Shown here piece by piece: positions 1-64,000 of a stretch of DNA of 64,000 nt. Numbering within the stretch: position 1 is the stretch's first letter; every line of letters starts with the position of its first letter. The notes beneath the pieces were generated by a model. The model saw only the letters and a list, made by a program, of their open reading frames with translations. It was not told the origin of the DNA and did no database searches. The DNA is taken from positions 37,295 to 101,294 of the forward strand of contig CAKZLH010000165.1 in NCBI GenBank assembly GCA_937125285.1, read 5' to 3'. Both the position numbers and the translations under genes were made by a program. The DNA comes from an uncultured Balneolaceae bacterium. GTDB lineage: Bacteria > Bacteroidota > Rhodothermia > Balneolales > Balneolaceae.

Positions 1-45
1 GATCAACTTTTCCGATGGGTAGAGTTTTCGCATAGAAACCGAGCC

Positions 46-549
46 TTATTGAATCAGGATATCCCCAAAAGTGATTAAACGCTGATTTCCATCGTACAAC
101 AGCAAACGATGTAACCCCCGAGCTAATTCGGCATTACTACCAAAGTTCCGTGTATCAATAACAAAGGTTACCAACTCGAATTCTGAGCTTACTATTTCCT
201 GTTGAAGGGGAACCCATCGCTGATTGAAATTGAGATACCCCAATTCTAGATACGACTGAATCGGCGCCCCATTTAGAGTTAATTCAATGTAGGCCGTCCC
301 TCCATAGTTTATAGGATTCGGAAACAGCGGAAGTACTTGCAACAATCCTTCGTAAAAGGGAGAAACTCTCCAATCTTGTTTATCTGCTTCCAGAATATTT
401 TGCTGGAGATCAGTTTTAGTGTAGCCAGTGGGCGGTTGATAGGCTTCTGCTTCAAATTGTTGCTGAGCATCATCTTGTGTACAATTATATCCAAAGAGGG
501 AATGGATAAGAAAAAAAGTAAATAGAAGTAAACGCTTCACGAATTTCAA
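46..549 (-). CDS. hypothetical secreted protein
   Basis: 167-aa ORF with a hydrophobic signal-like N-terminus (MKFVKRLLLFTFFLIHSLFG); ends in TAA; no family recognised. Confidence 0.5.
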   Translation of the reverse strand: MKFVKRLLLFTFFLIHSLFGYNCTQDDAQQQFEAEAYQPPTGYTKTDLQQNILEADKQDWRVSPFYEGLLQVLPLFPNPINYGGTAYIELTLNGAPIQSYLELGYLNFNQRWVPLQQEIVSSEFELVTFVIDTRNFGSNAELARGLHRLLLYDGNQRLITFGDILIQ

Positions 550-634
550 TGGTTCTTGTTTTCAGCTATGGGTTTTGGATTTTTCAACCCGTATGTTTTA
601 GTCAATTGATAACAACCGAATTTTTACGCCTGTC

Positions 635-994
635 ATGTTACATCTTATCGGCATACCCAACTGTAATAAAATTAAAGATACACGTTCTTGGTTAGATGAT
701 AAAGGAATCTCCTATGAATTTATCAATGTTAAAAAGGAACCGCTCTCAAAGGATGAATTGAGTGAGCTCGCCCATAAAGTTGGGCTGGATGTATTGGTCA
801 ACAATCGAGGCACTACGTATCATAAATTAGGAATCAAAGAGATGCAACCATCCGAGGCCGAATTGCTAGAGTTGGCCCACACTCACCAGAATATGTTGAA
901 GCGGCCAATCCTGGTATTGGAGGAATCGGTTTTGGTGGGGTACGACGAGCAGGCGTTTGAGAGTTTTGCACGAGAGCACGAATTATTGAGCTGA
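635..994 (+). CDS. ArsC/Spx-family thioredoxin-fold protein (YffB-like)
   Basis: 119 aa; the N-terminal IGIPNCNKIKDTRSWLDDKGISYEFINVKK pattern is typical of the ArsC family; ends in TGA, so the host uses TGA as stop. Confidence 0.7.
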   Translation: MLHLIGIPNCNKIKDTRSWLDDKGISYEFINVKKEPLSKDELSELAHKVGLDVLVNNRGTTYHKLGIKEMQPSEAELLELAHTHQNMLKRPILVLEESVLVGYDEQAFESFAREHELLS

Positions 995-997
995 GGA

Positions 998-1813
998 ATG
1001 ACCCTTTCAACCCGAAAAAATAGAGTGATTAATCGGCTTGGGTGCTTGGTTATACTCCTGAGTATAAGTTGGAGGCCTGCAATGGCGCAGCAGCCATCGG
1101 TCCCGGATATTCTAAATGCTCAAGAGTGGTTTCGTTATGAGGTGAGTTATGGATTTTTCACTTTGGGATGGGTGGAGGTTTTTATGATGCCGGATACGCT
1201 ATACCAAGGTCAGATGCACCATCACTTGGTTACTCGTATGATTTCAAATGAACGTTTACCCTTGATTGGTTATGAACGGGATGAATTTCATAGTTTTTTC
1301 CGGCTCAATCAGGATGGTTTACCGGTTACCAGTTTGTTTTGGAAGGATAATTGGGATGAAGAGAAGCCCAAAGAAATCGTCTATTCATTTGATCGAGAAA
1401 GGGGCTTGGTCTACTATAAAGAGGAGGATGACACGGAGGGTGAATTGGACCTTTTTGAGCCCGCAACGGCTGGGCATGTGGTATTTGTGTACTCTCGCTT
1501 ATTTGCAGGGTCTCAATCCCAAACTCAACTACCCGTATTTGTAAGTAAGAAGCTAGGTTTTTTAGATTTTAATCACTCTGGGTCAACCGAACAACGCGAA
1601 TACGAAGCTTTTGACGCAGCTGTAACGACCCTGAAAACCACAGGTACTACCATAGATATTGCCGGACCATTCGGTTTTAGTGGCCGTTTCGATGCTTTTT
1701 TTCTGAATGATGAACTACGTGTTCCTTTGGAAGCAAGGGTGAAAATGTTTCTAGGGAGCGCCGTAGTGAAATTAGTAGAATATCGAAGAACCCCAAGTAT
1801 CACTCCTAATTAA
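998..1813 (+). CDS. DUF3108-like secreted protein
   Basis: 271 aa with a signal peptide (LVILLSISWRPAMAQQ); beta-rich with YEVSYGFFTLGWVEV; the family call is from memory only. Confidence 0.4.
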   Translation: MTLSTRKNRVINRLGCLVILLSISWRPAMAQQPSVPDILNAQEWFRYEVSYGFFTLGWVEVFMMPDTLYQGQMHHHLVTRMISNERLPLIGYERDEFHSFFRLNQDGLPVTSLFWKDNWDEEKPKEIVYSFDRERGLVYYKEEDDTEGELDLFEPATAGHVVFVYSRLFAGSQSQTQLPVFVSKKLGFLDFNHSGSTEQREYEAFDAAVTTLKTTGTTIDIAGPFGFSGRFDAFFLNDELRVPLEARVKMFLGSAVVKLVEYRRTPSITPN

Positions 1814-1828
1814 GCGATAGTACCTTTT

Positions 1829-2284
1829 ATGTCATCTTCACTCAATATTTCTTGTATTCAATTAGCCCACGCAAAGGATTTACCCTTACCAAGCTACGAG
1901 AGCGAATCTGCCGCTGGAATGGACCTTCGTGTGGCATTGGATAAGCCACTCACCATATTGCCTGGCCAGCGAGCCTTGTTGCCCACTGGTTTGAAATTAG
2001 CCATACCTGAGGGTTATGAAGTACAGATTCGACCAAGAAGTGGGCTAGCGATTAAACATGGGATCACGATGCTCAATAGTCCTGGAACCATCGATGCTGA
2101 TTTTCGCGGAGAATTGCATCTTATTGCGATTAATCATGGACAAGAAGCATTTACGGTTCAGCATGGAGATCGCATGGCCCAAATGGTGGTTCAAAAAGTC
2201 CATCAGGTCCAACTTATTCAGGTACAGGAATTGGATGAAACGACAAGGGGAGAGCAGGGTTTTGGCTCAACGGGGGTGTCCTAG
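1829..2284 (+). CDS. dut: dUTP diphosphatase
   Basis: 151 aa with [40 protein letters not shown] and a C-terminal [10 protein letters not shown] motif. Confidence 0.95.
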
Positions 2285-2287
2285 ATA

Positions 2288-3676
2288 ATGCCACAAGCAT
2301 CTGCTACTAAGAATACTTTGAAGGATTCATGGGCGCCCTTTGTTCAGTTAATAAGGGATTACCCATCGTTTAGGCGTCTTTGGATAGCTCAGGCTATATC
2401 TAACTTTGGGGATTGGTTTGGTCTATTAGCTCTTTATGCTTTGGTGCAACGCTTTTCAGATTCGGAATTTTTGTTGGGACTCATCATTATAGTCAAGATG
2501 CTAAGTTTAGCGTTGTTCTCTCCCGTTGCTGGCTTTCTGATCGATCGATTCAATCGTCGAAAACTCATGATCGCTTGTGATCTGGGTAGGGCCGTGAGTC
2601 TGCTGCTGATTTTAATGGTACAACAGGAGAGTTTGCTTTGGCTTGCTTATGTTCTAACCGCATTACAGATGATGTTATCAGCGGTTTTTGAACCTGCGAA
2701 AACAGCTTCTATACCCAATGTAACCCCGACCGAACGTCTGGTGGATGCCAATATCATATCCACGGCGACTTGGAGCATCATTTTTACAACAGGCATGGCC
2801 ATCGGTGGTTTTGCTACGGAGTGGATAGGAGTTGAAGGGGTATTTATCTTAGATGCATTGACCTATGTGGTTTCGGCATGGTTCATCTATCGCGCTACCA
2901 TTCCACAAGAGTCACAAGATGCCGATATACTTGGGTTGAATGGAGGTGAATCCATAGATGAACGGGTTGAAAAAGTAGGGGTTCTTCCACCAAAGATAAA
3001 ACCTACATCTCTATGGATGGATTTAAAACAGAATATAGGCAAGGACATTGTACTGGGGGCACGGTATCTAAAAGACAATACTCAAATCTTACGACCTGCC
3101 GTAGCTAAGGCGACTTCAACCATCTTTTTAGGTGGATTGGTATATATGTTGGTACTTATAAGTGAAGATGTACTTCAGATGGGTAGTATTGGCTTGGGTC
3201 TGTTATATGCTGCTAGGGGCATAGGTACAGGTATTGGTCCGGTCATAGCTCGTAAACATTTCACAGATGAAAGGTATTGGGTCCGATTGATGGGGGCTAG
3301 TATTGTCTTATCAGGGGCGATGTATTTAGTCGTTGGCTTGACGCACCTCTGGTGGATGATGTTCGTTTTTGTGTTACTCGCACATGCCGCTTCTGGGGCG
3401 AATTGGGTAACCTCCACGGTACTCCTTCAAAAAAGATCTAAAGATACATTCAGAGGTCGTGTTTTCAGTACCGAATGGTTGTTATTCACTCTGGGGAATT
3501 CAATTTCGGTCATGATTGCTTCTCTGCTCCTTGAATGGAAGCTATTCGAGCTACAAGAGCTTATCGCATATTTTGCCATCGGATTAATCATTGCAGGTTC
3601 CATCTGGCTATTTACAGTAGCAAATTGGGAGAAGCATTGGGTTAATTCGGTGTTGGAACCCGCGGTGGATGCCTAA
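2288..3676 (+). CDS. MFS transporter
   Basis: 462 aa with about 12 hydrophobic segments, a DRFNRRKLM loop motif after TM2 and a long central loop. Confidence 0.75.
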   Translation: MPQASATKNTLKDSWAPFVQLIRDYPSFRRLWIAQAISNFGDWFGLLALYALVQRFSDSEFLLGLIIIVKMLSLALFSPVAGFLIDRFNRRKLMIACDLGRAVSLLLILMVQQESLLWLAYVLTALQMMLSAVFEPAKTASIPNVTPTERLVDANIISTATWSIIFTTGMAIGGFATEWIGVEGVFILDALTYVVSAWFIYRATIPQESQDADILGLNGGESIDERVEKVGVLPPKIKPTSLWMDLKQNIGKDIVLGARYLKDNTQILRPAVAKATSTIFLGGLVYMLVLISEDVLQMGSIGLGLLYAARGIGTGIGPVIARKHFTDERYWVRLMGASIVLSGAMYLVVGLTHLWWMMFVFVLLAHAASGANWVTSTVLLQKRSKDTFRGRVFSTEWLLFTLGNSISVMIASLLLEWKLFELQELIAYFAIGLIIAGSIWLFTVANWEKHWVNSVLEPAVDA

Positions 3677-3880
3677 TTAATTTGGATGATTGTTCTCATC
3701 CATGCTTCCACTTCTAAACTCTATTTGTTCGTATTAGTACGTATTTTCTTTGCTAACTAGACAGTATTGTACCGCTGTGTTCTCTCTTAGTCGTAATAGC
3801 TTGTAAGCGAAGGTGAGTTACTCACCAACTCTATAGGTAATTACTAAAACTAACCAAAATTAAGTCAAGAGAGGATTTCA

Positions 3881-5446
3881 ATGAATCATCCAAAAACATA
3901 TGTGACATGTGCATTTGTCGCATTCAGCGCCCTATTCACGGGGGCATGTGAAACAAGTACAGAACCCGCAAATATCAACCATCCAAAATCATCTGAAGAC
4001 ACAGACTTGTGGGCTGGCGATATAATCGAATTACAAGCCGAACAGTTCTTTAATTCAGACTTTATGAGAAGTTATGAGTCTCAACTCATTGCTAGCTATG
4101 GAGCTGAAATTGTAGCCACTGCGTCACAGTGGAATGCCCAGAATTACAGTAGAGAAGACGACATAGAATCAAGCATGGAAACTTCGAGGTTGCTTGAATC
4201 CATGCCACATAAACCAAGTAGTCGTCAGACGAACACTCCCACACGTATTCGAATTTTACATGCCGAAGATACTTCCCAAGATTTTGTCATGGCAATGACG
4301 ATGTATGGAGGTGAACCTCAAAGCCAATCAAATAGTAAAAGAGAATGGCATACCCGTCATAAAAAACAGGATGAGAGTTATTATTCCTTCATGAGTCCAG
4401 ATCGTTTTTATGCCAACACGAACAGTGATGGGGTAGAAGAATGGCCAATTACGGTTCAAGCTCAATCCTTGGAGAACTCTAATGATGAGATTACGCTCGT
4501 ATTCAACAAGGATGGTTTGCTATGGAATCAACTAGATGATCATGCGTTTGCCGTTGCAAGCAGTGGAAAATTGATTATGTTGGATGCTATTTCTGTAGTT
4601 GAAAATGGTTGTGAGACTATTACAAAGCTTGAAGATTATCAAGCGTGTATGGAAGAAACGGAATCTGAGGAATCTCAAGCATCAGAGCAAGGTGAATGGG
4701 CAACCAAACAAACACCGAAGACTAATTTTGGGCGAGGAATGGATCCGGGTCGATACCAGCCTAATTCACTATATCTCGTTCTTAAAAGTTTACGGATACC
4801 TTTTACAGGTGATGGAGATGGACTTGCCGAATTGCAAATGTTCATGGACGCTGCTGATGATCGTACTTTTCCACTTCGGCATCGTTATCGCTTTGATCGG
4901 GTATATAGTTATAATCCAATTCATGGATGGTCATACAATACCATTATTGAAGGCGCTGATAAGTATTTTCCTTACTATAGGTATTATAAGGTGCCTGACA
5001 TTAATTATAAAAACCGACGCTACACCTTTAAAAACATCATAAGGTATCAAACTCTAGGGAATCCAAATAATCATCAACACTACCCAAGTTATGTCGATTA
5101 CTTTCCTCTGATTAATTTTTCACAGGTTTTTGGAGATTGGGAACTGGTATTAGTGGATGATGATAACATGTATACTCACTTTAGTCGAAGAAGAGTTGGT
5201 TCTACATTCTTTACAAAATTACTCAAGTCATTTAATCTAGAATTGGAGATAGTTGAGGAAATTGAACGCAGATTTACCAACATGACCCATCTTTTTGGTA
5301 GTAGTGATGATGTACTTGTGAATACGGGTGTTCATCAGATCAACTCAAAAACCACTCAAAATATTCTGGGTAGAGAATACGTTACCCGAGTGGTTGCACA
5401 AAATGGTCGTACTGCTGAGTATGGCTTTTCAGGAATTATAGACTAA
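3881..5446 (+). CDS. hypothetical lipoprotein
   Basis: 521 aa; lipobox-like FSALFTGAC; no family recognised. Confidence 0.5.
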   Translation: MNHPKTYVTCAFVAFSALFTGACETSTEPANINHPKSSEDTDLWAGDIIELQAEQFFNSDFMRSYESQLIASYGAEIVATASQWNAQNYSREDDIESSMETSRLLESMPHKPSSRQTNTPTRIRILHAEDTSQDFVMAMTMYGGEPQSQSNSKREWHTRHKKQDESYYSFMSPDRFYANTNSDGVEEWPITVQAQSLENSNDEITLVFNKDGLLWNQLDDHAFAVASSGKLIMLDAISVVENGCETITKLEDYQACMEETESEESQASEQGEWATKQTPKTNFGRGMDPGRYQPNSLYLVLKSLRIPFTGDGDGLAELQMFMDAADDRTFPLRHRYRFDRVYSYNPIHGWSYNTIIEGADKYFPYYRYYKVPDINYKNRRYTFKNIIRYQTLGNPNNHQHYPSYVDYFPLINFSQVFGDWELVLVDDDNMYTHFSRRRVGSTFFTKLLKSFNLELEIVEEIERRFTNMTHLFGSSDDVLVNTGVHQINSKTTQNILGREYVTRVVAQNGRTAEYGFSGIID

Positions 5447-5469
5447 TCAAATAATAAAAAAGGTGGGTT

Positions 5470-6627
5470 ATGAAAGGGTTATCAAGTTGGATATGGATTA
5501 TTCTGTTTGGGTTATGTGGTTTGGGGTGTTATCAAGCTCCTGTACAAGAAGAATGGGAATGGATAGGTCTCGAAAGAAATACTCCCTTTATTATGGGGCA
5601 AATTGAGGCTTCACCGGATACATTGTTGCACTATCCAGAAGTAGTTATTGGATGGGTTAATTCTGCAAGTAGCCTTGAAGAATATGAGCCTATTAAGGAT
5701 TTATATCCGCTCTACAAGCCCACCATGCATTCATCGGTAATTAAACTTTTCAACGAATTACACCTTGACTATAGACCCGATGGTGGTGCAGAAGTCATCA
5801 TCTCGGGTCCATTAGGGCACGCTGATGAGCAACGGGTTTACTTTCAGCATATTGAAAATGGTGTTTATTTAGATTTTAACCGCAGCTTGTCACTAAGAAG
5901 TGGGGCGAGCTATCGATTAGAGGTGACCATGTCCGATGGTAGAGTTTATGAATCACAAACTACCCTCCCGGAGGAATTTGATGTCTATTTTCCCGAGACC
6001 TATACTATGAACAGTTCACTTGAATTTTACGGTACAGGTGAGGCCATGGATTGGGGTCTTGATGAACTTAGAAGCTCCACCTACTATCCTCCAAAAGGTG
6101 CATTTATTGGTGTTGAGCAACTTAATACCAATTATGATCATTTGATATTTGACGTTGAAACAACAGATGACATGCCTTATTCCTACGCAGGAAACCATGC
6201 CAGGCAGGGGGCACGTTTCAACTATATTGGTGATATGCGTATGGGTGTTGTCTCTACCTTTCGATATATGATGGACTTGATAAGGAGGGATCAAGTAATC
6301 TATGATGCTGAAACTTATTTTCGCATTTCATTTCACAATAAAGACATAGGGTCCTATCTCTATCCATTAACCAACAGTGTTGCTTTAGAAGATACGGTCT
6401 CACTGCAGTACATCTATGATATCACGGATCGTGTAGACCTTCATGACCACACTCACCTTCTGTTGGATTCAAATATAGAATTTAAAGGCTTCAGTGCGGA
6501 TTCTATGAATTTGGGAAGGGGAGCAATAGGCAATTTTAGTGGTAGTACAGCGGTGTATCGCACCGTTAAAATAGAGCTTCAAAGAAACTATAATCTAGAC
6601 TCTCTTTTGCAGGTTCTTGGAATTTAA
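5470..6627 (+). CDS. hypothetical lipoprotein
   Basis: 385 aa; signal/lipobox ILFGLCGLGC; no family recognised. Confidence 0.5.
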   Translation: MKGLSSWIWIILFGLCGLGCYQAPVQEEWEWIGLERNTPFIMGQIEASPDTLLHYPEVVIGWVNSASSLEEYEPIKDLYPLYKPTMHSSVIKLFNELHLDYRPDGGAEVIISGPLGHADEQRVYFQHIENGVYLDFNRSLSLRSGASYRLEVTMSDGRVYESQTTLPEEFDVYFPETYTMNSSLEFYGTGEAMDWGLDELRSSTYYPPKGAFIGVEQLNTNYDHLIFDVETTDDMPYSYAGNHARQGARFNYIGDMRMGVVSTFRYMMDLIRRDQVIYDAETYFRISFHNKDIGSYLYPLTNSVALEDTVSLQYIYDITDRVDLHDHTHLLLDSNIEFKGFSADSMNLGRGAIGNFSGSTAVYRTVKIELQRNYNLDSLLQVLGI

Positions 6628-6650
6628 TCATAATTAGAAAAGGGTTAGGT

Positions 6651-7289
6651 ATGCATACAAAAATCAAGCTAAATCAAATGTTTAAAACGCCCATTTTGTG
6701 TTGTTGTATTGGGCTATTTACCGTGTTCAATACTAATTTGTTTGCTCAGAAGCACTCAAATCATGAAGTCAAATCTGACAAATACGTCTATTCATCCTTT
6801 AATGCTCTCTTGAAATCCCAATTTATGCCACTTGTAAATTACAATGAATTAGGTGAGCTCTATTTACAAGAGACACGATTTTTAGAATTGAATTATCAAC
6901 GTATGAATACATTCAGATCTCGATGGAATTTTGGATATCAATTAGGTTTTAGTGCAGCATACCGTGGGTATTCTGATCTGAAATTTAATGTCAGTTCTCC
7001 CTATGCTGCAGTCATAGTTAGGCGTGATACGAAGGAAACGAGCTTTGGCTTTGGTTATATACAGGCGAAATCTGGGCTCACTTGGAACAATAGTATACTC
7101 TATGTAGATCCACTTAGGTTTAAGACCATTGAATTGGAGATGGGAAGTCAGATTGGGTGGATGTTCCTAGATGAGGATAGAAGTGGTTTAAATCTAGAAT
7201 TTGGGCCAAGATGGGGTTTTGGTCGAAGAGGCCATATTCTCACCTATCAGTTAAGCTTAGGAGTAACATTGGGAGGTAGAAAGAAATGA
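6651..7289 (+). CDS. hypothetical secreted protein, possible small beta-barrel
   Basis: 212 aa with a signal peptide ending NLFAQ and alternating aromatic/Gly-rich strands. Confidence 0.4.
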   Translation: MHTKIKLNQMFKTPILCCCIGLFTVFNTNLFAQKHSNHEVKSDKYVYSSFNALLKSQFMPLVNYNELGELYLQETRFLELNYQRMNTFRSRWNFGYQLGFSAAYRGYSDLKFNVSSPYAAVIVRRDTKETSFGFGYIQAKSGLTWNNSILYVDPLRFKTIELEMGSQIGWMFLDEDRSGLNLEFGPRWGFGRRGHILTYQLSLGVTLGGRKK

Positions 7290-8014
7290 TAGCTAGATTA
7301 CCAATTGGGCTGTTTTGGGTTTTTGTACTATCAAGGTTTGCATTTGCCGAACCTGAAACAATGATTTATAAAAACACAACCAATGAATTAGATACCTTGG
7401 AAGTATACGCGGATCAATGGTTGAGTAAAGGAGATATGTTCTCTGAAGTTTCACTAATGGGGCGCTATGGAGTTGTTGTGTTAGGTAAAGAGAGTTTTCC
7501 AGATCAAAGAACATTTCGATTAACCAGTAAGATGAGCCTTCAGTATATGCTTACGAACAGAATCGGTATTGGATTGGCATTTGAAGGAGACATAAGTTCG
7601 TTTTACACAAGCCCAATATCATTAAGCTTGATGTATGACAAACTTACTTTATCATCGAGGATGTGGACGGGCGAAATTTTTTATGGGACTAGTCTGAAAA
7701 AAAGTTGGATAAACACGGGTTACTCTTCTCATCTCTATGGCGGGGTAGGTTTAGGGAAACGAATTGAGTCCACATTGATCATCGATACCAAAAACTACTC
7801 AGCATACAACCAGCTCTTTTCATATCAGTATTTCATTGGTTTTATGAAGCCCTTGTCTAAGCGTGTTGCAATAGGAACGAGATTTGAACGCCGGATATAT
7901 TCGGAGCCTTTTGAGGTAGAAGGTCTCACTCAGACTATCTTTCTAAATGATGAGGTCTTAAACACTTGGAGAAGGGATGTGAGTCTTAGGTTTAGCTTTA
8001 TTTATAAGTGGTAG
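7286..8014 (+). CDS. hypothetical outer-membrane beta-barrel-like protein
   Basis: 242 aa; signal peptide (FAFAEP); C-terminus RFSFIYKW ends in an aromatic residue, as in OMP barrels; start overlaps the upstream stop. Confidence 0.4.
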   Translation: MIARLPIGLFWVFVLSRFAFAEPETMIYKNTTNELDTLEVYADQWLSKGDMFSEVSLMGRYGVVVLGKESFPDQRTFRLTSKMSLQYMLTNRIGIGLAFEGDISSFYTSPISLSLMYDKLTLSSRMWTGEIFYGTSLKKSWINTGYSSHLYGGVGLGKRIESTLIIDTKNYSAYNQLFSYQYFIGFMKPLSKRVAIGTRFERRIYSEPFEVEGLTQTIFLNDEVLNTWRRDVSLRFSFIYKW

Positions 8015-8119
8015 ACAGGGTTGAGTTTTTTGCACATATTTTAAGCGATTTTAGAGCAGAATAAACTGGGGTTTTGTATATTACATTTTCAAAACTAACC
8101 CAAACCCAAATCTGCTCTC

Positions 8120-8788
8120 GTGAAAGCTTGGAAATATCTCATTATAATTTGGATGAGTGTCGTGATTATGGGAGGCTTTCTCATAACAATTCCTTTTATC
8201 CCTATTCTAGAGCAAACGGCTCGTAACATCTTTTTTCATGTTCCAATGTGGATGGCCATGTACACGATGTTTCTCATCAGCCTGTTTTATAGTATACAAT
8301 ACTTAAGAAAACCAAGTTGGTTGTATGATGTGAAAGCAGAGGCTTCTGCTAAGACTGGAATTGTATTTGGTGTGTGTGGATTGCTTACAGGGTCCCTATG
8401 GGCGAGATTTACGTGGGGGACTTGGTGGACTTTTGCAGAACCAAAAATGAATTTAGCGGCTTTGGCACTCATGATTTATGTAGCGTATTTTATGTTGCGT
8501 TCTGCATTTGATGATCAAAAAAAACGAGCACGAATTTCAGCTGTGTACAATATTTTTGCAGTTACCACGATTCCATTTTTACTTTATGTAGTACCTCGCC
8601 AACTAACTAGTCTGCATCCTGGAGCAGATGGTAATCCGGCATTTTCTGAAATTACAGCAGCTGAACTAAGGTTTATCTTATATCCAGCCATGATAGGGTT
8701 CATAGCTCTCTCATATTGGGTATACGACATAACTTACCGAGCAAATCGCGTTCGATACATAGCAGAACATGGTTCAATTACTAGTTAA
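8120..8788 (+). CDS. ccmC: cytochrome c assembly / heme exporter protein CcmC-like
   Basis: 222 aa (GTG start), six TM segments, Trp-rich loop WARFTWGTWWTFAEPKMN; lies directly upstream of ccmE/ccmF. Confidence 0.75.
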   Translation: MKAWKYLIIIWMSVVIMGGFLITIPFIPILEQTARNIFFHVPMWMAMYTMFLISLFYSIQYLRKPSWLYDVKAEASAKTGIVFGVCGLLTGSLWARFTWGTWWTFAEPKMNLAALALMIYVAYFMLRSAFDDQKKRARISAVYNIFAVTTIPFLLYVVPRQLTSLHPGADGNPAFSEITAAELRFILYPAMIGFIALSYWVYDITYRANRVRYIAEHGSITS

Positions 8789-8791
8789 TAT

Positions 8792-9070
8792 ATGATTATG
8801 TTATTCATCCTTTCACTAATACTCTTACAGGTTCAAGATTCTGCGGTTGTTTTGGATACGCTGAGCCAAGCCTATTCAGACAAGTGGATGGCCAGTTCAC
8901 TTGAAACCGAAAGCTTCTTTGCTTCATTTATGAGTTCCAATAACCTTATTTTTGTGGTTTTGGGAGTAACATTAATTATATGGACCGTACTAATTGTTTA
9001 TTTGACCCGTATAGATAAGAAATTATCAATGCTCGAAAACCATCAAAACTATTCTTCAGATGAAGCCTAA
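8792..9070 (+). CDS. small membrane protein, CcmD-like by position
   Basis: 92 aa with one central TM helix, between ccmC and ccmE; positional inference only. Confidence 0.35.
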   Translation: MIMLFILSLILLQVQDSAVVLDTLSQAYSDKWMASSLETESFFASFMSSNNLIFVVLGVTLIIWTVLIVYLTRIDKKLSMLENHQNYSSDEA

Positions 9071-9473
9071 ATTAATTCTTGGAATCATTGCCATTGTTGC
9101 TTTTACCTCCCTTTTACTTTATAACTTTGGAGAAAGCATAAGTACGTATACTGATTTTGAAAAAGCTGAAACTATGAAAAGTGCTCATGTACCTGGTACG
9201 TGGGAATCGGAACGGGACTATGGGTTTTCTAGAGAAACCATGCAGTTCAGTTTTTACATGAAAGATGAATCTGGCGAAGTGAAAAAGGTGATTTACAGCA
9301 AGCCTAAACCGAATAATTTTGAACAAGCAGATCGTCTTGTTGTCATTGGTGAAATGCGAAATGATGTATTTTATGCCAATGAAATGCTCATGAAATGTCC
9401 TTCCAAATATAACGCAACGGATGCTGAGAGCTATGGTGCTCAGCCTGTAGCGGCTGGAATTCAAGGTAAGTAG
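9060..9473 (+). CDS. ccmE: cytochrome c maturation heme chaperone CcmE (CxxxY variant)
   Basis: 137 aa with an N-terminal TM anchor and an OB-fold-like body; the heme-binding position reads MKCPSKY (Cys in place of the canonical His of HxxxY). Confidence 0.8.
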   Translation: MKPKLILGIIAIVAFTSLLLYNFGESISTYTDFEKAETMKSAHVPGTWESERDYGFSRETMQFSFYMKDESGEVKKVIYSKPKPNNFEQADRLVVIGEMRNDVFYANEMLMKCPSKYNATDAESYGAQPVAAGIQGK

Positions 9474-9475
9474 CC

Positions 9476-11974
9476 ATGGAAGGAATTATTGGAAAGTGGC
9501 TCATAAATGCTTCATTTGTGAGTGCAATTGTAAGCTTGGTATTTTATGGCCTAGCAGCACGAGAAGATGATATCAAAAAAATTAAGTGGGCTCATGTCTT
9601 TTTCACCTTAAAAGGCTTGTTCTTACTCATGGCTTCAGTTGTACTGGTAAAGCTGATTTTTGATCATCAATTCCAGTACTACTACGTATTCAATTATACC
9701 AGTCTTGATTTAGCACCGAAATATCTTTGGTCTGCATTTTATGGAGGACAAGAAGGTAGCTTTATGTTATGGATACTCTTTTCATGGATAAGTGGATTCA
9801 TGCTTATCAAGTGGACCAGAGATCCCTACCGTGCACCGGTGATGTTCTTTTTAGTCTTAACACAAGTCTTTCTAATATCCATGATTGTGGGTTGGAAATG
9901 GGATGCCTTTAATTTAGGAGCATCCCCATTTAGAACCATAGCTGAAGAGATGCCTGATGCACCATTCATTCAGGCCAATCCTGATTTTGTGCCCGCTGAT
10001 GGTTCTGGGCTCAATGATTTACTTAAAAGTCCTTGGATGATGATTCATCCGCCTGTTCTATTTATAGGGTTTGCGATGATGACCATTCCCTATTGTTTTG
10101 CAATGGCAGCACTCTGGAAGCGAAAATATAATGAGTGGGTAAGTCCAGCACTACCTTGGACATTGGGCGCTAATTTAGCCTTGCTCACCGCTATTTTTCT
10201 AGGAGGGTACTGGGCTTATATTAGCTTGAGTTTTGGTGGTTATTGGGCTTGGGATCCTGTTGAAAATGCTTCTTTGGTACCTTGGTTAATTGGTACGGCA
10301 GGTATTCATACCATGATCATTCAACGCAAGAGTGCCGTAGCTCAAAAATCTTCCCTGTTATTCGCTATTCTTGCCTACATAGCCATAGTATATGAGACGT
10401 TTTTAACTAGATCGGGCATATTGGCCGATTCCTCTGTTCACAGCTTTGTTGATTTAGGTCTTTATAATCAACTTCTGATTTTCATGTTAGTGGTGATCAT
10501 AGCTGGTTTGGGTATGTTTTTCTATCGATACAAAGAGCTACCTAACCCGGATCAAGAGCATGGTGTGTTGACTCGAGAATTCATGACGGTTTCTGGTGCC
10601 ATGGCGCTATTTATACTAGGAGCTGTGATAATATTGGGTACAAGCTCTCCTATTATTGGCTTATTGTTCAATGAAAATCCAACACCACCAGAAATTAGTT
10701 TTTATAATGACTGGAGTATGCCTATTGCAATTGTTATGGCCTTAATGACCGTTATTGGGCAGATGCTATTTTGGCAAAAACATGACTCGGAATCATTATC
10801 TACTGCACTCATACAGCCTTTAATGGTTACTTCTTTCGTAACTATACTGGCAATTATGATTTATGATGTGAGGAATTTTTACTACATGATTTATCTATTT
10901 GCTGGTTTCTTTGCCATAACGGGTAACCTATGGGTGCTCATACGACTTGCCATGAAGCAGCCCAAGCTCATCGGTGGAACGACTACCCACGTCGGTTTTG
11001 GCTTGTTGTTGGTCGGGATTTTATTCTCATCTGCCTATAACAGCCCTCTTTTAGACCCTAGAACTGCCGATTACAATGAACGAGTACTTGCCGGCGCGGT
11101 TACGGATGAACAGGGTTTTAGAGTTTCTCAGACAGTAGAGATGTTGGAATTAAAGCTGAATACTCCAAAAATCTTGAATGGTCGTTATGAAGTAAACTAC
11201 GGAGGTTATTCCATTGATAACCAAAATAGACCTGGTCAACAAACATACGCACTGAGTTTTAAAGATTTACAGACCGACCGAGTTTTTTACATGAATCCCG
11301 AAGTGTACCCAATGTTAACCACATCTACTGCTGATAATATTCAGTGGTCAGTAGATCCTGATGTAAGAACGGGTTGGTTACATGATATTTATCTGTATGT
11401 GGCGGGTAGTTCCTATATCGAAAAAGTGAACAATCGTAATGCCACTAACGCGGTTATGCAAAATGTCTCGAATAGTGCTGATAGTTTGTCACAGAACACT
11501 AAGAGCATAGAGCAAGTAGTGAGTTTCCGTCGAGGTGAGAATAAAGAATTAGGCCCCTATATTTTTAGGTTCAATGATTTTATTATGGTCGATTCAACAG
11601 ATGTGCCAAATGAGCGAGGAGTAGGTGTTAGGGCACAAATCGACTTTACTCACATACCGAGTAATACCCAATACAGTTTGGAGCCACTGTTTGCAGTTTA
11701 TAATGAGGATGGTGAGAGTTATACGGCCTCATTTCCAGTAAATATTGAAGCCTATGAGTTAGAAGTTCGATTTACAAAACTTGATCCTGAAAATGATAGT
11801 ATCGAATTAACCATAGTTGGTTTACCTGAGGGATTAGAAGACGAATGGATTCTTATTGTGGCTGAAAAAAAACCATTAATATCTGTTGTATGGGCCGGGA
11901 CCTTCTTATTAATGATTGGTTTTAGTATTTCTATTTTCCGACATTGGGGAAGAGAACGTAAACTATCGGTTTAA
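9476..11974 (+). CDS. ccmF: cytochrome c-type biogenesis protein CcmF (long form)
   Basis: 832 aa, polytopic; WWD motif GGYWAWDPVENASLVPWL; has a soluble insert of about 200 aa before the last TM segment. Confidence 0.9.
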   Translation: MEGIIGKWLINASFVSAIVSLVFYGLAAREDDIKKIKWAHVFFTLKGLFLLMASVVLVKLIFDHQFQYYYVFNYTSLDLAPKYLWSAFYGGQEGSFMLWILFSWISGFMLIKWTRDPYRAPVMFFLVLTQVFLISMIVGWKWDAFNLGASPFRTIAEEMPDAPFIQANPDFVPADGSGLNDLLKSPWMMIHPPVLFIGFAMMTIPYCFAMAALWKRKYNEWVSPALPWTLGANLALLTAIFLGGYWAYISLSFGGYWAWDPVENASLVPWLIGTAGIHTMIIQRKSAVAQKSSLLFAILAYIAIVYETFLTRSGILADSSVHSFVDLGLYNQLLIFMLVVIIAGLGMFFYRYKELPNPDQEHGVLTREFMTVSGAMALFILGAVIILGTSSPIIGLLFNENPTPPEISFYNDWSMPIAIVMALMTVIGQMLFWQKHDSESLSTALIQPLMVTSFVTILAIMIYDVRNFYYMIYLFAGFFAITGNLWVLIRLAMKQPKLIGGTTTHVGFGLLLVGILFSSAYNSPLLDPRTADYNERVLAGAVTDEQGFRVSQTVEMLELKLNTPKILNGRYEVNYGGYSIDNQNRPGQQTYALSFKDLQTDRVFYMNPEVYPMLTTSTADNIQWSVDPDVRTGWLHDIYLYVAGSSYIEKVNNRNATNAVMQNVSNSADSLSQNTKSIEQVVSFRRGENKELGPYIFRFNDFIMVDSTDVPNERGVGVRAQIDFTHIPSNTQYSLEPLFAVYNEDGESYTASFPVNIEAYELEVRFTKLDPENDSIELTIVGLPEGLEDEWILIVAEKKPLISVVWAGTFLLMIGFSISIFRHWGRERKLSV

Positions 11975-11993
11975 TCAGCATTTTTGGACTAAT

Positions 11994-12770
11994 ATGAATC
12001 TAAAACAGAAACACATGCAGCGCTTAGGTATAGCAGCTCTGATTTGTTTTGTGGTACTATTTAGCTCTTCAATTTATGCTCAACATTCGATTGTTTATCC
12101 AACACAACATGCTATTGGTCCGTATTCATCACCGAATGAAGGGTCATATTTGTTTGCTGATTTAGGTGAAGAGCCCAAACAACCATCTGCAGCGCTTAGA
12201 AGGTCATTACTGCTTCCAGGTTGGGGAGAATATTATGCTAATCCAAAATCTTGGACTCGTGGACAATGGCATATGGCCGCCGATATCAGTATGATTTTGT
12301 CCTATCTTGGAATTAGCTATCGCTCTATACAGCTTGAAGATGAACTCATTACCTTCGCTCGTAGTAAAGCTGGGATTGATTTGAGTGGGAGGGATCGAGA
12401 ATGGTACCTCGCTGTTTCCAATCATAACACTCTTGATCTCTACAACGATTATTTACTTAGGACCAGGAATTGGAATCAATTAATTGAAGATAATAGTATC
12501 AATCAATGGTCTTGGTCCGAGACTTCCGATAGAAGTGAATTTAATCGTATGCGAGAACAGATAGATAAAAGTAAAAATCAGCTACCCGCTTTACTTACCC
12601 TTATGGTACTCAATCGAGTTGTAAGCGGTATACATGCCTTTGGTTTAGTACGGGATTCCAACAAGTTGATGGATTCTTCGAATGCTACACTATATACTCG
12701 TTTGGGTATCCTTCAACCCGAAAGGAGTAATCAGAGTTATGTAGGACTAGAGCTTCGCCTTAGCTTTTAG
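11994..12770 (+). CDS. hypothetical secreted protein
   Basis: The ORF track starts at 11916, inside ccmF; the ATG at 11994 (MNLKQKHMQRLGIAALICF...) gives a signal peptide and no overlap. Confidence 0.5.
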   Translation: MNLKQKHMQRLGIAALICFVVLFSSSIYAQHSIVYPTQHAIGPYSSPNEGSYLFADLGEEPKQPSAALRRSLLLPGWGEYYANPKSWTRGQWHMAADISMILSYLGISYRSIQLEDELITFARSKAGIDLSGRDREWYLAVSNHNTLDLYNDYLLRTRNWNQLIEDNSINQWSWSETSDRSEFNRMREQIDKSKNQLPALLTLMVLNRVVSGIHAFGLVRDSNKLMDSSNATLYTRLGILQPERSNQSYVGLELRLSF

Positions 12771-12773
12771 GAC

Positions 12774-13616
12774 ATGGCTCGCTATTTCATAGAAATAGAA
12801 TTTAATGGGTCTGATTTTTCGGGATGGCAACTTCAACCCGAAGCGAACACCATTGAAGGGGCTATAGAGCAAGCATTTGAAACTATCTTACAGCGCCCAA
12901 TCGATTTGGTGGGGCAGGGCAGAACAGATGCTGGAGTTCATGCAACGGCGCAGATAGCTCATGTCGATCTTGCCGAAAACGACTGGATTAGGTTGGGACA
13001 GTCTGGCACGGTCAGTGAAAATCATGATTCTGAAATTTCGCTACTCTTGCATCGTGCAAATAGAATGTTGAGCCCTAATGTATTTCTTAGAAGCATGAGA
13101 AGGGTAAAAGAGGTGGCGCACGCCCGGTTTGATGCGTTATCTAGATGCTATGAATATAGGGTACTCATTGAACCAAGCCCTATCCTGGCTCATCAAGCAT
13201 GGTACCCTGGTTTTAAGCCCGATTTGGAGCAGTTAATACCTCTCGCCACGGCACTTTTGGGTGAACATGATTTTGAAGCTATTTCAAAAACTAATCCTGA
13301 TAATTTCACTACCATATGCACTATTTATGAATCTTCGTGGGCGCTTGAGGGTAAGGTTTTAGTCTACCGTGTGAAAGCAAATAGATTCCTAAGGAACATG
13401 GTTAGACGACTTGTAGGCTCCATGGTTCAGCTGGTTCGAGGTAACGACCAATTAATACAGCATACAATAGAAATGATTGCTGGGAATGAGCTAAATACTC
13501 ACGATCTAGATCATTTATGGATTGAACAACTCAAAGACCATCAAAAATTTACAGCTCCTGCAGAGGCCTTATATCTTGTTGCGGTTGATTATCCATCGGA
13601 TTGCTACACCGATTGA
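12774..13616 (+). CDS. truA: tRNA pseudouridine(38-40) synthase TruA
   Basis: 280 aa; catalytic GRTDAGVHA motif and FLRNMVRRLVG block. Confidence 0.9.
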   Translation: MARYFIEIEFNGSDFSGWQLQPEANTIEGAIEQAFETILQRPIDLVGQGRTDAGVHATAQIAHVDLAENDWIRLGQSGTVSENHDSEISLLLHRANRMLSPNVFLRSMRRVKEVAHARFDALSRCYEYRVLIEPSPILAHQAWYPGFKPDLEQLIPLATALLGEHDFEAISKTNPDNFTTICTIYESSWALEGKVLVYRVKANRFLRNMVRRLVGSMVQLVRGNDQLIQHTIEMIAGNELNTHDLDHLWIEQLKDHQKFTAPAEALYLVAVDYPSDCYTD

Positions 13617-13708
13617 TTTTTCGGGTTGAAGAGTATTTATTTAGATTTTTTCTAAATAAGACGAGCTATTTATTAATTTTGTTCTTAATTTAGAATCAGT
13701 CTAATTAA

Positions 13709-16036
13709 ATGCAAGGCTCATCATCAACCCACCTTACTCCAATTATGCCACCACATTGTTGCAATCTAGATTCTTCTAACCGAAAGTCTGAAAAAAGAAT
13801 ACCAACCAAATTTCGCATAACACTGGTTATGTTGATAGCTACCATTTTAGCCTTAGCAGCAACTGAACTGCGTGCTCAAGTAGCCCCTACAGATAGTCAA
13901 AGAGTAAAAGAAATTAGTACCATTGAACTCGACAGAATTACGGTAACCGCACGTCCTCAGTGGAAAAATGAAACACCGGGTGTGGCTTCTTATTTGGGGG
14001 TAGAACAACTTAGCACTTTTGATTATGCTAATGTGCATCGCGTATTAAGTCAAGTAGGAGGTATCTATATACAGGAAGAGGATGGCTTTGGATTACGACC
14101 AAATATAGGAATGCGTGGGACGGGAGTGGCGAGAAGTGCAAAAATCACCTTAATGGAAGATGGTGTACTTGCAGCACCAGCCCCATACAGTGCTCCAGCC
14201 GCTTATTATTTTCCAACGATGGCACGAATGGAAGGGGTTGAAGTGCGTAAAGGTTCTTCACAAATTAAATACGGTCCTTATACTACCGGGGGCGCCTTAA
14301 ACCTATTGTCGGCCCGTATACCCTTTGAGTGGAATGCTTCCGCAAGATTAACAGCAGGTGGTTTTGGAAGCGAGAAATTAGGGTTAAAGATAGGGGATAC
14401 TCGAGGGCAATTTGGATATGTCTTTCAGGGGCTTATACAATCCAATAATGGGTTTAAGGAATTACCGAACGGTATGGAAACGGGTTTCGATATACAGGAT
14501 TATGTGTTGAAATTACGGTTTCAATCCGACTCATCATCCCCCCGTTTTCAGCGTTTAGAAGTAAAAGCAGGTCATTATGATGAATTATCACATGAAACCT
14601 ATCTAGGTTTAAGCTATGATGACTTTAATAAAGATCCTTTTCAACGTTATGCTTCCACAGCATTAGACCAAATGACTGCGGATCAAAATCAGATTAATGC
14701 CAAGTATTTTACTCAGTGGTCGAGTGGATGGAACGCTACATTTACCGTTTATCAACAGATTGTAAGACGTAACTGGTACAAATTAGATAAGGTTTCGGGC
14801 AGTAGTATTTCATCAATAGTAATGAATCCTCATAGGTATACCAGTGAGTATAATGCATTGAAAGGTTTAAATACCGAAGGTGTTGATTATTCTATTAAGG
14901 CCAACAACCGTGAATACTATTCCAGAGGTGTTCAATTACAAGTTTCACAGCAGTGGAGATGGTTGGGCTCCAGCCTTAGATACGAAGCAGGGCTTAGATT
15001 TCATAGCGATGGGATGGACCGCTTTCAGTGGGTAGACTCCTATCGTATGGAAGAGTCATCATTACTCTTGAATCGAGAAGGAACTCCTGGAACAGACAGT
15101 AATCGTTTAGAGACGGCAACTGCTTGGGCGGGATATTCACAGATAGAGTGGGTGAAAGGTGCGTTCAGTATTAGCCCTGGAATTCGGGTCGAACACATCG
15201 ATTTAAACCGAGATGACTATGGAAAAGAAGACCCCAGTAGAAGTGCTAGTAATCTTCGCACAACTAATAATACACTATGGGCCATAATGCCAGGATTGGG
15301 CATCAATTATGAAATTTTAAACGGGTTGAATCTATTTGGCGGCATTCACAAAGGATTTGCCCCTCCATCCCCTGGATCCGAGCAAGGTACCGATGCAGAA
15401 AAGAGTATTAACTATGAATTAGGAGCCCGTTTAAATAATCAAGAAACACTTTTAGTAGAAACGGCTCTATTTTTTAATGCCTATGACAACCTATTGGGCA
15501 ATGACTTATCGGCTGCAGGTGGTGGAGGGGGAACGGCGCAATTTAATGCAGGTGAAGTAAGTGTTTGGGGGCTTGAGTTCACAAGCTCCTATGAAATAAT
15601 AGCTTTGAATGGCGAACTCATCATTCCATTAAGATTGGCATATACCTACACAGGATCTAAATTTCATTCTACTTTTGAAAGTGATTATGAACCATGGGCC
15701 CAAGTTACGATAGGTGATGAATTACCCTATTTACCTAGTCATCAATGGCATGTTAGTGGGGGTATTTCAAAAGGGCCTATTCAGGCAGATGTAAATTATC
15801 GACATCAGTCAAAAGTGCGAATTACAGCTGGACAAGAAATGATTAGTATGGTTAATGGATTGGAAGGGCAACATGTCGTCGATCTTAGTATGTCGTATCG
15901 GTTAAATGAGCGAGCTACTTTGCAAACCCACGTTCGAAATCTAATGAATACACGGTATGCTGTAGCAGCCCGCCCCGCGGGATATCGACCTGGCATGCCT
16001 AGAATGATTGAGGCGGGTGTACGCATAGAGTTTTAA
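13709..16036 (+). CDS. TonB-dependent receptor
   Basis: 775 aa; plug-domain motifs (ITVTA, GLRPNIGMRG), a long beta-barrel and C-terminal GVRIEF; the true start may be an internal Met before the LALAATELRAQ signal. Confidence 0.85.
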   Translation: MQGSSSTHLTPIMPPHCCNLDSSNRKSEKRIPTKFRITLVMLIATILALAATELRAQVAPTDSQRVKEISTIELDRITVTARPQWKNETPGVASYLGVEQLSTFDYANVHRVLSQVGGIYIQEEDGFGLRPNIGMRGTGVARSAKITLMEDGVLAAPAPYSAPAAYYFPTMARMEGVEVRKGSSQIKYGPYTTGGALNLLSARIPFEWNASARLTAGGFGSEKLGLKIGDTRGQFGYVFQGLIQSNNGFKELPNGMETGFDIQDYVLKLRFQSDSSSPRFQRLEVKAGHYDELSHETYLGLSYDDFNKDPFQRYASTALDQMTADQNQINAKYFTQWSSGWNATFTVYQQIVRRNWYKLDKVSGSSISSIVMNPHRYTSEYNALKGLNTEGVDYSIKANNREYYSRGVQLQVSQQWRWLGSSLRYEAGLRFHSDGMDRFQWVDSYRMEESSLLLNREGTPGTDSNRLETATAWAGYSQIEWVKGAFSISPGIRVEHIDLNRDDYGKEDPSRSASNLRTTNNTLWAIMPGLGINYEILNGLNLFGGIHKGFAPPSPGSEQGTDAEKSINYELGARLNNQETLLVETALFFNAYDNLLGNDLSAAGGGGGTAQFNAGEVSVWGLEFTSSYEIIALNGELIIPLRLAYTYTGSKFHSTFESDYEPWAQVTIGDELPYLPSHQWHVSGGISKGPIQADVNYRHQSKVRITAGQEMISMVNGLEGQHVVDLSMSYRLNERATLQTHVRNLMNTRYAVAARPAGYRPGMPRMIEAGVRIEF

Positions 16037-16129
16037 TCACTTAAGTCTTTAATAACTACACTAGCAAAGATCTTTAAGAAAAACTTAAAAAAGTGATTTT
16101 TAGTATTGACTGAAGTGTTTGATTATGTC

Positions 16130-16137
16130 TATATTTG
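16130..16137 (+). promoter_or_regulatory. candidate Bacteroidota-type -7 box (TAnnTTTG) upstream of tRNA-Asn
   Basis: TATATTTG lies 31 nt upstream of the mature tRNA 5' end. Confidence 0.35.
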
Positions 16138-16168
16138 ACCCTCACAAAATTATTTTTGTGTGTCACTT

Positions 16169-16240
16169 TCCTCGGTAGCTCAGTGGCAGAGCAATCGGCT
16201 GTTAACCGATCGGTCGTTGGTTCGAATCCAACCCGGGGAG
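16169..16240 (+). tRNA. tRNA-Asn (anticodon GTT)
   Basis: Hand-folded cloverleaf: acceptor TCCTCGG/CCGGGGA (one G-U pair), D arm GCTCAGTGGCAGAGC, anticodon loop CTGTTAA, T arm GTTGGTTCGAATCCAAC, discriminator G; CCA is not encoded. Confidence 0.9.
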
Positions 16241-16404
16241 CTTCAAAAGCCTCAGATCTATGATCCGGGGCTTTTTTCGTTTAGGCCGATCAACGACCGA
16301 TCGGATCGGTCGTTTGGTTCTGCCGAAGGCATCCCTTTGGGAGAATCCAACCCGGGGAGCCAGGCCTATCAAAGATGCGAACATTCACAGTGTTCGCATT
16401 TTTT
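16233..16404. repeat. left 172-bp direct repeat (attL-like)
   Basis: Checked base by base against 46276-46447. Contains the last 8 nt of the tRNA, hairpin + T-run 16248-16278, a degenerate tRNA-Asn 3' half at 16296-16359 and hairpin + T-run 16377-16404. Confidence 0.9.
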
Positions 16405-17990
16405 ATTTCATCCCATTGTGCCTCTAATCGCTTGTCAGCGAGGTATTTTATATTGATTGTCCCATCGTTAGTTTTTTGGTTAACAAAAGTTTCGACGTTT
16501 TTGACCAAAACTTTCGTTAATTCTCTTCTCATTCCAATATCGCTGTCATTGTACTTAGTAATGAATTCATTCAACAATTTCTTGTGAGCTGTTTTGCCAA
16601 TTGGCTTTCTGAGCTTTAATTGTTCAAGCTGATTTTTTAAAAATTCTATCTCGTTTTCTTTTTCTTCAATATTAAGGATTATGGATTCCAACTGGGAGGC
16701 ATAAGTTTCCTTAAGTGTAGAACTAGCATTATCGGTTACAAGCTTAAGTGTGTTAGTCTTATCCTTCAGAAGAGACTTAAGTGTCTGCTGGATACGTTTG
16801 ATTCTAGATTCAAGTTCTTGAATTTGATCCTCACCTTCAAATTTGAGTCGCTTACGCATGGCTTCCATTAGCTCAGGCGCTTTCAACAAGCATTGTATCG
16901 TTTCTATTACAAAATCATCTAGTATGGTAACAGAAAGATCTTTTGGATTATGTTCTTCTGTACTTCCCATTTTGTTCTTCTCAGAGCATTTATAGTAGTA
17001 GTATTTTTGTTTAGCTCGGTTTGTAGTACTAGAGATAGTCATACCGCCTGCACAAAAACCACATGTACAAATACCTGTAAGTATAGCAGGGGTAGCACTT
17101 TTGATCGGCTGGTGCTTATTTGGATTTACATTATTCGCCTGTAAGAGCTTTTGAACTTGATCAAAAGTTTCCTGTTCAATAATTGAATCATGTATCCCTT
17201 TATAAATAGTGCCATCTATTTCGTATTGACCAATATATAAGCGCGAGTTTAATACACTCAAAATAGAACTGACATTGAATTTTCCACCACCTTTAGCTTT
17301 TCCTTTTCTTGATACATACGATTTATTACGAAAGCCTTCCGCATTAAGAGCTTTCGCAACATCTCTAGATGATTTCAGCTTCAAGTAGCGATAAAATATT
17401 TCCTTAACTAGGATTGATTCTTCTTCATTGATGATCAGTTTTCGATCGACGATATCGTATCCTAATCGAGGAGTACCTCCTGGCCAGAATCCTTGTTTTA
17501 CGGTTTCGATTCTTTTTTCTCGTGTTCGCTCTGAAACCATTTCCCTCTCAAATTCAGCAAAAACCAGTAGCATTCGCTGTAGCGCTTTACCAGCTGCGCT
17601 TGAGGTATCAATTTCCTGTGTTACGGCAGCAATATCTACTTCATATTCTTCTAATCGTTCAAAGAAATTCAAGAAGTCTTTGAGGCTCCGTGATACACGG
17701 TCAATTTTAGTAACTACCAGCAAGTCGAACTTTCCTGCTTTTGCGTCTTTTAGTAAGCGCTCTATACCTGGTCGTTTTAGGTCTTTTCCAGACTTGGTAT
17801 CCCTGTATACTTCACTAACCTTTATATGTGGTGAGCCTGGAGTCGTTATTTGATTTCTTTGCTCAATCCATGTTCTGCATTGATTCTCCTGACCATTCAG
17901 GGAGCTAAATTCATTATCAGACTGTTCGACGGTTGAAACCCTGATATAGATTGCGGCTTTGAGAGTTTGCTTTTTCTTCTTTTTTGCCAT
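16290..17990 (-). CDS. large serine recombinase (integrase)
   Basis: 566 aa; N-terminal resolvase domain AAIYIRVSTVEQ, recombinase domain, Cys cluster CTCGFCAGGM...YYYYKCS, coiled-coil tail; the last ~38 codons lie inside the direct repeat. Confidence 0.9.
   Translation of the reverse strand: MAKKKKKQTLKAAIYIRVSTVEQSDNEFSSLNGQENQCRTWIEQRNQITTPGSPHIKVSEVYRDTKSGKDLKRPGIERLLKDAKAGKFDLLVVTKIDRVSRSLKDFLNFFERLEEYEVDIAAVTQEIDTSSAAGKALQRMLLVFAEFEREMVSERTREKRIETVKQGFWPGGTPRLGYDIVDRKLIINEEESILVKEIFYRYLKLKSSRDVAKALNAEGFRNKSYVSRKGKAKGGGKFNVSSILSVLNSRLYIGQYEIDGTIYKGIHDSIIEQETFDQVQKLLQANNVNPNKHQPIKSATPAILTGICTCGFCAGGMTISSTTNRAKQKYYYYKCSEKNKMGSTEEHNPKDLSVTILDDFVIETIQCLLKAPELMEAMRKRLKFEGEDQIQELESRIKRIQQTLKSLLKDKTNTLKLVTDNASSTLKETYASQLESIILNIEEKENEIEFLKNQLEQLKLRKPIGKTAHKKLLNEFITKYNDSDIGMRRELTKVLVKNVETFVNQKTNDGTINIKYLADKRLEAQWDEIKNANTVNVRIFDRPGSPGWILPKGCLRQNQTTDPIGR
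16296..16359 (+). pseudogene. degenerate copy of the tRNA-Asn 3' half with a T-loop insertion
   Basis: ACCGATCGG..ATCGGTCGTTTGGTTC[TGCCGAAGGCATCCCTTTGGGAG]AATCCAACCCGGGGAG compared with the tRNA CCGATCGGTCGTTGGTTCGAATCCAACCCGGGGAG; no 5' half; a second copy lies at 46339-46402. Confidence 0.7.
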
Positions 17991-18122
17991 TTATGACTGT
18001 TTGTTGTTTAAAACTTGGTACCCTAAATAACCTAATAAATGCGCTAAATTCCTTTTTATTTGTATGATAGTGACATGAAGTGACACTGTTGCTAGTTATA
18101 TTAAAGGTGCTATACTATTATA

Positions 18123-18139
18123 TTGTAGAATAACTACAA
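18123..18139. promoter_or_regulatory. palindromic operator candidate O1 (TTGTAG-N5-CTACAA)
   Basis: Perfect 6-bp arms, located between the divergent recombinase gene and the defence operon. Confidence 0.45.
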
Positions 18140-18148
18140 TAAATTAAA

Positions 18149-18179
18149 TTTGCGCTAAAGAAAAATATATTTATCTTTG
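18149..18179 (+). promoter_or_regulatory. candidate Bacteroidota-type promoter of the defence operon (-33 TTTG / -7 TATCTTTG)
   Basis: TTTG at 18149-18152 and TAnnTTTG at 18172-18179, 19 nt apart, 17 nt upstream of the ATG at 18196. Confidence 0.4.
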
Positions 18180-18193
18180 TAGAAATTCTACAA
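18177..18193. promoter_or_regulatory. palindromic operator candidate O2 (TTGTAG-N5-CTACAA)
   Basis: Same half-sites as O1, centre-to-centre distance 54 bp; overlaps the -7 box and ends 3 nt before the start codon. Confidence 0.45.
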
Positions 18194-18195
18194 TA

Positions 18196-18753
18196 ATGAT
18201 GAAATTAGGAAAAATATCAGATATAAGTTTTGGGTCAGTTACTAGAACTGGTTCAAAAGGGGAAATACCATGTCTTCAAGTTGCTAATATATCAACGGAT
18301 GGAGATTTGGATTTTGATAAGACTTATTATGTAGTAGGTAAGATGAAAGGAGATCATGTTTTACTTCCTTCAAACAGTATAGTATTACCGGCGAAGGGGC
18401 AAAAGTTTTCTTCTGCATTAATAACCGAAGAGCAGTCAAATACTTTTGTAGCGAGTTCATCACTATTTGTGATTCAAGTCAATACTCGTTCAATTATTCC
18501 TGAATATCTGCAATGGTACTTAAATCAGTCTAAAATTAAATGGCGGTTAGAATCACTGTCTACGGGTTCAAACATTTCCTCGTTATCAATAAAAGAGTTG
18601 AGGAATCTTAGAGTTGAGGTGCCTGAGTTAGATATTCAGAGAAAAATCGTTGAACTAAAGAAGATGCAGGAAAAGGAATTAGTTCTTATTCAAAGGCTTG
18701 GCCAAAAAAGAAAAAAATTAATCGAAGCAATAACGAAAGAGTTAATACAATGA
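18196..18753 (+). CDS. hsdS: type I R-M specificity subunit, half-size (single target-recognition domain)
   Basis: 185 aa with one TRD and one C-terminal conserved helix (RKIVELKKMQEKELVLIQRLGQKRKKLIEAI); its stop overlaps the hsdM start. Confidence 0.65.
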   Translation: MMKLGKISDISFGSVTRTGSKGEIPCLQVANISTDGDLDFDKTYYVVGKMKGDHVLLPSNSIVLPAKGQKFSSALITEEQSNTFVASSSLFVIQVNTRSIIPEYLQWYLNQSKIKWRLESLSTGSNISSLSIKELRNLRVEVPELDIQRKIVELKKMQEKELVLIQRLGQKRKKLIEAITKELIQ

Positions 18754-20240
18754 CAGAAGAAATTACCCAGGATAAAATCAACTCCGTAGCATGGAGTGCT
18801 TGCGATACATTTAGAGGTGTTGTTGATCCATCTGAATACAAGAACTACATACTTGTATTCTTGTTCATTAAATATCTATCTGATTTGAGAAAAGATCGCC
18901 TTACCGAGCTTAACGCTCAATATGATGGAGATGAGGTAAGAATTGATCGGGCTTTAAAGCGTGAGCGATTTGTATTGCCAAAGCACTGTACGTATGACCA
19001 CATCTATACAAAAAGAAATGAGGCGAATATCGGTGAAATTATTAACAAAGCACTCCATGATATTGAAGAGAATAACAAAGAGAAGTTGGAAGGCGTATTT
19101 CGGAATATTGATTTTAACTCCACTACAGCCCTTGGAGAAACAAAAGACCGTAATTCCCGCCTTAAAAGCTTAATTGAAGATTTTAGTGATCCAGTGTTGG
19201 ATTTCAGGCCTTCGAAAATTGGTAAGAAAGATGTTATTGGGAATACCTACGAGTATTTGATTCAGAATTTTGCTTCAGATGCAGGAAAGAAAGGAGGGGA
19301 GTTTTATACACCTTCCGAAGTGTCTGAGCTCATGGCGGAACTGTTGAAGCCACAGGAAAAAGAACGGTTGTACGATCCAACTTGTGGTTCCGGGTCATTA
19401 TTGATCAAACTAGCCAAACAGGTGGGGAGTCGTGATTATTCAGTATTTGGTCAGGAGAGCAACGGTAGTACCTGGGCATTATGCAAGATGAACATGTTCT
19501 TACACGACATTGATAATGCGCGGATCGAATGGGGCGATACTATTAAAAACCCAAAATTGTATATCGACGACAAACTCATGAAGTTTGACGTTGTGGCTGC
19601 AAATCCTCCGTTTTCCTTGAAAAAGTGGGGAGAAGCTGAAGCTGAGAATGATCGCTATAACAGGTTTTGGAGAGGAATTCCGCCGAAAACAAAAGGGGAT
19701 TACGGCTTCATTTCACATATGGTGGAAAGCCTTAACGAACATGGTAGGATGGTTGTAGTAGTTCCACATGGTGTACTTTTTAGAGGGAGTAGAGAAGCTA
19801 AGATCAGGGAGCAGTTTATAAAGGAAAACCTATTAGATGCTGTAATAGGCTTGCCCGAGCAATTATTCTTCGGGACTGGTATCCCGGCTGCTTTATTGGT
19901 TTTCAAAAAACGTCGTGAACGTGAAGATGTACTTTTTATCGATGCCAGTAAGGAATATCAGGATGGGAAAAAACAGAACAAACTGCGCGATCAAGACATT
20001 CAAAAAATTGTAAGCACGTATGAGGCTTTTGAGACGAAAGATAAGTACAGTTATGTTTCTACCATAGATGAAATAAAGGAGAACGAGTTTAATCTCAACA
20101 TCCCAAGGTATGTAGATACGTTTGAGGAAGAAGAAGAGATTGATATAGCTGAAGTACAGAAAGAGATTGAGAGCCTTGAGACAGAGCTTGCCGAAGTGAA
20201 AGGGAAGATGAATGAATACCTAAAGGAATTGGGGTTCTAA
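18750..20240 (+). CDS. hsdM: type I R-M N6-adenine DNA methyltransferase
   Basis: 496 aa; N-terminal HsdM domain, AdoMet motif DPTCGSGSLL, catalytic AANPPFS. Confidence 0.92.
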   Translation: MTEEITQDKINSVAWSACDTFRGVVDPSEYKNYILVFLFIKYLSDLRKDRLTELNAQYDGDEVRIDRALKRERFVLPKHCTYDHIYTKRNEANIGEIINKALHDIEENNKEKLEGVFRNIDFNSTTALGETKDRNSRLKSLIEDFSDPVLDFRPSKIGKKDVIGNTYEYLIQNFASDAGKKGGEFYTPSEVSELMAELLKPQEKERLYDPTCGSGSLLIKLAKQVGSRDYSVFGQESNGSTWALCKMNMFLHDIDNARIEWGDTIKNPKLYIDDKLMKFDVVAANPPFSLKKWGEAEAENDRYNRFWRGIPPKTKGDYGFISHMVESLNEHGRMVVVVPHGVLFRGSREAKIREQFIKENLLDAVIGLPEQLFFGTGIPAALLVFKKRREREDVLFIDASKEYQDGKKQNKLRDQDIQKIVSTYEAFETKDKYSYVSTIDEIKENEFNLNIPRYVDTFEEEEEIDIAEVQKEIESLETELAEVKGKMNEYLKELGF

Positions 20241-20241
20241 G

Positions 20242-21399
20242 ATGCCTGTAGAGAGAGCAAGAAAATCAGTTGGGTCAAAAATTTCAAGGCAACTCTGGAT
20301 GCAATCAGGAGGAAGGTGTGAATATTGTAACAAACTACTTTATAGGGATAGTCTTACCGAGCGCTTTATGAACAAGGCTTACATTTCACATATTATTGCC
20401 GCCAAAGAGGGATTTGTAAGGGGGGATTCAAAGTTGTCTGAAGAGCTGGAGGTGGCTTTTGAAAATCTAATGCTCTTATGTGATGAATGTCATAATAGAA
20501 TCGACAAAGCTGATCCTGCTCGACATACTGTTGAAGTGCTACAAAAAATTAAAAAGACTCATGAGGATCGGATTGAATTACTAACTGCGATAAAACCGAA
20601 GAATAAATCTCATATCCTAACCTTCATGGCAAAAATTGGTGAGCATCTTCCTGTAATCGACTTTCAGGATGCTGCAAATGCAATGCTTACCGATTATTAC
20701 CCCGCTTCCCATAGAATGGTTGAATTAGGTATTGAAAACTATCCTAAAGAGGATGATGAGGATGAATACTGGCAGGTACTTGAAAGTACTTTGACTGAGA
20801 ATTTCCAAACAAAAGTTTCCCCTTTGTTAAAATCAGGAGAAGTAAATCATTTTTCTGTTTTTGGGTTAGCCCCTCAACCATTATTGATAAGATTAGGGGT
20901 TCTTTTATCTGATATTAAACATGTTAGAGTTCATACTAATATAAGAGAGCCACAAACATGGAAACATCCCGAAGATGGAGACTCATTAGATTTTCAAATC
21001 GTTGAACCGGAGGATAAGACGGGGCTTCCAGTATTGAATATCTCTGTTACAGCGGATATTAATGAATCAAGGATTCATTCGGTTCTCGGAGAACATGTCT
21101 CCATTTGGAAGCTTACGGTTCCAATACCAGGGAAAGATCTTGTACGCTCTGATCGTACACTGCAGTATTTTAGAAAACGTGTGAGAGAGGTTTTTGAACA
21201 AATTAAACGAGCACATGGTGAGGATGAAACCTTGCGTGTATTCCCGGCAATGCCGAATTCAACAGCCATTGAGTTTGGAAGAGTTTGGCAACCTAAAGCT
21301 GAATTACCCATGATCATTTACGATCAGAATAGAAAACGGGACGGATTTATCAAGACGGTATCAATAATTAAACCCAAGAGGACTCAATATGTTAGCTGA
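20242..21399 (+). CDS. cap5: CBASS effector, HNH endonuclease fused to a SAVED domain (Cap5-like)
   Basis: 385 aa; HNH CEYCN...SHIIA...NLMLLCDECHNRID; C-terminal SAVED-like HFSVFGLAPQPLLIRLGVLL; starts 2 nt after the hsdM stop. Confidence 0.75.
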   Translation: MPVERARKSVGSKISRQLWMQSGGRCEYCNKLLYRDSLTERFMNKAYISHIIAAKEGFVRGDSKLSEELEVAFENLMLLCDECHNRIDKADPARHTVEVLQKIKKTHEDRIELLTAIKPKNKSHILTFMAKIGEHLPVIDFQDAANAMLTDYYPASHRMVELGIENYPKEDDEDEYWQVLESTLTENFQTKVSPLLKSGEVNHFSVFGLAPQPLLIRLGVLLSDIKHVRVHTNIREPQTWKHPEDGDSLDFQIVEPEDKTGLPVLNISVTADINESRIHSVLGEHVSIWKLTVPIPGKDLVRSDRTLQYFRKRVREVFEQIKRAHGEDETLRVFPAMPNSTAIEFGRVWQPKAELPMIIYDQNRKRDGFIKTVSIIKPKRTQYVS

Positions 21400-22909
21400 A
21401 ACCCAGGAAAAACAGAAATATGGTAAGGTACTTGATGAGATGGCTAAGTCTCTGGATCTTACCGAAAATCAATTCAAAGAGGCCGAAGACCGGTATAAAG
21501 CAGTAGGAGAGTATCTTTCAAGAGATGGATCCTCCTTGGCCAGTTTTAACCCTTCTATTGAACCACAAGGTTCTTTTTTATACGGAACAATGGTTCGGCC
21601 AATACTTGATGACGGGCACTACGATATCGATTTGATATGTATCCTTGAAAACCTCCCACTTACAGACACCCAGAAAGACCTAAAGAAAAAGGTTGGGAAA
21701 GAACTGAAAACAGGGAGATACGAACATTTATTGGATGAAGAAGGTCAGCGTTGCTGGACGTTGAATTACGCCGAAGGAACCAAGTTTCATATGGATATTC
21801 TTCCATCAACACCCGACCAATTTCGTAGGACTATTTATGAAGGTAGAGTAGATGAGTCATACTATAATTATGCGCTACGGATGACGGATAAAGAATCTGA
21901 AAGTTATGAATCATCTAATCGTATGGATTGGCCTAAAACTAATCCAAAAGGGTACTCAAAATGGTTTAAAGACCAAATGAGACCACAGTATGATAAACTG
22001 ATTAAGGAAGCAGCTTTGCAATTGAATGCCAGTGTTGAAGATGTGCCACATTGGAAAGTAAAAACTCCGCTACAACGAGCAATCCAGATTCTGAAACGTC
22101 ACCGGGATATTATGTTTGGAGGTGATGATGAAAAGCCAATATCTATCATTCTTACTACTCTTGCCGCTAAAGCATATCGAGGAGAAAGTAATGTTTTTGA
22201 TGCTTTGAAAACGATTCTCGGTGGTATGGAGCATTACATTGAGGAAGAATTCAATGGGTATAATCGTATCAAAGTGGTTAAGAACCCAGTGAATCCGGAA
22301 GAAAACTTTGCAGATAAATGGGAGCATAACCCCACCCTGAAAGATAACTTTTATCTCTGGTTAGCTAAGGCCAAAACAGATCTGATTGAAGTGTTTGATC
22401 TGGGTACCATCTATTCTGCAAAATCCCAACTCGAAACTTCGATGGGTAAGAGTTTAGTCGAAAATGCATACTCAAAAATTGGGGTACCAACACTATCACA
22501 GCCAAGAAAAGCCAGAAATCTACCAGTTGCCACCCATAAACAAGCTCCAAAATGGCCGGTAGTTAAAACGCACAGTGTCTCGGTTATCGGTAGATATAAT
22601 GAAAATGGAACATGGAAGTACATTTCGGAGGGTACGGTAATACCTAAGGGATGCAGTTTAATGTTCGCTGCAAATACCTCTGTGACTGGAAACTTTGAAG
22701 TGTTTTGGCAGATTGTGAACACTGGGTATGAAGCACAAATGGCTAAGTGCTTACGTGGGCAAATACTGCACTCAAAAACTGCGGGTAGAGGCGGGTTGAA
22801 ACAGAAAGAAGCAACCGCCTATAAAGGCACTCACTGGATTGAGTGCTTTATTGTACAGGGTGGAGTATGCGTGGCCAGAAGTGGTGAATTTATCGTGGAG
22901 ATTGGTTGA
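21389..22909 (+). CDS. CD-NTase/SMODS nucleotidyltransferase with a C-terminal extension (AGS-C-like)
   Basis: 506 aa; Pol-beta NTase motifs QGSFLYGTMVRP...DIDLICIL and KFHMDILPS; about 130 extra C-terminal residues; overlaps cap5 by 11 nt. Confidence 0.75.
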   Translation: MLAETQEKQKYGKVLDEMAKSLDLTENQFKEAEDRYKAVGEYLSRDGSSLASFNPSIEPQGSFLYGTMVRPILDDGHYDIDLICILENLPLTDTQKDLKKKVGKELKTGRYEHLLDEEGQRCWTLNYAEGTKFHMDILPSTPDQFRRTIYEGRVDESYYNYALRMTDKESESYESSNRMDWPKTNPKGYSKWFKDQMRPQYDKLIKEAALQLNASVEDVPHWKVKTPLQRAIQILKRHRDIMFGGDDEKPISIILTTLAAKAYRGESNVFDALKTILGGMEHYIEEEFNGYNRIKVVKNPVNPEENFADKWEHNPTLKDNFYLWLAKAKTDLIEVFDLGTIYSAKSQLETSMGKSLVENAYSKIGVPTLSQPRKARNLPVATHKQAPKWPVVKTHSVSVIGRYNENGTWKYISEGTVIPKGCSLMFAANTSVTGNFEVFWQIVNTGYEAQMAKCLRGQILHSKTAGRGGLKQKEATAYKGTHWIECFIVQGGVCVARSGEFIVEIG

Positions 22910-24168
22910 TGTCTAATACAGAAACAAATATGGACGGCTATAAGAAAACCAAACTTGGGTGGATTCCTGAAGAATGGGATTTCATTAAAATGGGTGAAAA
23001 AGTTGATTTATTGACTGGGTACCCATTTTCAAGTAATAGTTATTCTAATAAAGGGATTCGATTATTGCGTGGAGCAAATATTAAGAGAGGAGAGCTTAGT
23101 TGGGGAGACGATATTACAGTTTATTGGGATAATCATTTTGATAAACTGGATAAATTTGAACTCAGATTAGGAGATTTAGTAATTGCGATGGATGGTTCTC
23201 TTGTAGGTAGAAGTTTCGCTCAGGTAAACTCCAGTGATTTACCAAGTTATCTACTTCAACGAGTAGCAAGAATTCGGTCTGAAGAATTGGATATAAATTT
23301 CCTTAAGCACCTAATTAGTAGCATGCATTTTGTAAGATATTGTGACTCAGTCAAAACTGTTACGGCAATACCTCATATAAGCTCAAAGGATTTAAATAAT
23401 TTTAGTATACCTACTCCTTCATATACCGAACAAAAAAAGATTGCCGAAATCCTCTCCACCTGGGATGAAGCCATCCAGAAAACCGAAGCCCTCATTAAGA
23501 AGAAAGAGAGGCTGAAAAAGGGGCTGATGCAGCAGTTATTGACGGGTAAAAGGCGGTTGCCGGGTTTTAATGATAAATGGAGGGAAGTTAAGTTGGGTAA
23601 ACTCATAAGTACCTTTTCAGGCGGGACTCCAAGTCGACAAAAACAAGAGTATTATAATGGTAGTATACCTTGGATAAAGTCAGGTGAACTAAACCAGAGA
23701 AGAATACATACTACTGAAGAAAAGATTAGTTCTGAAGCATTAGCTAAATCTTCTGCAAAGCTAGTTCACAAAGGTGCCTTATTGCTAGCTATTTATGGAG
23801 CAACAGCAGGGGTGATTTCTGTAAATATGATGAGCAGTGCAGCAATTAATCAGGCAATTTTAGCTTTAATCCCACTCGATAATAAGATTGATATCGGTTT
23901 TCTTGAATTGTGGTTCTTATACAATAAAGACAAAATAATACACACATTTACACAGGGGGGGCAGCCTAACCTGAGTGCAAAAATAGTGAAGTCATTAAAA
24001 CTTAATTGTCCCTCAATTGAAGAACAGAAGCGAATTTCAAGACTCCTTTTTGCAATAGAGGATGACATACAAGGTCTAAAGGTATTATCGGATTGTATTA
24101 AATCACAGAAGAAAGGATTAATGCAGCAGCTATTAACTGGTAAGACAAGGGTAAAAGTAAACAAATAA
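22909..24168 (+). CDS. hsdS: type I R-M specificity subunit, full length (two TRDs)
   Basis: About 419 aa; the conserved repeat GLMQQLLTGK(R/T)R occurs twice; the ATG at 22909 overlaps the TGA of the CD-NTase gene (the track uses TTG at 22906). Confidence 0.9.
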   Translation: MSNTETNMDGYKKTKLGWIPEEWDFIKMGEKVDLLTGYPFSSNSYSNKGIRLLRGANIKRGELSWGDDITVYWDNHFDKLDKFELRLGDLVIAMDGSLVGRSFAQVNSSDLPSYLLQRVARIRSEELDINFLKHLISSMHFVRYCDSVKTVTAIPHISSKDLNNFSIPTPSYTEQKKIAEILSTWDEAIQKTEALIKKKERLKKGLMQQLLTGKRRLPGFNDKWREVKLGKLISTFSGGTPSRQKQEYYNGSIPWIKSGELNQRRIHTTEEKISSEALAKSSAKLVHKGALLLAIYGATAGVISVNMMSSAAINQAILALIPLDNKIDIGFLELWFLYNKDKIIHTFTQGGQPNLSAKIVKSLKLNCPSIEEQKRISRLLFAIEDDIQGLKVLSDCIKSQKKGLMQQLLTGKTRVKVNK

Positions 24169-24178
24169 AGAAAGACCT

Positions 24179-24463
24179 ATGACAAGTGAAGAGTTATATG
24201 AGATACTGAACAATTTTGGTGAACAAAACTTACACCGACTTGGCTTTGAAGAGAAGGATGGATTCTGGATGCATCCTAATTCTACTCGAAGATTTCAAGT
24301 AAGCGATAAAAGATTATATGTATATATCAATGAACTAAATGTTGGAAGGTTAAATGCAGCTTTTAATGATCCTGTCAAGCTGTATCAAACCTTTATCGAA
24401 ACGGAAATTCTTCCAACTGAAACTCACTTTCAGTTCTTAAGAGAACAGGGCTTGGAAGTGTGA
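24179..24463 (+). CDS. hypothetical protein
   Basis: 94-aa ORF on the operon strand; no family recognised. Confidence 0.4.
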   Translation: MTSEELYEILNNFGEQNLHRLGFEEKDGFWMHPNSTRRFQVSDKRLYVYINELNVGRLNAAFNDPVKLYQTFIETEILPTETHFQFLREQGLEV

Positions 24464-24496
24464 AAGTCTTTAATTCACATATAATCGGGTTTAAAA

Positions 24497-24991
24497 ATGG
24501 ATGAACTTAAAAATAGTATAATTAAAGAGGCATTTAGGATTGAAGAAGACACAAATCATAGTGCCAGATGCCATTTTAATGCAGCAGCTAGATGGGAAAG
24601 CGTACATTATAAAATAGGGTTGCCATCTGTTATTGCTGTTGCTTTATCAGGTGGAGCATTTATAGGGGAACAAACAGCAATTGGGATAACCTTGGCTGCT
24701 ATTTCAACAGGATTGACGACCACTTTGACATTTCTAAAGCCATCAGAAAAAGCAGAGACTCATAGTATTGCAGGAAACCAATATTTAAGTCTCAGAAATC
24801 AAACAAGGATATTTCGCGAGGTAGATCTTTTAAAATCTTTCGATGTGGACGAAGCAACAACTCAGATAAAAAAGTTGGCAATTGAAAGAGATGATTTAAA
24901 TCAAAATTCTCCATCATTTAGTAGGAAAGATTACGAGAAGGCTAAGAAGAGTATTGAAGGTGGTGAAACGACACATGGGGTAGATAGCTGA
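24497..24991 (+). CDS. SLATT-domain two-TM protein (predicted membrane effector)
   Basis: 164 aa; N-terminal helix with HSARCHFNAAARW, then two TM helices (LPSVIAVALSGGAF / ITLAAISTGLTTTLTF) and a helical tail, the SLATT architecture as recalled. Confidence 0.6.
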   Translation: MDELKNSIIKEAFRIEEDTNHSARCHFNAAARWESVHYKIGLPSVIAVALSGGAFIGEQTAIGITLAAISTGLTTTLTFLKPSEKAETHSIAGNQYLSLRNQTRIFREVDLLKSFDVDEATTQIKKLAIERDDLNQNSPSFSRKDYEKAKKSIEGGETTHGVDS

Positions 24992-25806
24992 TGACAGTGA
25001 ATGGCTATCTTACAAGTATAGCAAAGAAAGCTATAATTAGAGATCAAGAAAAAAAAAGTATTGAGACATCTATTGGTGCATTAAAAAACCGAGTTGAGCA
25101 GTATTTTGGTTCTAATGTTAGCAATCATTTTCAGTTTGGTTCATCTGTGAGAAAAACAATGCTACCTCGAAATTTGGATATTAAATCAGATGTAGATTAT
25201 ATGATTGTATTTAGGGACGATGGCTATCGTCCTCAGACCTATTTAAACCAAATTAGAAGCTTTGTTGAAACAAAGTATTCAAGATCTGAGATTAAACAAT
25301 CAAATCCATCGATCATACTTTTGTTAAGTCATATAAATTTTGAATTGGTTCCAGCATTATCAAGTTTGATGAGTGTTTGTGAATATCGTATTCCTGATAA
25401 ATCCTCATCTTATAATGATTGGATTAGTACATCACCACTTGTTCATGATACTAATCTAGCAAACTCAAACAAGGAGTATAATTATCAAATTAAACCTTTA
25501 ATTCGGATTCTAAAATATTGGAATGCAATCAATAAATATCCATTCAATTCGTATGAATTAGAATGTTTAATCTTAGATTATTTCAACGTGCACCCATTCC
25601 TTTTTGAATACTCTAGTTCTAAAACATTGGCAGATTACCTATTCGAATTTATTACAAATTTAAATTTAAGTTGGAATGATCCAGATTGGAAAAGAAATAA
25701 AATTACTCAGCTCAAAAATCATGTTTATAAAATCAAGGTTTTAATACAAAGAAACAATGAGTTAGGTGCTGTAACTGAGTTAAAAAAACTAATACCCCTT
25801 ACATAA
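24991..25806 (+). CDS. SMODS-family minimal nucleotidyltransferase
   Basis: 271 aa; FGSSVRKTMLPRNLDIKSDVDYMIVF (GS...DxD) and NFELVPA; the start overlaps the SLATT stop (TGATG). Confidence 0.65.
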   Translation: MTVNGYLTSIAKKAIIRDQEKKSIETSIGALKNRVEQYFGSNVSNHFQFGSSVRKTMLPRNLDIKSDVDYMIVFRDDGYRPQTYLNQIRSFVETKYSRSEIKQSNPSIILLLSHINFELVPALSSLMSVCEYRIPDKSSSYNDWISTSPLVHDTNLANSNKEYNYQIKPLIRILKYWNAINKYPFNSYELECLILDYFNVHPFLFEYSSSKTLADYLFEFITNLNLSWNDPDWKRNKITQLKNHVYKIKVLIQRNNELGAVTELKKLIPLT

Positions 25807-25816
25807 CTAATAAACA

Positions 25817-26308
25817 ATGGATTGGTATAAAATTATTGAGAGCGTGATACAAATTGGGATTACTGGAGTAGCCGCTTTAATTGTAACATGGTTTTATAGC
25901 AAAAAGCAGAGTGATTTAAGCCATGATGAGTTTCAGAGAGATCTATTTAGGGAGCTAAATCATCGTTATGATGCTCTTAATGATAATCTTCACGATATAT
26001 ATGAACTTCAAAAGAAATCTGAATCATCATTAAGTTTAAAGAAGCTTTCAATTAAGTCACCAGAATTACTAAAGTGCCTAAATGACTATCTAAATCTTTG
26101 TGCTGAGGAATATTTTTGGTACAAAAAAGGAAGGGTAGATGATGCTGTATGGAAATCGTGGAATATTGGTATGAATTGGTGGTATAGTAAATTGCAACCA
26201 CTTCAGGAGCTTTGGGATGAGGAGAAAGAAAATGGAAATTTTGAATCCTATTATTTGGAAGCTGGTGAAGACTTATTTGATAGTTCTACAAAAGTCTCCG
26301 TAAGATGA
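25817..26308 (+). CDS. hypothetical single-TM protein
   Basis: 163 aa; N-terminal TM (VIQIGITGVAALIVTWF) and a Trp-rich helical C-terminal part; its stop overlaps the hsdR start (ATGA). Confidence 0.45.
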   Translation: MDWYKIIESVIQIGITGVAALIVTWFYSKKQSDLSHDEFQRDLFRELNHRYDALNDNLHDIYELQKKSESSLSLKKLSIKSPELLKCLNDYLNLCAEEYFWYKKGRVDDAVWKSWNIGMNWWYSKLQPLQELWDEEKENGNFESYYLEAGEDLFDSSTKVSVR

Positions 26309-29300
26309 ATACTCCCTCATACCTAGAAGACCATTCCAGCCAAATTCCAGCTTTAATGCTTTTGCAAAAGATGGGTTTCTCATATTTGAGTCCATCGGAG
26401 GTGGATGAGCTTCGTGGTAGTAGCTCCCAGGTATTATTAAAACCAGTTCTGGATGAGTGCCTTCGCAATATAAATCATATCGATTTTCGCGGAAAAAGGT
26501 ATCCATTTTCTAATCACAATATTACCAGTGCCGTACAAAAGATAAGTGACCTACCACTGGTAGATGGGCTGATTAAAACCAATGAGAATCTATATCACAT
26601 TCTTACCTTAGGTAGCAGTTTCGAGGAAACTATAGAGGGGGATAAAAAGAGCTTTACACTAAAGTATGTCGATTGGGAGCATCCGGAGAATAACCAGTAT
26701 CATGTGGCTGAGGAGTTCAGTGTACAACGAGTGGGTAGCTACAAAGAATACCGACCTGACATTGTGCTGTTTGTAAATGGAATTCCACTCGTAGTCCTTG
26801 AGAGCAAACGCCCTGATCTGAAAGTAAAAGAAAAGGATCAGAACCCTGTCGAACAAGCAGTATCACAGCATTTACGAAATCAAAAGCATGACGGTATACC
26901 AAACTTGTATGTGTATTCCCAAATGCTATTGAGTCTGGCAGTAAACGAAAATAAATATGCGACTACGGGCACTCCTCAAAAGTTTTGGAGTACCTGGAAA
27001 GAGAAGTTTGACACGTTAAGTGAAGAAAAAGAATACGAGGATACCATACGTTCTCTTGTTAATCAAAAGCTGCAAGATTCAGACTTTGATAAACTATTCT
27101 CGGAACGCTTTAACTACGTTAAATCCTATTTCCAGGCTTTACAAGATCAAGAGCTTTCAATTACCGATCAGGATAAAATTCTTTACGGGTTATGTAGGCC
27201 GGAAAGATTATTACGATTTATAAAGCGATATACATTATATGATGCAGGTCTAAAAAAAGTAGCCCGATATCAACAGTTTAATGCTGTCGAAAAGACATTA
27301 GAACGAATTCGCCTTTTAGAATCGGGTAAAAGAACGGGCGGTGTAATATGGCACACTCAAGGCTCAGGGAAATCACTTACTATGGTGATGCTTGCAAAAG
27401 GGATTGCTTTGGATGGCAGCATCCCTGATGCACGCATCGTATTGGTTACTGATCGAGTGGATTTAGATGATCAGATCTATAAAACCTTTGACGATTGTGA
27501 TTTGGAACCGGTACAGGCTGCAACAGGCAATCATTTAATATCCTTACTCAGGGAAAAAAAGCGAGCCGTAATAACTACTATCATAAATAAGTTTGAAGCG
27601 GTGGTTAAAAAAAGCAAGGTTAAAGAGGACTCACCCAATATTTTTGTGTTGGTGGATGAAGGTCACCGAACCCAATACGGAACAGCCAATATCCGAATGC
27701 AGCAAACGTTCCCTAATGCGTGCTTTATTGCGTTTACTGGTACTCCTTTAATGAAGAAGGAGAAGAATACAGCCAGAAAATTTGGTGGTACAATTGATAC
27801 CTATACCATTAAAGAAGCCGTAGAAGACAAAGCTGTGGTTCCATTGTTATATGAAGGCAGACACATACCACAGCAAGTCAATAAGACTCCCATTGACACC
27901 TACTTTGAACGTATTTCTGTGCGCTTAAATGAAAAAGAAAAAGCCGATTTAAAAAAGAAGTTCAGTCGTTCTGAGCAGCTTAATGAAGCAGAGCAAAAAT
28001 TGATGACGATCTGCTATGATATTAGTGATCATTACTCTAAGACCTGGCAAGGGACGGGATTCAAAGGTCAATTAACGGTGCATTCCAAAACGGCGGCTAT
28101 CAAGTGTAAACAGTTTCTGGATGAATTTGGGAAAGTGACATCTGATGTGATAATATCTCCGCCAGACACCCGTGAAGGACATGAAGATATAGACGATGAT
28201 CACACAGATATTGTACAGAAATTCTGGAAAAAAATGATGGAGAGATTTGGCACTGAGAAGGAATACAACAAACAGTTGATATACCGTTTTAAAAGTGATG
28301 AAGCTCCGGAAATCATGATTGTGGTTGATAAGCTAATCACTGGATTTGATGCACCAAGGAATATTGTACTGTATATTGCACGAAGTTTAAAAGAGCACAA
28401 ACTTCTACAAGCAATTGCCAGAGTAAATCGTCTTCATGAAGGGAAAGATTTCGGTTACATCATCGACTACTATGGAATTTTAGGGGAGCTGGATGAAGCA
28501 TTAACTACCTATAGTGAATTGGAAGACTTCGATCAGCAGGAGCTTGAAGGAACCCTTTCAGATATACATGAAGAGATAGAGAAATTACCGGAGCGTCATT
28601 CTCATGTATGGGATATTTTTAAAGGGATGGATAGAAGTTTGGACAGCCAGAAGTATGAATTATTCTTGGATGATGAAGCATTAAGAGATGAGTTTTATGA
28701 TCGGGTTTCCATCTTTTCGAGGACGTTGAAATTGGCTCTTTCCACCTTTGATTTTGTTCAGGAAACAGATCCTAAGAAAGTTGCAGAGTATAAAGAAGAC
28801 GCAAAATTCTTTATGAGTCTTAGAGCATCTGTTAAAGCCAGGTATTCGGACGCTGTAGATTATCGTCAGTACGAAAAGCAGGTTCAGAAACTCATTGATA
28901 CTCATGTCACCTCAAGCGAAATAGTTAAGCTTACCGAACAAGTAAATATATTTGATCGGGAGAAATTTGAGGAAGAGCTGGCAAAAGTAGAAGGGGACGC
29001 GGCACGTGCTGATCGAATTGCATCTCGTACCCAAAAAACGATAAGCATGGTCATGGAAGAAGATCCTGCCTTGTATAAAAAGTTCTCTGAAATGTTGATG
29101 CAAACCATCAATGACTGGAAAGCTCGTAGACTATCGGATGCTCAATACCTGAATAAGGTGAAAGAGATCATGGAAAAAGTTCGGAGTAGATCTGATAGTG
29201 AGGTACCAGAAGAACTTGAAGGGAAAAAAGTGGCTCATGCCGTATATGGGGTAGTGAACGAAGTTCTAAAGGTAGAGGAAGAATCTGTTACATACGGTAC

Positions 29301-29514
29301 AAGCACACCTTCAATGGGTTTAAAAATTGATGAGATTATCCAAAAGCATTTAGTTGTTGACTGGCAACATAAAACTGATGTGAAAAATGCAATGCGACAG
29401 GATATTGATGACTACTTGTTTTCACTTAGAAATGAAGGTGTTGAGCTTACTATTGAGGAAATAGACACCATAATTGAGAAATCCATCGAACTAGCAATAC
29501 GGAATTATTCATGA
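26305..29514 (+). CDS. hsdR: type I restriction enzyme R subunit (helicase-nuclease)
   Basis: 1069 aa; N-terminal nuclease region (RPDIVLFVNGIPLVVLESK), Walker A HTQGSGKSLTM, DEAH-like VLVDEGHRTQ, motif VI QAIARVNR. Confidence 0.93.
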   Translation: MNTPSYLEDHSSQIPALMLLQKMGFSYLSPSEVDELRGSSSQVLLKPVLDECLRNINHIDFRGKRYPFSNHNITSAVQKISDLPLVDGLIKTNENLYHILTLGSSFEETIEGDKKSFTLKYVDWEHPENNQYHVAEEFSVQRVGSYKEYRPDIVLFVNGIPLVVLESKRPDLKVKEKDQNPVEQAVSQHLRNQKHDGIPNLYVYSQMLLSLAVNENKYATTGTPQKFWSTWKEKFDTLSEEKEYEDTIRSLVNQKLQDSDFDKLFSERFNYVKSYFQALQDQELSITDQDKILYGLCRPERLLRFIKRYTLYDAGLKKVARYQQFNAVEKTLERIRLLESGKRTGGVIWHTQGSGKSLTMVMLAKGIALDGSIPDARIVLVTDRVDLDDQIYKTFDDCDLEPVQAATGNHLISLLREKKRAVITTIINKFEAVVKKSKVKEDSPNIFVLVDEGHRTQYGTANIRMQQTFPNACFIAFTGTPLMKKEKNTARKFGGTIDTYTIKEAVEDKAVVPLLYEGRHIPQQVNKTPIDTYFERISVRLNEKEKADLKKKFSRSEQLNEAEQKLMTICYDISDHYSKTWQGTGFKGQLTVHSKTAAIKCKQFLDEFGKVTSDVIISPPDTREGHEDIDDDHTDIVQKFWKKMMERFGTEKEYNKQLIYRFKSDEAPEIMIVVDKLITGFDAPRNIVLYIARSLKEHKLLQAIARVNRLHEGKDFGYIIDYYGILGELDEALTTYSELEDFDQQELEGTLSDIHEEIEKLPERHSHVWDIFKGMDRSLDSQKYELFLDDEALRDEFYDRVSIFSRTLKLALSTFDFVQETDPKKVAEYKEDAKFFMSLRASVKARYSDAVDYRQYEKQVQKLIDTHVTSSEIVKLTEQVNIFDREKFEEELAKVEGDAARADRIASRTQKTISMVMEEDPALYKKFSEMLMQTINDWKARRLSDAQYLNKVKEIMEKVRSRSDSEVPEELEGKKVAHAVYGVVNEVLKVEEESVTYGTSTPSMGLKIDEIIQKHLVVDWQHKTDVKNAMRQDIDDYLFSLRNEGVELTIEEIDTIIEKSIELAIRNYS

Positions 29515-30209
29515 AAAGTATTACCTATGGTAATCATCAAATCGAATTTGAACTCAATTTTTCAAGCAGAAAAACGCTTGGTTTGACTGTGTATCCCGAT
29601 CAAACAGTGGTCGTTAATGCTCCATTAGGAACAGAGTATGAAAGCGTAGAAAAGAAAGTAAAGTCGAAAGCTCGATGGATTCTAAAACAACTTCGGCAAT
29701 TTGAGAAATATTTGCCGAATACAAAGAAAAAGGAATATGTATCCGGTGAAACCCATCTATATCTAGGTAGGCAATACATTCTAAAAATCACGTCTAATTC
29801 TGGGGCTTCTAGCCATGTAAAATTGAAAGGAAGGTATTTGAATGTGCAGGTAAATAATAAAAGAAGGGTAGAGGCTACTTTAAAAGAATGGTACAGAGCA
29901 AGAGCTAGTATTCATTTCCAGACTATTGTAGAAGATCTGCTTCCAGAATTTGAGAATCACGATCTTAAAGTGAAAGAATTGAAGATTCGTGAAATGAAAA
30001 AAAGATGGGGTAGTTGTACTACAGAAGGGGTTATTACCTTAAATAGTGAATTGATAAAAGCACCGAAACGATGTATTCAATATGTAATCCTGCACGAACT
30101 TTGTCACCTGATTTATCATAAACATGATGCTAATTTCTACCGACTTTTGAATTCAATGATGCCAAACTGGAAACGTTGGAAAGAAAAGCTGGAGATAACT
30201 TTGGCATAA
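29511..30209 (+). CDS. M48/YgjP-like (DUF45) zinc metallopeptidase
   Basis: 232 aa; HELCHL (HExxH) near the C-terminus; the start overlaps the hsdR stop. Confidence 0.75.
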   Translation: MKSITYGNHQIEFELNFSSRKTLGLTVYPDQTVVVNAPLGTEYESVEKKVKSKARWILKQLRQFEKYLPNTKKKEYVSGETHLYLGRQYILKITSNSGASSHVKLKGRYLNVQVNNKRRVEATLKEWYRARASIHFQTIVEDLLPEFENHDLKVKELKIREMKKRWGSCTTEGVITLNSELIKAPKRCIQYVILHELCHLIYHKHDANFYRLLNSMMPNWKRWKEKLEITLA

Positions 30210-30229
30210 CACTTTAAGCTGACTCACTC

Positions 30230-31534
30230 ATGTTAAAAATATTCAAAGGGGTAGAAAGATTACATGTAATTAAGGCCTCTGAAATTCTAAAGCAAAAGGA
30301 TATAGTAATAAGTCCCAGACAACAGTACTGGGTAAGAATGCCAGATGGCAATGAGTGGCCCTATAAAGAACTTGTAAGAGAATCGGTCTACCAAGCAACT
30401 AAAATTATACTAGGAGATGAATTTCAGAGCAATGAAACCAATAGATCGAAATTTGAGAGTCTATACGACCTTGAAATCGTAGATTATAAGAAGCTTCCAT
30501 CTGTTGAATACTTATGTGAAAGGCTTAAAAGTAATTTCAAGAATATTTGGAGATGTGCGGATTCTGCTAAATGGTATATCCTTAAAAACACAAACCTGTT
30601 TACGTTTGATTGGTTTGATTCTGAAGTAAACTACTTAGGTAAAAGAAAGGAGAAAATAGGAAAAGGTAAAATGTCTATATATCCGTGGGTAAATGAACTG
30701 AGGATAGGTGATCTTATTTTCGTAATGAGTAAAAATCATTATTTCGGGACAGCCATAGCTAGATCAGAGTATAATTGGAGAGGCCCATTATTAGACATTG
30801 GTGGGGGGCGCAAGAAACCCGCTATTAAAGTAGAATATTTACATAAGTTAGATCAGCCAATTCTTCATGAGTTGAAGACCCATAATAGGCCAACCACATT
30901 TGCTAACATAGAGCACTATAGTTTTGGGTTATACAATACTCTTAGTTTTTTGAAAGACAGATTGCCGGGTGTATATGAGTCATTGAATGTTGTTGTTCAG
31001 GAAGTTGAGTACCCATCAAAAGTGCCAAGTGAAGCACTGGAATATATTGGGCAATCTAATCCTCCATCGTCTATTATAAGTTTTATATCAGATTCTCCAA
31101 GTTTTAAGGCTAACGAAGTCGACTACGAGAAAGAACATAGAAGAAATAAAGAAAAAGGAGATTTTGGAGAACGATACTTCGAATCATTGATTGAAAAGAA
31201 CCCAGATTTAATCGAGTTAGGTAGTCCTATTGCGAATATAGAAAAACAGAAGGATGGGGTTGGATATGATTATATGGTGAACACAGAAGATGGCAACCTG
31301 TACTATATTGAAATCAAATCTACTACTAGTTCAGCAAGTACTCCATTTTATATGTCTCATAATGAGAGGTCTTTTATGAAACAAGAATGCGAGAATTATA
31401 GGCTGATTAGATTCTACGATCTAAAACAAAAAAGAAGAGAAGGGTCATTTTTTGTACTAACTGCTAATGAGTTAAAATCAGGAGAATTCGATTTCAAGCC
31501 TACTAATTTTGAGATTTCCAGAACATTAAGTTGA
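30230..31534 (+). CDS. DUF3883-type PD-(D/E)xK nuclease-fold protein with N-terminal putative reader domains
   Basis: 434 aa; C-terminal GDFGERYFE...GVGYDYMV...YYIEIKST...FYMSHNERSF...YRLIRFY matches the DUF3883 pattern as recalled; the N-terminal domains were not identified. Confidence 0.55.
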   Translation: MLKIFKGVERLHVIKASEILKQKDIVISPRQQYWVRMPDGNEWPYKELVRESVYQATKIILGDEFQSNETNRSKFESLYDLEIVDYKKLPSVEYLCERLKSNFKNIWRCADSAKWYILKNTNLFTFDWFDSEVNYLGKRKEKIGKGKMSIYPWVNELRIGDLIFVMSKNHYFGTAIARSEYNWRGPLLDIGGGRKKPAIKVEYLHKLDQPILHELKTHNRPTTFANIEHYSFGLYNTLSFLKDRLPGVYESLNVVVQEVEYPSKVPSEALEYIGQSNPPSSIISFISDSPSFKANEVDYEKEHRRNKEKGDFGERYFESLIEKNPDLIELGSPIANIEKQKDGVGYDYMVNTEDGNLYYIEIKSTTSSASTPFYMSHNERSFMKQECENYRLIRFYDLKQKRREGSFFVLTANELKSGEFDFKPTNFEISRTLS

Positions 31535-31606
31535 GTGGCCGTAACTTAATTGTCAGGATCTATTATCTGAAATAGTCATGTTTACTAATCTGAATGCTCA
31601 AAAATG

Positions 31607-32062
31607 TTATTTCTTTTCAACAACCACCAGATCTCCACAAGCTGTCCACTTTTTAAAAATGTAGTTGTCATCATAATGCTGGTGAGGGATAGTTTTCAAG
31701 TTTATTATTCCATTAGCCCCTTTTAAGAAGGCATTGAATTTGAGTTCCCATATTGCTTTCTCAAAATCATCGTGTTCGAATATCGTTTCGAGATAAAAAA
31801 GATTTTCAACTATTCTGTGCTTCCCAATATGGTTGCTACGAACTGCAATAATTGAGTCAACTTTTTTTTCGCGTTCAATATTGCATTCATTACACAAATC
31901 CATTGGTTTTGAATATCCTGAATCATCCATATTTGCTTGATAAGTCTGGATTCTGTGGTCGCTACAGAGGTGGCCTCCGCAATCTGCACACCAATGGTCA
32001 CCAACTGGAATTAACCAAAGCCATTTATCTCTAGAGTCATTATTGCAGTATTTACATTTCAT
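31607..32062 (-). CDS. zinc-ribbon protein with a YbjQ/UPF0145-like C-terminal domain
   Basis: 151 aa; CKYCN...CADCGGHLCSDH...CNEC Cys clusters; C-terminal FLKGANGIINLK resembles the YbjQ signature. Confidence 0.4.
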   Translation of the reverse strand: MKCKYCNNDSRDKWLWLIPVGDHWCADCGGHLCSDHRIQTYQANMDDSGYSKPMDLCNECNIEREKKVDSIIAVRSNHIGKHRIVENLFYLETIFEHDDFEKAIWELKFNAFLKGANGIINLKTIPHQHYDDNYIFKKWTACGDLVVVEKK

Positions 32063-32157
32063 ACGTAGTATTTAAGATTAATATATAAAAATTAATTAGA
32101 TGAATCCGTTTTTTAAAAACACTTTAAAAGAGAAAGCTGGGCTTTCTCTTAATAATC

Positions 32158-32673
32158 TCACATATCTTTGAATTCTGGTTCCAATTTAAATTTGTACCTC
32201 ATTGTCTTGGAGTACCTGTCATAATGTCCCCAATAAAGATTGTCAAGACTTACGCTACCAGGAATCCTATACCCAATTCTTAATGGTTCTGTTTTAGCAT
32301 TGGGTTGAACAAAGCGAGCATTTTCTCCATTGGTAGGGGCATATAAGTTTCCGTCATCTGTAACTAAGTATTTATTACGGTATTCAAAGAAGTATTCTGC
32401 AGGTTCATTTTCCAGATTCATAGCTTGCCACATTACAAGTATTAAGTGATCGTTACCCTGAGTGTCGTAGACGCTAACTACTTGAATTGAGTCACTTCTA
32501 GTAATCCATTCACCTGAGTAATAAGAATATTCAAAAAATGTCCATGTATTCTCTTTTCCAACTTCTTCTTTATTCGAACACGACACCAAAAGAAGTACGA
32601 TGCTTATAAATAGAAATAGAATTATAGTTAGCTGCTTTATTTTGAGATAGTAGTTGGGGTTGATTGTATTCAT
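32158..32673 (-). CDS. hypothetical lipoprotein
   Basis: 171 aa; lipobox LLLVSCSN. Confidence 0.5.
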   Translation of the reverse strand: MNTINPNYYLKIKQLTIILFLFISIVLLLVSCSNKEEVGKENTWTFFEYSYYSGEWITRSDSIQVVSVYDTQGNDHLILVMWQAMNLENEPAEYFFEYRNKYLVTDDGNLYAPTNGENARFVQPNAKTEPLRIGYRIPGSVSLDNLYWGHYDRYSKTMRYKFKLEPEFKDM

Positions 32674-32706
32674 GTTGATGTCTTTTGGTTATTTATAGTA
32701 TGCAAT

Positions 32707-32726
32707 ATCCATACCATAGTATGGAT
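32707..32726. promoter_or_regulatory. palindromic operator candidate ATCCATAC-N4-GTATGGAT
   Basis: Perfect 8-bp arms in the divergent region between the lipoprotein gene and the XRE gene. Confidence 0.45.
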
Positions 32727-32757
32727 AGTCAAGATTATATTTCCTGCATGTTCCTCC

Positions 32758-33000
32758 ATGCATACAAAGGAAGAAATACAAGAAGCTTTATCTGTTGTGA
32801 TAAAGCGCGAACGAGATCAGAGAGGTTTATCTCAGTTCGATTTAGCTGTCGGCAGTGATCTGCACAGAACAATGATTGAGTTCATCGAGCGTAGAAAGCG
32901 AATGCCAACAATACATTCATTTTTAAAGATTGCTGAGGCGTTGGAAGTTTCACCAAGCTACCTCATGCAAGAGCTTGAAAGCGAGTTAGGTAAGAAATAA
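32758..33000 (+). CDS. XRE-family helix-turn-helix transcriptional regulator
   Basis: 80 aa; RGLSQFDLAVGSDLHRTMIEFIERRKRMPTIHSFLKIAEAL is a typical Cro/CI-type HTH. Confidence 0.8.
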   Translation: MHTKEEIQEALSVVIKRERDQRGLSQFDLAVGSDLHRTMIEFIERRKRMPTIHSFLKIAEALEVSPSYLMQELESELGKK

Positions 33001-33004
33001 AAAA

Positions 33005-33020
33005 GAAGCCCGAAGGCTTC
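33005..33020. terminator. shared hairpin terminator between convergent genes
   Basis: GAAGCC-CGAA-GGCTTC; on the minus strand it is followed by TTTTTTATTT, immediately after the TGA of the 33023..33538 gene. Confidence 0.6.
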
Positions 33021-33022
33021 TC

Positions 33023-33538
33023 TCAACTAGTCACACCATTCGCTGAAAACTCTTCAGCGGGTTTATAATCCGGGCGATCTATAACCCGAATATACTCTCC
33101 GGAAGGTTTTAGCGCAAAGTAAGAGACTTCGCCAGTATTGGGATCTTTGAAAGGTATAATACTTTCTATATTTGCGTATGTACGCTCATCTGTCTCATTA
33201 TGCACAAGGAATAAGGTGGCACTCATCCCTACGAAATGCTCAAGATTGATCCCATCATGAAGCTCCTTTGGCGAGTATTTTTCACCTCGCCACTTCTCCA
33301 GGAATTTGCGAAGGGAAGCTTTTTCGTTCAGGCTTTTAGTGAACCGTTTTCCAACTACAAAACACTTACCGTTTTCATCGGTAGATTCAAGCTCGAACAT
33401 CAAGCTTACTTTTTCTTTAGAACCCCAAGGGGTTTCGACCCGTCCAATGGAAATTGCGTCTACGCACACCCCATGGTGTAAGCCTTCATCCGGAATTGGA
33501 TATTGGGAAGGATCTTCGATAATTATTAAATCAGACAT
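33023..33538 (-). CDS. phage-type protein, DUF669-like (possible ssDNA-binding partner of the exonuclease)
   Basis: 171 aa directly downstream of the YqaJ gene; family recalled from overall pattern only; ends in TGA-G followed by a terminator hairpin. Confidence 0.35.
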   Translation of the reverse strand: MSDLIIIEDPSQYPIPDEGLHHGVCVDAISIGRVETPWGSKEKVSLMFELESTDENGKCFVVGKRFTKSLNEKASLRKFLEKWRGEKYSPKELHDGINLEHFVGMSATLFLVHNETDERTYANIESIIPFKDPNTGEVSYFALKPSGEYIRVIDRPDYKPAEEFSANGVTS

Positions 33539-33553
33539 TTCTGCCTCCAGTAG

Positions 33554-34522
33554 TTAATTGACGGTAAACCGTCGAGTTGTTATTTGGTTTAAGAATTGTT
33601 TGTAAAGCTCAGGGTGGGCCTTTTTGAAAGCTGGAGTATTCAACCGGTTTTGAGTCGAGCTTTTCCAGCTTATAAGTTTCTTACCGACGCATACCAGCTG
33701 TTCAGAATCTCCAAGATCCTGTTTGAGCTTTATGCGAAGGTGCTCTTCCATTCTTTCCAGATCGGAAATTCGATCTCTTACTTCTTTTAGCTCGGTGTAA
33801 TAGCCATAGGCTTTAGGAGTGGCCTCAAGCGTTTTATTCTCCATGCTATCAGGGTAGAGTAAAAGCATATCATCATCAGAGGTTGGTTCAGGTGGAATAT
33901 CCGCAATGATATGCCGGTTCCACCATGCCACTGCTTTTTCAAAGAGCTCATCAATTAGCTCTTGATTGCGTTGGATAAGAATTGGCTCATGAAAGATGCC
34001 AGTGTCTCTTTCCATAATGGCGAGGTACGCATAGGAGTAACCTGTCAGAAACATGTACCACTGAATCTGATACTCCCAGCTTAAGGGATACAGGTTTTCC
34101 TCACTTTTAAGGCGCATTGAACTTGTTGACTTTATTTCGAGGACACCGGGAGAACCATGAAGCTCAGAGGAAATGATTTGCCGATCTATATTTCCACGTA
34201 GGAAACTAAAATCCGGATGTTCATACGCCTCAGAGATATTGCGGACTTTCAGGCCAGTGGTCTGACAGAATTTTTCTGCAATCACAGGTTCCAAAATATG
34301 TCCGAGTTCAGTAATCGGCGTTGAACCTTGCGGTTCTATTCTTCCAGTTTTAATCAGCCAAAGCTGTAGCGGTGTTTGGTACTTTGATTTCCCAAAGGCA
34401 GCGGCAAGCTCGCTTCCTCCCAAATATTGTATTCGAGCGTGAACCCATTCTTTAGAAGGGATGTTGTCTAACAGTTTTGTCATAGGATATAGATTGAGAT
34501 TAGTAGAAATAGAAAAGGCCAC
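33554..34522 (-). CDS. YqaJ-like viral recombinase-domain exonuclease
   Basis: 322 aa; GGSELAAAFGKSKYQTPLQLWLIKTGR and later PD-(D/E)xK-like blocks (GNIDRQI, LEIKST). Confidence 0.8.
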   Translation of the reverse strand: MAFSISTNLNLYPMTKLLDNIPSKEWVHARIQYLGGSELAAAFGKSKYQTPLQLWLIKTGRIEPQGSTPITELGHILEPVIAEKFCQTTGLKVRNISEAYEHPDFSFLRGNIDRQIISSELHGSPGVLEIKSTSSMRLKSEENLYPLSWEYQIQWYMFLTGYSYAYLAIMERDTGIFHEPILIQRNQELIDELFEKAVAWWNRHIIADIPPEPTSDDDMLLLYPDSMENKTLEATPKAYGYYTELKEVRDRISDLERMEEHLRIKLKQDLGDSEQLVCVGKKLISWKSSTQNRLNTPAFKKAHPELYKQFLNQITTRRFTVN

Positions 34523-34525
34523 AGA

Positions 34526-34648
34526 TTATTCTGAAGCCTTTTCGGATTGGTTTTCTTTAGGTGGAGGAGGTGGAGGTGGTAGAAAGAATTTTAGAAGTTC
34601 TTTCACAAGCTCCGCGCTAGCATTAATTAGCTCTGTAGGATCGTTCAT
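34526..34648 (-). CDS. possible 40-aa micro-ORF with a poly-proline run
   Basis: MNDPTELINASAELVKELLKFFLPPPPPPPKENQSEKASE; not in the ORF track; the Pro run is encoded by the GGTGGAGG tandem repeat, so it may be non-coding. Confidence 0.2.
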   Translation of the reverse strand: MNDPTELINASAELVKELLKFFLPPPPPPPKENQSEKASE

Positions 34649-34703
34649 GATTTGTTACCAGTAATTATGATTATGATTACCTTAACTATCAGTTTGGGAA
34701 TGC

Positions 34704-35522
34704 TCATAGCGCAAACACCTTACTCACGTTTTCTTGATAACGAGCTTGTAGGTGAGGTTCCATCTCGTGGCTAATGTGATTGGTTAACCTGTTGAGCAGC
34801 CTCCATTGAGTGATGCGTCCAATTTCTTCTTCTTGAATGCATTGCTCAGCCAGGCGCTTAGAGATCTTGGTACTTACGTTCTCTACGAGTTGTTCATCTA
34901 CCCGTAGTAGCTCAAGGCGATTGATACGCTCTTGAATCTCCGGGAAGAAGGAACGTGCTTCGGCTAGCTTTTCACCTAAATCATCAAATGAGAATCCTTT
35001 GGTGTGACGAGAATAGTATTTACTAAGCACCGTCCCGAATACCATTCCGTTTGAGCAAATTGCTCGGATAGCTCCAAAATAAAAACGAATTCCTTCGCTC
35101 TGGTCGTAGGAGTTATGAATGAAGGCGGACAAGGCAATGTCTGACTCGCGATCACGAAGCCGAAGCTCTGGAAAGGTAATCTGTAGTCGCATACGCTCAT
35201 TGGTTACAAAGGAATGTGAGGCATCCACTTTAAAGCTTTGCCCGCAGGTTGCAAGTTGGCGCAGAAGCGCATCAATGAGCTCAGAGTTGGTCACGATTTT
35301 GTAAGTGTCGCGTACTATGGAAATGACCTCGTTCGTGTCTTCCCGAACAATGGCTTTATAACCATTGGACAGAAAGGTATCAGGGTTTTCCAGATTGATA
35401 ATGGGAGACTGAAAATCGTCGACAGCGACTTTTCGCTCAACCACCGGAAAGCAGAAAGGTTGAAGATTCATTAGAATTGGGTTAAGAGTTAATGGGATTA
35501 TTCCCATTGTTCTTATACCCAA
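34704..35522 (-). CDS. DUF932-domain protein (phage/ICE-associated)
   Basis: 272 aa; hallmark FIHNSYDQSEGIRFYFGAIRAICSNGMVFG. Confidence 0.7.
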   Translation of the reverse strand: MGIRTMGIIPLTLNPILMNLQPFCFPVVERKVAVDDFQSPIINLENPDTFLSNGYKAIVREDTNEVISIVRDTYKIVTNSELIDALLRQLATCGQSFKVDASHSFVTNERMRLQITFPELRLRDRESDIALSAFIHNSYDQSEGIRFYFGAIRAICSNGMVFGTVLSKYYSRHTKGFSFDDLGEKLAEARSFFPEIQERINRLELLRVDEQLVENVSTKISKRLAEQCIQEEEIGRITQWRLLNRLTNHISHEMEPHLQARYQENVSKVFAL

Positions 35523-35625
35523 ATATGCCTCAGAATGATGTCAAAGTTATCTTAGAGCATCATTAATTCGTAGTTAAACAGTTAATCAATCACATACCTT
35601 GTAGTGGATTTAAAAGCTCAAGTGC

Positions 35626-35835
35626 TTACTTAATACCTTGAACTTTCATTCTAGCTCGGTGACCAGCTACATACCCTAAGTTTTCAAGTTGTTCATACTC
35701 CAAGATTAAAACCTGCGAATCTCCTATAAACACTGGCTCATACCATTGATGTGCTGAGCGGTAAAAGTTTCCAGGATCATTCACTTCAATGGTTGCGGTT
35801 TGTCCGGGATCAGGCTCTATGGTATAGTCATCCAT
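35626..35835 (-). CDS. hypothetical protein
   Basis: 69-aa ORF on the module strand; ends in TAA. Confidence 0.35.
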   Translation of the reverse strand: MDDYTIEPDPGQTATIEVNDPGNFYRSAHQWYEPVFIGDSQVLILEYEQLENLGYVAGHRARMKVQGIK

Positions 35836-35954
35836 TTTTTAAAGAAAAGATAGAATCGGATAATGTCAGCTTACGTCACCGTACTTTGGGGAATTTGGTA
35901 TAAGAATGGTGAAGGCCATTACGCTTTCACTACTCATAACTAACCTTATTAGCC

Positions 35955-36407
35955 ATGCATACTGTCTCTGAAGTCTCCCTCAAATACCAAACTCAAACAT
36001 CTTTCGAAGAAAAGCCCGTAATAAGTTCACCGGAACAAGCTCACCGGTTTCTCAAGAAAATCTGGGATTCAGATACTATTGAGCTCCGAGAAGAATTTGT
36101 TATTGTCTTATTGAACCATTCCAAAAAAGTGCTTGGGTGGAGTAAAGTTTCGACAGGAGGGCCATTTGCTACTATCGTACATCCAACTACGGTATTCCAA
36201 CTCATACTCTTAGGTAATGCTGCAAGTGTGATTTTGGCTCACAATCATCCTTCTGGAACTTTAAAACCGAGCCTAGCTGATATTGAGCTAACTAAACGCT
36301 TGTCGAAGGCTGGAAAGCTGTTTTCAATTGGCGTAGACGATCACTTAATTCTAACACGCGATAATTATCTATCCTTTCGGGAAGAGGGGTTAATGAAAGA
36401 GGGGTAA
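35955..36407 (+). CDS. radC: RadC-like JAB/MPN domain protein
   Basis: 150 aa; JAMM motif ILAHNHPSGTLKPSLADIELTKRL. Confidence 0.85.
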   Translation: MHTVSEVSLKYQTQTSFEEKPVISSPEQAHRFLKKIWDSDTIELREEFVIVLLNHSKKVLGWSKVSTGGPFATIVHPTTVFQLILLGNAASVILAHNHPSGTLKPSLADIELTKRLSKAGKLFSIGVDDHLILTRDNYLSFREEGLMKEG

Positions 36408-36540
36408 CTCTCTTTTTTTTAGATTATTAATCGCCTATAGGGAGACGAAAAAAAATTGGGAAAAAAATTTTCGGAATCCGTTTTTCAAATCAAAAAGGCT
36501 TTTTTCTGAATGAGGGTTTAATGCTTGGAATCTGGGTAGA

Positions 36541-36567
36541 TTGCCGGGAGTATGGGACCCGGCAATT
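36541..36567. terminator. stem-loop between the convergent radC-like and TGA-containing genes
   Basis: TTGCCGGG-N11-CCCGGCAA (8-bp GC-rich stem); no clear T-run. Confidence 0.35.
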
Positions 36568-36632
36568 ACCTCAAAAATGATATTAATTCGAATTTAGTGT
36601 CCCACCAGAAAGTGTTTAATCCGATTGATTAG

Positions 36633-37157
36633 CTAGCTATCTGCTTGCTCCTTAAGGTACAGGCTGTAGGCTTCTTCAATTTTTCGAAAGTGGCGCTCAA
36701 CATACCTTCCGGATTTATCTTCCTTCAAAACTTGTTTAAGCTCCTCTGGTGTGGTGATTCAATCTTTTGTTTTTTCATTATCAATCCAGTGAAAAATCTC
36801 CCGGCAGTACATACGATCCGCATTTTCTATGACTCATCCCATAAAAGTCCCTTTTTTTCTCATTATATAGATTGCTTTTCTGATTTCACGAGGGGTGGAG
36901 GAGCCAGGTTGAAGTCCGAAATCTAACGTTGGGTAGTTTCAAGGCGAAGTTCTTCCACGCAACACGGCCTCCATAATATTTGGGCAATTTGTTGCCGGAC
37001 GTTTTCAATCATTTCATTCTGCAATACGCCGAATCAGTATGATTGAAGTGTTAAATTTGCTCGCAGTTGCACGATGGCCGTGTTTCATTCAATATGCTTT
37101 GATGTCTTTCTCTTTGTGTTCCTTAAAAAGATCTGCTTTTCTTTTAATCTTTATCAT
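36633..37157 (-). CDS. 174-aa basic protein with six in-frame TGA codons (read as Trp); possible HTH protein
   Basis: 525 nt = 175 codons from ATG 37157 (AGGAGA 7 nt upstream) to TAG 36633-36635; TGA at 37089-91, 37014-16, 37005-07, 36939-41, 36834-36 and 36759-61; no TAA/TAG in frame; missing from the ORF track. Confidence 0.6.
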
Positions 37158-37554
37158 TGTTTATTCTCCTTTTAAATTAATGGGGTGGGGGAAGTCCGAT
37201 TTTCATCCCAAAACATTTGAATTTTGTTTTGAGAAGAATTTCAACTCTTTTGAAGCGATTTTGCCTCTCCTCCACCCCGGTTGTTGTTTTTTATTAGCCA
37301 AACAAAGGTTTATCCTGTGTGTCTGGTGGGTATGAAAGCTTACGTTCTACTTTATAGCGGTACATTCCTTTGAGCAATCTCCTTGGAAATCCATGTTTTA
37401 CTAGGAGTTTGCCTAAATACGCAGCGTTTGTTCCTTTTTGAACCCAATTTCGATCACGCATATCTTGTAATAGTTCAGAACTAGTCATTTCTTGCGTGCT
37501 TGCTCCACCCCGGTGCCCAGGCGTATAATGAAGTAAAAGCATTTCCTCCACCCC
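36892..37554. repeat. cluster of G-rich GGGGTGGAG(GAG) motifs, iteron-like (candidate ori)
   Basis: GGGGTGGAGGAG at 36892-36903 (+) and 37267-37278 (-); GGGGTGGAG at 37503-37511 (-) and 37546-37554 (-); variant GGGGTGGGGG at 37182-37191 (+); an AT-rich spacer at 37192-37266 lies between two inverted copies. Confidence 0.5.
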
Positions 37555-39330
37555 GCTTATATGAGCGTACCTGATATTATGAGCATTAATTCGTTGAATT
37601 TCTTCCCCCTCGAACCAGTACTGAAAACCGGAACGATAGAGTCCATACACCTGTGCCCAAAATAGTGTTCAGTCGATAGGAGTTTTGTAATCAATTTCGG
37701 TTACTGTATGAATGAGCATTCTTCGGCTTCCACTCACGTCAGAAATGAGCTGTTCCATGTTTGTGGAGCTTGCAAAACTAGCCCTTCGAACCATGGTTTG
37801 AGCAAACCGGCCATACGGTCTGCGCACCTTAATGCTTTGTAGGGTAATAAGTTCTTTTAACTCCGCTTCTTTTGTCCTATTAATTCCGTCTAATTCATTA
37901 ATGATTACTAGAATATTCTCTGCTAAGTTAATGATAGAATCCTTGTCTAACGGGTTCACCACCGTTGACACCACATACTCCGAAAGTGGTTGAAGCAGGT
38001 TGTATAGGAACGTACTCTTACCAATGCCCTGGCCGCCGACTAAAACTAGCATTGTTTGGTTTACCACCTTAGGGTTAACTGCTCCCGCTACCAGGCCAAC
38101 CATTCATTTCATAAATGTGAAGCGGAAATAATCCGGATCATCGGAAGTTACTGTAGCTATAAGTTTATCAATTTCCGAAGTGCCGTCCTCCTTTGGAAGA
38201 CTTTTAAAAAAGTGTACAAAGGGATCAAAGGAAGGGCAAAAGTCAGAAGTTATCAAACTGTGTAAGGCTCCCTCTCCCAGTGTGCCTCTTTGGTTTCGAA
38301 GGTGGCGTAGAATAGTAGCAAAGCCCCGATCATCGAGTAGCTGCCAGTCAGAGACTCCACGTTTGCGCCATTCCACCATTCCTCGCACTTCATTGTAGCG
38401 AAATCCATAATGAAACTGCAAAAACCCTTCCGTTTCTCCTTTATGTCGTACAAACCTGGTAAGTAAGACTTTTTCAATCGTCATTTGTCCATAGGTTGCT
38501 CCATCATGTCGATGCCCAGTATCCCATTTTTTTCTGAATAACTTAGAAGCGCGAATGATTCGATCTATAGCAGCCTCATCAAATCCCACAACATTAGCCA
38601 CTAAAGTAGTCAACCGTAAATCGGCCTTAGACTGATCACCACCATATCGACCAAGATCTCCATAAAGGAACAATGCCCGGAATTCAGCGCCATGTTTTTC
38701 ATCGCGTTCTAAACGTTCAATATTTCGTTCGTCTTTTTTTGTAAGAATGGCGGTAGTGGGACTGCAGCCTTGAGCAGTCTTGCTACCTGAATGGCCCAAC
38801 ATAGGAAGTATGGTTAACCACTTATCATTTTCAAATTTACGAAGTGGGGTAGGTGTTTCACTCCAAATCTCTCCTGTGATGGTTACGTACCGGCTATGTT
38901 CATAAATTTCGATCCCTTTTGTTCCATTCATACTGAAACGATTACTCATGCCTAGAGGCATTTGCCCATTGATCATAATACGGATTCCTTGGCCGCTGGG
39001 TGAAATTTCTGTATAGGAATCAAACGTTTTAATGAGTTGCTGGGTGGCATCTGAGATGTGGCCATCTTGAATGCATCCATCAATGTCAATAGCTACAAAA
39101 GGATCAGCATTGGTAAGTACAAACCCAACTCCGCTAAAGAACGAAGGTTGTTGGTTGTAGGCCTCGATTACATTGGTAAATGTAGTTCAGGTCGCTGGAT
39201 TGGTTACACTTGCATATGATCTGTTTGTCTGACGGGGCACTTTTGTTGCTTTGCCGTCTCTTTGTTCCAGTGTTCAGTTCACCCACTGGTCGGTGTTCGT
39301 TAGTTCATTAGGAATATGGTTATCTATCAT
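37294..39330 (-). CDS. Prim-Pol (AEP) primase fused to a VirE/D5-type P-loop NTPase, with four in-frame TGA codons (read as Trp)
   Basis: 2037 nt = 679 codons in a single frame with no TAA/TAG; TGA at 39274-76, 39187-89, 38104-06 and 37669-71; motifs FVAIDIDGC, YTEISPSGQG, LVLVGGQGIGKSTF; the ORF track splits it into 3 ORFs and misses the N-terminus. Confidence 0.75.
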
Positions 39331-39466
39331 CTTCTCTTAACCTCTATATTTTGATTTTATTTTTTGGACGTGTACATGTATTACATCCCTTTATTAATTC
39401 TATTCATTGTTAGAGGATTTGTCAAATTCTAGGTGGAAAAATTTCAATCTTTTTTTAACATAAGGC

Positions 39467-40039
39467 ATGAGTAATCCATATCAAGACTTTTTTAGCCGGA
39501 ATAATCTCCAAATGAACAAGCCCGGTAAAACATTAGTTGATGTATTAGACTGGCTGGAAGCGTCTGATCTTATGAGGGAGGGAGGATTGGATACTATTCA
39601 GTCAATGCTGCATGAGGTACACCAGTTTTCTTTTAAAACACCGGCAGAGTTTGTTGGGATGATCCGGATTTATCTACATGTGTTCCATCGTTTTCCACTT
39701 CATACAGGGCTGCGTATAAGCTACTTTAGCCTATGGCAGGATTTTTTGGATAGGTATTATACCGAGTTATCCATAGCCTCTATAAAGGCAGCACAATATA
39801 TATTGGAGCATCAAGTGAGGTATCTTCAAGTGTATTGTGATGGATACGATGCACTTCGTGTTACTTGTGAAGGGCTAGTCTACCGGATTCAAGCCCTCAC
39901 TGATCCAGTGCGAAAAACTATTCCCGAAGTAGATAATATAGATGTTCAGTCGGTAAAAGAAGTTTACCAAGTTAATCTTTCCGATCAGGAAGCTCTGGAT
40001 GTGGCAAGCCAGCAAATTTTATACAACCTTCGAAAATAG
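39467..40039 (+). CDS. hypothetical protein
   Basis: 190-aa ORF divergent from the primase operon; ends in TAG. Confidence 0.45.
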   Translation: MSNPYQDFFSRNNLQMNKPGKTLVDVLDWLEASDLMREGGLDTIQSMLHEVHQFSFKTPAEFVGMIRIYLHVFHRFPLHTGLRISYFSLWQDFLDRYYTELSIASIKAAQYILEHQVRYLQVYCDGYDALRVTCEGLVYRIQALTDPVRKTIPEVDNIDVQSVKEVYQVNLSDQEALDVASQQILYNLRK

Positions 40040-40094
40040 GCGAATATATTTAGATGGGTTAGAGAGTTAGATTCAGTGCATACGTGTTATAAGA

Positions 40095-42356
40095 CTACTT
40101 TTTGGTAAACCAATATCTAAATGGTTGATGCATTATAGTTAGATTTAGAGGAATTCCTACTCCACTCATACTTTGTTTACCTTTTTCGTCTTTCGGTAAA
40201 TGAGGGAAATGATGGCTTTCACTCTTAATGGTACCTAATGTTCTAAACCACTTATATAATTGGGTGTTATTTGGATAATATTCCTGCAATGGGGTATTTT
40301 TCCAAATATCTTTTGGAAACCAGCAGAAATTGCCGTCAATTACATAAGCATCAAAAGTAGAGTCATTAGACCAGTCCTTAAGCATTTTAGCAAAAGCTCG
40401 TTGCTCTTTCATACTGTGTGCTAAAGAGTAGTTCCAAATACTATCCAAACCGAACAAGATTTCTTGTTCCACTTTTGAAATGCCCCCAGCCATTTCGTCG
40501 ATAATCTTTCCTATCACGATAAGGGGCTTAGCCAATTGAAATTTTCGGTTGTCCAGTTTTTTACCGGATATCGGCATTTGAATATCAGTGGGGATCGATC
40601 CAATGGTATTTAGGATAATCTGGGTATGTAAAAGTGGAAGAGCAAGTGCTGAAGTTCTTATTAATTCTTGCTGATGTTCTACTTGTCGGTCAAACTCCAT
40701 AAACCCATCGAGTTGAATCTGTTTTGGTTTTTCCTCAGTGGGTATGGGGATTGTTCTAGAGGAAAGAGTATCCAGGTTTATTCCCCCAGTTCCACCAAAA
40801 GCTTTTGGAGAGTAGGTATGAAGTGTCTGAGAGGATTTCCCAGCTTTTTTAGTATATGTTCCTTTGTAGTTATAGCCACCGTTTAAAAATCGGGAAAGAT
40901 CATCATGAGTATTTTTAGAGGAAGAAAAATCCTCGAATTCATCAACGCACAATGTGGAAGAACTCAAATCAACAAGTTCTGTCATTGCCGCAACAGTAGC
41001 TTTTGTTTTGACTTCCCCGTTAAAAGAAAGAGCAGCAATAACATCAAGAATGGTGGTTTTTCCACTTCCTTTAATTCCTTGGAAATGTAAGTAGGGATAA
41101 GCGGGAAATGCTTTGTAAAAATAAGTTCCAAGAATCCATGCAGTAAGAACCGAATACCATGAATCTTCTTTGAGGTATATGTAACGCTTTATGAAATCCA
41201 GAGTGGATGTAAACAATTCATCAAATGGAACAATGCGTTCTTCCTGGATCCTTTGAATAATATCTGGTGTACAGACTGTACGAAATGGCTCAAAATGTCG
41301 GAATTCAACAAATTCAAAAGCCTTCAGATCGTTAACCGAGAGAATACGAAAAGGATTAGATATCGCCACCGAGTCTGCATCACCAATCTGAAAGAAAAAC
41401 CTATTTCCCTGAATATCTTGGGCGGGGTCAATTTCTGGAATCCTTTGAGAACGAGCAGCATTATATGCTTTTTTAGAAGGGATATCTCCAGGAATCAGGG
41501 AATGGGAGAATTTTCTGATTCTGTTTTCAAAAGCCTCAATCCCATATTTAGCCAAGAAATCCTCGGCTTTTTGTTTACCAAAAGCGCCTGCTGAATTGAT
41601 TCGATATACAGAAATGCCAGCCTTAAGACAAAGCTCTGCAAACGGATAGATAGAATAATCAAAAGTGACTCCTTCATGATCTGCAAGTAGGTAAACATCT
41701 GTTTCAGAAAGCAAATCAGAGTAATTGAAATGGGAAAGTTCATTTTGACTTGGCAGAGAGAGGGCCTTTATACCTTGCTCATTGAAATAATCGGCCACTA
41801 AAGGATCCCAGGTTACCAATACCGAGGTAGGATTTTGTTGGAGAATATTTGGATGAATTCGTTGTACCCCATAGGATTCCCATTGTATTCCTATTTCATT
41901 AATAACGACATCTCGGGTAGCAATGCAGTATCCTGCCGAAGACAAACAATGGTAACGTAGAATATTATCCGAAGCATCTCCTTCTTTCCACACTCTCATT
42001 GACTTATATCCGTCTATCAAGTTAGCATGGTTGGAGGGGGTGTCACAAAAGTCAGCTACTCTTGTAAAGCTTGTTTCATAAGTTTCAGCAACCGCTAATC
42101 CATCAGGTTCAGTTATTCCATATATGAGATCTAAAAGCTCAGATACTGGTGTAAGTTTATTATCTACTTCGATATAGTCCTTTTGATATCGTAAAGAACG
42201 CTTATTGCCAAAACGATCAATAAAATTCAGGTCAATGGGATACTCTTCAAGAAAATAGGCCTCCTGATCAAAGTCAGGAAAAGTAATACGTACAAATTCA
42301 CCTTGTTTCTGAGTGGAGAGGAGCTTTTTATGTGCCTTTTTGAAATTAATACCCAT
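40095..42356 (-). CDS. Toprim-like + DUF3631-like P-loop protein
   Basis: 753 aa; Toprim-like DVYLLADHEGVTFDY...GISVYRI...AEDFLAKYG; Walker A GIKGSGKTT, Walker B LCVDEFED, then LNGGYNYKG...SPKAFGG...LSSRTIPIP as in DUF3631. Confidence 0.55.
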   Translation of the reverse strand: MGINFKKAHKKLLSTQKQGEFVRITFPDFDQEAYFLEEYPIDLNFIDRFGNKRSLRYQKDYIEVDNKLTPVSELLDLIYGITEPDGLAVAETYETSFTRVADFCDTPSNHANLIDGYKSMRVWKEGDASDNILRYHCLSSAGYCIATRDVVINEIGIQWESYGVQRIHPNILQQNPTSVLVTWDPLVADYFNEQGIKALSLPSQNELSHFNYSDLLSETDVYLLADHEGVTFDYSIYPFAELCLKAGISVYRINSAGAFGKQKAEDFLAKYGIEAFENRIRKFSHSLIPGDIPSKKAYNAARSQRIPEIDPAQDIQGNRFFFQIGDADSVAISNPFRILSVNDLKAFEFVEFRHFEPFRTVCTPDIIQRIQEERIVPFDELFTSTLDFIKRYIYLKEDSWYSVLTAWILGTYFYKAFPAYPYLHFQGIKGSGKTTILDVIAALSFNGEVKTKATVAAMTELVDLSSSTLCVDEFEDFSSSKNTHDDLSRFLNGGYNYKGTYTKKAGKSSQTLHTYSPKAFGGTGGINLDTLSSRTIPIPTEEKPKQIQLDGFMEFDRQVEHQQELIRTSALALPLLHTQIILNTIGSIPTDIQMPISGKKLDNRKFQLAKPLIVIGKIIDEMAGGISKVEQEILFGLDSIWNYSLAHSMKEQRAFAKMLKDWSNDSTFDAYVIDGNFCWFPKDIWKNTPLQEYYPNNTQLYKWFRTLGTIKSESHHFPHLPKDEKGKQSMSGVGIPLNLTIMHQPFRYWFTKK

Positions 42357-44523
42357 GAGGCTTCTCCAGTAGGTTGGTAATTATTTCATCGGTGAGGGGA
42401 TCTCCATCTTTAGTGTGGACACGTAAATATCTTAGCAGTTGTTGGAAGAACCCAGTGACTTCTGCTTGAGAATATGGACGGTCGGGATGCGCAAAATGAG
42501 CTACTACTAGTTCGACAGTCTTTTCACCTACCGTATTTTTAATGGAGCTTAATAGCCCGGAAAACTGGGTTCGATACCCTTCCTCATCAGGGTATGTGAC
42601 TTCGACATGAAGTCCAAAACGGCCAGTACGTTTTAAAGCTGGATCAATGTCTTCAAATAAATTGGTAGCAGCCATGCATAGTACACCTTCATTGTCATTT
42701 GCACCACTCAACTGGGTAAGCATAGCATTTATAGCATCATTTTGGTGAGCTTCAGCACTTGCTTGTCTATTACCCAAGCTATCGATTTCATCAAAGAATA
42801 AAAGAATGGGACGAAATAGCCTTGCCTTTTCAAAGAGTGAGGCAATATTCTTGCTTGTATCTCCAACATACTTAGATTTGAGTTCTCCAAGATTGACTTC
42901 CATAAACAATACATTGAGTTCATTAGCAATCGCATTTGCCAGAGAGGTTTTACCTGTTCCCGGTTTTCCATGTAGCAAAATTCCATTAGCCTGAATCTCG
43001 GGTAGATCTTGACGGTATATTTCAGGTTGTATCGAAAATAGGAGTTCTTGCTTTAGTTGGTTATAGATCTTTTCGGCCCCATATAGTTCATCAATAGTAA
43101 GAGTGGGTATCGTAATGTTAAGCTCCAGTTCACACAACGGAGTAACTGATTTTAAAGCTTCCTCAAAGTCCGAGGATATGATAAATGAGGAAGTTTCAGT
43201 TGAAGTTTGTTTAATACGATGTCGTTGATGTGCGACAACTTTTTCGATAAAGGTCTTAATATCTGCTCCTACAAAGCCAATTATACGATTGGAGAGGTCT
43301 TTCAAATACTGGTGTGTAATCTGACTAGTATCTACTTGTAGCTTTTTAACTAGAGAACCAATTATCTCAAATCTGCCAGTAGAATCGGGTGGGGGAACGG
43401 CAATTTTCGTGTCAAAACGACCGGAACGAAGTACAGCAGTATCTAACTCGGATATATAGTTAGTTGCAGCAATGACCAAAACATGGGGTGCACGTTTTTG
43501 GGGGTCGAGTTCTTGCAGTAAAGTATTTACATTTTCCTTGTCGTGGGTGCTCATACCGGAGCGATGCCCGGCTATGGCATCAATTTCATCGATAAAAAGA
43601 ATTGCTCCCTGAGAATAAGAAGCAGCTTCTTGAAATTTCTCTGCGATTTTTAGTGAGGTTTCATGAACATAAGGAGAGCCTATGCCTTCCAAGTCCATTC
43701 GAACTAAAGGAAGATCCAAATCATGGGCGATAGCTTTTGCAAGCTGAGTTTTACCTGTTCCAGGAGGACCGTACAAAAGGACACCACCTACTGGAGTTGG
43801 ATCGGAGTATAATTGTTGATTAAGAAAGTCGCTGAAAGGATGAATAACCTCAATAAGAAGACGTTCAATAACAGTATCTATTCCCTTAAGCTCATTTAGT
43901 GAGCTTTTGGAAAAAGGTCTCCGGGATCTTAAAGGAGGATAACTGGTTAGCTGTGGATCATTGATTGGATTAACCACAGACTCTAAGGAACCTGATTCTT
44001 CTGATTTTTCCGACTTATTGTCTTTGTTTGATTCTGAAGGTCGAGGCAGATAATTCCGTTTGATTTCAGTGTTGTATGTAAGAATACCGGCTTCCATTTT
44101 GGGTGAAATCTTACTTACTTCAAACACAAGCCCTTCTACATAAACCTTTTGATTTTTGAATACGATAACCTTGTCGTCTATCTCATGGGTGATGAGAGGA
44201 AATTCCGGATCATCATCATTTTCATCTCCTTCGGTTTTTATTTCTTGTAGGGAAACCTTGTTAATAAATGAGAGGCTCGGAAAAGAAAGAAATCCGTATT
44301 CTTTATCATCACAATAAAGTTTGCTCCATGAGTCATCAACGATTACGACTTCTTGTTGATGGTACTTGGCATGTACAGGTGCAATTCGCCCCTCTATGTG
44401 TTTGTCGGTTTCCCATTCTATTCTACATTCACGGCCATACTTAGCTTGAGACTGTATAATGAGTCTTGGGCTTACCCCAATTCCTTCAAAACCGGGAACA
44501 TAAATGATTCGGACTTTTTGCAT
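42346..44523 (-). CDS. CDC48/VCP-like tandem AAA+ ATPase
   Basis: 725 aa; two AAA modules (LLYGPPGTGKTQLA...ILFIDEID and LLHGKPGTGKTSLA...LLFFDEID) after a ~190-aa N-domain and an acidic/Ser-rich linker; overlaps the downstream gene by 11 nt. Confidence 0.8.
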   Translation of the reverse strand: MQKVRIIYVPGFEGIGVSPRLIIQSQAKYGRECRIEWETDKHIEGRIAPVHAKYHQQEVVIVDDSWSKLYCDDKEYGFLSFPSLSFINKVSLQEIKTEGDENDDDPEFPLITHEIDDKVIVFKNQKVYVEGLVFEVSKISPKMEAGILTYNTEIKRNYLPRPSESNKDNKSEKSEESGSLESVVNPINDPQLTSYPPLRSRRPFSKSSLNELKGIDTVIERLLIEVIHPFSDFLNQQLYSDPTPVGGVLLYGPPGTGKTQLAKAIAHDLDLPLVRMDLEGIGSPYVHETSLKIAEKFQEAASYSQGAILFIDEIDAIAGHRSGMSTHDKENVNTLLQELDPQKRAPHVLVIAATNYISELDTAVLRSGRFDTKIAVPPPDSTGRFEIIGSLVKKLQVDTSQITHQYLKDLSNRIIGFVGADIKTFIEKVVAHQRHRIKQTSTETSSFIISSDFEEALKSVTPLCELELNITIPTLTIDELYGAEKIYNQLKQELLFSIQPEIYRQDLPEIQANGILLHGKPGTGKTSLANAIANELNVLFMEVNLGELKSKYVGDTSKNIASLFEKARLFRPILLFFDEIDSLGNRQASAEAHQNDAINAMLTQLSGANDNEGVLCMAATNLFEDIDPALKRTGRFGLHVEVTYPDEEGYRTQFSGLLSSIKNTVGEKTVELVVAHFAHPDRPYSQAEVTGFFQQLLRYLRVHTKDGDPLTDEIITNLLEKPHGY

Positions 44524-44725
44524 GGCCGCAACCTATATGTTGTTATTGTGATTTATGTGACCGTAGGGGAAAAATCGTGCCAATTAAGAACTCAAGTTTA
44601 TTTTAAGCTACATCAGAGTCCTTTTTTGAAAATATCATTCAATATAATGCAAGCTAGTGTAGTACTGCCATTTCTTCAGGCTCTATCATAACAAAAATGA
44701 GCTTAAGCCTTCAAACCTAATAATT

Positions 44726-45706
44726 ATGGCTTTATTCAGAGCTAATTTGGTTCATTTTGATTTGAGGAATTACATTCCAAATATCATTTGCATTATAAGC
44801 GTTATCAATTCAGAATCCAGCAATTCAAACATGCCAAATACCAAAACAATTTACACTAACCCAAGAGATGTAATTGCGCAGATTTACAAGATTCTCTTCA
44901 CCCAGTCTGATTGGAGTGAACCACAAAAGAAAGATTTTCAACGTTGGAAGAAACGAACAAGCCTTGATGAAAAAGATAATGAGTGGTTCCAGAGGCTATT
45001 CCGAGAAATATTAGTAGGTTTATCAGATCAGTTTCCTATCGTAACTAAAGATGGTGTCAATTTTATAGCCAAGGAAGCGGATTTATATTCAGGGCAACTA
45101 TTTGCTTTTACAATCTCTCATCCTCTTTGGTTTAAAGTTCGGCCTTTTTTTGCAGGTTGGATTATTGAATATCACAAGGAGAGTGTGGATAAACAGGAAT
45201 TGGCGATTAACACCCTAAGTAACCTACTGCATAATTGGAAAGACTTTGAGAACCGTCTAGAGGAAGAATCTGTAACCTTTGAGAGAAAACTAACTGATTT
45301 ATTTGGGAAGTACTGGTATTTACCATCTCAGGCAAATAGCGAAGATGAGCAACGTATTATTTTACCAATAGAAAAACTTATGACACGAATCGAACTAATC
45401 ATTCAAGCTGACAGTACGCATGATTTAATCGAAAGAGTCTCAGAGGCAGATAGGGATTACAATGGAGTTAAAAAAGCAGTGTACAAACTAAAGAAAGGCA
45501 AACCTATTTCAATTGAACAGCTTAGAAAACTAAGGAAACTACAAATGGGTAAGTACTATGAAATGGGTGAATATTTCAAAGACTGTGCTAATGGATTTTA
45601 TATTACTGCGTTACTTGTTTCATCTGTAGTCAGTGAAGCTATTACTGAGCTCTCTAAGTATGATCCCTCTTTAAAGGATACTTTATGTAAGCTTTCAATT
45701 GAGTAA
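44726..45706 (+). CDS. hypothetical protein
   Basis: 326-aa ORF; an alternative start at 44831 (MPNTKTIY) is plausible. Confidence 0.45.
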   Translation: MALFRANLVHFDLRNYIPNIICIISVINSESSNSNMPNTKTIYTNPRDVIAQIYKILFTQSDWSEPQKKDFQRWKKRTSLDEKDNEWFQRLFREILVGLSDQFPIVTKDGVNFIAKEADLYSGQLFAFTISHPLWFKVRPFFAGWIIEYHKESVDKQELAINTLSNLLHNWKDFENRLEEESVTFERKLTDLFGKYWYLPSQANSEDEQRIILPIEKLMTRIELIIQADSTHDLIERVSEADRDYNGVKKAVYKLKKGKPISIEQLRKLRKLQMGKYYEMGEYFKDCANGFYITALLVSSVVSEAITELSKYDPSLKDTLCKLSIE

Positions 45707-45964
45707 TGTCCATTACTTGGTCTAAAGTTTTAGCGCGTTTGAAAGTATTATTAGCTCAGCCAGATTAATGGTAGATAAACTAAAACTAAACTTATCAATA
45801 TGTTACATTCGAATAACATCAAACAAGCTAACAATGACCGGCAATCTGATCATCCTGATCCAGGTGGAAACTGGCCAAGCACTACTGGTGAACCTTCCGG
45901 TTCTGGAAGAGGTAACGGTATCTAATAATTCAAAAAGGATGTGTAAGTAATTTTGCATCCTATT

Positions 45965-46264
45965 CTATTTCAAAACCTTAGTCACCCAAGCCCGGCTTAC
46001 CCCGAACTTTCGAGCAAGCTCGGCTTGGTTTTTTACTTTACCAGAGTCTAGTAATTTCCTATAAAGCTTAGCCTGCCGGGCCCGTGTATTTTTCATATCG
46101 GTCCTTGCAGGTTGGTTAACATATTTTCGTGTTAACTCCGTGTTCGCATGATCAAAAAAAGGAAGTGATTTTTGGAGCTTTTTTAGGTCAATTTCAAAAC
46201 GAGTGCCATTAGAACCGCCTTTTATAACCCCAATAGGCCATTTTATTTCGAACAATATTCGCAA
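45965..46264 (-). CDS. small HTH DNA-binding protein next to the right repeat (possible directionality factor)
   Basis: 99 aa; C-terminal NQAELARKFGVSRAWVTKVLK is a resolvase/Hin-type HTH; the role is inferred from position only. Confidence 0.45.
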   Translation of the reverse strand: MRILFEIKWPIGVIKGGSNGTRFEIDLKKLQKSLPFFDHANTELTRKYVNQPARTDMKNTRARQAKLYRKLLDSGKVKNQAELARKFGVSRAWVTKVLK

Positions 46265-46275
46265 GTTTGCAACTG

Positions 46276-46447
46276 CCGGGGAGCTTCAAAAGCCTCAGAT
46301 CTATGATCCGGGGCTTTTTTCGTTTAGGCCGATCAACGACCGATCGGATCGGTCGTTTGGTTCTGCCGAAGGCATCCCTTTGGGAGAATCCAACCCGGGG
46401 AGCCAGGCCTATCAAAGATGCGAACATTCACAGTGTTCGCATTTTTT
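46276..46447. repeat. right 172-bp direct repeat (attR-like)
   Basis: Identical to 16233-16404; the flank differs immediately outside both ends (aactg|ccgggg versus ccaac|ccgggg; tttttt|ttt versus tttttt|att). Confidence 0.9.
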
Positions 46448-46614
46448 TTTTGAAGTTGAATCATTACGCCTTTCATAGAGTCAATCCTTGAAAAATCGGT
46501 CATAATCATGATCATTTTCAAATAAGCTTCCTCAGACTCATAGCATAAAAGGGGAGTGTTTGCTGGATTATCTCTCCAATGTTGCCTAACACGTTAAAAG
46601 AGTATACTTTATTT

Positions 46615-46628
46615 TGTTATCGTTAACA
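46615..46628. promoter_or_regulatory. LacI/GalR-type operator TGTTATCGTTAACA
   Basis: 14-bp CG-centred near-palindrome 20 nt upstream of the LacI-family gene; its exact reverse complement recurs at 47767-47780. Confidence 0.6.
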
Positions 46629-46647
46629 CTAATCTATACCCATCATT

Positions 46648-47670
46648 TTGAGTTCAAACGTTACATTAAAAGAGATAGCACAAGAATTAGGTTTGTCTAC
46701 TATGACCGTATCGAGGGCTATTAATAATAAGGGTAATGTAGAGAAGGGTACCAGAGATAAAATATTGGCGAAAGCTAAAAGTATGGGCTATACCCCTAAT
46801 TATTTAGCGAAGGGCCTTGTTTCAAAAAAGACTTTCACTATTGGAGTCGTTATTCCGGAAATATCTCATTCTTTCTTTCCTGAGGCGTTAAGAGGAATTG
46901 AGGAGGTAGTCTATGAGGGTGGGTATCAACTGATCCTGACTCATTCTGCTGAACAATTTGAAAGAGAGAAGAAGGCTATAGAAATGCTAAAATCTAAGAG
47001 AGTAGATGGCATAATGATATCCAGTTCTCAGACAAAGAATGATTATAGCTATTACGAATCACTGAAAAACAGTGGCATTCCTTTTATTTTTTTTGATCGA
47101 TGTATCGAAGGTTTGGGTGTAAGCTGTATTAGTGTGAATGATAAAATTGGTTCAAAAAAAATTACACAACATCTAATCGACCACGGCTACAAAAAAATAG
47201 CTCACTTATCAGGCCCTATAAATGTATCGATTGGAAAAAAGCGATTCGAGGGTTTTGAAGAGGCTATGGAAGAAAACGGCTTGGCAATTAATGATAAGTG
47301 GATAGTAGAATCGGGATTTCAGGAAGAAGGTGGTAAGTTAGCTATGGAAAAGATATTAAGTGCTCCAAGAAAGGATTGGCCTGAAGCGATATTTGCCGTA
47401 AATGACCCATCTGCTTTTGGGGCGATAGAGGCTCTGAAAGGACATGGTCTTTCAATCCCTGAAGACATGGCAATTGTTGGCTTTTCAGATGATATAAGAG
47501 CTGAGCTTCTTTCAACACCACTCACGACCGTGAAACAGCCGGCCTACCGGGTAGGGAAAAAGGCAGCTGAAAAGCTCATCAGTATTATAACCAGCGATAC
47601 TGAGCACGCTGAGAATATTGAAGTACTTACCGAATTGAGAATCCGAAATTCCTGCGGAGCTCATAAGTGA
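46648..47670 (+). CDS. LacI-family transcriptional regulator
   Basis: 340 aa (TTG start); HTH VTLKEIAQELGLSTMTVSRAIN plus a periplasmic-binding-protein-like sugar-binding core. Confidence 0.9.
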   Translation: MSSNVTLKEIAQELGLSTMTVSRAINNKGNVEKGTRDKILAKAKSMGYTPNYLAKGLVSKKTFTIGVVIPEISHSFFPEALRGIEEVVYEGGYQLILTHSAEQFEREKKAIEMLKSKRVDGIMISSSQTKNDYSYYESLKNSGIPFIFFDRCIEGLGVSCISVNDKIGSKKITQHLIDHGYKKIAHLSGPINVSIGKKRFEGFEEAMEENGLAINDKWIVESGFQEEGGKLAMEKILSAPRKDWPEAIFAVNDPSAFGAIEALKGHGLSIPEDMAIVGFSDDIRAELLSTPLTTVKQPAYRVGKKAAEKLISIITSDTEHAENIEVLTELRIRNSCGAHK

Positions 47671-47766
47671 TTTTTTTTCTTTTATTTGAGCTAGATTAAG
47701 CAAGATTTTATTTCAGTCTACTTTTTTGTTTGACTATTAATTGAAGAGAGTTATATTGGCTTGAAA

Positions 47767-47780
47767 TGTTAACGATAACA
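47767..47780. promoter_or_regulatory. LacI/GalR-type operator TGTTAACGATAACA upstream of the susC-like gene
   Basis: Exact reverse complement of the 46615-46628 site. Confidence 0.6.
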
Positions 47781-47842
47781 TAGCTTGATCAATTAGGAAA
47801 GCGCTTTTAGTGCTTATTATTTTCTGTGAATGGGCAAATTAG

Positions 47843-47856
47843 AGTTAACGATATCA
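47843..47856. promoter_or_regulatory. second operator-like site AGTTAACGATATCA upstream of the susC-like gene
   Basis: Shares the GTTAACGATA core with 47767-47780 and lies 76 bp downstream of it. Confidence 0.45.
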
Positions 47857-47891
47857 CATAGTGTTTCTCTGAAATAAAATTCGTTAAAAAC

Positions 47892-50800
47892 ATGAGTAAA
47901 GTAATTAGCTATCTATCTTCTATCGTAATAGCTCTACTATTAACTTCTGGATTAAGTGCGCAGGTAACAGTTTCCGGAACAGTTACAGATGCCAGCGATG
48001 GTGAGACCTTGCCGGGTGTTAATGTTATAGTTAAAGGATCTCCTACTGTCGGAACTTCCACTAATGTTGATGGCTATTATGAGCTGAGGGTTCCACAGGT
48101 AGCTGATACGTTAATATTCTCTTACCTGGGATACGAAACTATGGTTGTACCTATCCAGGGAAGACTCACAATTGATGTTGAATTATTAGCCGCGATTCTC
48201 AGCGGTGAGGAAATTGTTAAGGTAGGTTATTCTTCTCAACGACAAAGGGATGTAACCGGCGCTATTTCAACAATAACCTCGGAGGATCTCCAAAGTGTTG
48301 CCCGGACTTCTATTAATCAAATGCTTATTGGTACTGCAGCCGGTCTGAACTTACAAACAAGGTCGGCTCAGCCTGGTGGTGGGGTTAATGTTAATATCAG
48401 AGGTGCTTTATCACCCAACGGTAATAACTCACCACTATACGTAATTGATGGTGTCCCGATAACAAATAACTCATCTTCTGTAGCTGGATTAAATGATAAT
48501 GAACTCGGCTTTTTTGGAGGGGTTGACAGAGATCCGCTTAGTTATCTCAATCCAGGAGATATTGAATCTATAAATGTTTTGAAAGATGCAAGTGCAACGG
48601 CTATTTATGGCTCATCAGCGGCTAATGGAGTAATACTGATCACCACTAAATCAGGAAGGTCGGGCGAGATACAAGTGGATTATAGCGGTAGCCTTAGTAG
48701 TCAGATTGTAACTGATTATTTCCCTATGCTGAACGCCTCACAGTTTATGCAGCAACAGGATCGTTTGGCATATGACAGATACTTATATGATAATAGTCTT
48801 GCTCCATATGGAAATGCAGATGCGAGTTCAGCCCAGCCGTATAACCGTCTATTTACCCAGCAACAAATAGATCAGGCTGGAGTGGGTACCGATTGGTACG
48901 ATCTGATCATAAGAGACGGTCTGATAAATGAACATAATCTGGCAATATCCGGAGGGGATGCAAACACCAAAGTATACTCATCCTTTAATTATCAGGATAA
49001 CAATGCTGTTTTGAGGGGATCGGCCTTAACAAGAATAAGTGGCCGTCTTAATATTGAGCAGATTCTTTCTGATAGAATAAAATTGAATTTAAAGTCGACT
49101 GTAAGTCGCCTTATCGGTAATAACAGCTCAACAGGAGGTAATTCAGGTGGCTCTGAAAAGTTTAATATGATACAGGCTGCTTATGCTTACAGTCCTACAG
49201 TTGATGTATTTCAGCCAGACGGTAGTTATTCGTCAACATTCGATCCCCTGATCATGAGCCCAGCTGCTTTTCTTGCAATTACTGATAATACCGAAACCAC
49301 AAAAATATTTGCGGCCCCTCAGTTAGAGGTTAAAATCAATAAATGGCTAAACTTTAATGCAGTTGGGCAAATAGATTACGAGTCAACAAACAGAAACTTT
49401 TACCTGCCAAGAAGCGCCAATAATGCCCAATTAATGGAAGGTATGGCTCAGAAGAATGATAATACTATAGAGAACTATAGTACGGAAGCCTATTTAACCT
49501 TCTCAAAGCCAGTAATGAATGGTGACTTAAGTATGGTGTTGGGAACGGGTTATTATGAGAGTAGTAGCGAGGGTTTTAGTTTACAAGCAGTGGGCTTTTT
49601 CACTGATGCATTTAGAGACAACAATGTAGGTGTATCCAGTGACTTATTGAGGAATACAGTCAATTCTTATCGTAACGCTCGAACAAAGCTTTCGCAGTTC
49701 TTCAGGGCAAATTACAGTTACAGAGACAAATATATATTTTCAGTTGTTGCCCGAAGGGATGGATCCAGTATTTTTTCTGAAAATAACCGATATGGCATCT
49801 TTCCCGGAGTTTCAGCAGCATGGATTATTTCCGATGAACAGTTCATGAAGCCTCTAAAAAGCCTGAACAATTTGAAGATAAGAGTGGGTTATGGGTTATC
49901 AGGAAATGAAAGTATTCTAAGTGGTAATACCCTCCAGTTGTACAGCCCGGGTTATCCGTTCATAATAGGACAGACACGATTTAACGGAATAGCCTTATCA
50001 CAAGTCGCTAATCCGGATCTGACCTGGGAAACGATAAGTACGCTTAACCTAGGGTTTGACTTCGGGGTAATGAAAAACAGAATAGTTGGTAGCCTCGACC
50101 TATTTCAAAGGACTGCGAATGATCTTCTGGATTTCAATATACTACCTGCAAATAATGCTGTTGGTTTGGTGGCTGATAATGTAGGATCAACACGAAGTGA
50201 AGGAATAGAGTTAGAACTGACCACAGCGAATGTACTGAAGAACGACTTTTCATGGTACACTACCTTTAATGCCTCATACACCAAAAGCTTTTGGTTAAAT
50301 AGAAATCCGGAAGTTGCTTTACCAGCCTTTGTTGGTGAAAATGATGAATTAGGTACTATCTACGGTTGGAAAACAAATGGCATCATACAAAGTGTTGATG
50401 ACATACCCGGACATATGCCTAATGCTAATCTGGGTAACATTGAATATGTCGATATTAATAATGACGGCCTACTGAACAGTGATGATGTAGTAAAACTTGG
50501 TAACAGCACTCCTAGATGGATATTTGGTTTTAATTCCGATTTCAAGTACAAAAACTTTGACTTAAGTGTATTCTTATACGGTAATTTCGGTTTTCAGCTT
50601 TATAACAACTTCGCCCCGAATGTTTTTACTATCTCACAGGCTACAAATCCATCAAACACGACTATTTACGCCAGAGACATCTGGTCTGCAGATAACCGGG
50701 AGGGTACCTTCCCCGGTATAGCACCTAATCCATATGACGGGAACAACCCGGCCAGCAATGATTTCACCCTGGAAAATGGTAATTTTGTCAGACTAAGTAG

Positions 50801-50984
50801 TATAAATCTCGGCTACACACTTCCTTCCTACTTCACAGGGTCGATAAAATCTATACGACTGAATTTCTCGTTACGGGATATTGCAACTTTTACAAACTAC
50901 TCAGGTTTTGACCCGGAATTTTCTGAAGTAAATCCATATCCATTCGCCTATTCGGCTACACTGGGTGTAGATATAAAATTTTAA
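47892..50984 (+). CDS. SusC/RagA-family TonB-dependent outer-membrane transporter
   Basis: 1030 aa; carboxypeptidase-regulatory-like N-domain (VSGTVTDASDGETLPGVNVIVKG), plug motif NVLKDASATAIYGSSAANGVILITTKSG, C-terminal F. Confidence 0.92.
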   Translation: MSKVISYLSSIVIALLLTSGLSAQVTVSGTVTDASDGETLPGVNVIVKGSPTVGTSTNVDGYYELRVPQVADTLIFSYLGYETMVVPIQGRLTIDVELLAAILSGEEIVKVGYSSQRQRDVTGAISTITSEDLQSVARTSINQMLIGTAAGLNLQTRSAQPGGGVNVNIRGALSPNGNNSPLYVIDGVPITNNSSSVAGLNDNELGFFGGVDRDPLSYLNPGDIESINVLKDASATAIYGSSAANGVILITTKSGRSGEIQVDYSGSLSSQIVTDYFPMLNASQFMQQQDRLAYDRYLYDNSLAPYGNADASSAQPYNRLFTQQQIDQAGVGTDWYDLIIRDGLINEHNLAISGGDANTKVYSSFNYQDNNAVLRGSALTRISGRLNIEQILSDRIKLNLKSTVSRLIGNNSSTGGNSGGSEKFNMIQAAYAYSPTVDVFQPDGSYSSTFDPLIMSPAAFLAITDNTETTKIFAAPQLEVKINKWLNFNAVGQIDYESTNRNFYLPRSANNAQLMEGMAQKNDNTIENYSTEAYLTFSKPVMNGDLSMVLGTGYYESSSEGFSLQAVGFFTDAFRDNNVGVSSDLLRNTVNSYRNARTKLSQFFRANYSYRDKYIFSVVARRDGSSIFSENNRYGIFPGVSAAWIISDEQFMKPLKSLNNLKIRVGYGLSGNESILSGNTLQLYSPGYPFIIGQTRFNGIALSQVANPDLTWETISTLNLGFDFGVMKNRIVGSLDLFQRTANDLLDFNILPANNAVGLVADNVGSTRSEGIELELTTANVLKNDFSWYTTFNASYTKSFWLNRNPEVALPAFVGENDELGTIYGWKTNGIIQSVDDIPGHMPNANLGNIEYVDINNDGLLNSDDVVKLGNSTPRWIFGFNSDFKYKNFDLSVFLYGNFGFQLYNNFAPNVFTISQATNPSNTTIYARDIWSADNREGTFPGIAPNPYDGNNPASNDFTLENGNFVRLSSINLGYTLPSYFTGSIKSIRLNFSLRDIATFTNYSGFDPEFSEVNPYPFAYSATLGVDIKF

Positions 50985-51013
50985 TCCATATTAACAGATC
51001 ATTAAGCAGAGTC

Positions 51014-52495
51014 ATGAAAGATATAGCAGACAGAAAATATATTCTTCTTGTGCTTTTACTAAGCATGGTGACAACCACAAACTGTTCCGACATTCTGGAG
51101 CCAAGGGTTTATGGAGATCTAACACCAGAAACTTTTTTTAAATCTGAATCAGATTTCAGAAATGCTGTAGTCGCATTATACAATCCATTTTCTACAGATT
51201 GGGGGACTGTGGATGCAGGTGCCAATACTTGGTACGCTTCATTGTACAATGCGGATCCAAAGACATATCTCATGCGGAGTATGATAACAACGGATGAGAT
51301 GTTTAGTCCATGGGTTCCAGACTTTACTGATTTTAATTTCGGTCCAGCCACCATGGAAGGGTTCATTGCCTCGACGTATGCTAAAATAAGGTATGTAGCC
51401 AGGGCTACTGATGTAATTGATAAGATTGAAACATCAGATGCGGACGTGCCCGAAAGTATCAAGGCGATTTATATCGCAGAGGCTAAAGCACTAAGAGCCT
51501 GGACTATGTATATCATTTATGACTTTTATGGTCCTGTCAATGTAAAGCTTGATCCAGAAACATTGAGTGATACTGAGATCACCCCCAGGTTATCAGATGA
51601 AGATTATATAGCCGCAATGATAAAAGATCTGGAAGAGGCAATACCTGATCTCCGTGACCAGTATAACAATGACCCTTCCAATTGGGGACGTATTTCCAAA
51701 GGCACAGCACGAATGGTTTTGCTAAAAATTTATATGCACAAAAAGCAGTGGGATATGGCGGAGCAAACGGCCAGAGACATCATAGCGATGAACTACTCAC
51801 TAATGGATTACTACCCGGATGTGTTTAACGTAGATAGAAATAATGAGATCATATATGCGGTTCCGGCAAATGAATCATCCCCGAATTTCTATACACAGGA
51901 AATCATACCGACAAACTTCGTCAGAAGTGGATCGTTTACCAGAAGTCCCGGTTGGTATGGTTTTTGGATACCATGGGATTTCTATGACAATTTTGAGTCT
52001 GGTGATGAACGGTTAGACACTATTCTTGATAGTTACCAAAATTCAAGAGGAAATACGGTTAACAGAAATAGTGGTCTTCAGGGTGCTATTCCTTTGAAAT
52101 ATACAGAGGGGGTTTCAGAAGGAGGGCCAGGACACTCTAATGATCAGGTGGTATTTCGATATGCGGAAGTTCTTCTGTCTTTAGCAGAGGCAATTAATGA
52201 ACAAAGAGGCCCTGCAGATGCATATCAGTATGTAAATCAGGTACGTGAGCGGTCAGGATTATCACCTTGGGGCGGTCTCAGTGAAGATCAATTCAGAGAC
52301 TCAATCCTGGTAGAGAGGGGCAGAGAATTATATGCTGAGGGTGTAAGAAGGCAGGACTTGATCAGACACGGGAAATTCATTGAATATGCTCAAGCAAGGG
52401 GAGCAAATGCACAAGCTCACCAAACTCTTTTCCCAATCCCATTAAGTGTGATTATTCAGGGAGAAGGCATAATTGAACAAAATCCAGGCTACTAA
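51014..52495 (+). CDS. SusD/RagB-family nutrient-binding lipoprotein
   Basis: 493 aa; lipobox TTTNCS; C-terminal ERGRELYAEGVRRQDLIRHGKF block; adjacent to susC. Confidence 0.9.
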   Translation: MKDIADRKYILLVLLLSMVTTTNCSDILEPRVYGDLTPETFFKSESDFRNAVVALYNPFSTDWGTVDAGANTWYASLYNADPKTYLMRSMITTDEMFSPWVPDFTDFNFGPATMEGFIASTYAKIRYVARATDVIDKIETSDADVPESIKAIYIAEAKALRAWTMYIIYDFYGPVNVKLDPETLSDTEITPRLSDEDYIAAMIKDLEEAIPDLRDQYNNDPSNWGRISKGTARMVLLKIYMHKKQWDMAEQTARDIIAMNYSLMDYYPDVFNVDRNNEIIYAVPANESSPNFYTQEIIPTNFVRSGSFTRSPGWYGFWIPWDFYDNFESGDERLDTILDSYQNSRGNTVNRNSGLQGAIPLKYTEGVSEGGPGHSNDQVVFRYAEVLLSLAEAINEQRGPADAYQYVNQVRERSGLSPWGGLSEDQFRDSILVERGRELYAEGVRRQDLIRHGKFIEYAQARGANAQAHQTLFPIPLSVIIQGEGIIEQNPGY

Positions 52496-52557
52496 ATGCC
52501 ACAGCTTCCTATAAAAATTTCTAAATATAAACCTGAACCCCATAAATGGAATAAATC

Positions 52558-53592
52558 ATGAAAAGATTGCCACTATTTATAATTATAACCCTAATACTGT
52601 CTGCAGGATCTTATCTAAAGGCGCAGGACGTCATTGCTGAAGATAATGCAGGTAACTACACTGTTGAACAAATCGAATCACTTGAAAATTTAGGTAATGG
52701 ATTTGGACAATGGATGAAGACTGTAAACGGCGACGACGCAAGCGTGACAGTAAAAGATGCCACAGGTGTTGGAAGCAATGGAAGTGTCATCAATACCTCC
52801 GGCAAAGCGTTTGTATTGATCGCATCAGACTCAGATCAATCCGGAAATCAAGTCTCCCTGGGAAGAGAGTTTTCTGCTGCCCTTAACAACGGTGATACTC
52901 TGACGTTTCAACTATCCTGGAATTGGGCTGACGGCCTTAAAGGTTTTACGCTCTATGACGGCGGTTGGGACTCCGCAAGCACATCTATTAATATAGATTT
53001 TGATAAATCAGGCTATTACGTAAATGGCGACTCTGTTGAAGCGCATGCAAGTCAGGATGATTGGGATACATGGAGACCAGAGGGAGTAGCTCTTTCCATT
53101 GTAATTGTTCAAAATGAACAGAATATCGATTACAAGGTTACAGCGATCACTGAAGAATCACATGTTGATTTCAGTGGAACTGTAGAAGATGCTTCAGCGG
53201 ATCGCATCATGTTCTACAACTACTATCAGGCAGATTGGAACACGGATGATAGGGGAAGTATGTTTCTAAATAATCTCAAAATTACAGCTAGTGGAACTAC
53301 GACCAACAACGAAGAAGAAAATGTTGCACAAGCTTTTGAGTTGTCTCAAAATTTCCCAAACCCATTTAACCCAGCTACAAATATCTCATATACACTTGAT
53401 AGACAAACAAACGTCCGTCTTTCAGTATACAATATGCTAGGTCAGGAAATACAGGTACTTGATCAGGGTTTTAGAGCACCCGGTAATTACTCTGTTAACT
53501 TTAATGCTTCTGGTCTCAATTCCGGTATGTACATATATCAACTGCAAACAAGCTATGGTAACATTACGAGAAGGATGATGCTTATTAAGTAA
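52558..53592 (+). CDS. secreted surface protein with a T9SS C-terminal sorting domain
   Basis: 344 aa; signal peptide; C-terminal LSQNFPNPFNPATNISYTL...GMYIYQLQT is the Por secretion tail pattern. Confidence 0.75.
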   Translation: MKRLPLFIIITLILSAGSYLKAQDVIAEDNAGNYTVEQIESLENLGNGFGQWMKTVNGDDASVTVKDATGVGSNGSVINTSGKAFVLIASDSDQSGNQVSLGREFSAALNNGDTLTFQLSWNWADGLKGFTLYDGGWDSASTSINIDFDKSGYYVNGDSVEAHASQDDWDTWRPEGVALSIVIVQNEQNIDYKVTAITEESHVDFSGTVEDASADRIMFYNYYQADWNTDDRGSMFLNNLKITASGTTTNNEEENVAQAFELSQNFPNPFNPATNISYTLDRQTNVRLSVYNMLGQEIQVLDQGFRAPGNYSVNFNASGLNSGMYIYQLQTSYGNITRRMMLIK

Positions 53593-53659
53593 GCTAATTT
53601 TAAGGTATGAGATGGTTGTAGTCATCTCATACCATTTATTTCATTTACCTAAAATTATC

Positions 53660-54841
53660 ATGAGATCATTAAACAATTTTGCCCTTTTCAAACTCATAAT
53701 CACTATTACAGTGTTGATTTTAGGATGTCATAATCAATCTGTATCCGTCGACGATGAAGTTTCCAATGATGTTAATCCTGAATTCATCATGGGGGTTGAC
53801 TTGTCTTATGTAAATCAAATACTAGATTTTAATGGTGAATATAAAATTGATGGCCAGGTTGAGGATCCATATGAAATTTTTGCAAAAAAGGGAGCAACAA
53901 CAGCAAGGTTTCGTCTATTTCATAACCCTAGCTGGTTTAAGGATATTTATGGGGAGGAGACTCAGTTATATAATGATTTGGAGGACGTAAAACTTGGAAT
54001 AGAACGGTCTCAAGAAGCTGGAATGTCCGTTCTACTGAATTTTCACTATTCAGATATATGGGCTGATCCTGGTAAACAAGAAGTTCCTTCGGCATGGGAG
54101 GGAAAAGAATTTAGAGCCGTTGTAGACTCTATTTACCAGTACACTTTCAATTCTCTTCAATATCTAAGCCAAAATAATGCCTTACCTGAGATGGTTCAAA
54201 TAGGAAATGAAAACAACTGTGGCTTAGTCCATCCTTATGGAGATGTTTGTGGCAATTCCAACTGGAGCCAACTTGGAGAGCTGATTAATAGTGGAATAAA
54301 AGCCGTTCGGGATATTGAAAATTTGACTGGAAAGGAGATAAAGATAATTCTACATGTTGCTCAACCCGAAAATGTAACAGATTGGTTTAATAGCCTCATA
54401 CAAGATGGCGAGGTTACAGATTTTGATGTTGTTGGTTACTCGTACTACACCAAATGGTCAGAGATTCCTTTATCAAGAATAGCGGCTTTTACTGAGAACT
54501 TCAGGCTCGTCTATAAAAGAGAAGTAATGATCCTGGAAACAGCATACTCATGGACTACAGACAATGCAGATTCATATGGCAATATATTTGATGATCAAAG
54601 TTTGATCAACGGATATCCGGCAACAAATGAAGGACAGAGACAATTTATGATCGATTTGGTCTCACAAGTCAAAAAGGGTGGTGGACAGGGAGTGTTTTAT
54701 TGGGAACCTGCATGGATCACCTCCGATATGAAAGATCTTTGGGGAACGGGTTCGTCCTGGGAAAACAATGCCCTTTTTGACTTTGAGGGTAATGCAAATA
54801 TTGGCTTTGAATACATGTCTCATGATTATGATAACATGTAA
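53660..54841 (+). CDS. GH53 arabinogalactan endo-beta-1,4-galactanase (lipoprotein)
   Basis: GVDLSYVNQ, FHYSDIWADPGKQEVPSAW, MVQIGNENN, ILETAY; the ATG at 53660 gives the lipobox LILGC (the track starts at 53612). Confidence 0.85.
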   Translation: MRSLNNFALFKLIITITVLILGCHNQSVSVDDEVSNDVNPEFIMGVDLSYVNQILDFNGEYKIDGQVEDPYEIFAKKGATTARFRLFHNPSWFKDIYGEETQLYNDLEDVKLGIERSQEAGMSVLLNFHYSDIWADPGKQEVPSAWEGKEFRAVVDSIYQYTFNSLQYLSQNNALPEMVQIGNENNCGLVHPYGDVCGNSNWSQLGELINSGIKAVRDIENLTGKEIKIILHVAQPENVTDWFNSLIQDGEVTDFDVVGYSYYTKWSEIPLSRIAAFTENFRLVYKREVMILETAYSWTTDNADSYGNIFDDQSLINGYPATNEGQRQFMIDLVSQVKKGGGQGVFYWEPAWITSDMKDLWGTGSSWENNALFDFEGNANIGFEYMSHDYDNM

Positions 54842-54961
54842 GAAGCACTTTATGATCAGTGATGCAGTATTCGGTGAATATCAGGAGTAGTCTACAAAAA
54901 TCAGACTCGATTTTTATCTGCAAATCAAAAGCATCAACAAACTACTAGCAGTAATTAGTAT

Positions 54962-57358
54962 ATGTTTTCAAAAATATCCCAATTGTGTTCGCTGTTCTTC
55001 CTATTGCTCATATTTCTGCCGGGTTGCAGATCATCAACAGATCCTGTTTTAATAAATACGGAGTTCAACTTTAACAACGACTGGGAATTTGTAAAAGATA
55101 TTGATCCAACGATAAGTATAGAATCATTGGGAAAACCGGTGCCTGGAGTAGAATGGGATTCGATACGAATACCCCATACCATGAATGTTGAACCCCTGAT
55201 CATTACGAAGCAGCAGTGGCAGGGTACCGGATATTATCGTAAGCAATTCAATCCTGATAAAGCCTGGGAAGGAAAGCACATTACCCTGAAATTTGAAGGG
55301 GCTATGCATGAGGCAGAGGTATATCTGAACGGAGTTAAAGCAGGCTACAATGCTGGTGGTTATTTACCCTTCACTATCAATATTTCTGACGAGTTACGCT
55401 TTGATCAGGAGAATACCTTGTTGGTGAAATTAAATAACGAGGATAATCCTCAAATACCCCCCGGAAAAGCCATTGATGTACTCGATTTCAACTATTACGG
55501 GGGCATCTACCGGGATGTGTATTTATCTGTTAAGGATCCCCTTCGAATATCGGACCCTATAGAAGCAGAACGTATAGCAGCAGGCGGCATCATGGTGTCG
55601 TATGAGGACGTTTCTGAGAGTCAGGCTGTGGTTTCTGTTCAGGCAGATATTGAAAATGGACGAGATCTGGATGAAGAGATTGAAATACGTTTCGTCCTTC
55701 AGGATGAAAACAATAATACGGTAGCTGAATCAACTTCATCTGCTGTAGTAGATTCGGGATCTAATGTACTGCATACTGAAAGACTCATGGTTAAAGATCC
55801 AATTTTGTGGTCCACGGATAAACCATACCTCTATACGCTTACCGTTCAACTGTTTGATGAAGATGACCTCATTGATAGTGATCAGCAGAAGATCGGTATA
55901 AGGACATTTGGATTTGATGATGACAATCAATTCACCTTGAATGGTGAGCGATTGTATTTGCGAGGAACGAATCGCCATCAGGAGTATCCTTACATCGGGT
56001 ATGCACTTTCAAATGAAGCTCAATACCGGGATGCATACAAAATAAAGAAAGCCGGGTTTAACTTTATCCGTACTGCCCATTACCCGCCTGATCCGGCTTT
56101 TTTGGAAGCTGCAGACGAACTGGGACTGTTATTCATGAATGCGATACCAGGATGGCAATTCTATGATGATGGAATTTTTGCAGAACGGGCTTTTATGGAT
56201 ATACGAAAAATGATTCGACGTGATCGAAATCATCCCAGTATTGCTATTTGGGAGGCTTCATTGAATGAATCCGGAATGCCCGAAGAGTTTATGGAAAGGG
56301 CACATGAAATTGTTAAAGAAGAGTTGCCTTTCTCGCAGACTTATACAAGCGGTTGGCTGGATCATGCTTATGATATCTTTATACCAGCCAGACAACATTC
56401 CACACCGCCCGATTACTGGGCTAGTTACTCCAGGGAAAAGCCATTACTTATAGCAGAATATGGTGATTGGGAATATTACGCCCAGAATGCAGGATTCAAC
56501 CAGGATGCATTTGAAGACCTCAATGAGGAAGAAAGAACTTCCAGGCAACTTCGGGGAGATGGGCAGAAACGGTTAGCCCAGCAGGCTTTAAATTTTCAGG
56601 AAGCTCATAACTCCAATCTCAAAGGGCATTCTTTCGGGGATGCCAATTGGCTAATGTTCGACTATAACCGTGGTTATGCCCCTGATATTGAATCATCAGG
56701 TATTCAGGATATCTTCAGAATCCCAAAATTCGCCAATTATTTCTATCAGAGTCAGGCAGACCCAAAATTCGGTGTATCTGATACAGCTTTTCATGTCCCG
56801 ATGGTTTATATCGCAAATTATTGGTCAGATCCTGATTTCAAGGAGGTTAAAGTTTACAGTAATACAGACGAGGTGATACTGTCACTCAACGACAAACAAA
56901 TTGCCCGTTTAAAACCTGATTCCAATCGAATATCATCCCATTTGAACTATCCGCCTTTCAGCTTTTTTCCCTCTACATTCACTGAAGGAACCCTTAAAGC
57001 AGAAGCGTACATAGACGGAGAAGTTGTTGCGAGGCATGTACGCAGAACCCCACAAGAACCGGTTAGTATTGATATCAGCGTAGATGAGAGTGGCAAATCG
57101 ATCAAAAGCGGTGTTCATGACGTAGTATTTGTTTATGCCACCATTAAAGATAAGAATGGCACAACAGTACATGAGGCATCAAATAGTGTTCGTTTTGAGT
57201 TAGAGGGTGATGCCACCTTAATTGGCCACAATCCCATTACGGCAGAAGCAGGAATAGCCAGTATTCTTATGCGGGTGGGTGAAACACCCGGTGAGATCAC
57301 GATAAAAGCGACCACTGAAGGGTTGGAGACAGGTAGCCTTACATTAATCTCGAAATGA
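54962..57358 (+). CDS. GH2 beta-galactosidase
   Basis: 798 aa; GTNRHQEYPYIGYA, FIRTAHYPPDP, NHPSIAIWEASLNES. Confidence 0.85.
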   Translation: MFSKISQLCSLFFLLLIFLPGCRSSTDPVLINTEFNFNNDWEFVKDIDPTISIESLGKPVPGVEWDSIRIPHTMNVEPLIITKQQWQGTGYYRKQFNPDKAWEGKHITLKFEGAMHEAEVYLNGVKAGYNAGGYLPFTINISDELRFDQENTLLVKLNNEDNPQIPPGKAIDVLDFNYYGGIYRDVYLSVKDPLRISDPIEAERIAAGGIMVSYEDVSESQAVVSVQADIENGRDLDEEIEIRFVLQDENNNTVAESTSSAVVDSGSNVLHTERLMVKDPILWSTDKPYLYTLTVQLFDEDDLIDSDQQKIGIRTFGFDDDNQFTLNGERLYLRGTNRHQEYPYIGYALSNEAQYRDAYKIKKAGFNFIRTAHYPPDPAFLEAADELGLLFMNAIPGWQFYDDGIFAERAFMDIRKMIRRDRNHPSIAIWEASLNESGMPEEFMERAHEIVKEELPFSQTYTSGWLDHAYDIFIPARQHSTPPDYWASYSREKPLLIAEYGDWEYYAQNAGFNQDAFEDLNEEERTSRQLRGDGQKRLAQQALNFQEAHNSNLKGHSFGDANWLMFDYNRGYAPDIESSGIQDIFRIPKFANYFYQSQADPKFGVSDTAFHVPMVYIANYWSDPDFKEVKVYSNTDEVILSLNDKQIARLKPDSNRISSHLNYPPFSFFPSTFTEGTLKAEAYIDGEVVARHVRRTPQEPVSIDISVDESGKSIKSGVHDVVFVYATIKDKNGTTVHEASNSVRFELEGDATLIGHNPITAEAGIASILMRVGETPGEITIKATTEGLETGSLTLISK

Positions 57359-58431
57359 AGAAACTTATGAAACGGATCCTTTTCACATGTACAACTCTTT
57401 TGGTCAGCATCTCAGTTATCGCTCAGGAATCAGAACCTTCAACTTATCAACTCAATTATGCTGTGGGCGCTGACCTTTCATTTCTAAAAATGGCTGAGGA
57501 CAGTGGTTCCGTATTCAAAGAAAACGGAATGGCTAAGCCAGGCTTGGATATTTTCAGAGACCATGGCTACGACTGGATAAGGCTAAGGCTATTTCACACT
57601 CCGGATGAACTACCTAACGACCTGGAGTATACAATTGAACTAGCAAAGGAAGCAAAGAGCAAGGGGTTCAAGTTTTTATTGGATTATCACTATGCAGATA
57701 GCTGGGCCGATCCTGCTAAGCAGCCGGTGCCTGCGGCGTGGCAGGGACTTGAGCTTGAGGTCTTACGGGATTCCGTTTATGAATATACTAAACGGACTAT
57801 CGAGGCTTTTCGGGAGGCAGGAGTGATGCCCGAAATGGTTCAGATCGGGAATGAGATCAGGGTAGGGATGATGTGGCCAATAGGGAAGCTGCCTGATGGC
57901 TGGGATGCCTTTGCAGAACTTTTGAAAGCAGGAATTGAAGGTGTTGAAGCTGGCCAAGGTCAGGAAATGCGCCCCTTGATCATGATCCACTATGATAACG
58001 GTGCTGATGTTGAAGGAAATCGATATTTCTATGATAAGATACTGGCATATAATATCTCTTTTGATATAATCGGACTTTCCTATTATCCCTGGTGGCATGG
58101 TAATTTACTTGAATTAAGGGAGAATCTGATCAGCCTGACAGAGCATTATGAACATGATATTATTCTGGTAGAAACCGCATATAATTGGCGTAAAAGTGAG
58201 TACCAGGAAGAGGAACTAGCCCCATATCCAGAGACACCCGAGGGACAAAAGGATTTTTTAATATCTGTTAATGAGACACTGTTGAACATTCCCAGCAGAA
58301 AGATAAAGGGAATCTTTTGGTGGGAACCTGCTGTGATGGAGAACGTGGTGATCCGATCTCGTGGAATCTTTGATGACGAAGGTAATGTGTTACCAGTTAT
58401 AGATGTATTCAATAAGTATAAAAGGGATTGA
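57355..58431 (+). CDS. GH53 endo-beta-1,4-galactanase (second copy)
   Basis: 358 aa; GADLSFL, DYHYADSWADPAKQPVPAAW, MVQIGNEIR, LVETAY. Confidence 0.85.
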   Translation: MKKLMKRILFTCTTLLVSISVIAQESEPSTYQLNYAVGADLSFLKMAEDSGSVFKENGMAKPGLDIFRDHGYDWIRLRLFHTPDELPNDLEYTIELAKEAKSKGFKFLLDYHYADSWADPAKQPVPAAWQGLELEVLRDSVYEYTKRTIEAFREAGVMPEMVQIGNEIRVGMMWPIGKLPDGWDAFAELLKAGIEGVEAGQGQEMRPLIMIHYDNGADVEGNRYFYDKILAYNISFDIIGLSYYPWWHGNLLELRENLISLTEHYEHDIILVETAYNWRKSEYQEEELAPYPETPEGQKDFLISVNETLLNIPSRKIKGIFWWEPAVMENVVIRSRGIFDDEGNVLPVIDVFNKYKRD

Positions 58432-59417
58432 TCGTGGAAAAATCAGAAGTATTACTCAATTCTATAGAGACATATGAACCACAGAATGTTGAGCATTTAA
58501 CTTTACAGAATGAGTTTGTTGCTATATCGGTATGTCCTGATTTTGGGGGCAAATTGACCAGCATAAAAAGCCAGGTGTCAGGCATTGAGTTTCTTAAACA
58601 ACCCATAGAAGAAATAAATGATATTAAAAAACCTCAATATGGATCTTCTTTTCTACCACCCTACTCTTTTGGCTTTGATGAGTGTTTTCCAACCATTACA
58701 TCATGTGATTATGAATTGAATGGTGAAATAATAAAACTACCAGATCATGGTGAGGTATGGTCAAGAAAATGGAGAGTAAACGAACAAAATTCCTCAATAT
58801 ATGTAGAGGTCGAAGGTGAACAGTTAGATTACAAGTTAACCAGGAAGATCACTTTACATAAAAATTTGATCCTGATTACCTATGTATTAGAAAACACAGG
58901 AGTAACAGAATTTGAATATTTATGGTCATGTCATCCGCTTTTGAGTATAGAAGCTTTTGATGAGATCTTGCTACCATTCCAGGCAAAGGAAGCTCAAATA
59001 TACTACTCTACAGATGAAGATCTTGAAAGGTACGGATCGGTCAGATGGCCTTTACCTTTGGAAGATGAAAGTAATTGTGATGTCATACCGCATGCAGACT
59101 CGAATTTCGCATTGAAGATCTTCTTTCATAGACTGGCTGAGAAGAAGGCTGGTCTTTACCGTAAAAGGAGTGATCAGTCAATTATTTTTGACTATTCAAA
59201 TGCCAATGTAGATGAACTTGGTATTTGGATGAATTATGGTGGTTGGCCTTTAACAAAACCCCATAATGAGAACACAGTAGCTCTTGAGCCCACCACAGCT
59301 AGAACAGACAGCTTATCTGAGGCAATCGAAACAGGATCTTCAAGAAATATTAAAGCAGGTCAGTCCGTAAGTTGGGCACTTAAAATGGTTATTGAAGAAG
59401 GCCATGTTGCACTATAA
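58428..59417 (+). CDS. galactose mutarotase-like (aldose 1-epimerase superfamily) protein
   Basis: 329 aa, beta-rich, LPDHGEVW motif; sits between the galactanase and galK; family call is tentative. Confidence 0.45.
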   Translation: MIVEKSEVLLNSIETYEPQNVEHLTLQNEFVAISVCPDFGGKLTSIKSQVSGIEFLKQPIEEINDIKKPQYGSSFLPPYSFGFDECFPTITSCDYELNGEIIKLPDHGEVWSRKWRVNEQNSSIYVEVEGEQLDYKLTRKITLHKNLILITYVLENTGVTEFEYLWSCHPLLSIEAFDEILLPFQAKEAQIYYSTDEDLERYGSVRWPLPLEDESNCDVIPHADSNFALKIFFHRLAEKKAGLYRKRSDQSIIFDYSNANVDELGIWMNYGGWPLTKPHNENTVALEPTTARTDSLSEAIETGSSRNIKAGQSVSWALKMVIEEGHVAL

Positions 59418-59464
59418 AGGAGAACTAAAAATTTGTATGTAGTGAGTCAGGAGATATTAAGGTT

Positions 59465-60640
59465 ATGACGGAGTTGATAAAAAAGGTGTACACCGAGTTT
59501 AAGGAACTGTTTAAAGAAAAACCGATACTTATCGAATCTCCGGGCAGAGTAAATTTGATCGGTGAACACACTGACTATAATGATGGCTTTGTATTGCCGG
59601 CTACTATACAAAAAAAAATAATTCTGGGTATATCCGGAAATAATAGTAATACCATCCGAGCCTACTCAATAGATATGAATGAGTATGCAGAAATAGATGC
59701 CACATCCCTTGATGAGCATAAATACCAGTGGGCGAATTACATAAAAGGAATAAGCTCAGAGCTCCAAAAAGATGGTCATCAGATACATGGATTCGATGTT
59801 GTATTCAGTGGTGATATTCCTATTGGTGCAGGCATGTCATCATCCGCCGCTCTTGAAGGGGGGTTACTTACCGGACTTAATAAGCTTATGGATCTTGGCT
59901 TATCTAAAGAGAAAATGTCTAAGATTGGTCAGCTGACCGAGCATCATCATATAGGTGTTAATTGTGGCATAATGGATCAGTTTGTAAATCTGCATGGTAA
60001 AGCGAATCATGTATTGAGACTGGATTGCCGGTCGTTAGATTATTCATTGTACCCCTTCGAGAGGGAAGACTTGATGATCGTACTTTGCAACACTATGGTG
60101 AGCCACAATCTTGCTGACTCTGAATATAACACACGCCGTAAGCAGTGTGAACAGGGAGTAGCAGTTCTTCAAAGATATTCGCCTGAAATAAAAAACTTAC
60201 GTGATGTCTCAATGGATCAGCTTGAGGCTCATAAGGATGAAATGGATGCGGTTGTTTACCGGAGATGTAAGTTCGTGCTGGAGGAAAACCAAAGAGTACT
60301 GGACGCTTGTACGGATCTGGAAAACGATCATTTCGAAGCGTTTGGTCAAAGGATGTTTGAGTCACATCAAGGGCTAAGGCATGAGTATGAGGTAAGCTGT
60401 CAGGAATTGGATCTGCTTGTAGATATAGCCCGAGAACAGCCGGGAGTGTACGGGTCGCGAATGATGGGTGGAGGATTTGGAGGCTGTACCATTAACCTGG
60501 TACAAAAAGGCGATGTGGATTCTTTTAAGGAGGTAATAAAACGTGAATATCTTAGCCAGACCGGGATAACCACCGAGATCTATTGCACCCAAATTGGATC
60601 TGGTGCCCATGTCCCGGACTCGAATTACTCAGAAGTGTAA
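59465..60640 (+). CDS. galK: galactokinase
   Basis: 391 aa; GRVNLIGEHTDYNDGFVLP and GHMP-kinase motif PIGAGMSSSAALE. Confidence 0.95.
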   Translation: MTELIKKVYTEFKELFKEKPILIESPGRVNLIGEHTDYNDGFVLPATIQKKIILGISGNNSNTIRAYSIDMNEYAEIDATSLDEHKYQWANYIKGISSELQKDGHQIHGFDVVFSGDIPIGAGMSSSAALEGGLLTGLNKLMDLGLSKEKMSKIGQLTEHHHIGVNCGIMDQFVNLHGKANHVLRLDCRSLDYSLYPFEREDLMIVLCNTMVSHNLADSEYNTRRKQCEQGVAVLQRYSPEIKNLRDVSMDQLEAHKDEMDAVVYRRCKFVLEENQRVLDACTDLENDHFEAFGQRMFESHQGLRHEYEVSCQELDLLVDIAREQPGVYGSRMMGGGFGGCTINLVQKGDVDSFKEVIKREYLSQTGITTEIYCTQIGSGAHVPDSNYSEV

Positions 60641-60659
60641 TAATTGATTGTTGAAGCTC

Positions 60660-61718
60660 ATGGAATTAGATACCAACAGCCATCCACATCGTCGTTTGAA
60701 CATTATGACAGGGGAGTGGGTACAAGTGTCCCCACATCGCACAAAACGACCCTGGCAGGGACAGGAAGAACATACCTCAGAGAATGATTCGCAGAGTTAT
60801 GACGCGACTTGTTATTTATGTCCCGGAAACGACAGGGCAGCCGGATCAAGTAATCCGGAATATCAATCCACATACTCATTCATAAACGATTTTAGTGCAC
60901 TACTACCCGACTCACCATCTGAAGAGTTCAATCATCGCGATCTGCTGGTTGCAAAAGGGGAAAGAGGGATCTGTAAAGTGATCTGCTTTTCCCCAAGGCA
61001 TGATCTAACGCTTCCTGAAATGGAGCAATCCCATATTGAAGATGTGGTAGACCTATGGGTCCATGAATACCGGGAACTTGGTGAAAAACCCTTCGTCAAT
61101 TATGTTCAGATCTTCGAGAATAAAGGAGAGGTCATGGGATGCAGTAATCCGCATCCTCATGGACAGATCTGGGCGCAGGAGACGGTGCCTGAGGAACCTG
61201 CAAAAGAGCAGATACAATTTAAGAAGTACTTTGATACACATGGGCGTACTCTTCTGGAAGATTATCTTGAGATAGAGCTTGAGACCAAAGAGCGAGTAGT
61301 AACAGAAAACGATGACTTCGTGGTCTTAGTACCTTTCTGGGCATTCTGGCCTTTTGAGACGATCGTGATCAGCAGACGGCCATTTGCACGACTAACAGAT
61401 ATGACGGTTGATGAGAAGAGATCCCTGGCGGATATCATCAGGAAACTGACCATCAAATACGATAATCTGTTTAGCATACCATTCCCCTATTCAGCAGGAC
61501 ACCATCCGGCGCCTACAGATGGAAGAGACCACCCTGAATGGCATTATCACATGCACTTTTATCCGCCTTTGCTACGCTCTGCAACCGTCAAGAAATTCAG
61601 AGTAGGATACGAGATGCTGGCAAACCCGCAACGGGACATAACGGCAGAGTACAGCGCGAATATATTAAGGGAATCACCAGATACTCATTATAAATCCAAT
61701 AATAATATCAATGGTTAA
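60660..61718 (+). CDS. galT: galactose-1-phosphate uridylyltransferase
   Basis: CYLCPGN zinc site and the HPHGQIWA active-site HxH; ATG at 60660 is preferred over the track's TTG at 60648. Confidence 0.93.
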
Positions 61719-61775
61719 ATGTTCAACCGTTTATTTGGTGTTAATAGATGATAAACAGAGGCTTATGATCCGATC

Positions 61776-63407
61776 ATGTCAACAATAGATATCATCGTAT
61801 TCATAACCTACGTTCTGATGATCATAGGAGTCGGTCTTTGGGTATCCCGGGATAAGAAAGGTCACCAGAAAAACGCCGAGGATTATTTTCTTGCAGGCAA
61901 ATCGCTGCCCTGGTGGGCGATCGGGGCCTCGCTGATCGCGGCCAATATTTCTGCCGAGCAGATCATCGGGATGTCGGGTTCGGGATTTGCCGTGGGACTG
62001 GCCATTGCCTCGTATGAATGGATGGCGGCGGTGACGCTGATCGTGGTGGGTAAGTATCTGCTGCCGATCTTCATCGAGAAGAAGCTCTACACCATCCCGG
62101 AGTTCATTGAACACCGCTTCAACACCACGCTGAAGACCATTCTGGCTATTTTCTGGATCGCACTGTTCGTGTTTGTGAACCTTACCACAGTGATGTTTCT
62201 CGGGGCAAAGGCACTTGATACCATCTGGGGCACGGGCGACGGCAGTCTGCTGGTGTATGCGCTGATCGGGCTTGCGGTGATAGCAGCTGCCTATTCTTTG
62301 TATGGGGGATTATCCGCCGTGGCCTGGACCGATGTGATACAGGTGGCGCTGCTGGTGCTGGGCGGACTGGTGACCACCATCATAGCGCTGAATCATGTAA
62401 CGCCTGATGGAGGAGTCTTCAACGGTCTGGCTCATATTTATGACGTGGCGGGCGACAAATTCCATATGATCCTGGACCGCTCCAATCCCGAATTCGAAAA
62501 CCTTCCGGGGATCGCCGTACTTATCGGCGGGATGTGGGTGGCCAACCTGTACTACTGGGGGTTCAATCAATATATCATTCAGCGAACACTGGCCGCCAAG
62601 TCGCTGAAAGAATCGCAGAAAGGGATCGTCTTTGCGGCCTTTTTGAAGCTTATCATACCCCTCATCGTGGTGGTACCGGGTATCATCGCCTATGTGATGT
62701 ACACCCAGCCGGAGGGCACTGCGAATATCCCGGGCGTGGTGGATGCCTTCATGAAGCAGGGCGGCGGAGTGGATAACGACAATGCCTACCCGTGGCTGAT
62801 CAGCGAGTTTGTACCAAAGGGATTCATGGGACTGGTGGTAGCGGCGCTGGCTGCAGCGATTGTGTCGTCGATGGCCTCGATGCTGAACTCGATCGCGACC
62901 ATTTTCACCATGGATATCTACAAACCGTATCTAAACAAGAATGCCACCGACCGTCAGTCGGTGAATGTAGGTCGTATAACAGCAGCCGTTTCGCTGATCA
63001 TCGCGGTACTGCTTGCACCTCAGCTAAGCAGTGTACCTCAGGTGTTCCAGTTCATACAGGAATATACCGGGCTGGTGAGTCCCGGGATCCTGGCTGTGTT
63101 TCTGATGGGGCTGTTCTCCAAAAAGACCACCACACGTGCGGCGATCATCGGGGTTCTTTCTTCCATTGTGATCGCGTTGCTGCTCAAACTTCCTGCAGTT
63201 GGATTGCCCTTCCTGGATCAGATGTTCTATACGCTGATCATCACGATTGTGATCATAGCCGGAGTTAGTCTGACCACCAACCCGAATGACGATGATCCGA
63301 AGGCCATTCACACCCGTGCTGAGACCTTCAGAACAGGCCCCGGATTCAACATCGGAGCCTATGGAGTACTCATCATTACCGCATTCTTGTATGCAGTATT
63401 TTGGTAG
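61776..63407 (+). CDS. sodium:solute (SGLT-type, probably galactose/glucose) symporter
   Basis: 543 aa, about 14 TM segments, GGMWVANLYYWGFNQYIIQR; the interior is visibly more GC-rich than its neighbours. Confidence 0.88.
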   Translation: MSTIDIIVFITYVLMIIGVGLWVSRDKKGHQKNAEDYFLAGKSLPWWAIGASLIAANISAEQIIGMSGSGFAVGLAIASYEWMAAVTLIVVGKYLLPIFIEKKLYTIPEFIEHRFNTTLKTILAIFWIALFVFVNLTTVMFLGAKALDTIWGTGDGSLLVYALIGLAVIAAAYSLYGGLSAVAWTDVIQVALLVLGGLVTTIIALNHVTPDGGVFNGLAHIYDVAGDKFHMILDRSNPEFENLPGIAVLIGGMWVANLYYWGFNQYIIQRTLAAKSLKESQKGIVFAAFLKLIIPLIVVVPGIIAYVMYTQPEGTANIPGVVDAFMKQGGGVDNDNAYPWLISEFVPKGFMGLVVAALAAAIVSSMASMLNSIATIFTMDIYKPYLNKNATDRQSVNVGRITAAVSLIIAVLLAPQLSSVPQVFQFIQEYTGLVSPGILAVFLMGLFSKKTTTRAAIIGVLSSIVIALLLKLPAVGLPFLDQMFYTLIITIVIIAGVSLTTNPNDDDPKAIHTRAETFRTGPGFNIGAYGVLIITAFLYAVFW

Positions 63408-63446
63408 CAAAATAAATTATGAAAAGTAAATATGTTAACTAATAAG

Positions 63447-64000
63447 ATGTTCATTATGATAAAGTATATAGTAAGTTTAATTATACCTCTATTAAGTGTT
63501 ACTATGGTTATGGTATCATGTGGGGTAAATGATAACACAGTAGAAGAAATGAGTTGTGATTTTCCATTGTACCCGCCAGAGGGTCTTGTAATAGAGTCAC
63601 ATACAGAATGGACCAAAAATCACTATCAAGTCAGAATACGTTCTTTTAAGCAAGATTCTATCATGCCTAACAGTATAGTCATGCTTGGCAATAGTTTGAC
63701 AGAACAAGGTGGGAACTGGGCATCAAGACTAAATACAGAAAATGTCAGTAACAGAGGTATTGCAGGCGACAATACCGAAGGCGTACTTGCGAGGTTAGGA
63801 GAGATTAAGTGTGCAAAGCCCAAAGCCATTTTTCTGATGATTGGTACCAATGATCTTTGGACTAATCTTACAGAAGAAGAGGTGGTTGTAAATATCGAAA
63901 AAATTGGAAATGATTTGGCTACGTCATTGCCAGAGACTTCAGTATTTGTACAAACAATTATGCCGGTTGAAGAAGGTCATAATCAAACAGGAAGATTATT
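63447..64000 (+). CDS. SGNH/GDSL hydrolase lipoprotein (3' end truncated by the window edge)
   Basis: Not in the ORF track (no stop before the window edge); lipobox MVMVSCG; SGNH blocks MLGNSLTEQGG, NRGIAGDNT, LMIGTNDL. Confidence 0.7.
   Translation, partial: MFIMIKYIVSLIIPLLSVTMVMVSCGVNDNTVEEMSCDFPLYPPEGLVIESHTEWTKNHYQVRIRSFKQDSIMPNSIVMLGNSLTEQGGNWASRLNTENVSNRGIAGDNTEGVLARLGEIKCAKPKAIFLMIGTNDLWTNLTEEEVVVNIEKIGNDLATSLPETSVFVQTIMPVEEGHNQTGRL

What the first reader, a model, noticed from the sequence alone, without database searches (positions are those of the whole stretch)
36633..39330. Ten in-frame TGA codons at tryptophan-like positions in two adjacent, otherwise intact replication-module genes
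Seen directly: on the minus strand, 39330 to 37294 is a single 679-codon frame with no TAA or TAG but four TGA codons (39274-76, 39187-89, 38104-06, 37669-71). The ORF track therefore reports it as three pieces and misses the N-terminus. The next gene, 37157 to 36633, has an AGGAGA Shine-Dalgarno-like box 7 nt upstream and is a 175-codon frame ending in TAG with six TGA codons. Reading TGA as Trp gives coherent proteins: MIDNHIPNELTNTDQWVN-W-TLEQRDGKATKVP..NPAT-W-TTFTNV..FVAIDIDGC..YTEISPSGQG (AEP/Prim-Pol), ..FTFMK-W-MVGLVAGAV..LVGGQGIGKSTF (VirE/D5-type P-loop), ..TPID-W-TLFWAQ. As I recall these families, W-x-W near the N-terminus and K-W-(L/M)-V-G before the Walker A are conserved Trp positions. 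Both genes also use TGG. Everywhere else in the window TGA acts as a stop, for example in 635..994, hsdS, cap5 and hsdR. Inference: one reading is that TGA is decoded as Trp for these two genes. That could be code-4-like recoding, dependence on a UGA suppressor tRNA, or a segment imported from a TGA-recoded phage. The other reading is a highly atypical decay pattern, with 10 nonsense codons, all TGA, and no frameshift or other stop in 854 codons. I recognised no suppressor tRNA in this window.
Basis: partly seen in the sequence, partly recalled or inferred. Interest (0 to 1): 0.92.

Follow-up and report, generated by a model that had tools for sequence, protein, structure and literature searches.

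The report
UGA-as-tryptophan codons gating island replication genes
Two neighbouring DNA-replication genes of a 30-kb mobile island in a Balneolaceae bacterium carry ten stop codons (TGA) where tryptophan belongs, and related islands have kept these codons under selection, so they must be read as tryptophan by a decoder that is not on the island and could not be identified.

Summary
The frame 39330-37294(-) is a 678-aa prim-pol/VapE-type replicase with 4 in-frame TGA. The frame 37157-36633(-) is a 174-aa partner gene with 6.

This is not decay.
- Seven of the ten TGA columns are conserved Trp in homologues.
- dN/dS against an 88%-identical copy is 0.11 for g1 and 0.21 for g2, and is low in every segment between and after the TGAs.
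- Copies at 43% (g1) and 25% (g2) identity keep TGA at the same Trp columns, with no other stop or frameshift.
- TGA and TGG swap at four Trp columns between relatives.
- g2-like genes and unrelated replicases on other metagenome contigs show the same trait.
- All 14 complete genes of this kind end in TAA or TAG.

The host uses the standard code. The 47 other ORFs of the window have 0 in-frame TGA against 307 TGG, and 16 of them end in TGA, including three in the same module.

The genes lie in a proven 30,043-bp insertion at tRNA-Asn; an empty site was found in another strain. No tRNA(UCA) was found on any copy.

Best reading: the UGA codons are a translational gate on island replication, read as Trp by a decoder supplied in trans. 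The decoder is unidentified. It appears to be a new variant of stop-codon recoding.

The parts
37294..39330 (-). g1: 678-aa replicase (AEP prim-pol with NrS-1-type HBD, plus VapE/D5-like P-loop helicase). It has 4 in-frame TGA (39274-76, 39187-89, 38104-06, 37669-71), 9 TGG, and ends in TAA.
   Evidence: dN/dS against L002 is 0.11, and 0.04-0.15 in each inter-TGA segment. L001, L029, L002 and L003 keep the TGA columns.
36633..37157 (-). g2: 174-aa Trp-rich partner gene of unknown function; the N-terminal half looks like a helix-turn-helix by eye. It has 6 in-frame TGA (37089-91, 37014-16, 37005-07, 36939-41, 36834-36, 36759-61), 1 TGG, and ends in TAG.
   Evidence: No Pfam, PHROG or NCBIfam match. 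TGA columns 23, 51, 108 and 133 are conserved Trp. dN/dS is 0.21.
37158..37293 (-). g1-g2 intergenic region. It holds one copy of the iteron CGGGGTGGAGGA and an inverted copy (CCCCCACCCC). Two more iteron copies lie inside the g1 3' end (37496-37515, 37539-37558). Probable origin or replicase-binding sites (inferred).
   Evidence: The same iterons occur in L001 and L002. L003 has different iterons (ACCGTATGG) at the same place.
36408..36632 (.). Conserved non-coding stretch between g2 and radC. It contains the hairpin TTGCCGGG-N9-CCCGGCAA and long A/T tracts. Possibly a terminator plus an AT-rich unwinding region (inferred).
   Evidence: Sequence. Nucleotide conservation extends here in L003 and L029 and in L052.
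35955..36407 (+). RadC-like JAB-domain gene, convergent with g2. It travels with g1-g2 as a 3.5-kb cassette. No in-frame TGA.
   Evidence: Pfam PF04002. The cassette, window 35952-39441, is 97% identical in L001, where the flanks are unrelated. RadC is also adjacent in L053-L055.
40095..42356 (-). 753-aa P-loop protein of unknown family. It accompanies the replicase module in every context. No in-frame TGA; ends in TAG.
   Evidence: It is 27% identical to L001 7435-9687, which lies directly upstream of g1 there. A homologous C-terminal half is present in L053.
16233..16408 (+). Left copy of the 176-nt direct repeat (tRNA-Asn 3' end plus downstream sequence); left boundary of the island.
   Evidence: The empty site in L087 holds a single copy.
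46276..46451 (+). Right copy of the 176-nt direct repeat; right boundary of the 30,043-bp island.
16290..17990 (-). Large serine recombinase at the left end of the island. Ends in TGA and has no in-frame TGA.
   Evidence: Pfam Resolvase, Recombinase and Zn_ribbon_recom; stop codon.

Best explanation
g1 (a primase-polymerase/helicase) and g2 (its small partner) form the replication module of an integrative island in a Balneolaceae chromosome that uses the standard code.

Their in-frame UGA codons are sense codons read as tryptophan. They are kept by selection as a translational gate. With normal RF2 termination the ribosome stops at codon 19 of g1 and codon 23 of g2, so the integrated island makes essentially no replicase. 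Full-length proteins appear only when UGA is decoded efficiently.

That needs a decoder which the island does not carry. The most likely one is a tRNA(UCA) or equivalent supplied in trans and conditionally, for example by a TGA-recoded phage or another element in the cell. Weakened RF2 may help.

Shown: the codons; their Trp identity; purifying selection through them; their restriction to replicase and partner genes across a family of islands; the absence of an on-board tRNA; the standard-code host; and the mobility of the island.

Inferred: the gating role and the trans origin of the decoder.

The confidence of 0.55 is for the whole statement. That the TGAs are selected sense (Trp) codons I put at about 0.9.
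For: (1) Sense decoding.
- Seven of the 10 TGA columns are conserved Trp.
- dN/dS is 0.11 for g1 and 0.21 for g2 between two island copies. Every g1 segment after each TGA gives 0.04-0.15. This is the same range as the neighbours that could be scored, 0.09-0.12.
- L003 keeps an intact 672-codon g1 at 43% identity, with TGA at columns 19, 48 and 409. Its g2 analogue, at 25% identity, has TGA at columns 23, 51 and 133.
- TGA and TGG interchange at g1 W329 and W409 and at g2 W73 and W133.

(2) Specific to these genes.
- The 47 other ORFs of the window have 0 in-frame TGA and 307 TGG.
- Three genes of the same module end in TGA in several copies.
- On other contigs the trait recurs in g2-like genes and in non-homologous replicases: L053 has an AEP/helicase-like gene with 3 TGA, and L057 has a PriCT primase with 5. 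DUF932, YqaJ, the rep-init gene, the orf750-like gene and RadC have none.

(3) Adaptation to a regime where UGA does not terminate.
- All 14 complete TGA-bearing genes end in TAA or TAG, against 26-34% TGA stops in the background. The chance of this is about 0.003-0.016 if the genes are independent.
- T at the base after the codon is seen in 3 of 43 in-frame TGA against 6 of 19 genuine TGA stops, p = 0.019.

(4) Selection on the codon state itself. Between the window and L003, 12 of 12 shared Trp columns keep their TGA or TGG state. Only 25 of 44 Lys/Glu/Gln columns keep their A/G third base, p = 0.005. Among the genes translated from a start codon, nearly all have a TGA within the first ~50 codons.

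(5) No decoder on board. ARAGORN and Rfam find only tRNA-Asn in the window and nothing in 12 related loci.

(6) Efficiency argument. The only measured boost for a UGA-reading tRNA-Trp(CCA) variant is about 2.5-fold in E. coli (PMC13092985). Four to six serial leaky stops would leave almost no protein, so an efficient decoder is needed.

(7) Island status. An empty site exists in another strain. There is a recombinase and a 176-nt repeat. In L001 the cassette sits in a roughly 8-kb island with a tyrosine integrase.

(8) Precedent. Recoded phages in standard-code hosts use stop codons to partition expression.
Against: - No decoder was identified. No helper phage, tRNA(UCA) or RF2 inhibitor could be linked to these islands.
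- The host's own tRNA-Trp and prfB could not be inspected.
- Three Balneolaceae species have a 4-bp-anticodon-stem tRNA-Trp(CCA), a type shown to raise UGA reading. A purely host-based leaky mechanism is therefore not excluded.
- In known recoded phages the recoded genes are mostly late genes and the suppressor is carried on board. This case differs on both points.
- There are no expression data.
- The statistics on stop-codon choice, the base after the codon, and codon-state conservation rest on small samples that are partly not independent.
Confidence: 0.55

Rival explanations
1. Host-based leaky decoding. The Balneolaceae host's own tRNA-Trp(CCA), for example the variant with a 4-bp anticodon stem (G27/A43 unpaired), reads UGA at an appreciable rate in weak-termination contexts. 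The islands use one to six such leaky stops as multiplicative attenuators, so the replicase stays at trace level all the time. No external trigger is needed.
For: - Suppl. Table 5 of PMC13092985 lists three Balneolaceae with this tRNA, including Fodinibius salinus and F. halophilus. The variant raised UGA readthrough in E. coli.
- In-frame TGAs are mostly followed by a purine (36 of 43) and rarely by T.
- The number of TGAs per gene varies from 1 to 6 between lineages, as expected for tuning.
- No suppressor was found on any copy.
Against: - The measured effect of the variant is only about 2.5-fold over background, and with overexpression. Six serial events in g2 would leave a vanishing yield, yet g2 is under purifying selection.
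- The host still ends 26-34% of its genes in TGA.
- TGA-bearing genes avoid TGA as their terminator, 0 of 14. A merely leaky regime would not require that.
- The tRNA-Trp of this window's host was not seen.
Confidence: 0.27
2. Reservoir elsewhere. The cassette is functional only in an unseen genetic-code-4 phage or plasmid that carries its own suppressor. The chromosomal island copies are inert passengers that are repeatedly re-imported, so the selection signal comes from the reservoir.
For: - The 3.5-kb cassette is 97% identical in two unrelated islands, which indicates recent horizontal movement.
- The TGA-bearing genes behave as a separate 'code compartment'.
- Environmental phages carry tRNA(UCA). 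One, in L069, has a backbone close to Balneolaceae tRNA-Trp, 62 of 73 positions.
Against: - There is no close relative of g1, g2 or their neighbours in IMG/VR, GenBank phages or PLSDB.
- Every copy with enough flank is chromosomal or island-like and carries no structural genes.
- The window, L002, L029 and L003 share synteny around the module. The dS of g1 (0.59) lies within the range of flanking genes (0.46-3.0), which fits divergence in place.
- tblastx finds no similarity between the tRNA(UCA) phage contigs and the islands.
Confidence: 0.1
3. Ordinary or mutagen-driven decay. The ten TGAs are nonsense mutations, TGG to TGA. They could come from a cytosine deaminase acting at 5'-TC on the opposite strand, which would fit the TGA-A context. 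On this view the genes are dead.
For: - All ten are G-to-A changes at Trp codons, and nine are in a GA context.
- The Walker B aspartate of g1 is Asn in this lineage (INELD against LDEL in L003). That is also a GA-to-AA type change.
Against: - dN/dS is 0.11 and 0.21, and is low downstream of every TGA.
- There is no TAA, TAG or frameshift in any of the copies, down to 43% and 25% identity.
- The same columns are TGA in deeply diverged copies, and there are changes in both directions between TGA and TGG.
- The trait recurs in unrelated replicase families.
- Neighbouring genes are untouched.
Confidence: 0.03

Closest known systems
TGA-recoded (genetic-code-4-like) phages and prophages of standard-code hosts (bioRxiv 10.1101/2021.08.26.457843; also Ivanova et al. 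2014, from memory)
   Same: - A mobile element inside a standard-code bacterium has in-frame TGA at Trp positions in only some of its genes.
- Those genes end in TAA or TAG.
- The integrase or recombinase stays free of in-frame stops.
- The recoding is proposed there to partition expression between life-cycle states.
   Different: - There is no suppressor tRNA, release factor or TrpRS on the element.
- The element has no capsid, tail, terminase or lysis genes.
- The recoded genes are the replicase and its partner, whereas in those phages late genes are recoded and replication genes are often spared.
- Only two genes are recoded, and their neighbours in the same module use TGA as a stop.
Phage satellites and small integrative islands built on an integrase plus a primase-helicase (PICI, P4-like, PICMI; from my own knowledge)
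   Same: - An integrase or recombinase and an attachment-site repeat at a tRNA gene.
- An own prim-pol/helicase replicase with adjacent iterons.
- No virion genes.
- One copy is a minimal island of about 8 kb (L001).
- Defence genes are carried as cargo in the 30-kb version.
   Different: - No helper phage, packaging or capsid-redirection genes, or repressor/derepression module was identified.
- Induction by a helper is untested.
- Control of a satellite replicase by in-frame stop codons has, to my knowledge, not been described.
Near-cognate UGA-to-Trp reading by tRNA-Trp(CCA): 4-bp anticodon-stem variants (PMC13092985); Hirsh G24A suppressor, low-level UGA-to-Trp in Bacillus subtilis and the Q-beta A1 readthrough protein (from memory)
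   Same: - UGA is read as Trp without changing the whole code.
- The base after the codon matters.
- Three Balneolaceae species carry the 4-bp-stem variant.
   Different: - Those cases involve one leaky stop or a genome-wide reassignment.
- Here 4 and 6 serial UGAs sit inside essential domains of two genes, at conserved positions.
- The measured boost of the variant is small, about 2.5-fold.
NrS-1-type prim-pol with VapE/D5-like helicase replicases of phages and islands
   Same: - The HBD (PF22763) and VapE-like (PF05272, DUF5906) domains are present.
- The DxD and SPSGxG primase motifs and the Walker A GxGKS motif are present.
   Different: - All 45 or so relatives outside this Balneolaceae clade encode the N-terminal Trp residues with TGG.
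- The Walker B Asp is Asn in this lineage.

Membership tests
Stop-codon-recoded mobile element (TGA read as Trp) in a standard-code host | In-frame TGA falls at conserved Trp columns of otherwise intact genes. | tested here: met
   g1 columns 19, 48 and 409 and g2 columns 23, 51, 108 and 133 are Trp in homologues. The frames are intact in 6 copies.
Stop-codon-recoded mobile element (TGA read as Trp) in a standard-code host | The recoded genes are under purifying selection, that is, they are translated through the stops. | tested here: met
   dN/dS is 0.11 and 0.21, and 0.04-0.15 in each g1 inter-TGA segment.
Stop-codon-recoded mobile element (TGA read as Trp) in a standard-code host | The recoded genes do not use the reassigned codon as their terminator. 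| tested here: met
   14 of 14 complete TGA-bearing genes end in TAA or TAG. The background share of TGA stops is 26-34%.
Stop-codon-recoded mobile element (TGA read as Trp) in a standard-code host | The element carries its own suppressor tRNA or other code-change machinery. | tested here: not met
   The window holds only tRNA-Asn. ARAGORN finds none in L001-L003, L029 and L052-L058. Rfam, run on the window only (gathering threshold, plus E <= 1 for 31000-47000), finds none either.
Stop-codon-recoded mobile element (TGA read as Trp) in a standard-code host | The element is a phage (has virion and lysis genes), with recoding concentrated in late genes. | tested here: not met
   Pfam, PHROG and NCBIfam scans of island genes give a recombinase, R-M, CBASS-like genes, YqaJ, DUF932, rep-init, RadC and ATPases, and no structural genes. 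The recoded genes are replication genes.
Whole-organism genetic code 4 | TGA is absent as a terminator and is used as Trp across the genome. | tested here: not met
   16 of 47 ORFs end in TGA. These ORFs have 0 in-frame TGA against 307 TGG. The ArsC-family gene 635-994 ends in TGA at full domain length.
Pseudogene or decaying gene | Relaxed selection (dN/dS near 1), frameshifts, mixed stop types, and lesions not shared with diverged copies. | tested here: not met
Selenoprotein (UGA read as Sec) | UGA lies at Cys/Sec columns and a SECIS element follows. | tested here: not met
   The columns are Trp. Rfam finds no SECIS-type match in 31-47 kb at E <= 1.
Phage satellite (PICI, P4-like, PICMI type) | A discrete integrative island with an integrase and attachment-site repeat, absent from some strains. 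| tested here: met
   A 176-nt repeat flanks 30,043 bp at tRNA-Asn. A serine recombinase is present. An empty site was found in L087. L001 has a tyrosine integrase next to the cassette.
Phage satellite (PICI, P4-like, PICMI type) | An own replicase with an adjacent origin, and no virion genes. | tested here: inconclusive
   The replicase and iterons are present and no structural genes are detected. Origin function is inferred only.
Phage satellite (PICI, P4-like, PICMI type) | Induction by a helper phage and packaging into its particles. | not testable with these tools
   No helper was found. This needs experiments or paired virome data.
UGA reading by 4-bp-anticodon-stem tRNA-Trp(CCA) | The host genome encodes such a tRNA-Trp. 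| not testable with these tools
Three other Balneolaceae have this tRNA.
AEP prim-pol (NrS-1 type) fused to a VapE/D5-like helicase | Pfam domains above the curated cut-offs and the catalytic motifs present. | tested here: met
   PF22763 scores 49.5 against a cut-off of 27.9, PF05272 128.3 against 25, and PF19263 41.8 against 27.6. DIDGC, SPSGQG and GGQGIGKST are present. The Walker B Asp is Asn, with unknown effect.

The most novel reading that the evidence does not exclude
The island uses the genetic code itself as an infection sensor. Its replicase module can be translated only when a TGA-recoded (code-4) phage brings a tRNA(UCA) into the cell. Arrival of the suppressor would then switch on replication of a defence-loaded island, or satellite, at the moment that phage changes the cell's decoding. 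This would be a trigger based on a tRNA rather than on a protein. It would also be the first case of an element that parasitises another element's code change.
Probability: 0.3. Interest if true: 0.95.

Novelty: new variant of a known kind. Interest (0 to 1): 0.8.

Why it matters
Stop-codon recoding in standard-code hosts is known from phages that bring their own suppressor tRNA and recode late genes.

Here a family of non-phage integrative islands has recoded only its replication initiators. It has kept the stops at fixed Trp positions for a long time, and it carries no decoder.

If the decoder comes from a phage, this is a new kind of trigger for satellites and defence islands. If it is the host's own tRNA-Trp, it is natural evidence that 4-bp-stem tRNA-Trp supports physiological UGA reading in a standard-code bacterium.

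There is also a practical side. Standard annotation turns these genes into fragments or pseudogenes. No close relative of g1 was found in the protein collection, and g2-like genes appear there only where a gene caller happened to choose code 4. Such modules are therefore systematically missed.

Tried and rejected
- Deaminase or hypermutation origin of the TGAs (suggested by the GA context): rejected on dN/dS, deep conservation and changes in both directions between TGA and TGG.
- Termination followed by re-initiation at the TGA-ATG junctions (g1 codon 409, g2 codon 23): rejected. The TGAs at g1 codons 19 and 48 lie before the catalytic DxD motif and have no start codon after them, and the N-terminal residues are conserved.
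- Selenocysteine: rejected, because the columns are Trp.
- A-to-I mRNA editing by TadA: the edited A would need a UACG-like loop, but the A here follows G. This rests on my own knowledge and was not tested.
- An on-board non-canonical tRNA: relaxed ARAGORN runs gave only noise, with nothing shared between loci. Rfam at E <= 1 found nothing.
The homologue P0121 folded alone gave pLDDT 41, which is unusable, so no fold search was run.
- Helper or reservoir search: g1, g2, YqaJ and orf750 against IMG/VR; g1 and g2 against GenBank phages; g2 and the cassette against PLSDB. No close relative turned up.
- A scan of IMG/VR for tRNA(UCA) with a Trp-like anticodon arm gave 22 contigs, none similar to the islands.
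Ten kilobases beyond the right end of the window holds only sugar-utilisation genes.
- The metagenome scan picked W-containing patterns, so it was biased against copies with TGA.


Full report
**1.

On the minus strand, 39330-37294 is one frame of 678 sense positions ending in TAA. It has TGA at codons 19, 48, 409 and 554 and nine TGG codons. The next gene, 37157-36633, has 174 positions ending in TAG, with six TGA and one TGG. An AGGAGA box lies 7 nt before its ATG.

Nine of the ten TGA are followed by A. At about 40% G+C a 679-codon frame free of TAA and TAG is not a chance event; my arithmetic gives roughly 1e-14.

With TGA read as Trp, g1 matches the NrS-1-polymerase HBD, the VapE-like domain and DUF5906, all above Pfam's cut-offs. 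It carries the DIDGC, SPSGQG and GGQGIGKST motifs. g2 matches no Pfam, PHROG or NCBIfam family.

**2. The host uses the standard code**

Among 47 other ORFs of the window, 16 end in TGA, none has an internal TGA, and they contain 307 TGG codons. ORF 635-994 is a full-length ArsC-family protein that ends in TGA.

Three genes of the same module as g1 and g2 end in TGA: DUF932 at 34704-35522, a rep-init NGO0469-family gene at 33023-33538, and 32158-32673. For the genes that have homologues in related copies (L002 for all three, L003 for two), the same end is TGA, except the rep-init gene in L003, which stops at TAA or TAG.

**3. The TGA columns are tryptophan**

In an alignment with 19 homologues of at most 37% identity, g1 columns 19, 48 and 409 are Trp in 11 of 12, 11 of 14 and 15 of 18 sequences. 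Column 554 is not Trp outside this lineage.

In the g2 family, columns 23, 51, 108 and 133 are Trp in 10 of 10, 12 of 12, 9 of 10 and 8 of 12 sequences. Columns 48 and 73 are Trp only in this lineage.

**4. It is not decay**

A scan of one genome per species found three Balneolaceae copies.
- L001 (OZ245822.1, a complete chromosome) differs at 28 nt in g1 and has the same four TGA.
- L002 (Balneola sp.) is 88% identical in protein. It has TGA at 19, 48 and 554, TGG at 409, and a new TGA at the Trp that is codon 329 here.
- L003 is 43% identical and has TGA at the equivalents of 19, 48 and 409.

None has any other stop or a frameshift. A metagenome copy, L029, has the same four TGA.

Between the window and L002, dN/dS is 0.11 for g1 and 0.21 for g2. 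Each g1 segment between and after the TGAs gives 0.04-0.15. This is the same range as the neighbouring genes that could be scored, 0.09-0.12.

L003 carries a g2 analogue at the same position. It is 25% identical, and its three TGA align with g2 columns 23, 51 and 133. g2 column 133 is TGG in L029, and column 73 is TGG in a Logan contig, L052.

So TGA and TGG behave as alternative Trp codons, and the proteins are kept by selection along their full length.

**5. The trait belongs to a family of replication modules**

About 45 more distant prim-pol relatives from genomes, viral contigs and metagenomes all encode the two N-terminal Trp residues with TGG. The metagenome scan was biased towards TGG by its search patterns.

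A full HMMER search with a g2 homologue found 18 representatives. Every contig I fetched for them carries in-frame TGA at Trp positions in the g2-like gene. In most cases the stored protein existed only because the gene caller had chosen code 4.

Next to these genes lie replicases of other families, with the same trait:
- an AEP/helicase-like gene with 3 TGA in L053;
- a PriCT-type primase with 5 TGA in L057;
- a VapE helicase with 1 TGA in L057.

DUF932, YqaJ, the rep-init gene, the orf750-like gene and RadC on the same contigs have none.

Over 15 such genes there are 43 TGA and 52 TGG. All 14 complete genes end in TAA or TAG. With 26-34% TGA stops in the background, that has a probability of about 0.003-0.016 if the genes are independent.

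T follows 3 of 43 in-frame TGA but 6 of 19 genuine TGA stops, p = 0.019. Between the window and L003, all 12 shared Trp columns keep their TGA or TGG state. Only 25 of 44 Lys/Glu/Gln columns keep their A/G third base, p = 0.005. These samples are small and partly not independent. They point to selection on the stops themselves, and to a decoding regime in which TGA does not terminate.

**6. Context: a mobile island**

A 176-nt direct repeat (16233-16408 and 46276-46451, 99% identical) begins in the 3' end of tRNA-Asn and flanks 30,043 bp. A contig from another sample, L087, has the same flanking genes and a single copy of the repeat. It runs TonB-dependent receptor, tRNA-Asn, LacI regulator, which is an empty site.

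The island carries:
- a large serine recombinase;
- a type I R-M system with embedded SAVED/SMODS (CBASS-like) genes;
- a YqaJ exonuclease, DUF932, the rep-init gene and RadC;
- g1 and g2;
- a 753-aa P-loop protein;
- a double-AAA ATPase with strong IetA-model hits.

No virion genes were found.

Only 3.5 kb (35952-39441: g1, g2 and radC) is shared with L001, at 97% identity. There the cassette lies next to a tyrosine integrase and a 27%-identical relative of the 753-aa protein, in a stretch of about 8 kb between housekeeping genes. I found no flanking repeat there.

Iterons (CGGGGTGGAGGA, three direct copies and one inverted) sit at the g1 3' end and in the g1-g2 spacer. L003 has different iterons in the same place. 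An AT-rich conserved stretch follows g2. I infer that this is the origin.

**7. What decodes UGA?**

Nothing on the island was found to do so. ARAGORN and Rfam find only tRNA-Asn in the window (Rfam also at E <= 1 over 31-47 kb). ARAGORN finds no tRNA in L001-L003, L029 and L052-L058, and relaxed settings give only noise.

Two sources remain.

(a) The host. Fakih et al. [quoted passage not shown] Their Suppl. Table 5 lists three Balneolaceae with this tRNA, including Fodinibius salinus and F. halophilus. The measured effect in E. coli was about 2.5-fold with overexpression. That seems far too weak for four to six serial stops.

(b) A tRNA(UCA) supplied in trans, as in TGA-recoded phages of standard-code hosts. 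I could not identify one:
- there are no close relatives of island genes in IMG/VR, GenBank phages or PLSDB;
- 22 IMG/VR contigs carry a tRNA(UCA) with a Trp-like anticodon arm, and one (L069) matches Fodinibius tRNA-Trp at 62 of 73 positions, but none shows similarity to the islands.

The host's tRNA-Trp and prfB could not be fetched.

**8. Verdict**

It is shown that the ten TGA are conserved, selected, Trp-position sense codons. They are confined to the replicase and its partner gene of a mobile island in a standard-code host.

It is inferred that they act as a translational gate on island replication, and that the decoder comes in trans and conditionally. I prefer this over constitutive host leakiness for four reasons: the number of serial stops, the early positions of the stops, the avoidance of TGA as terminator in these genes, and the conservation of the codon state.

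The alternatives are scored separately in the rival explanations. I found no paper describing recoding of this kind in islands or satellites without a tRNA.

Noticed in passing
window 16233-16408 and 46276-46451; L087 9629-9804: A 176-nt direct repeat starting in the tRNA-Asn 3' end flanks a 30,043-bp island. Another sample holds the same chromosome region with an empty site and one repeat copy. The repeat itself contains a second, degenerate tRNA-Asn 3' fragment (GAATCCAACCCGGGGAGC), which suggests earlier integrations at this site.
   Followed up: yes
window 18196-31534: Defence cargo of the island: type I R-M (hsdS, hsdM, a second hsdS, hsdR) interleaved with a SAVED-domain gene, a SMODS/AGS-C cyclase, a SLATT-plus-SMODS pair, and a NOV_C-domain gene with PDC-S36/TmtA-like hits. 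In L002 the SAVED/cyclase pair lies directly next to the replication module.
   Followed up: partly
window 40095-44523: A 753-aa P-loop protein of no known family sits next to a 725-aa double-AAA ATPase that matches PADLOC IetA models at E = 4e-63. The 753-aa protein always accompanies the g1-g2 module (27% identical copy in L001, C-terminal half in L053). Its role is unknown; it could belong to replication or to a defence pair.
   Followed up: partly
window 35952-39441 and L001 9890-13372: The g1-g2-radC cassette is 97% identical in a different Balneolaceae chromosome, where all flanking DNA is unrelated. It sits in an approximately 8-kb stretch with a tyrosine integrase. The replication module therefore moves between islands as a unit.
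   Followed up: yes
window about 37897-37899 (g1 codon 478): The Walker B aspartate of the helicase domain is asparagine (VIINELD) in the window, L001, L029 and L002, whereas L003 and more distant homologues have DE. The gene is nevertheless under purifying selection.
   Followed up: no
window 37263-37558; L003 12020-12190: Lineage-specific iterons lie at the replicase 3' end and in the spacer: CGGGGTGGAGGA in the window, L001 and L002, and ACCGTATGG in L003. An AT-rich conserved tract follows g2 (36430-36490). This is a probable origin whose specificity co-varies with the replicase.
   Followed up: partly
L052, L056-L061 (Logan, JGI and ENA contigs): Public gene calls for these short contigs used code 4, so the stored proteins carry W at the TGA positions. 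On longer standard-code contigs the same genes are split into fragments: in L053 the replicase is called as 48 + 189 + 490 aa, and g2 is called from an internal Met. Such modules are systematically mis-annotated.
   Followed up: yes
L069 5798-5873 (IMGVR_UViG_3300021254_000224): A viral contig carries a tRNA(UCA) whose D-arm and anticodon arm are identical to Fodinibius (Balneolaceae) tRNA-Trp apart from the anticodon; overall 62 of 73 positions match. No sequence link to the islands was found.
   Followed up: partly

What the first reader, a model, noticed from the sequence alone, without database searches (positions are those of the whole stretch)
36633..39330. Strong 3'-context bias: TGA-A versus TGG-(not A) within the same two genes
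Hand count over all 20 Trp-position codons. TGA is followed by A in 9 cases and by G in 1. TGG is followed by A in 2 cases (TGG AGT, TGG ATT) and by a non-A base in 8. The two neighbouring element genes that genuinely seem to stop at TGA use TGA-G: 33023..33538, followed by a terminator hairpin, and 34704..35522, followed 6 codons later by TAG. Established knowledge: a 3' adenine is the classic context that favours UGA decoding by tRNA-Trp and by suppressor tRNAs in E. coli. The bias therefore looks selected for readthrough or suppression rather than random.
Basis: partly seen in the sequence, partly recalled or inferred. Interest (0 to 1): 0.75.

Follow-up and report, generated by a model that had tools for sequence, protein, structure and literature searches.

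The report
TGA-coded tryptophans in replication genes
Two replication genes of a mobile island in a Balneolaceae bacterium spell half of their tryptophans with the stop codon TGA; the excess of A after those TGAs is real here but is mostly shared ancestry plus an ordinary codon-neighbour preference, whereas the gene-specific recoding is the unusual part.

Summary
The hand count is exact. There are 10 in-frame TGA (9 followed by A, 1 by G) and 10 TGG (2 followed by A). Fisher p = 0.0055.

The TGAs are genuine Trp codons:
- They sit at Trp columns that all distant homologues write TGG.
- Both genes are under purifying selection downstream of every TGA (dN/dS 0.1-0.2).
- The recoding recurs in about 15 related elements, including non-homologous replicases.
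- It never occurs in the other 25 island genes (0 TGA, 113 TGG).
- No suppressor tRNA lies in the window or in any related locus.

The A bias does not hold up as a TGA-specific signal:
- The window and its closest relatives (L001, L029, L002) form a single lineage.
- Across the family, with shared states collapsed, TGA-A is 19/36 against TGG-A 19/50 (odds ratio 1.8, p = 0.19).
- Ordinary NGA/NGG codons in the same genes give the same odds ratio (1.95).
- Five genuine stops in the window are TGA-A.
- A weak avoidance of pyrimidines after TGA remains (p = 0.03).

Best reading: TGA is a conditional Trp codon that gates translation of the replication module. It is probably read by a suppressor supplied in trans. 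The 3' context is generic codon-pair bias with at most weak extra selection.

The parts
37294..39330 (-). Gene A: primase-polymerase plus VapE-type helicase, 678 codons, with four in-frame TGA at Trp positions (codons 19, 48, 409, 554) and a TAA TAA stop
   Evidence: Translation. Pfam: NrS1-1_pol-like_HBD 3.8e-13, VapE-like 3.9e-37, DUF5906. dN/dS 0.11 against L002, and 0.04-0.20 in every segment between TGAs. TGA is conserved in L001, L002, L003, L029 and L053.
36633..37157 (-). Gene B: 174-codon all-helical protein of unknown function, with six in-frame TGA (codons 23, 48, 51, 73, 108, 133), one TGG and a TAG stop
   Evidence: No Pfam, PHROG or PADLOC hit. AlphaFold2 model of the 75%-identical homologue P0121 (not of window gene B itself) has pLDDT 94, with no significant PDB or BFVD match. 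dN/dS is about 0.2. Homologues in many elements are also interrupted by TGA.
39274..39276 (-). TGA codon 19 of A (TGA-ACA), the second Trp of the family-wide QWVxW motif. It is TGA in every lineage of this clade.
39187..39189 (-). TGA codon 48 of A (TGA-ACT), in the conserved T-W motif
38104..38106 (-). TGA codon 409 of A (TGA-ATG). It is TGG-ATT in L002 and TGA-TTG in L003.
37669..37671 (-). TGA codon 554 of A (TGA-ACA). It is TGG-G in L053.
36759..37091 (-). Span holding the six TGA codons of B. First bases on the minus strand: 37091, 37016, 37007, 36941, 36836, 36761. Next bases: A, A, A, A, G, A.
37158..37293 (-). Conserved A-B intergenic element: inverted repeat GGGGTGGAGGA / TCCCCCACCCC around an AT-rich core of about 75 nt, then the Shine-Dalgarno sequence of B. 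Candidate replication origin or structured RNA.
   Evidence: Alignment and folds. The equivalent spacer in L003 carries five CCGTAYRG iterons. No Rfam or tRNA hit.
35955..36407 (+). RadC-like JAB gene in standard code (2 TGG, 0 TGA, TAA stop). It travels with B and A as a 3.5-kb module.
   Evidence: Pfam 6.1e-36. L001 shares only window 35952..39441, at 97% identity..
16169..17990 (.). Proposed left end of the island (boundary not verified; no att repeats sought): tRNA-Asn(GTT) at 16169..16241 and a large serine recombinase at 16290..17990 (-). This is the only tRNA in the window.

Best explanation
Shown: genes A and B are intact, selected genes in which TGA is read as tryptophan. This is gene-specific recoding of the replication module of an integrative island, in a Balneolaceae host whose own genes and the other island genes use TGA as a stop.

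Shown: the choice between TGA and TGG at a given Trp site follows the same neighbour rule as any other NGA/NGG synonymous pair in these genes. The A-ending codon is preferred before a purine, especially A, and the G-ending codon before a pyrimidine. The extreme 9/10 in this window is one inherited lineage state on top of that generic codon-pair bias.

Possible but weak: some extra selection against a pyrimidine after TGA.

Inferred: with 4 and 6 TGAs per gene, leaky readthrough cannot give full-length protein. An efficient opal-suppressing activity supplied in trans is therefore needed. Candidates are a tRNA-Trp(UCA)-like suppressor or a loss of RF2 activity. The TGAs, one of them always within the first 50 codons, would then act as a translational gate. 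The gate keeps the element's replication proteins off until that activity appears.
For: TGA is Trp and is translated:
- TGA sits at W19 and W48 of the QWVxW and TW motifs, which all 44 intact distant homologues checked write TGG.
- dN/dS is 0.11 for A and about 0.2 for B, and 0.04-0.20 in each segment downstream of each TGA.
- A and B end in TAA or TAG.

The recoding is gene-specific:
- A+B have 10 TGA and 10 TGG. The 25 other island genes have 0 TGA and 113 TGG (p = 5e-10).
- Of 51 window stops, 18 are TGA.

The recoding is conserved and recurrent:
- It occurs in L001, L002, L003, L029, L052, L053-55 and L056-L065.
- It includes a non-homologous 839-aa primase/helicase-like replication protein (no Pfam hit; assigned from sequence motifs only) and a PriCT-type primase.

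No suppressor in cis: ARAGORN and Rfam find no tRNA other than tRNA-Asn in the window, and none in 13 related loci.

The context bias is generic:
- Family TGA/TGG odds ratio is 1.8; non-Trp NGA/NGG odds ratio is 1.95.
- The window table gives p = 0.11 under the same-gene background odds ratio of 4.05.
- Other window genes show NGA/NGG odds ratios of 1.6-2.5.
Against: - No decoding agent was found. The host chromosomes could not be scanned, so a host-encoded tRNA(UCA) or an unusual tRNA-Trp is not excluded.
- The window count is still nominally above the rest-of-window background (p = 0.02).
- Family-wide, TGA is followed by a purine more often than other NGA codons are (31/36 against 162/236, p = 0.03). 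Some TGA-specific context selection may therefore exist.
- TGA and TGG states agree at 12 of 12 shared Trp columns between the window and L003, although synonymous sites are saturated. That hints at site-specific constraint. Against L053 only 11 of 19 agree.
- No expression or proteomic data exist.
Confidence: 0.62

Rival explanations
1. The A after TGA is specifically selected because it favours decoding of UGA, by tRNA-Trp or a suppressor, over termination by RF2.
For: - Window table 9/1 against 2/8, p = 0.0055.
- The E. coli precedent for +4A, and for +4U as the worst context for suppression.
- Family-wide TGA-A is 53% against 39% for other NGA codons (p = 0.07), and TGA-purine is 86% against 69% (p = 0.03).
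- Coupled changes: L002 column 336 is TGA-AAG where the others have TGG-CAG or TGG-GAG. Column 562 is TGA-A in the window clade and TGG-G in L053.
Against: - The odds ratio collapses to 1.8 with homologues and equals the NGA/NGG background of 1.95.
- L003 keeps TGA-T, TGA-T and TGA-C at conserved sites. L060 has TGA-T, and L056 and L065 have many TGA-G.
- At column 74, TGG-A is the commonest state in relatives.
- Five genuine stops are TGA-A.
- The window, L001, L029 and L002 are one lineage, so the ten sites are not independent evidence of repeated selection.
Confidence: 0.2
2. Chance plus shared ancestry. The 9/1 against 2/8 split is sampling noise in 20 codons, inherited by close relatives, with no process behind it.
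For: - There are only 20 sites.
- p = 0.11 once the same-gene codon-pair background is used.
- Relatives outside the clade show 50-60% A.
Against: The direction is the same in nearly every lineage and matches a highly significant generic NGA/NGG effect (p = 0.006 in these genes; odds ratio 1.6-2.5 in the other window genes). A real, though non-specific, process therefore exists.
Confidence: 0.12
3. Mutational origin. The genes are decaying pseudogenes in which TGG-A was converted to TGA-A by a context-dependent G-to-A process, for example a TC-specific cytosine deaminase acting on the opposite strand.
For: TGGA to TGAA is exactly the change such a deaminase makes, and the bias is towards GA-to-AA contexts.
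Against: - dN/dS is 0.1-0.2 with no frameshifts and no TAA or TAG.
- The same TGAs persist across lineages with saturated synonymous sites (pS 0.83).
- TGA occurs only at Trp codons of replication genes, never in neighbouring genes.
- The recoding recurs in non-homologous replicases.
Confidence: 0.03

Closest known systems
Stop-codon-recoded phages and prophages in standard-code hosts (code 4 Agate, Jade, Sapphire; code 15 Garnet, Topaz, crAss-like). Borges et al. preprint 10.1101/2021.08.26.457843; Zeta crAss-like phages PMC12386605.
   Same: - In-frame TGA read as Trp in a subset of genes of a mobile element whose host uses TGA as a stop.
- Integrase and 'early' genes stay in standard code.
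- Recoding is proposed to act as a translational switch.
- Some opal-recoded Zeta crAss phages also lack an identifiable suppressor tRNA.
   Different: - There are no structural, packaging or lysis genes here. The island carries defence cargo: type I R-M, CBASS-like genes and an IetA-like ATPase.
- The recoded genes are the replication module. In Agate-type phages replication genes are in standard code.
- No suppressor tRNA, TrpRS or RF1 'code-change' genes occur in cis.
- The host lineage (Balneolaceae) and the apparently non-gut sources are new.
Leaky UGA-A readthrough by wild-type tRNA-Trp in E. coli (Engelberg-Kulka 1981; Kopelowitz et al. 1992, as cited in PMC10540940 and PMC5289835)
   Same: UGA is read as Trp. 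A 3' A is the favourable context and a 3' U the worst. The window's 9/10 TGA-A matches the favourable context.
   Different: - The classic cases have a single UGA read at a few per cent, giving an extended minor product.
- Here 4-6 UGAs per gene sit inside essential domains, so a yield of r^n would be negligible.
- +4A is not conserved in homologues.
Early-stage UGA-to-Trp reassignment in 'Ca. Providencia siddallii' (PMC10540940)
   Same: A few genes carry in-frame UGA=Trp while UGA still serves as a stop elsewhere. An A-rich 3' context is invoked to allow the readthrough.
   Different: That case is a genome-wide drift process in a reduced endosymbiont, starting with prfB. Here recoding is confined to one module of a horizontally mobile island in free-living bacteria, and it recurs across many element lineages.
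Phage satellites and other integrative elements with a primase-helicase plus adjacent origin (SaPI/PICI or P4-like pri-rep-ori modules; from my own knowledge)
   Same: - A site-specific recombinase next to a tRNA gene.
- A primase-helicase gene followed directly by an iteron or inverted-repeat region.
- A small DNA-binding-like protein next to it.
- Replication expected to be off in the integrated state.
   Different: No capsid-redirection or packaging genes were found, and helper dependence is untested. Control by in-frame stop codons has not, to my knowledge, been described for satellites.
Generic codon-pair (codon context) bias in bacteria (for example PMC2585594, PMC3202573; listed, not read)
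   Same: The choice between synonymous A-ending and G-ending codons depends on the first base of the next codon. NGA/NGG pairs here show an odds ratio of about 2, the same as TGA/TGG.
   Different: Normally this does not involve a stop codon. Here TGA behaves like one more synonymous codon.

Membership tests
Genes written in genetic code 4 (TGA = Trp) | In-frame TGA at positions that homologues conserve as Trp | tested here: met
   A19, A48, A416, A562 and B46, B74, B135, B161 align with TGG/W in relatives. All 44 intact distant primase-polymerase homologues have TGG at W16, W19 and W48; the one exception, L025, has several kinds of in-frame stop and looks degraded.
Genes written in genetic code 4 (TGA = Trp) | Reading frame maintained and under purifying selection downstream of the TGAs; the gene ends in TAA or TAG | tested here: met
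   dN/dS 0.11 (A) and about 0.2 (B); 0.04-0.20 in each segment between TGAs. Stops are TAA TAA and TAG.
Genes written in genetic code 4 (TGA = Trp) | A cognate decoder (tRNA-Trp with a UCA anticodon, or a suppressor) in the same genome or element | tested here: not met
   The only tRNA in the 64-kb window is tRNA-Asn. None was found in L001-L003, L029 or L052-L060 (L061-L065 were not scanned). No weak Rfam tRNA hit in 30-47 kb. The rest of the host chromosomes could not be scanned.
Genes written in genetic code 4 (TGA = Trp) | TGA not used as a stop in the organism (RF2 dispensable) | tested here: not met
   18 of 51 window genes, host and island, stop at TGA.
Programmed leaky UGA readthrough dependent on a 3' A | The +4 A is conserved at the readthrough site in homologues | tested here: not met
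   L003 has TGA-T, TGA-T and TGA-C at shared sites. Family-wide the next base is A 19, G 12, T 4, C 1.
Programmed leaky UGA readthrough dependent on a 3' A | One (rarely two) stop codons, with a functional short product and a minor extended product | tested here: not met
   There are 4 and 6 TGAs inside conserved domains. The first lies at codon 19 (A) and codon 23 (B), so the short products would be 18- and 22-residue peptides.
Stop-codon-recoded (pro)phage | Virion, packaging or lysis genes, with recoding concentrated in them | tested here: not met
   Pfam, PHROG and PADLOC scans of the larger ORFs in 16-46 kb (the short ORFs at 24179..24463 and 25817..26308 gave no hit or were not scanned) show recombinase, R-M, CBASS-like, YqaJ, DUF932, RadC and AAA+ genes, and no structural genes. 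No IMG/VR or INPHARED relative of the module was found.
Stop-codon-recoded (pro)phage | A standard-code host with a recoded subset of element genes | tested here: met
Phage satellite (PICI/P4-like) | Integrase plus a primase-helicase with an adjacent origin | tested here: inconclusive
   A serine recombinase lies at the tRNA-Asn, and L053 has a tyrosine integrase. Iterons occur in L003 and an inverted repeat in the window clade. Origin function was not shown.
Phage satellite (PICI/P4-like) | Helper-dependent induction and packaging functions | not testable with these tools
   No packaging genes were recognised. Helper dependence needs experiments.
Selenoprotein genes (UGA = Sec) | UGA at a Cys/Sec catalytic position, with a downstream SECIS hairpin | tested here: not met
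   Where a TGA column is shared with relatives it aligns with Trp; a few lineage-specific TGAs fall where relatives have K, R or L. There are 4-6 per gene. No Rfam SECIS hit.
Pseudogene | Relaxed constraint, mixed types of disruption | tested here: not met
   Low dN/dS, no frameshifts, and only TGA, only at Trp.

The most novel reading that the evidence does not exclude
The in-frame TGAs are a translational lock. The island's replication proteins (primase-helicase A, protein B, and in sister elements other replicases) would then be made only when the cell's code is switched to TGA = Trp by a suppressor tRNA supplied in trans. The most attractive source is an infecting TGA-recoded phage. That would make these defence-laden islands satellites or sentinels that sense genetic-code switching and replicate in response.
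Probability: 0.25. Interest if true: 0.9.

Novelty: new variant of a known kind. Interest (0 to 1): 0.5.

Why it matters
The context bias, taken alone, adds little. It shows that TGA behaves like an ordinary synonymous codon of TGG in these genes.

What matters is what it sits on. This is a family of non-phage integrative islands in standard-code Bacteroidota (Balneolaceae). In them only the replication genes, even non-homologous ones, are written with TGA = Trp, and no suppressor lies in cis.

If the decoder comes from a recoded phage or from a regulated host tRNA, this would be a new way for a mobile element to couple its replication to the translational state of the cell. It would also extend stop-codon recoding beyond phages.

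There is a practical point as well. Such genes are split into fragments in public protein sets, or are called with code 4 only on short contigs. Families of this kind are therefore systematically under-detected.

Tried and rejected
- **Hidden suppressor tRNA.** ARAGORN and Rfam (gathering threshold on the whole window; E-value threshold on 30-47 kb) found only tRNA-Asn. Thirteen related loci held no tRNA (L061-L065 not scanned). The conserved A-B intergenic hairpin was inspected as a possible odd tRNA and rejected. It is a Y-shaped three-way fold with no T arm and no canonical anticodon loop.
- **Pseudogene or deaminase hypermutation.** Rejected by dN/dS and by conservation of the TGAs.
- **Selenocysteine.** Rejected, because the TGAs are at Trp columns.
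- **Close relatives in phage, viral or plasmid collections.** None were found:
  - protein patterns and hand-made degenerate DNA patterns that avoid Trp codons, against IMG/VR;
  - the neighbouring YqaJ gene against IMG/VR;
  - INPHARED;
  - PLSDB.
- **Window proteins in the protein collection.** The window's RadC protein is not there, and A has no hit above 38% identity.
- **Function of B.** Pfam, PHROGs and PADLOC gave nothing. A confident AlphaFold2 model had no significant Foldseek match in PDB or BFVD.
- **Control count on a known TGA-recoded phage.** Lera phage PV725988 is not in the local collection, so this was not done.
- **Position-specific conservation of the TGA/TGG state.** It is striking for the window against L003 (12/12, p = 0.002). 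It is not general, since only 11 of 19 columns agree with L053. I do not build on it.
- **Literature.** Searches found nothing on Balneolaceae recoding or on recoded non-phage elements.
Full report
**The observation**

The region holds two co-directional genes on the minus strand. Gene A is 37294..39330: 678 codons, ATG to TAA TAA. Gene B is 36633..37157: 174 codons, ATG to TAG. Read with TGA as a sense codon, both are uninterrupted.

A has TGA at codons 19, 48, 409 and 554, each followed by A. It has nine TGG, one of them followed by A. B has TGA at codons 23, 48, 51, 73, 108 and 133, followed by A, A, A, A, G, A. It has one TGG, followed by A.

Fisher two-sided p = 0.0055. The binomial p for 9/10 against the first-codon-position A frequency of these genes (0.33) is 3e-4.

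**What the genes are**

A is a primase-polymerase (NrS-1 polymerase helical-bundle domain) fused to a VapE/D5-type helicase. B has no family in Pfam, PHROGs or PADLOC. An AlphaFold2 model of its 75%-identical homologue P0121 (window B itself could not be submitted) is confident (pLDDT 94) and all-helical, but has no significant PDB or BFVD match.

The genes lie in an island that appears to begin at tRNA-Asn (16169..16241), next to a large serine recombinase; the island boundaries themselves were not tested. The island carries:
- a type I R-M system with embedded SMODS/SAVED/SLATT (CBASS-like) genes;
- a YgjP peptidase and a NOV_C protein;
- an HTH regulator, a YqaJ exonuclease, DUF932 and RadC;
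- after A, an IetA-like double-AAA ATPase with a 753-aa partner.

The flanks encode SusC-like TonB receptors and a LacI-family regulator, so the host is a member of the Bacteroidota. Related loci name it as Balneolaceae.

**The TGAs are real Trp codons**

1. W19 and W48 belong to the QWVxW and TW motifs of this primase-polymerase family. All 44 intact distant homologues fetched from genomes, viral contigs and metagenomes write them TGG (a 45th, L025, has mixed in-frame stops and looks degraded).
2. Five independent assemblies of close or moderately related elements keep TGA at the same columns. These are L001 (98%), L029 (97%), L002 (88%), L053 (67%) and L003 (43% amino-acid identity).
3. dN/dS between the window and L002 is 0.11 for A (dS 0.59) and about 0.2 for B. 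It is 0.04-0.20 in every segment downstream of each TGA.
4. There are no frameshifts and no in-frame TAA or TAG.

Pseudogenes, and a hypermutation origin of the TGGA-to-TGAA pattern, are therefore excluded.

**The recoding is gene-specific and recurrent**

In the window, 18 of 51 genes, host and island, stop at TGA. The other 25 island genes contain 113 TGG and no in-frame TGA, against 10 and 10 in A+B (p = 5e-10). In every related locus only the A and B homologues are affected.

A phmmer search with a B homologue against 1.8 billion representative proteins found 18 relatives. Most are fragments that start or stop at TGA sites. Their contigs show sister elements with recoded B genes. In some of these, other replication genes are recoded too:
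- an 839-aa protein with primase-polymerase-like and helicase-like sequence motifs but no Pfam hit, unrelated to A (three TGA in L057; also in L061 and L062);
- a PriCT-type primase (five TGA, L065).

Each recoded gene for which the 5' end is available has a TGA within its first 50 codons.

No tRNA other than tRNA-Asn exists in the window. None was found in the 13 related loci scanned, and no weak tRNA-like Rfam hit occurs in 30-47 kb.

**Testing the 3'-context bias**

Three controls bear on it.

*(a) Background in the same genes.* Ordinary NGA codons (AGA, CGA, GGA) are followed by A in 23/50 cases. NGG codons are followed by A in 4/23 (odds ratio 4.05). In the other window genes the same pairs give odds ratios of 1.6-2.5, while all NNA/NNG pairs together give 1.15. 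With fixed margins, the probability of 9 or more TGA-A is 0.0027 at odds ratio 1, 0.02 at 1.9 and 0.11 at 4.05.

*(b) More homologues.* The window, L001, L029 and L002 are one lineage (8-9 of 9-10 TGA-A each). Outside that clade the TGA-A counts are as follows:

| Locus | TGA-A / all TGA |
|---|---|
| L003 | 3/6 |
| L053 | 3/4 |
| L052 | 3/5 |
| L056 | 2/4 |
| L057 | 3/4 |
| L060 | 0/2 |
| L061-L065 | 11/19 |

TGG-A in these lineages is about 37%. Collapsing identical states in the same alignment column gives the following over the whole family:

| Codon | next A | next G | next T | next C |
|---|---|---|---|---|
| TGA | 19 | 12 | 4 | 1 |
| TGG | 19 | 15 | 10 | 6 |

The odds ratio for A is 1.8 (p = 0.19). 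Non-Trp NGA/NGG codons in the same alignments give 93/236 against 33/132, an odds ratio of 1.95 (p = 0.006). The TGA/TGG association therefore equals the generic one.

*(c) Genuine stops.* Five real TGA stops in the window are TGA-A, four of them island genes. TGA-A is thus not a sufficient readthrough signal.

One residual remains. TGA is followed by a purine in 31/36 cases, against 162/236 for other NGA codons (Fisher p = 0.03). This fits the reported poor suppression at +4U. A few column-wise switches also go the predicted way. At column 336, L002 has TGA-AAG against TGG-CAG or TGG-GAG elsewhere. At column 562, the window clade has TGA-A against TGG-G in L053. Others do not: TGG-A is the common state at column 74, and L003 has TGA-T and TGA-C.

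*Conclusion on the finding.* The count is right and nominally significant. The bias is best described as one inherited lineage state plus the ordinary rule by which A-ending and G-ending synonymous codons are chosen according to the next base. A plausible cause of that rule is avoidance of GGA/SD-like strings across codon boundaries. That cause is my inference and was not tested. Any TGA-specific selection on the +4 base is weak.

The positive message is that TGA behaves as a normal synonymous partner of TGG, which again says it is a sense codon in these genes.

**How the TGAs are probably read (inferred)**

Leaky readthrough at a few per cent per site, the E. coli UGA-A precedent, would yield r^4 to r^6 of full-length protein. 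That is effectively nothing. An efficient opal-suppressing state is therefore needed.

The host and the other island genes rely on TGA stops, so that state is unlikely to be constitutive. No decoder lies in cis, so it must come in trans. Three sources are conceivable:
- a regulated host tRNA;
- a loss of RF2 activity;
- a suppressor tRNA brought by a TGA-recoded phage. This last fits best with what is known from recoded phages that infect standard-code Bacteroidota and Firmicutes. Some opal-recoded Zeta crAss phages also lack their own suppressor.

On this reading the TGAs gate translation of the replication module. I rate the phage-supplied version at about 0.25.

**Comparison with known systems**

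The closest are code-4 and code-15 phages and prophages. This element differs in three ways: it is not a phage, it recodes replication genes rather than late genes, and it lacks code-change genes. It also resembles satellite pri-rep-ori modules. No paper describing recoding in Balneolaceae or in non-phage integrative elements turned up in the searches. I therefore class the underlying feature as a new variant of a known kind. The context bias itself is an instance of known codon-pair bias.

**Limits**

- Host chromosomes could not be scanned for tRNA(UCA), tRNA-Trp or prfB.
- No recoded phage was available for a control count.
- The family sample is small (36 TGA and 50 TGG states after collapsing), and the collapsing is only a crude correction for phylogeny.
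- There are no expression data.

Noticed in passing
window 37158..37293 (minus strand); L003 12008..12279: The A-B spacer is more conserved than nearby synonymous sites. It folds into a Y-shaped structure closed by GGGGTGGAGGA / TCCCCCACCCC around an AT-rich core. In the divergent element L003 the equivalent spacer instead holds five of the locus's six CCGTAYRG repeats. Both look like replication origins placed right after the replicase gene, but a structured RNA is not excluded.
   Followed up: partly
window 35952..39441 against L001 9890..13372: A different Balneolaceae chromosome (OZ245822.1) shares only the 3.5-kb RadC-B-A segment, at 97% identity, in an otherwise unrelated neighbourhood. 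The recoded module therefore moves or recombines as a unit.
   Followed up: partly
window 39980..44523 against L003 4823..9346: The genes flanking A (the 753-aa protein and the IetA-like AAA ATPase) are 86% identical in DNA to L003. Gene A is only 43% identical in protein. The replicase module has been swapped between otherwise similar islands, yet both alleles are TGA-recoded.
   Followed up: partly
L057 6234..8753; L061; L062; L065 1204..2100: In sister elements, replication genes not homologous to A also carry in-frame TGA at Trp positions. These are an 839-aa protein with no Pfam hit that I read as a primase/helicase from motifs only, and a PriCT/BT4734-type primase. Recoding tracks function (replication) rather than gene family.
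   Followed up: partly
window A+B against L003 A+B (alignment columns): At all 12 Trp columns shared with L003 the TGA or TGG state is identical: 6 TGA/TGA and 6 TGG/TGG. Lys, Glu and Gln A/G-ending codons are randomised between the same two sequences (58% the same, pS 0.83). Against L053 only 11 of 19 columns agree, so this site-specific conservation is unexplained and may be partly chance.
   Followed up: partly
window 30230..35522: The four TGA stops in this stretch (ends of 30230..31534, 32158..32673, 33023..33538 and 34704..35522; the last three are genes shared with sister elements) are all TGA-G. The DUF932 gene has a second in-frame TGA and then TAG within six codons, a pattern kept in L002, L003 and L053. 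The TGA-A stops are in the R-M/CBASS cargo. This may be backup termination for a suppressing state, or chance (n = 4).
   Followed up: no
window 18196..31534 and 40095..44523: The island is a defence island. It holds type I R-M genes (HsdS, HsdM, HsdR) interleaved with two SMODS/SAVED/SLATT (CBASS-like) cassettes, a YgjP peptidase, a NOV_C/PDC-S36-like protein, and an IetA-like tandem-AAA ATPase with a large unknown partner.
   Followed up: partly
P0121/L052, P0123/L056 against P0122, P0124-P0139: Public gene calls for this family are inconsistent. On two very short contigs the caller evidently chose code 4 and gave full-length B proteins. Elsewhere the genes are split into fragments that begin after, or end at, TGA. 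Gene A has no close hit at all in a 5.8-billion-protein set. Recoded non-phage genes are being lost from protein catalogues.
   Followed up: partly
L062 1..460; L063 429..746: In some lineages B is split into separate ORFs for its N- and C-terminal domains, in different frames or ended by TAA/TAG. It may also be reduced to the N-terminal HTH-like half. This suggests a two-domain protein whose halves can act separately, or assembly errors on short contigs.
   Followed up: no
window 46002..46137 (+): A weak Rfam match to SprD sRNA (22 bits against a gathering score of 100, E = 0.74) near the presumed right end of the island. Almost certainly noise.
   Followed up: no
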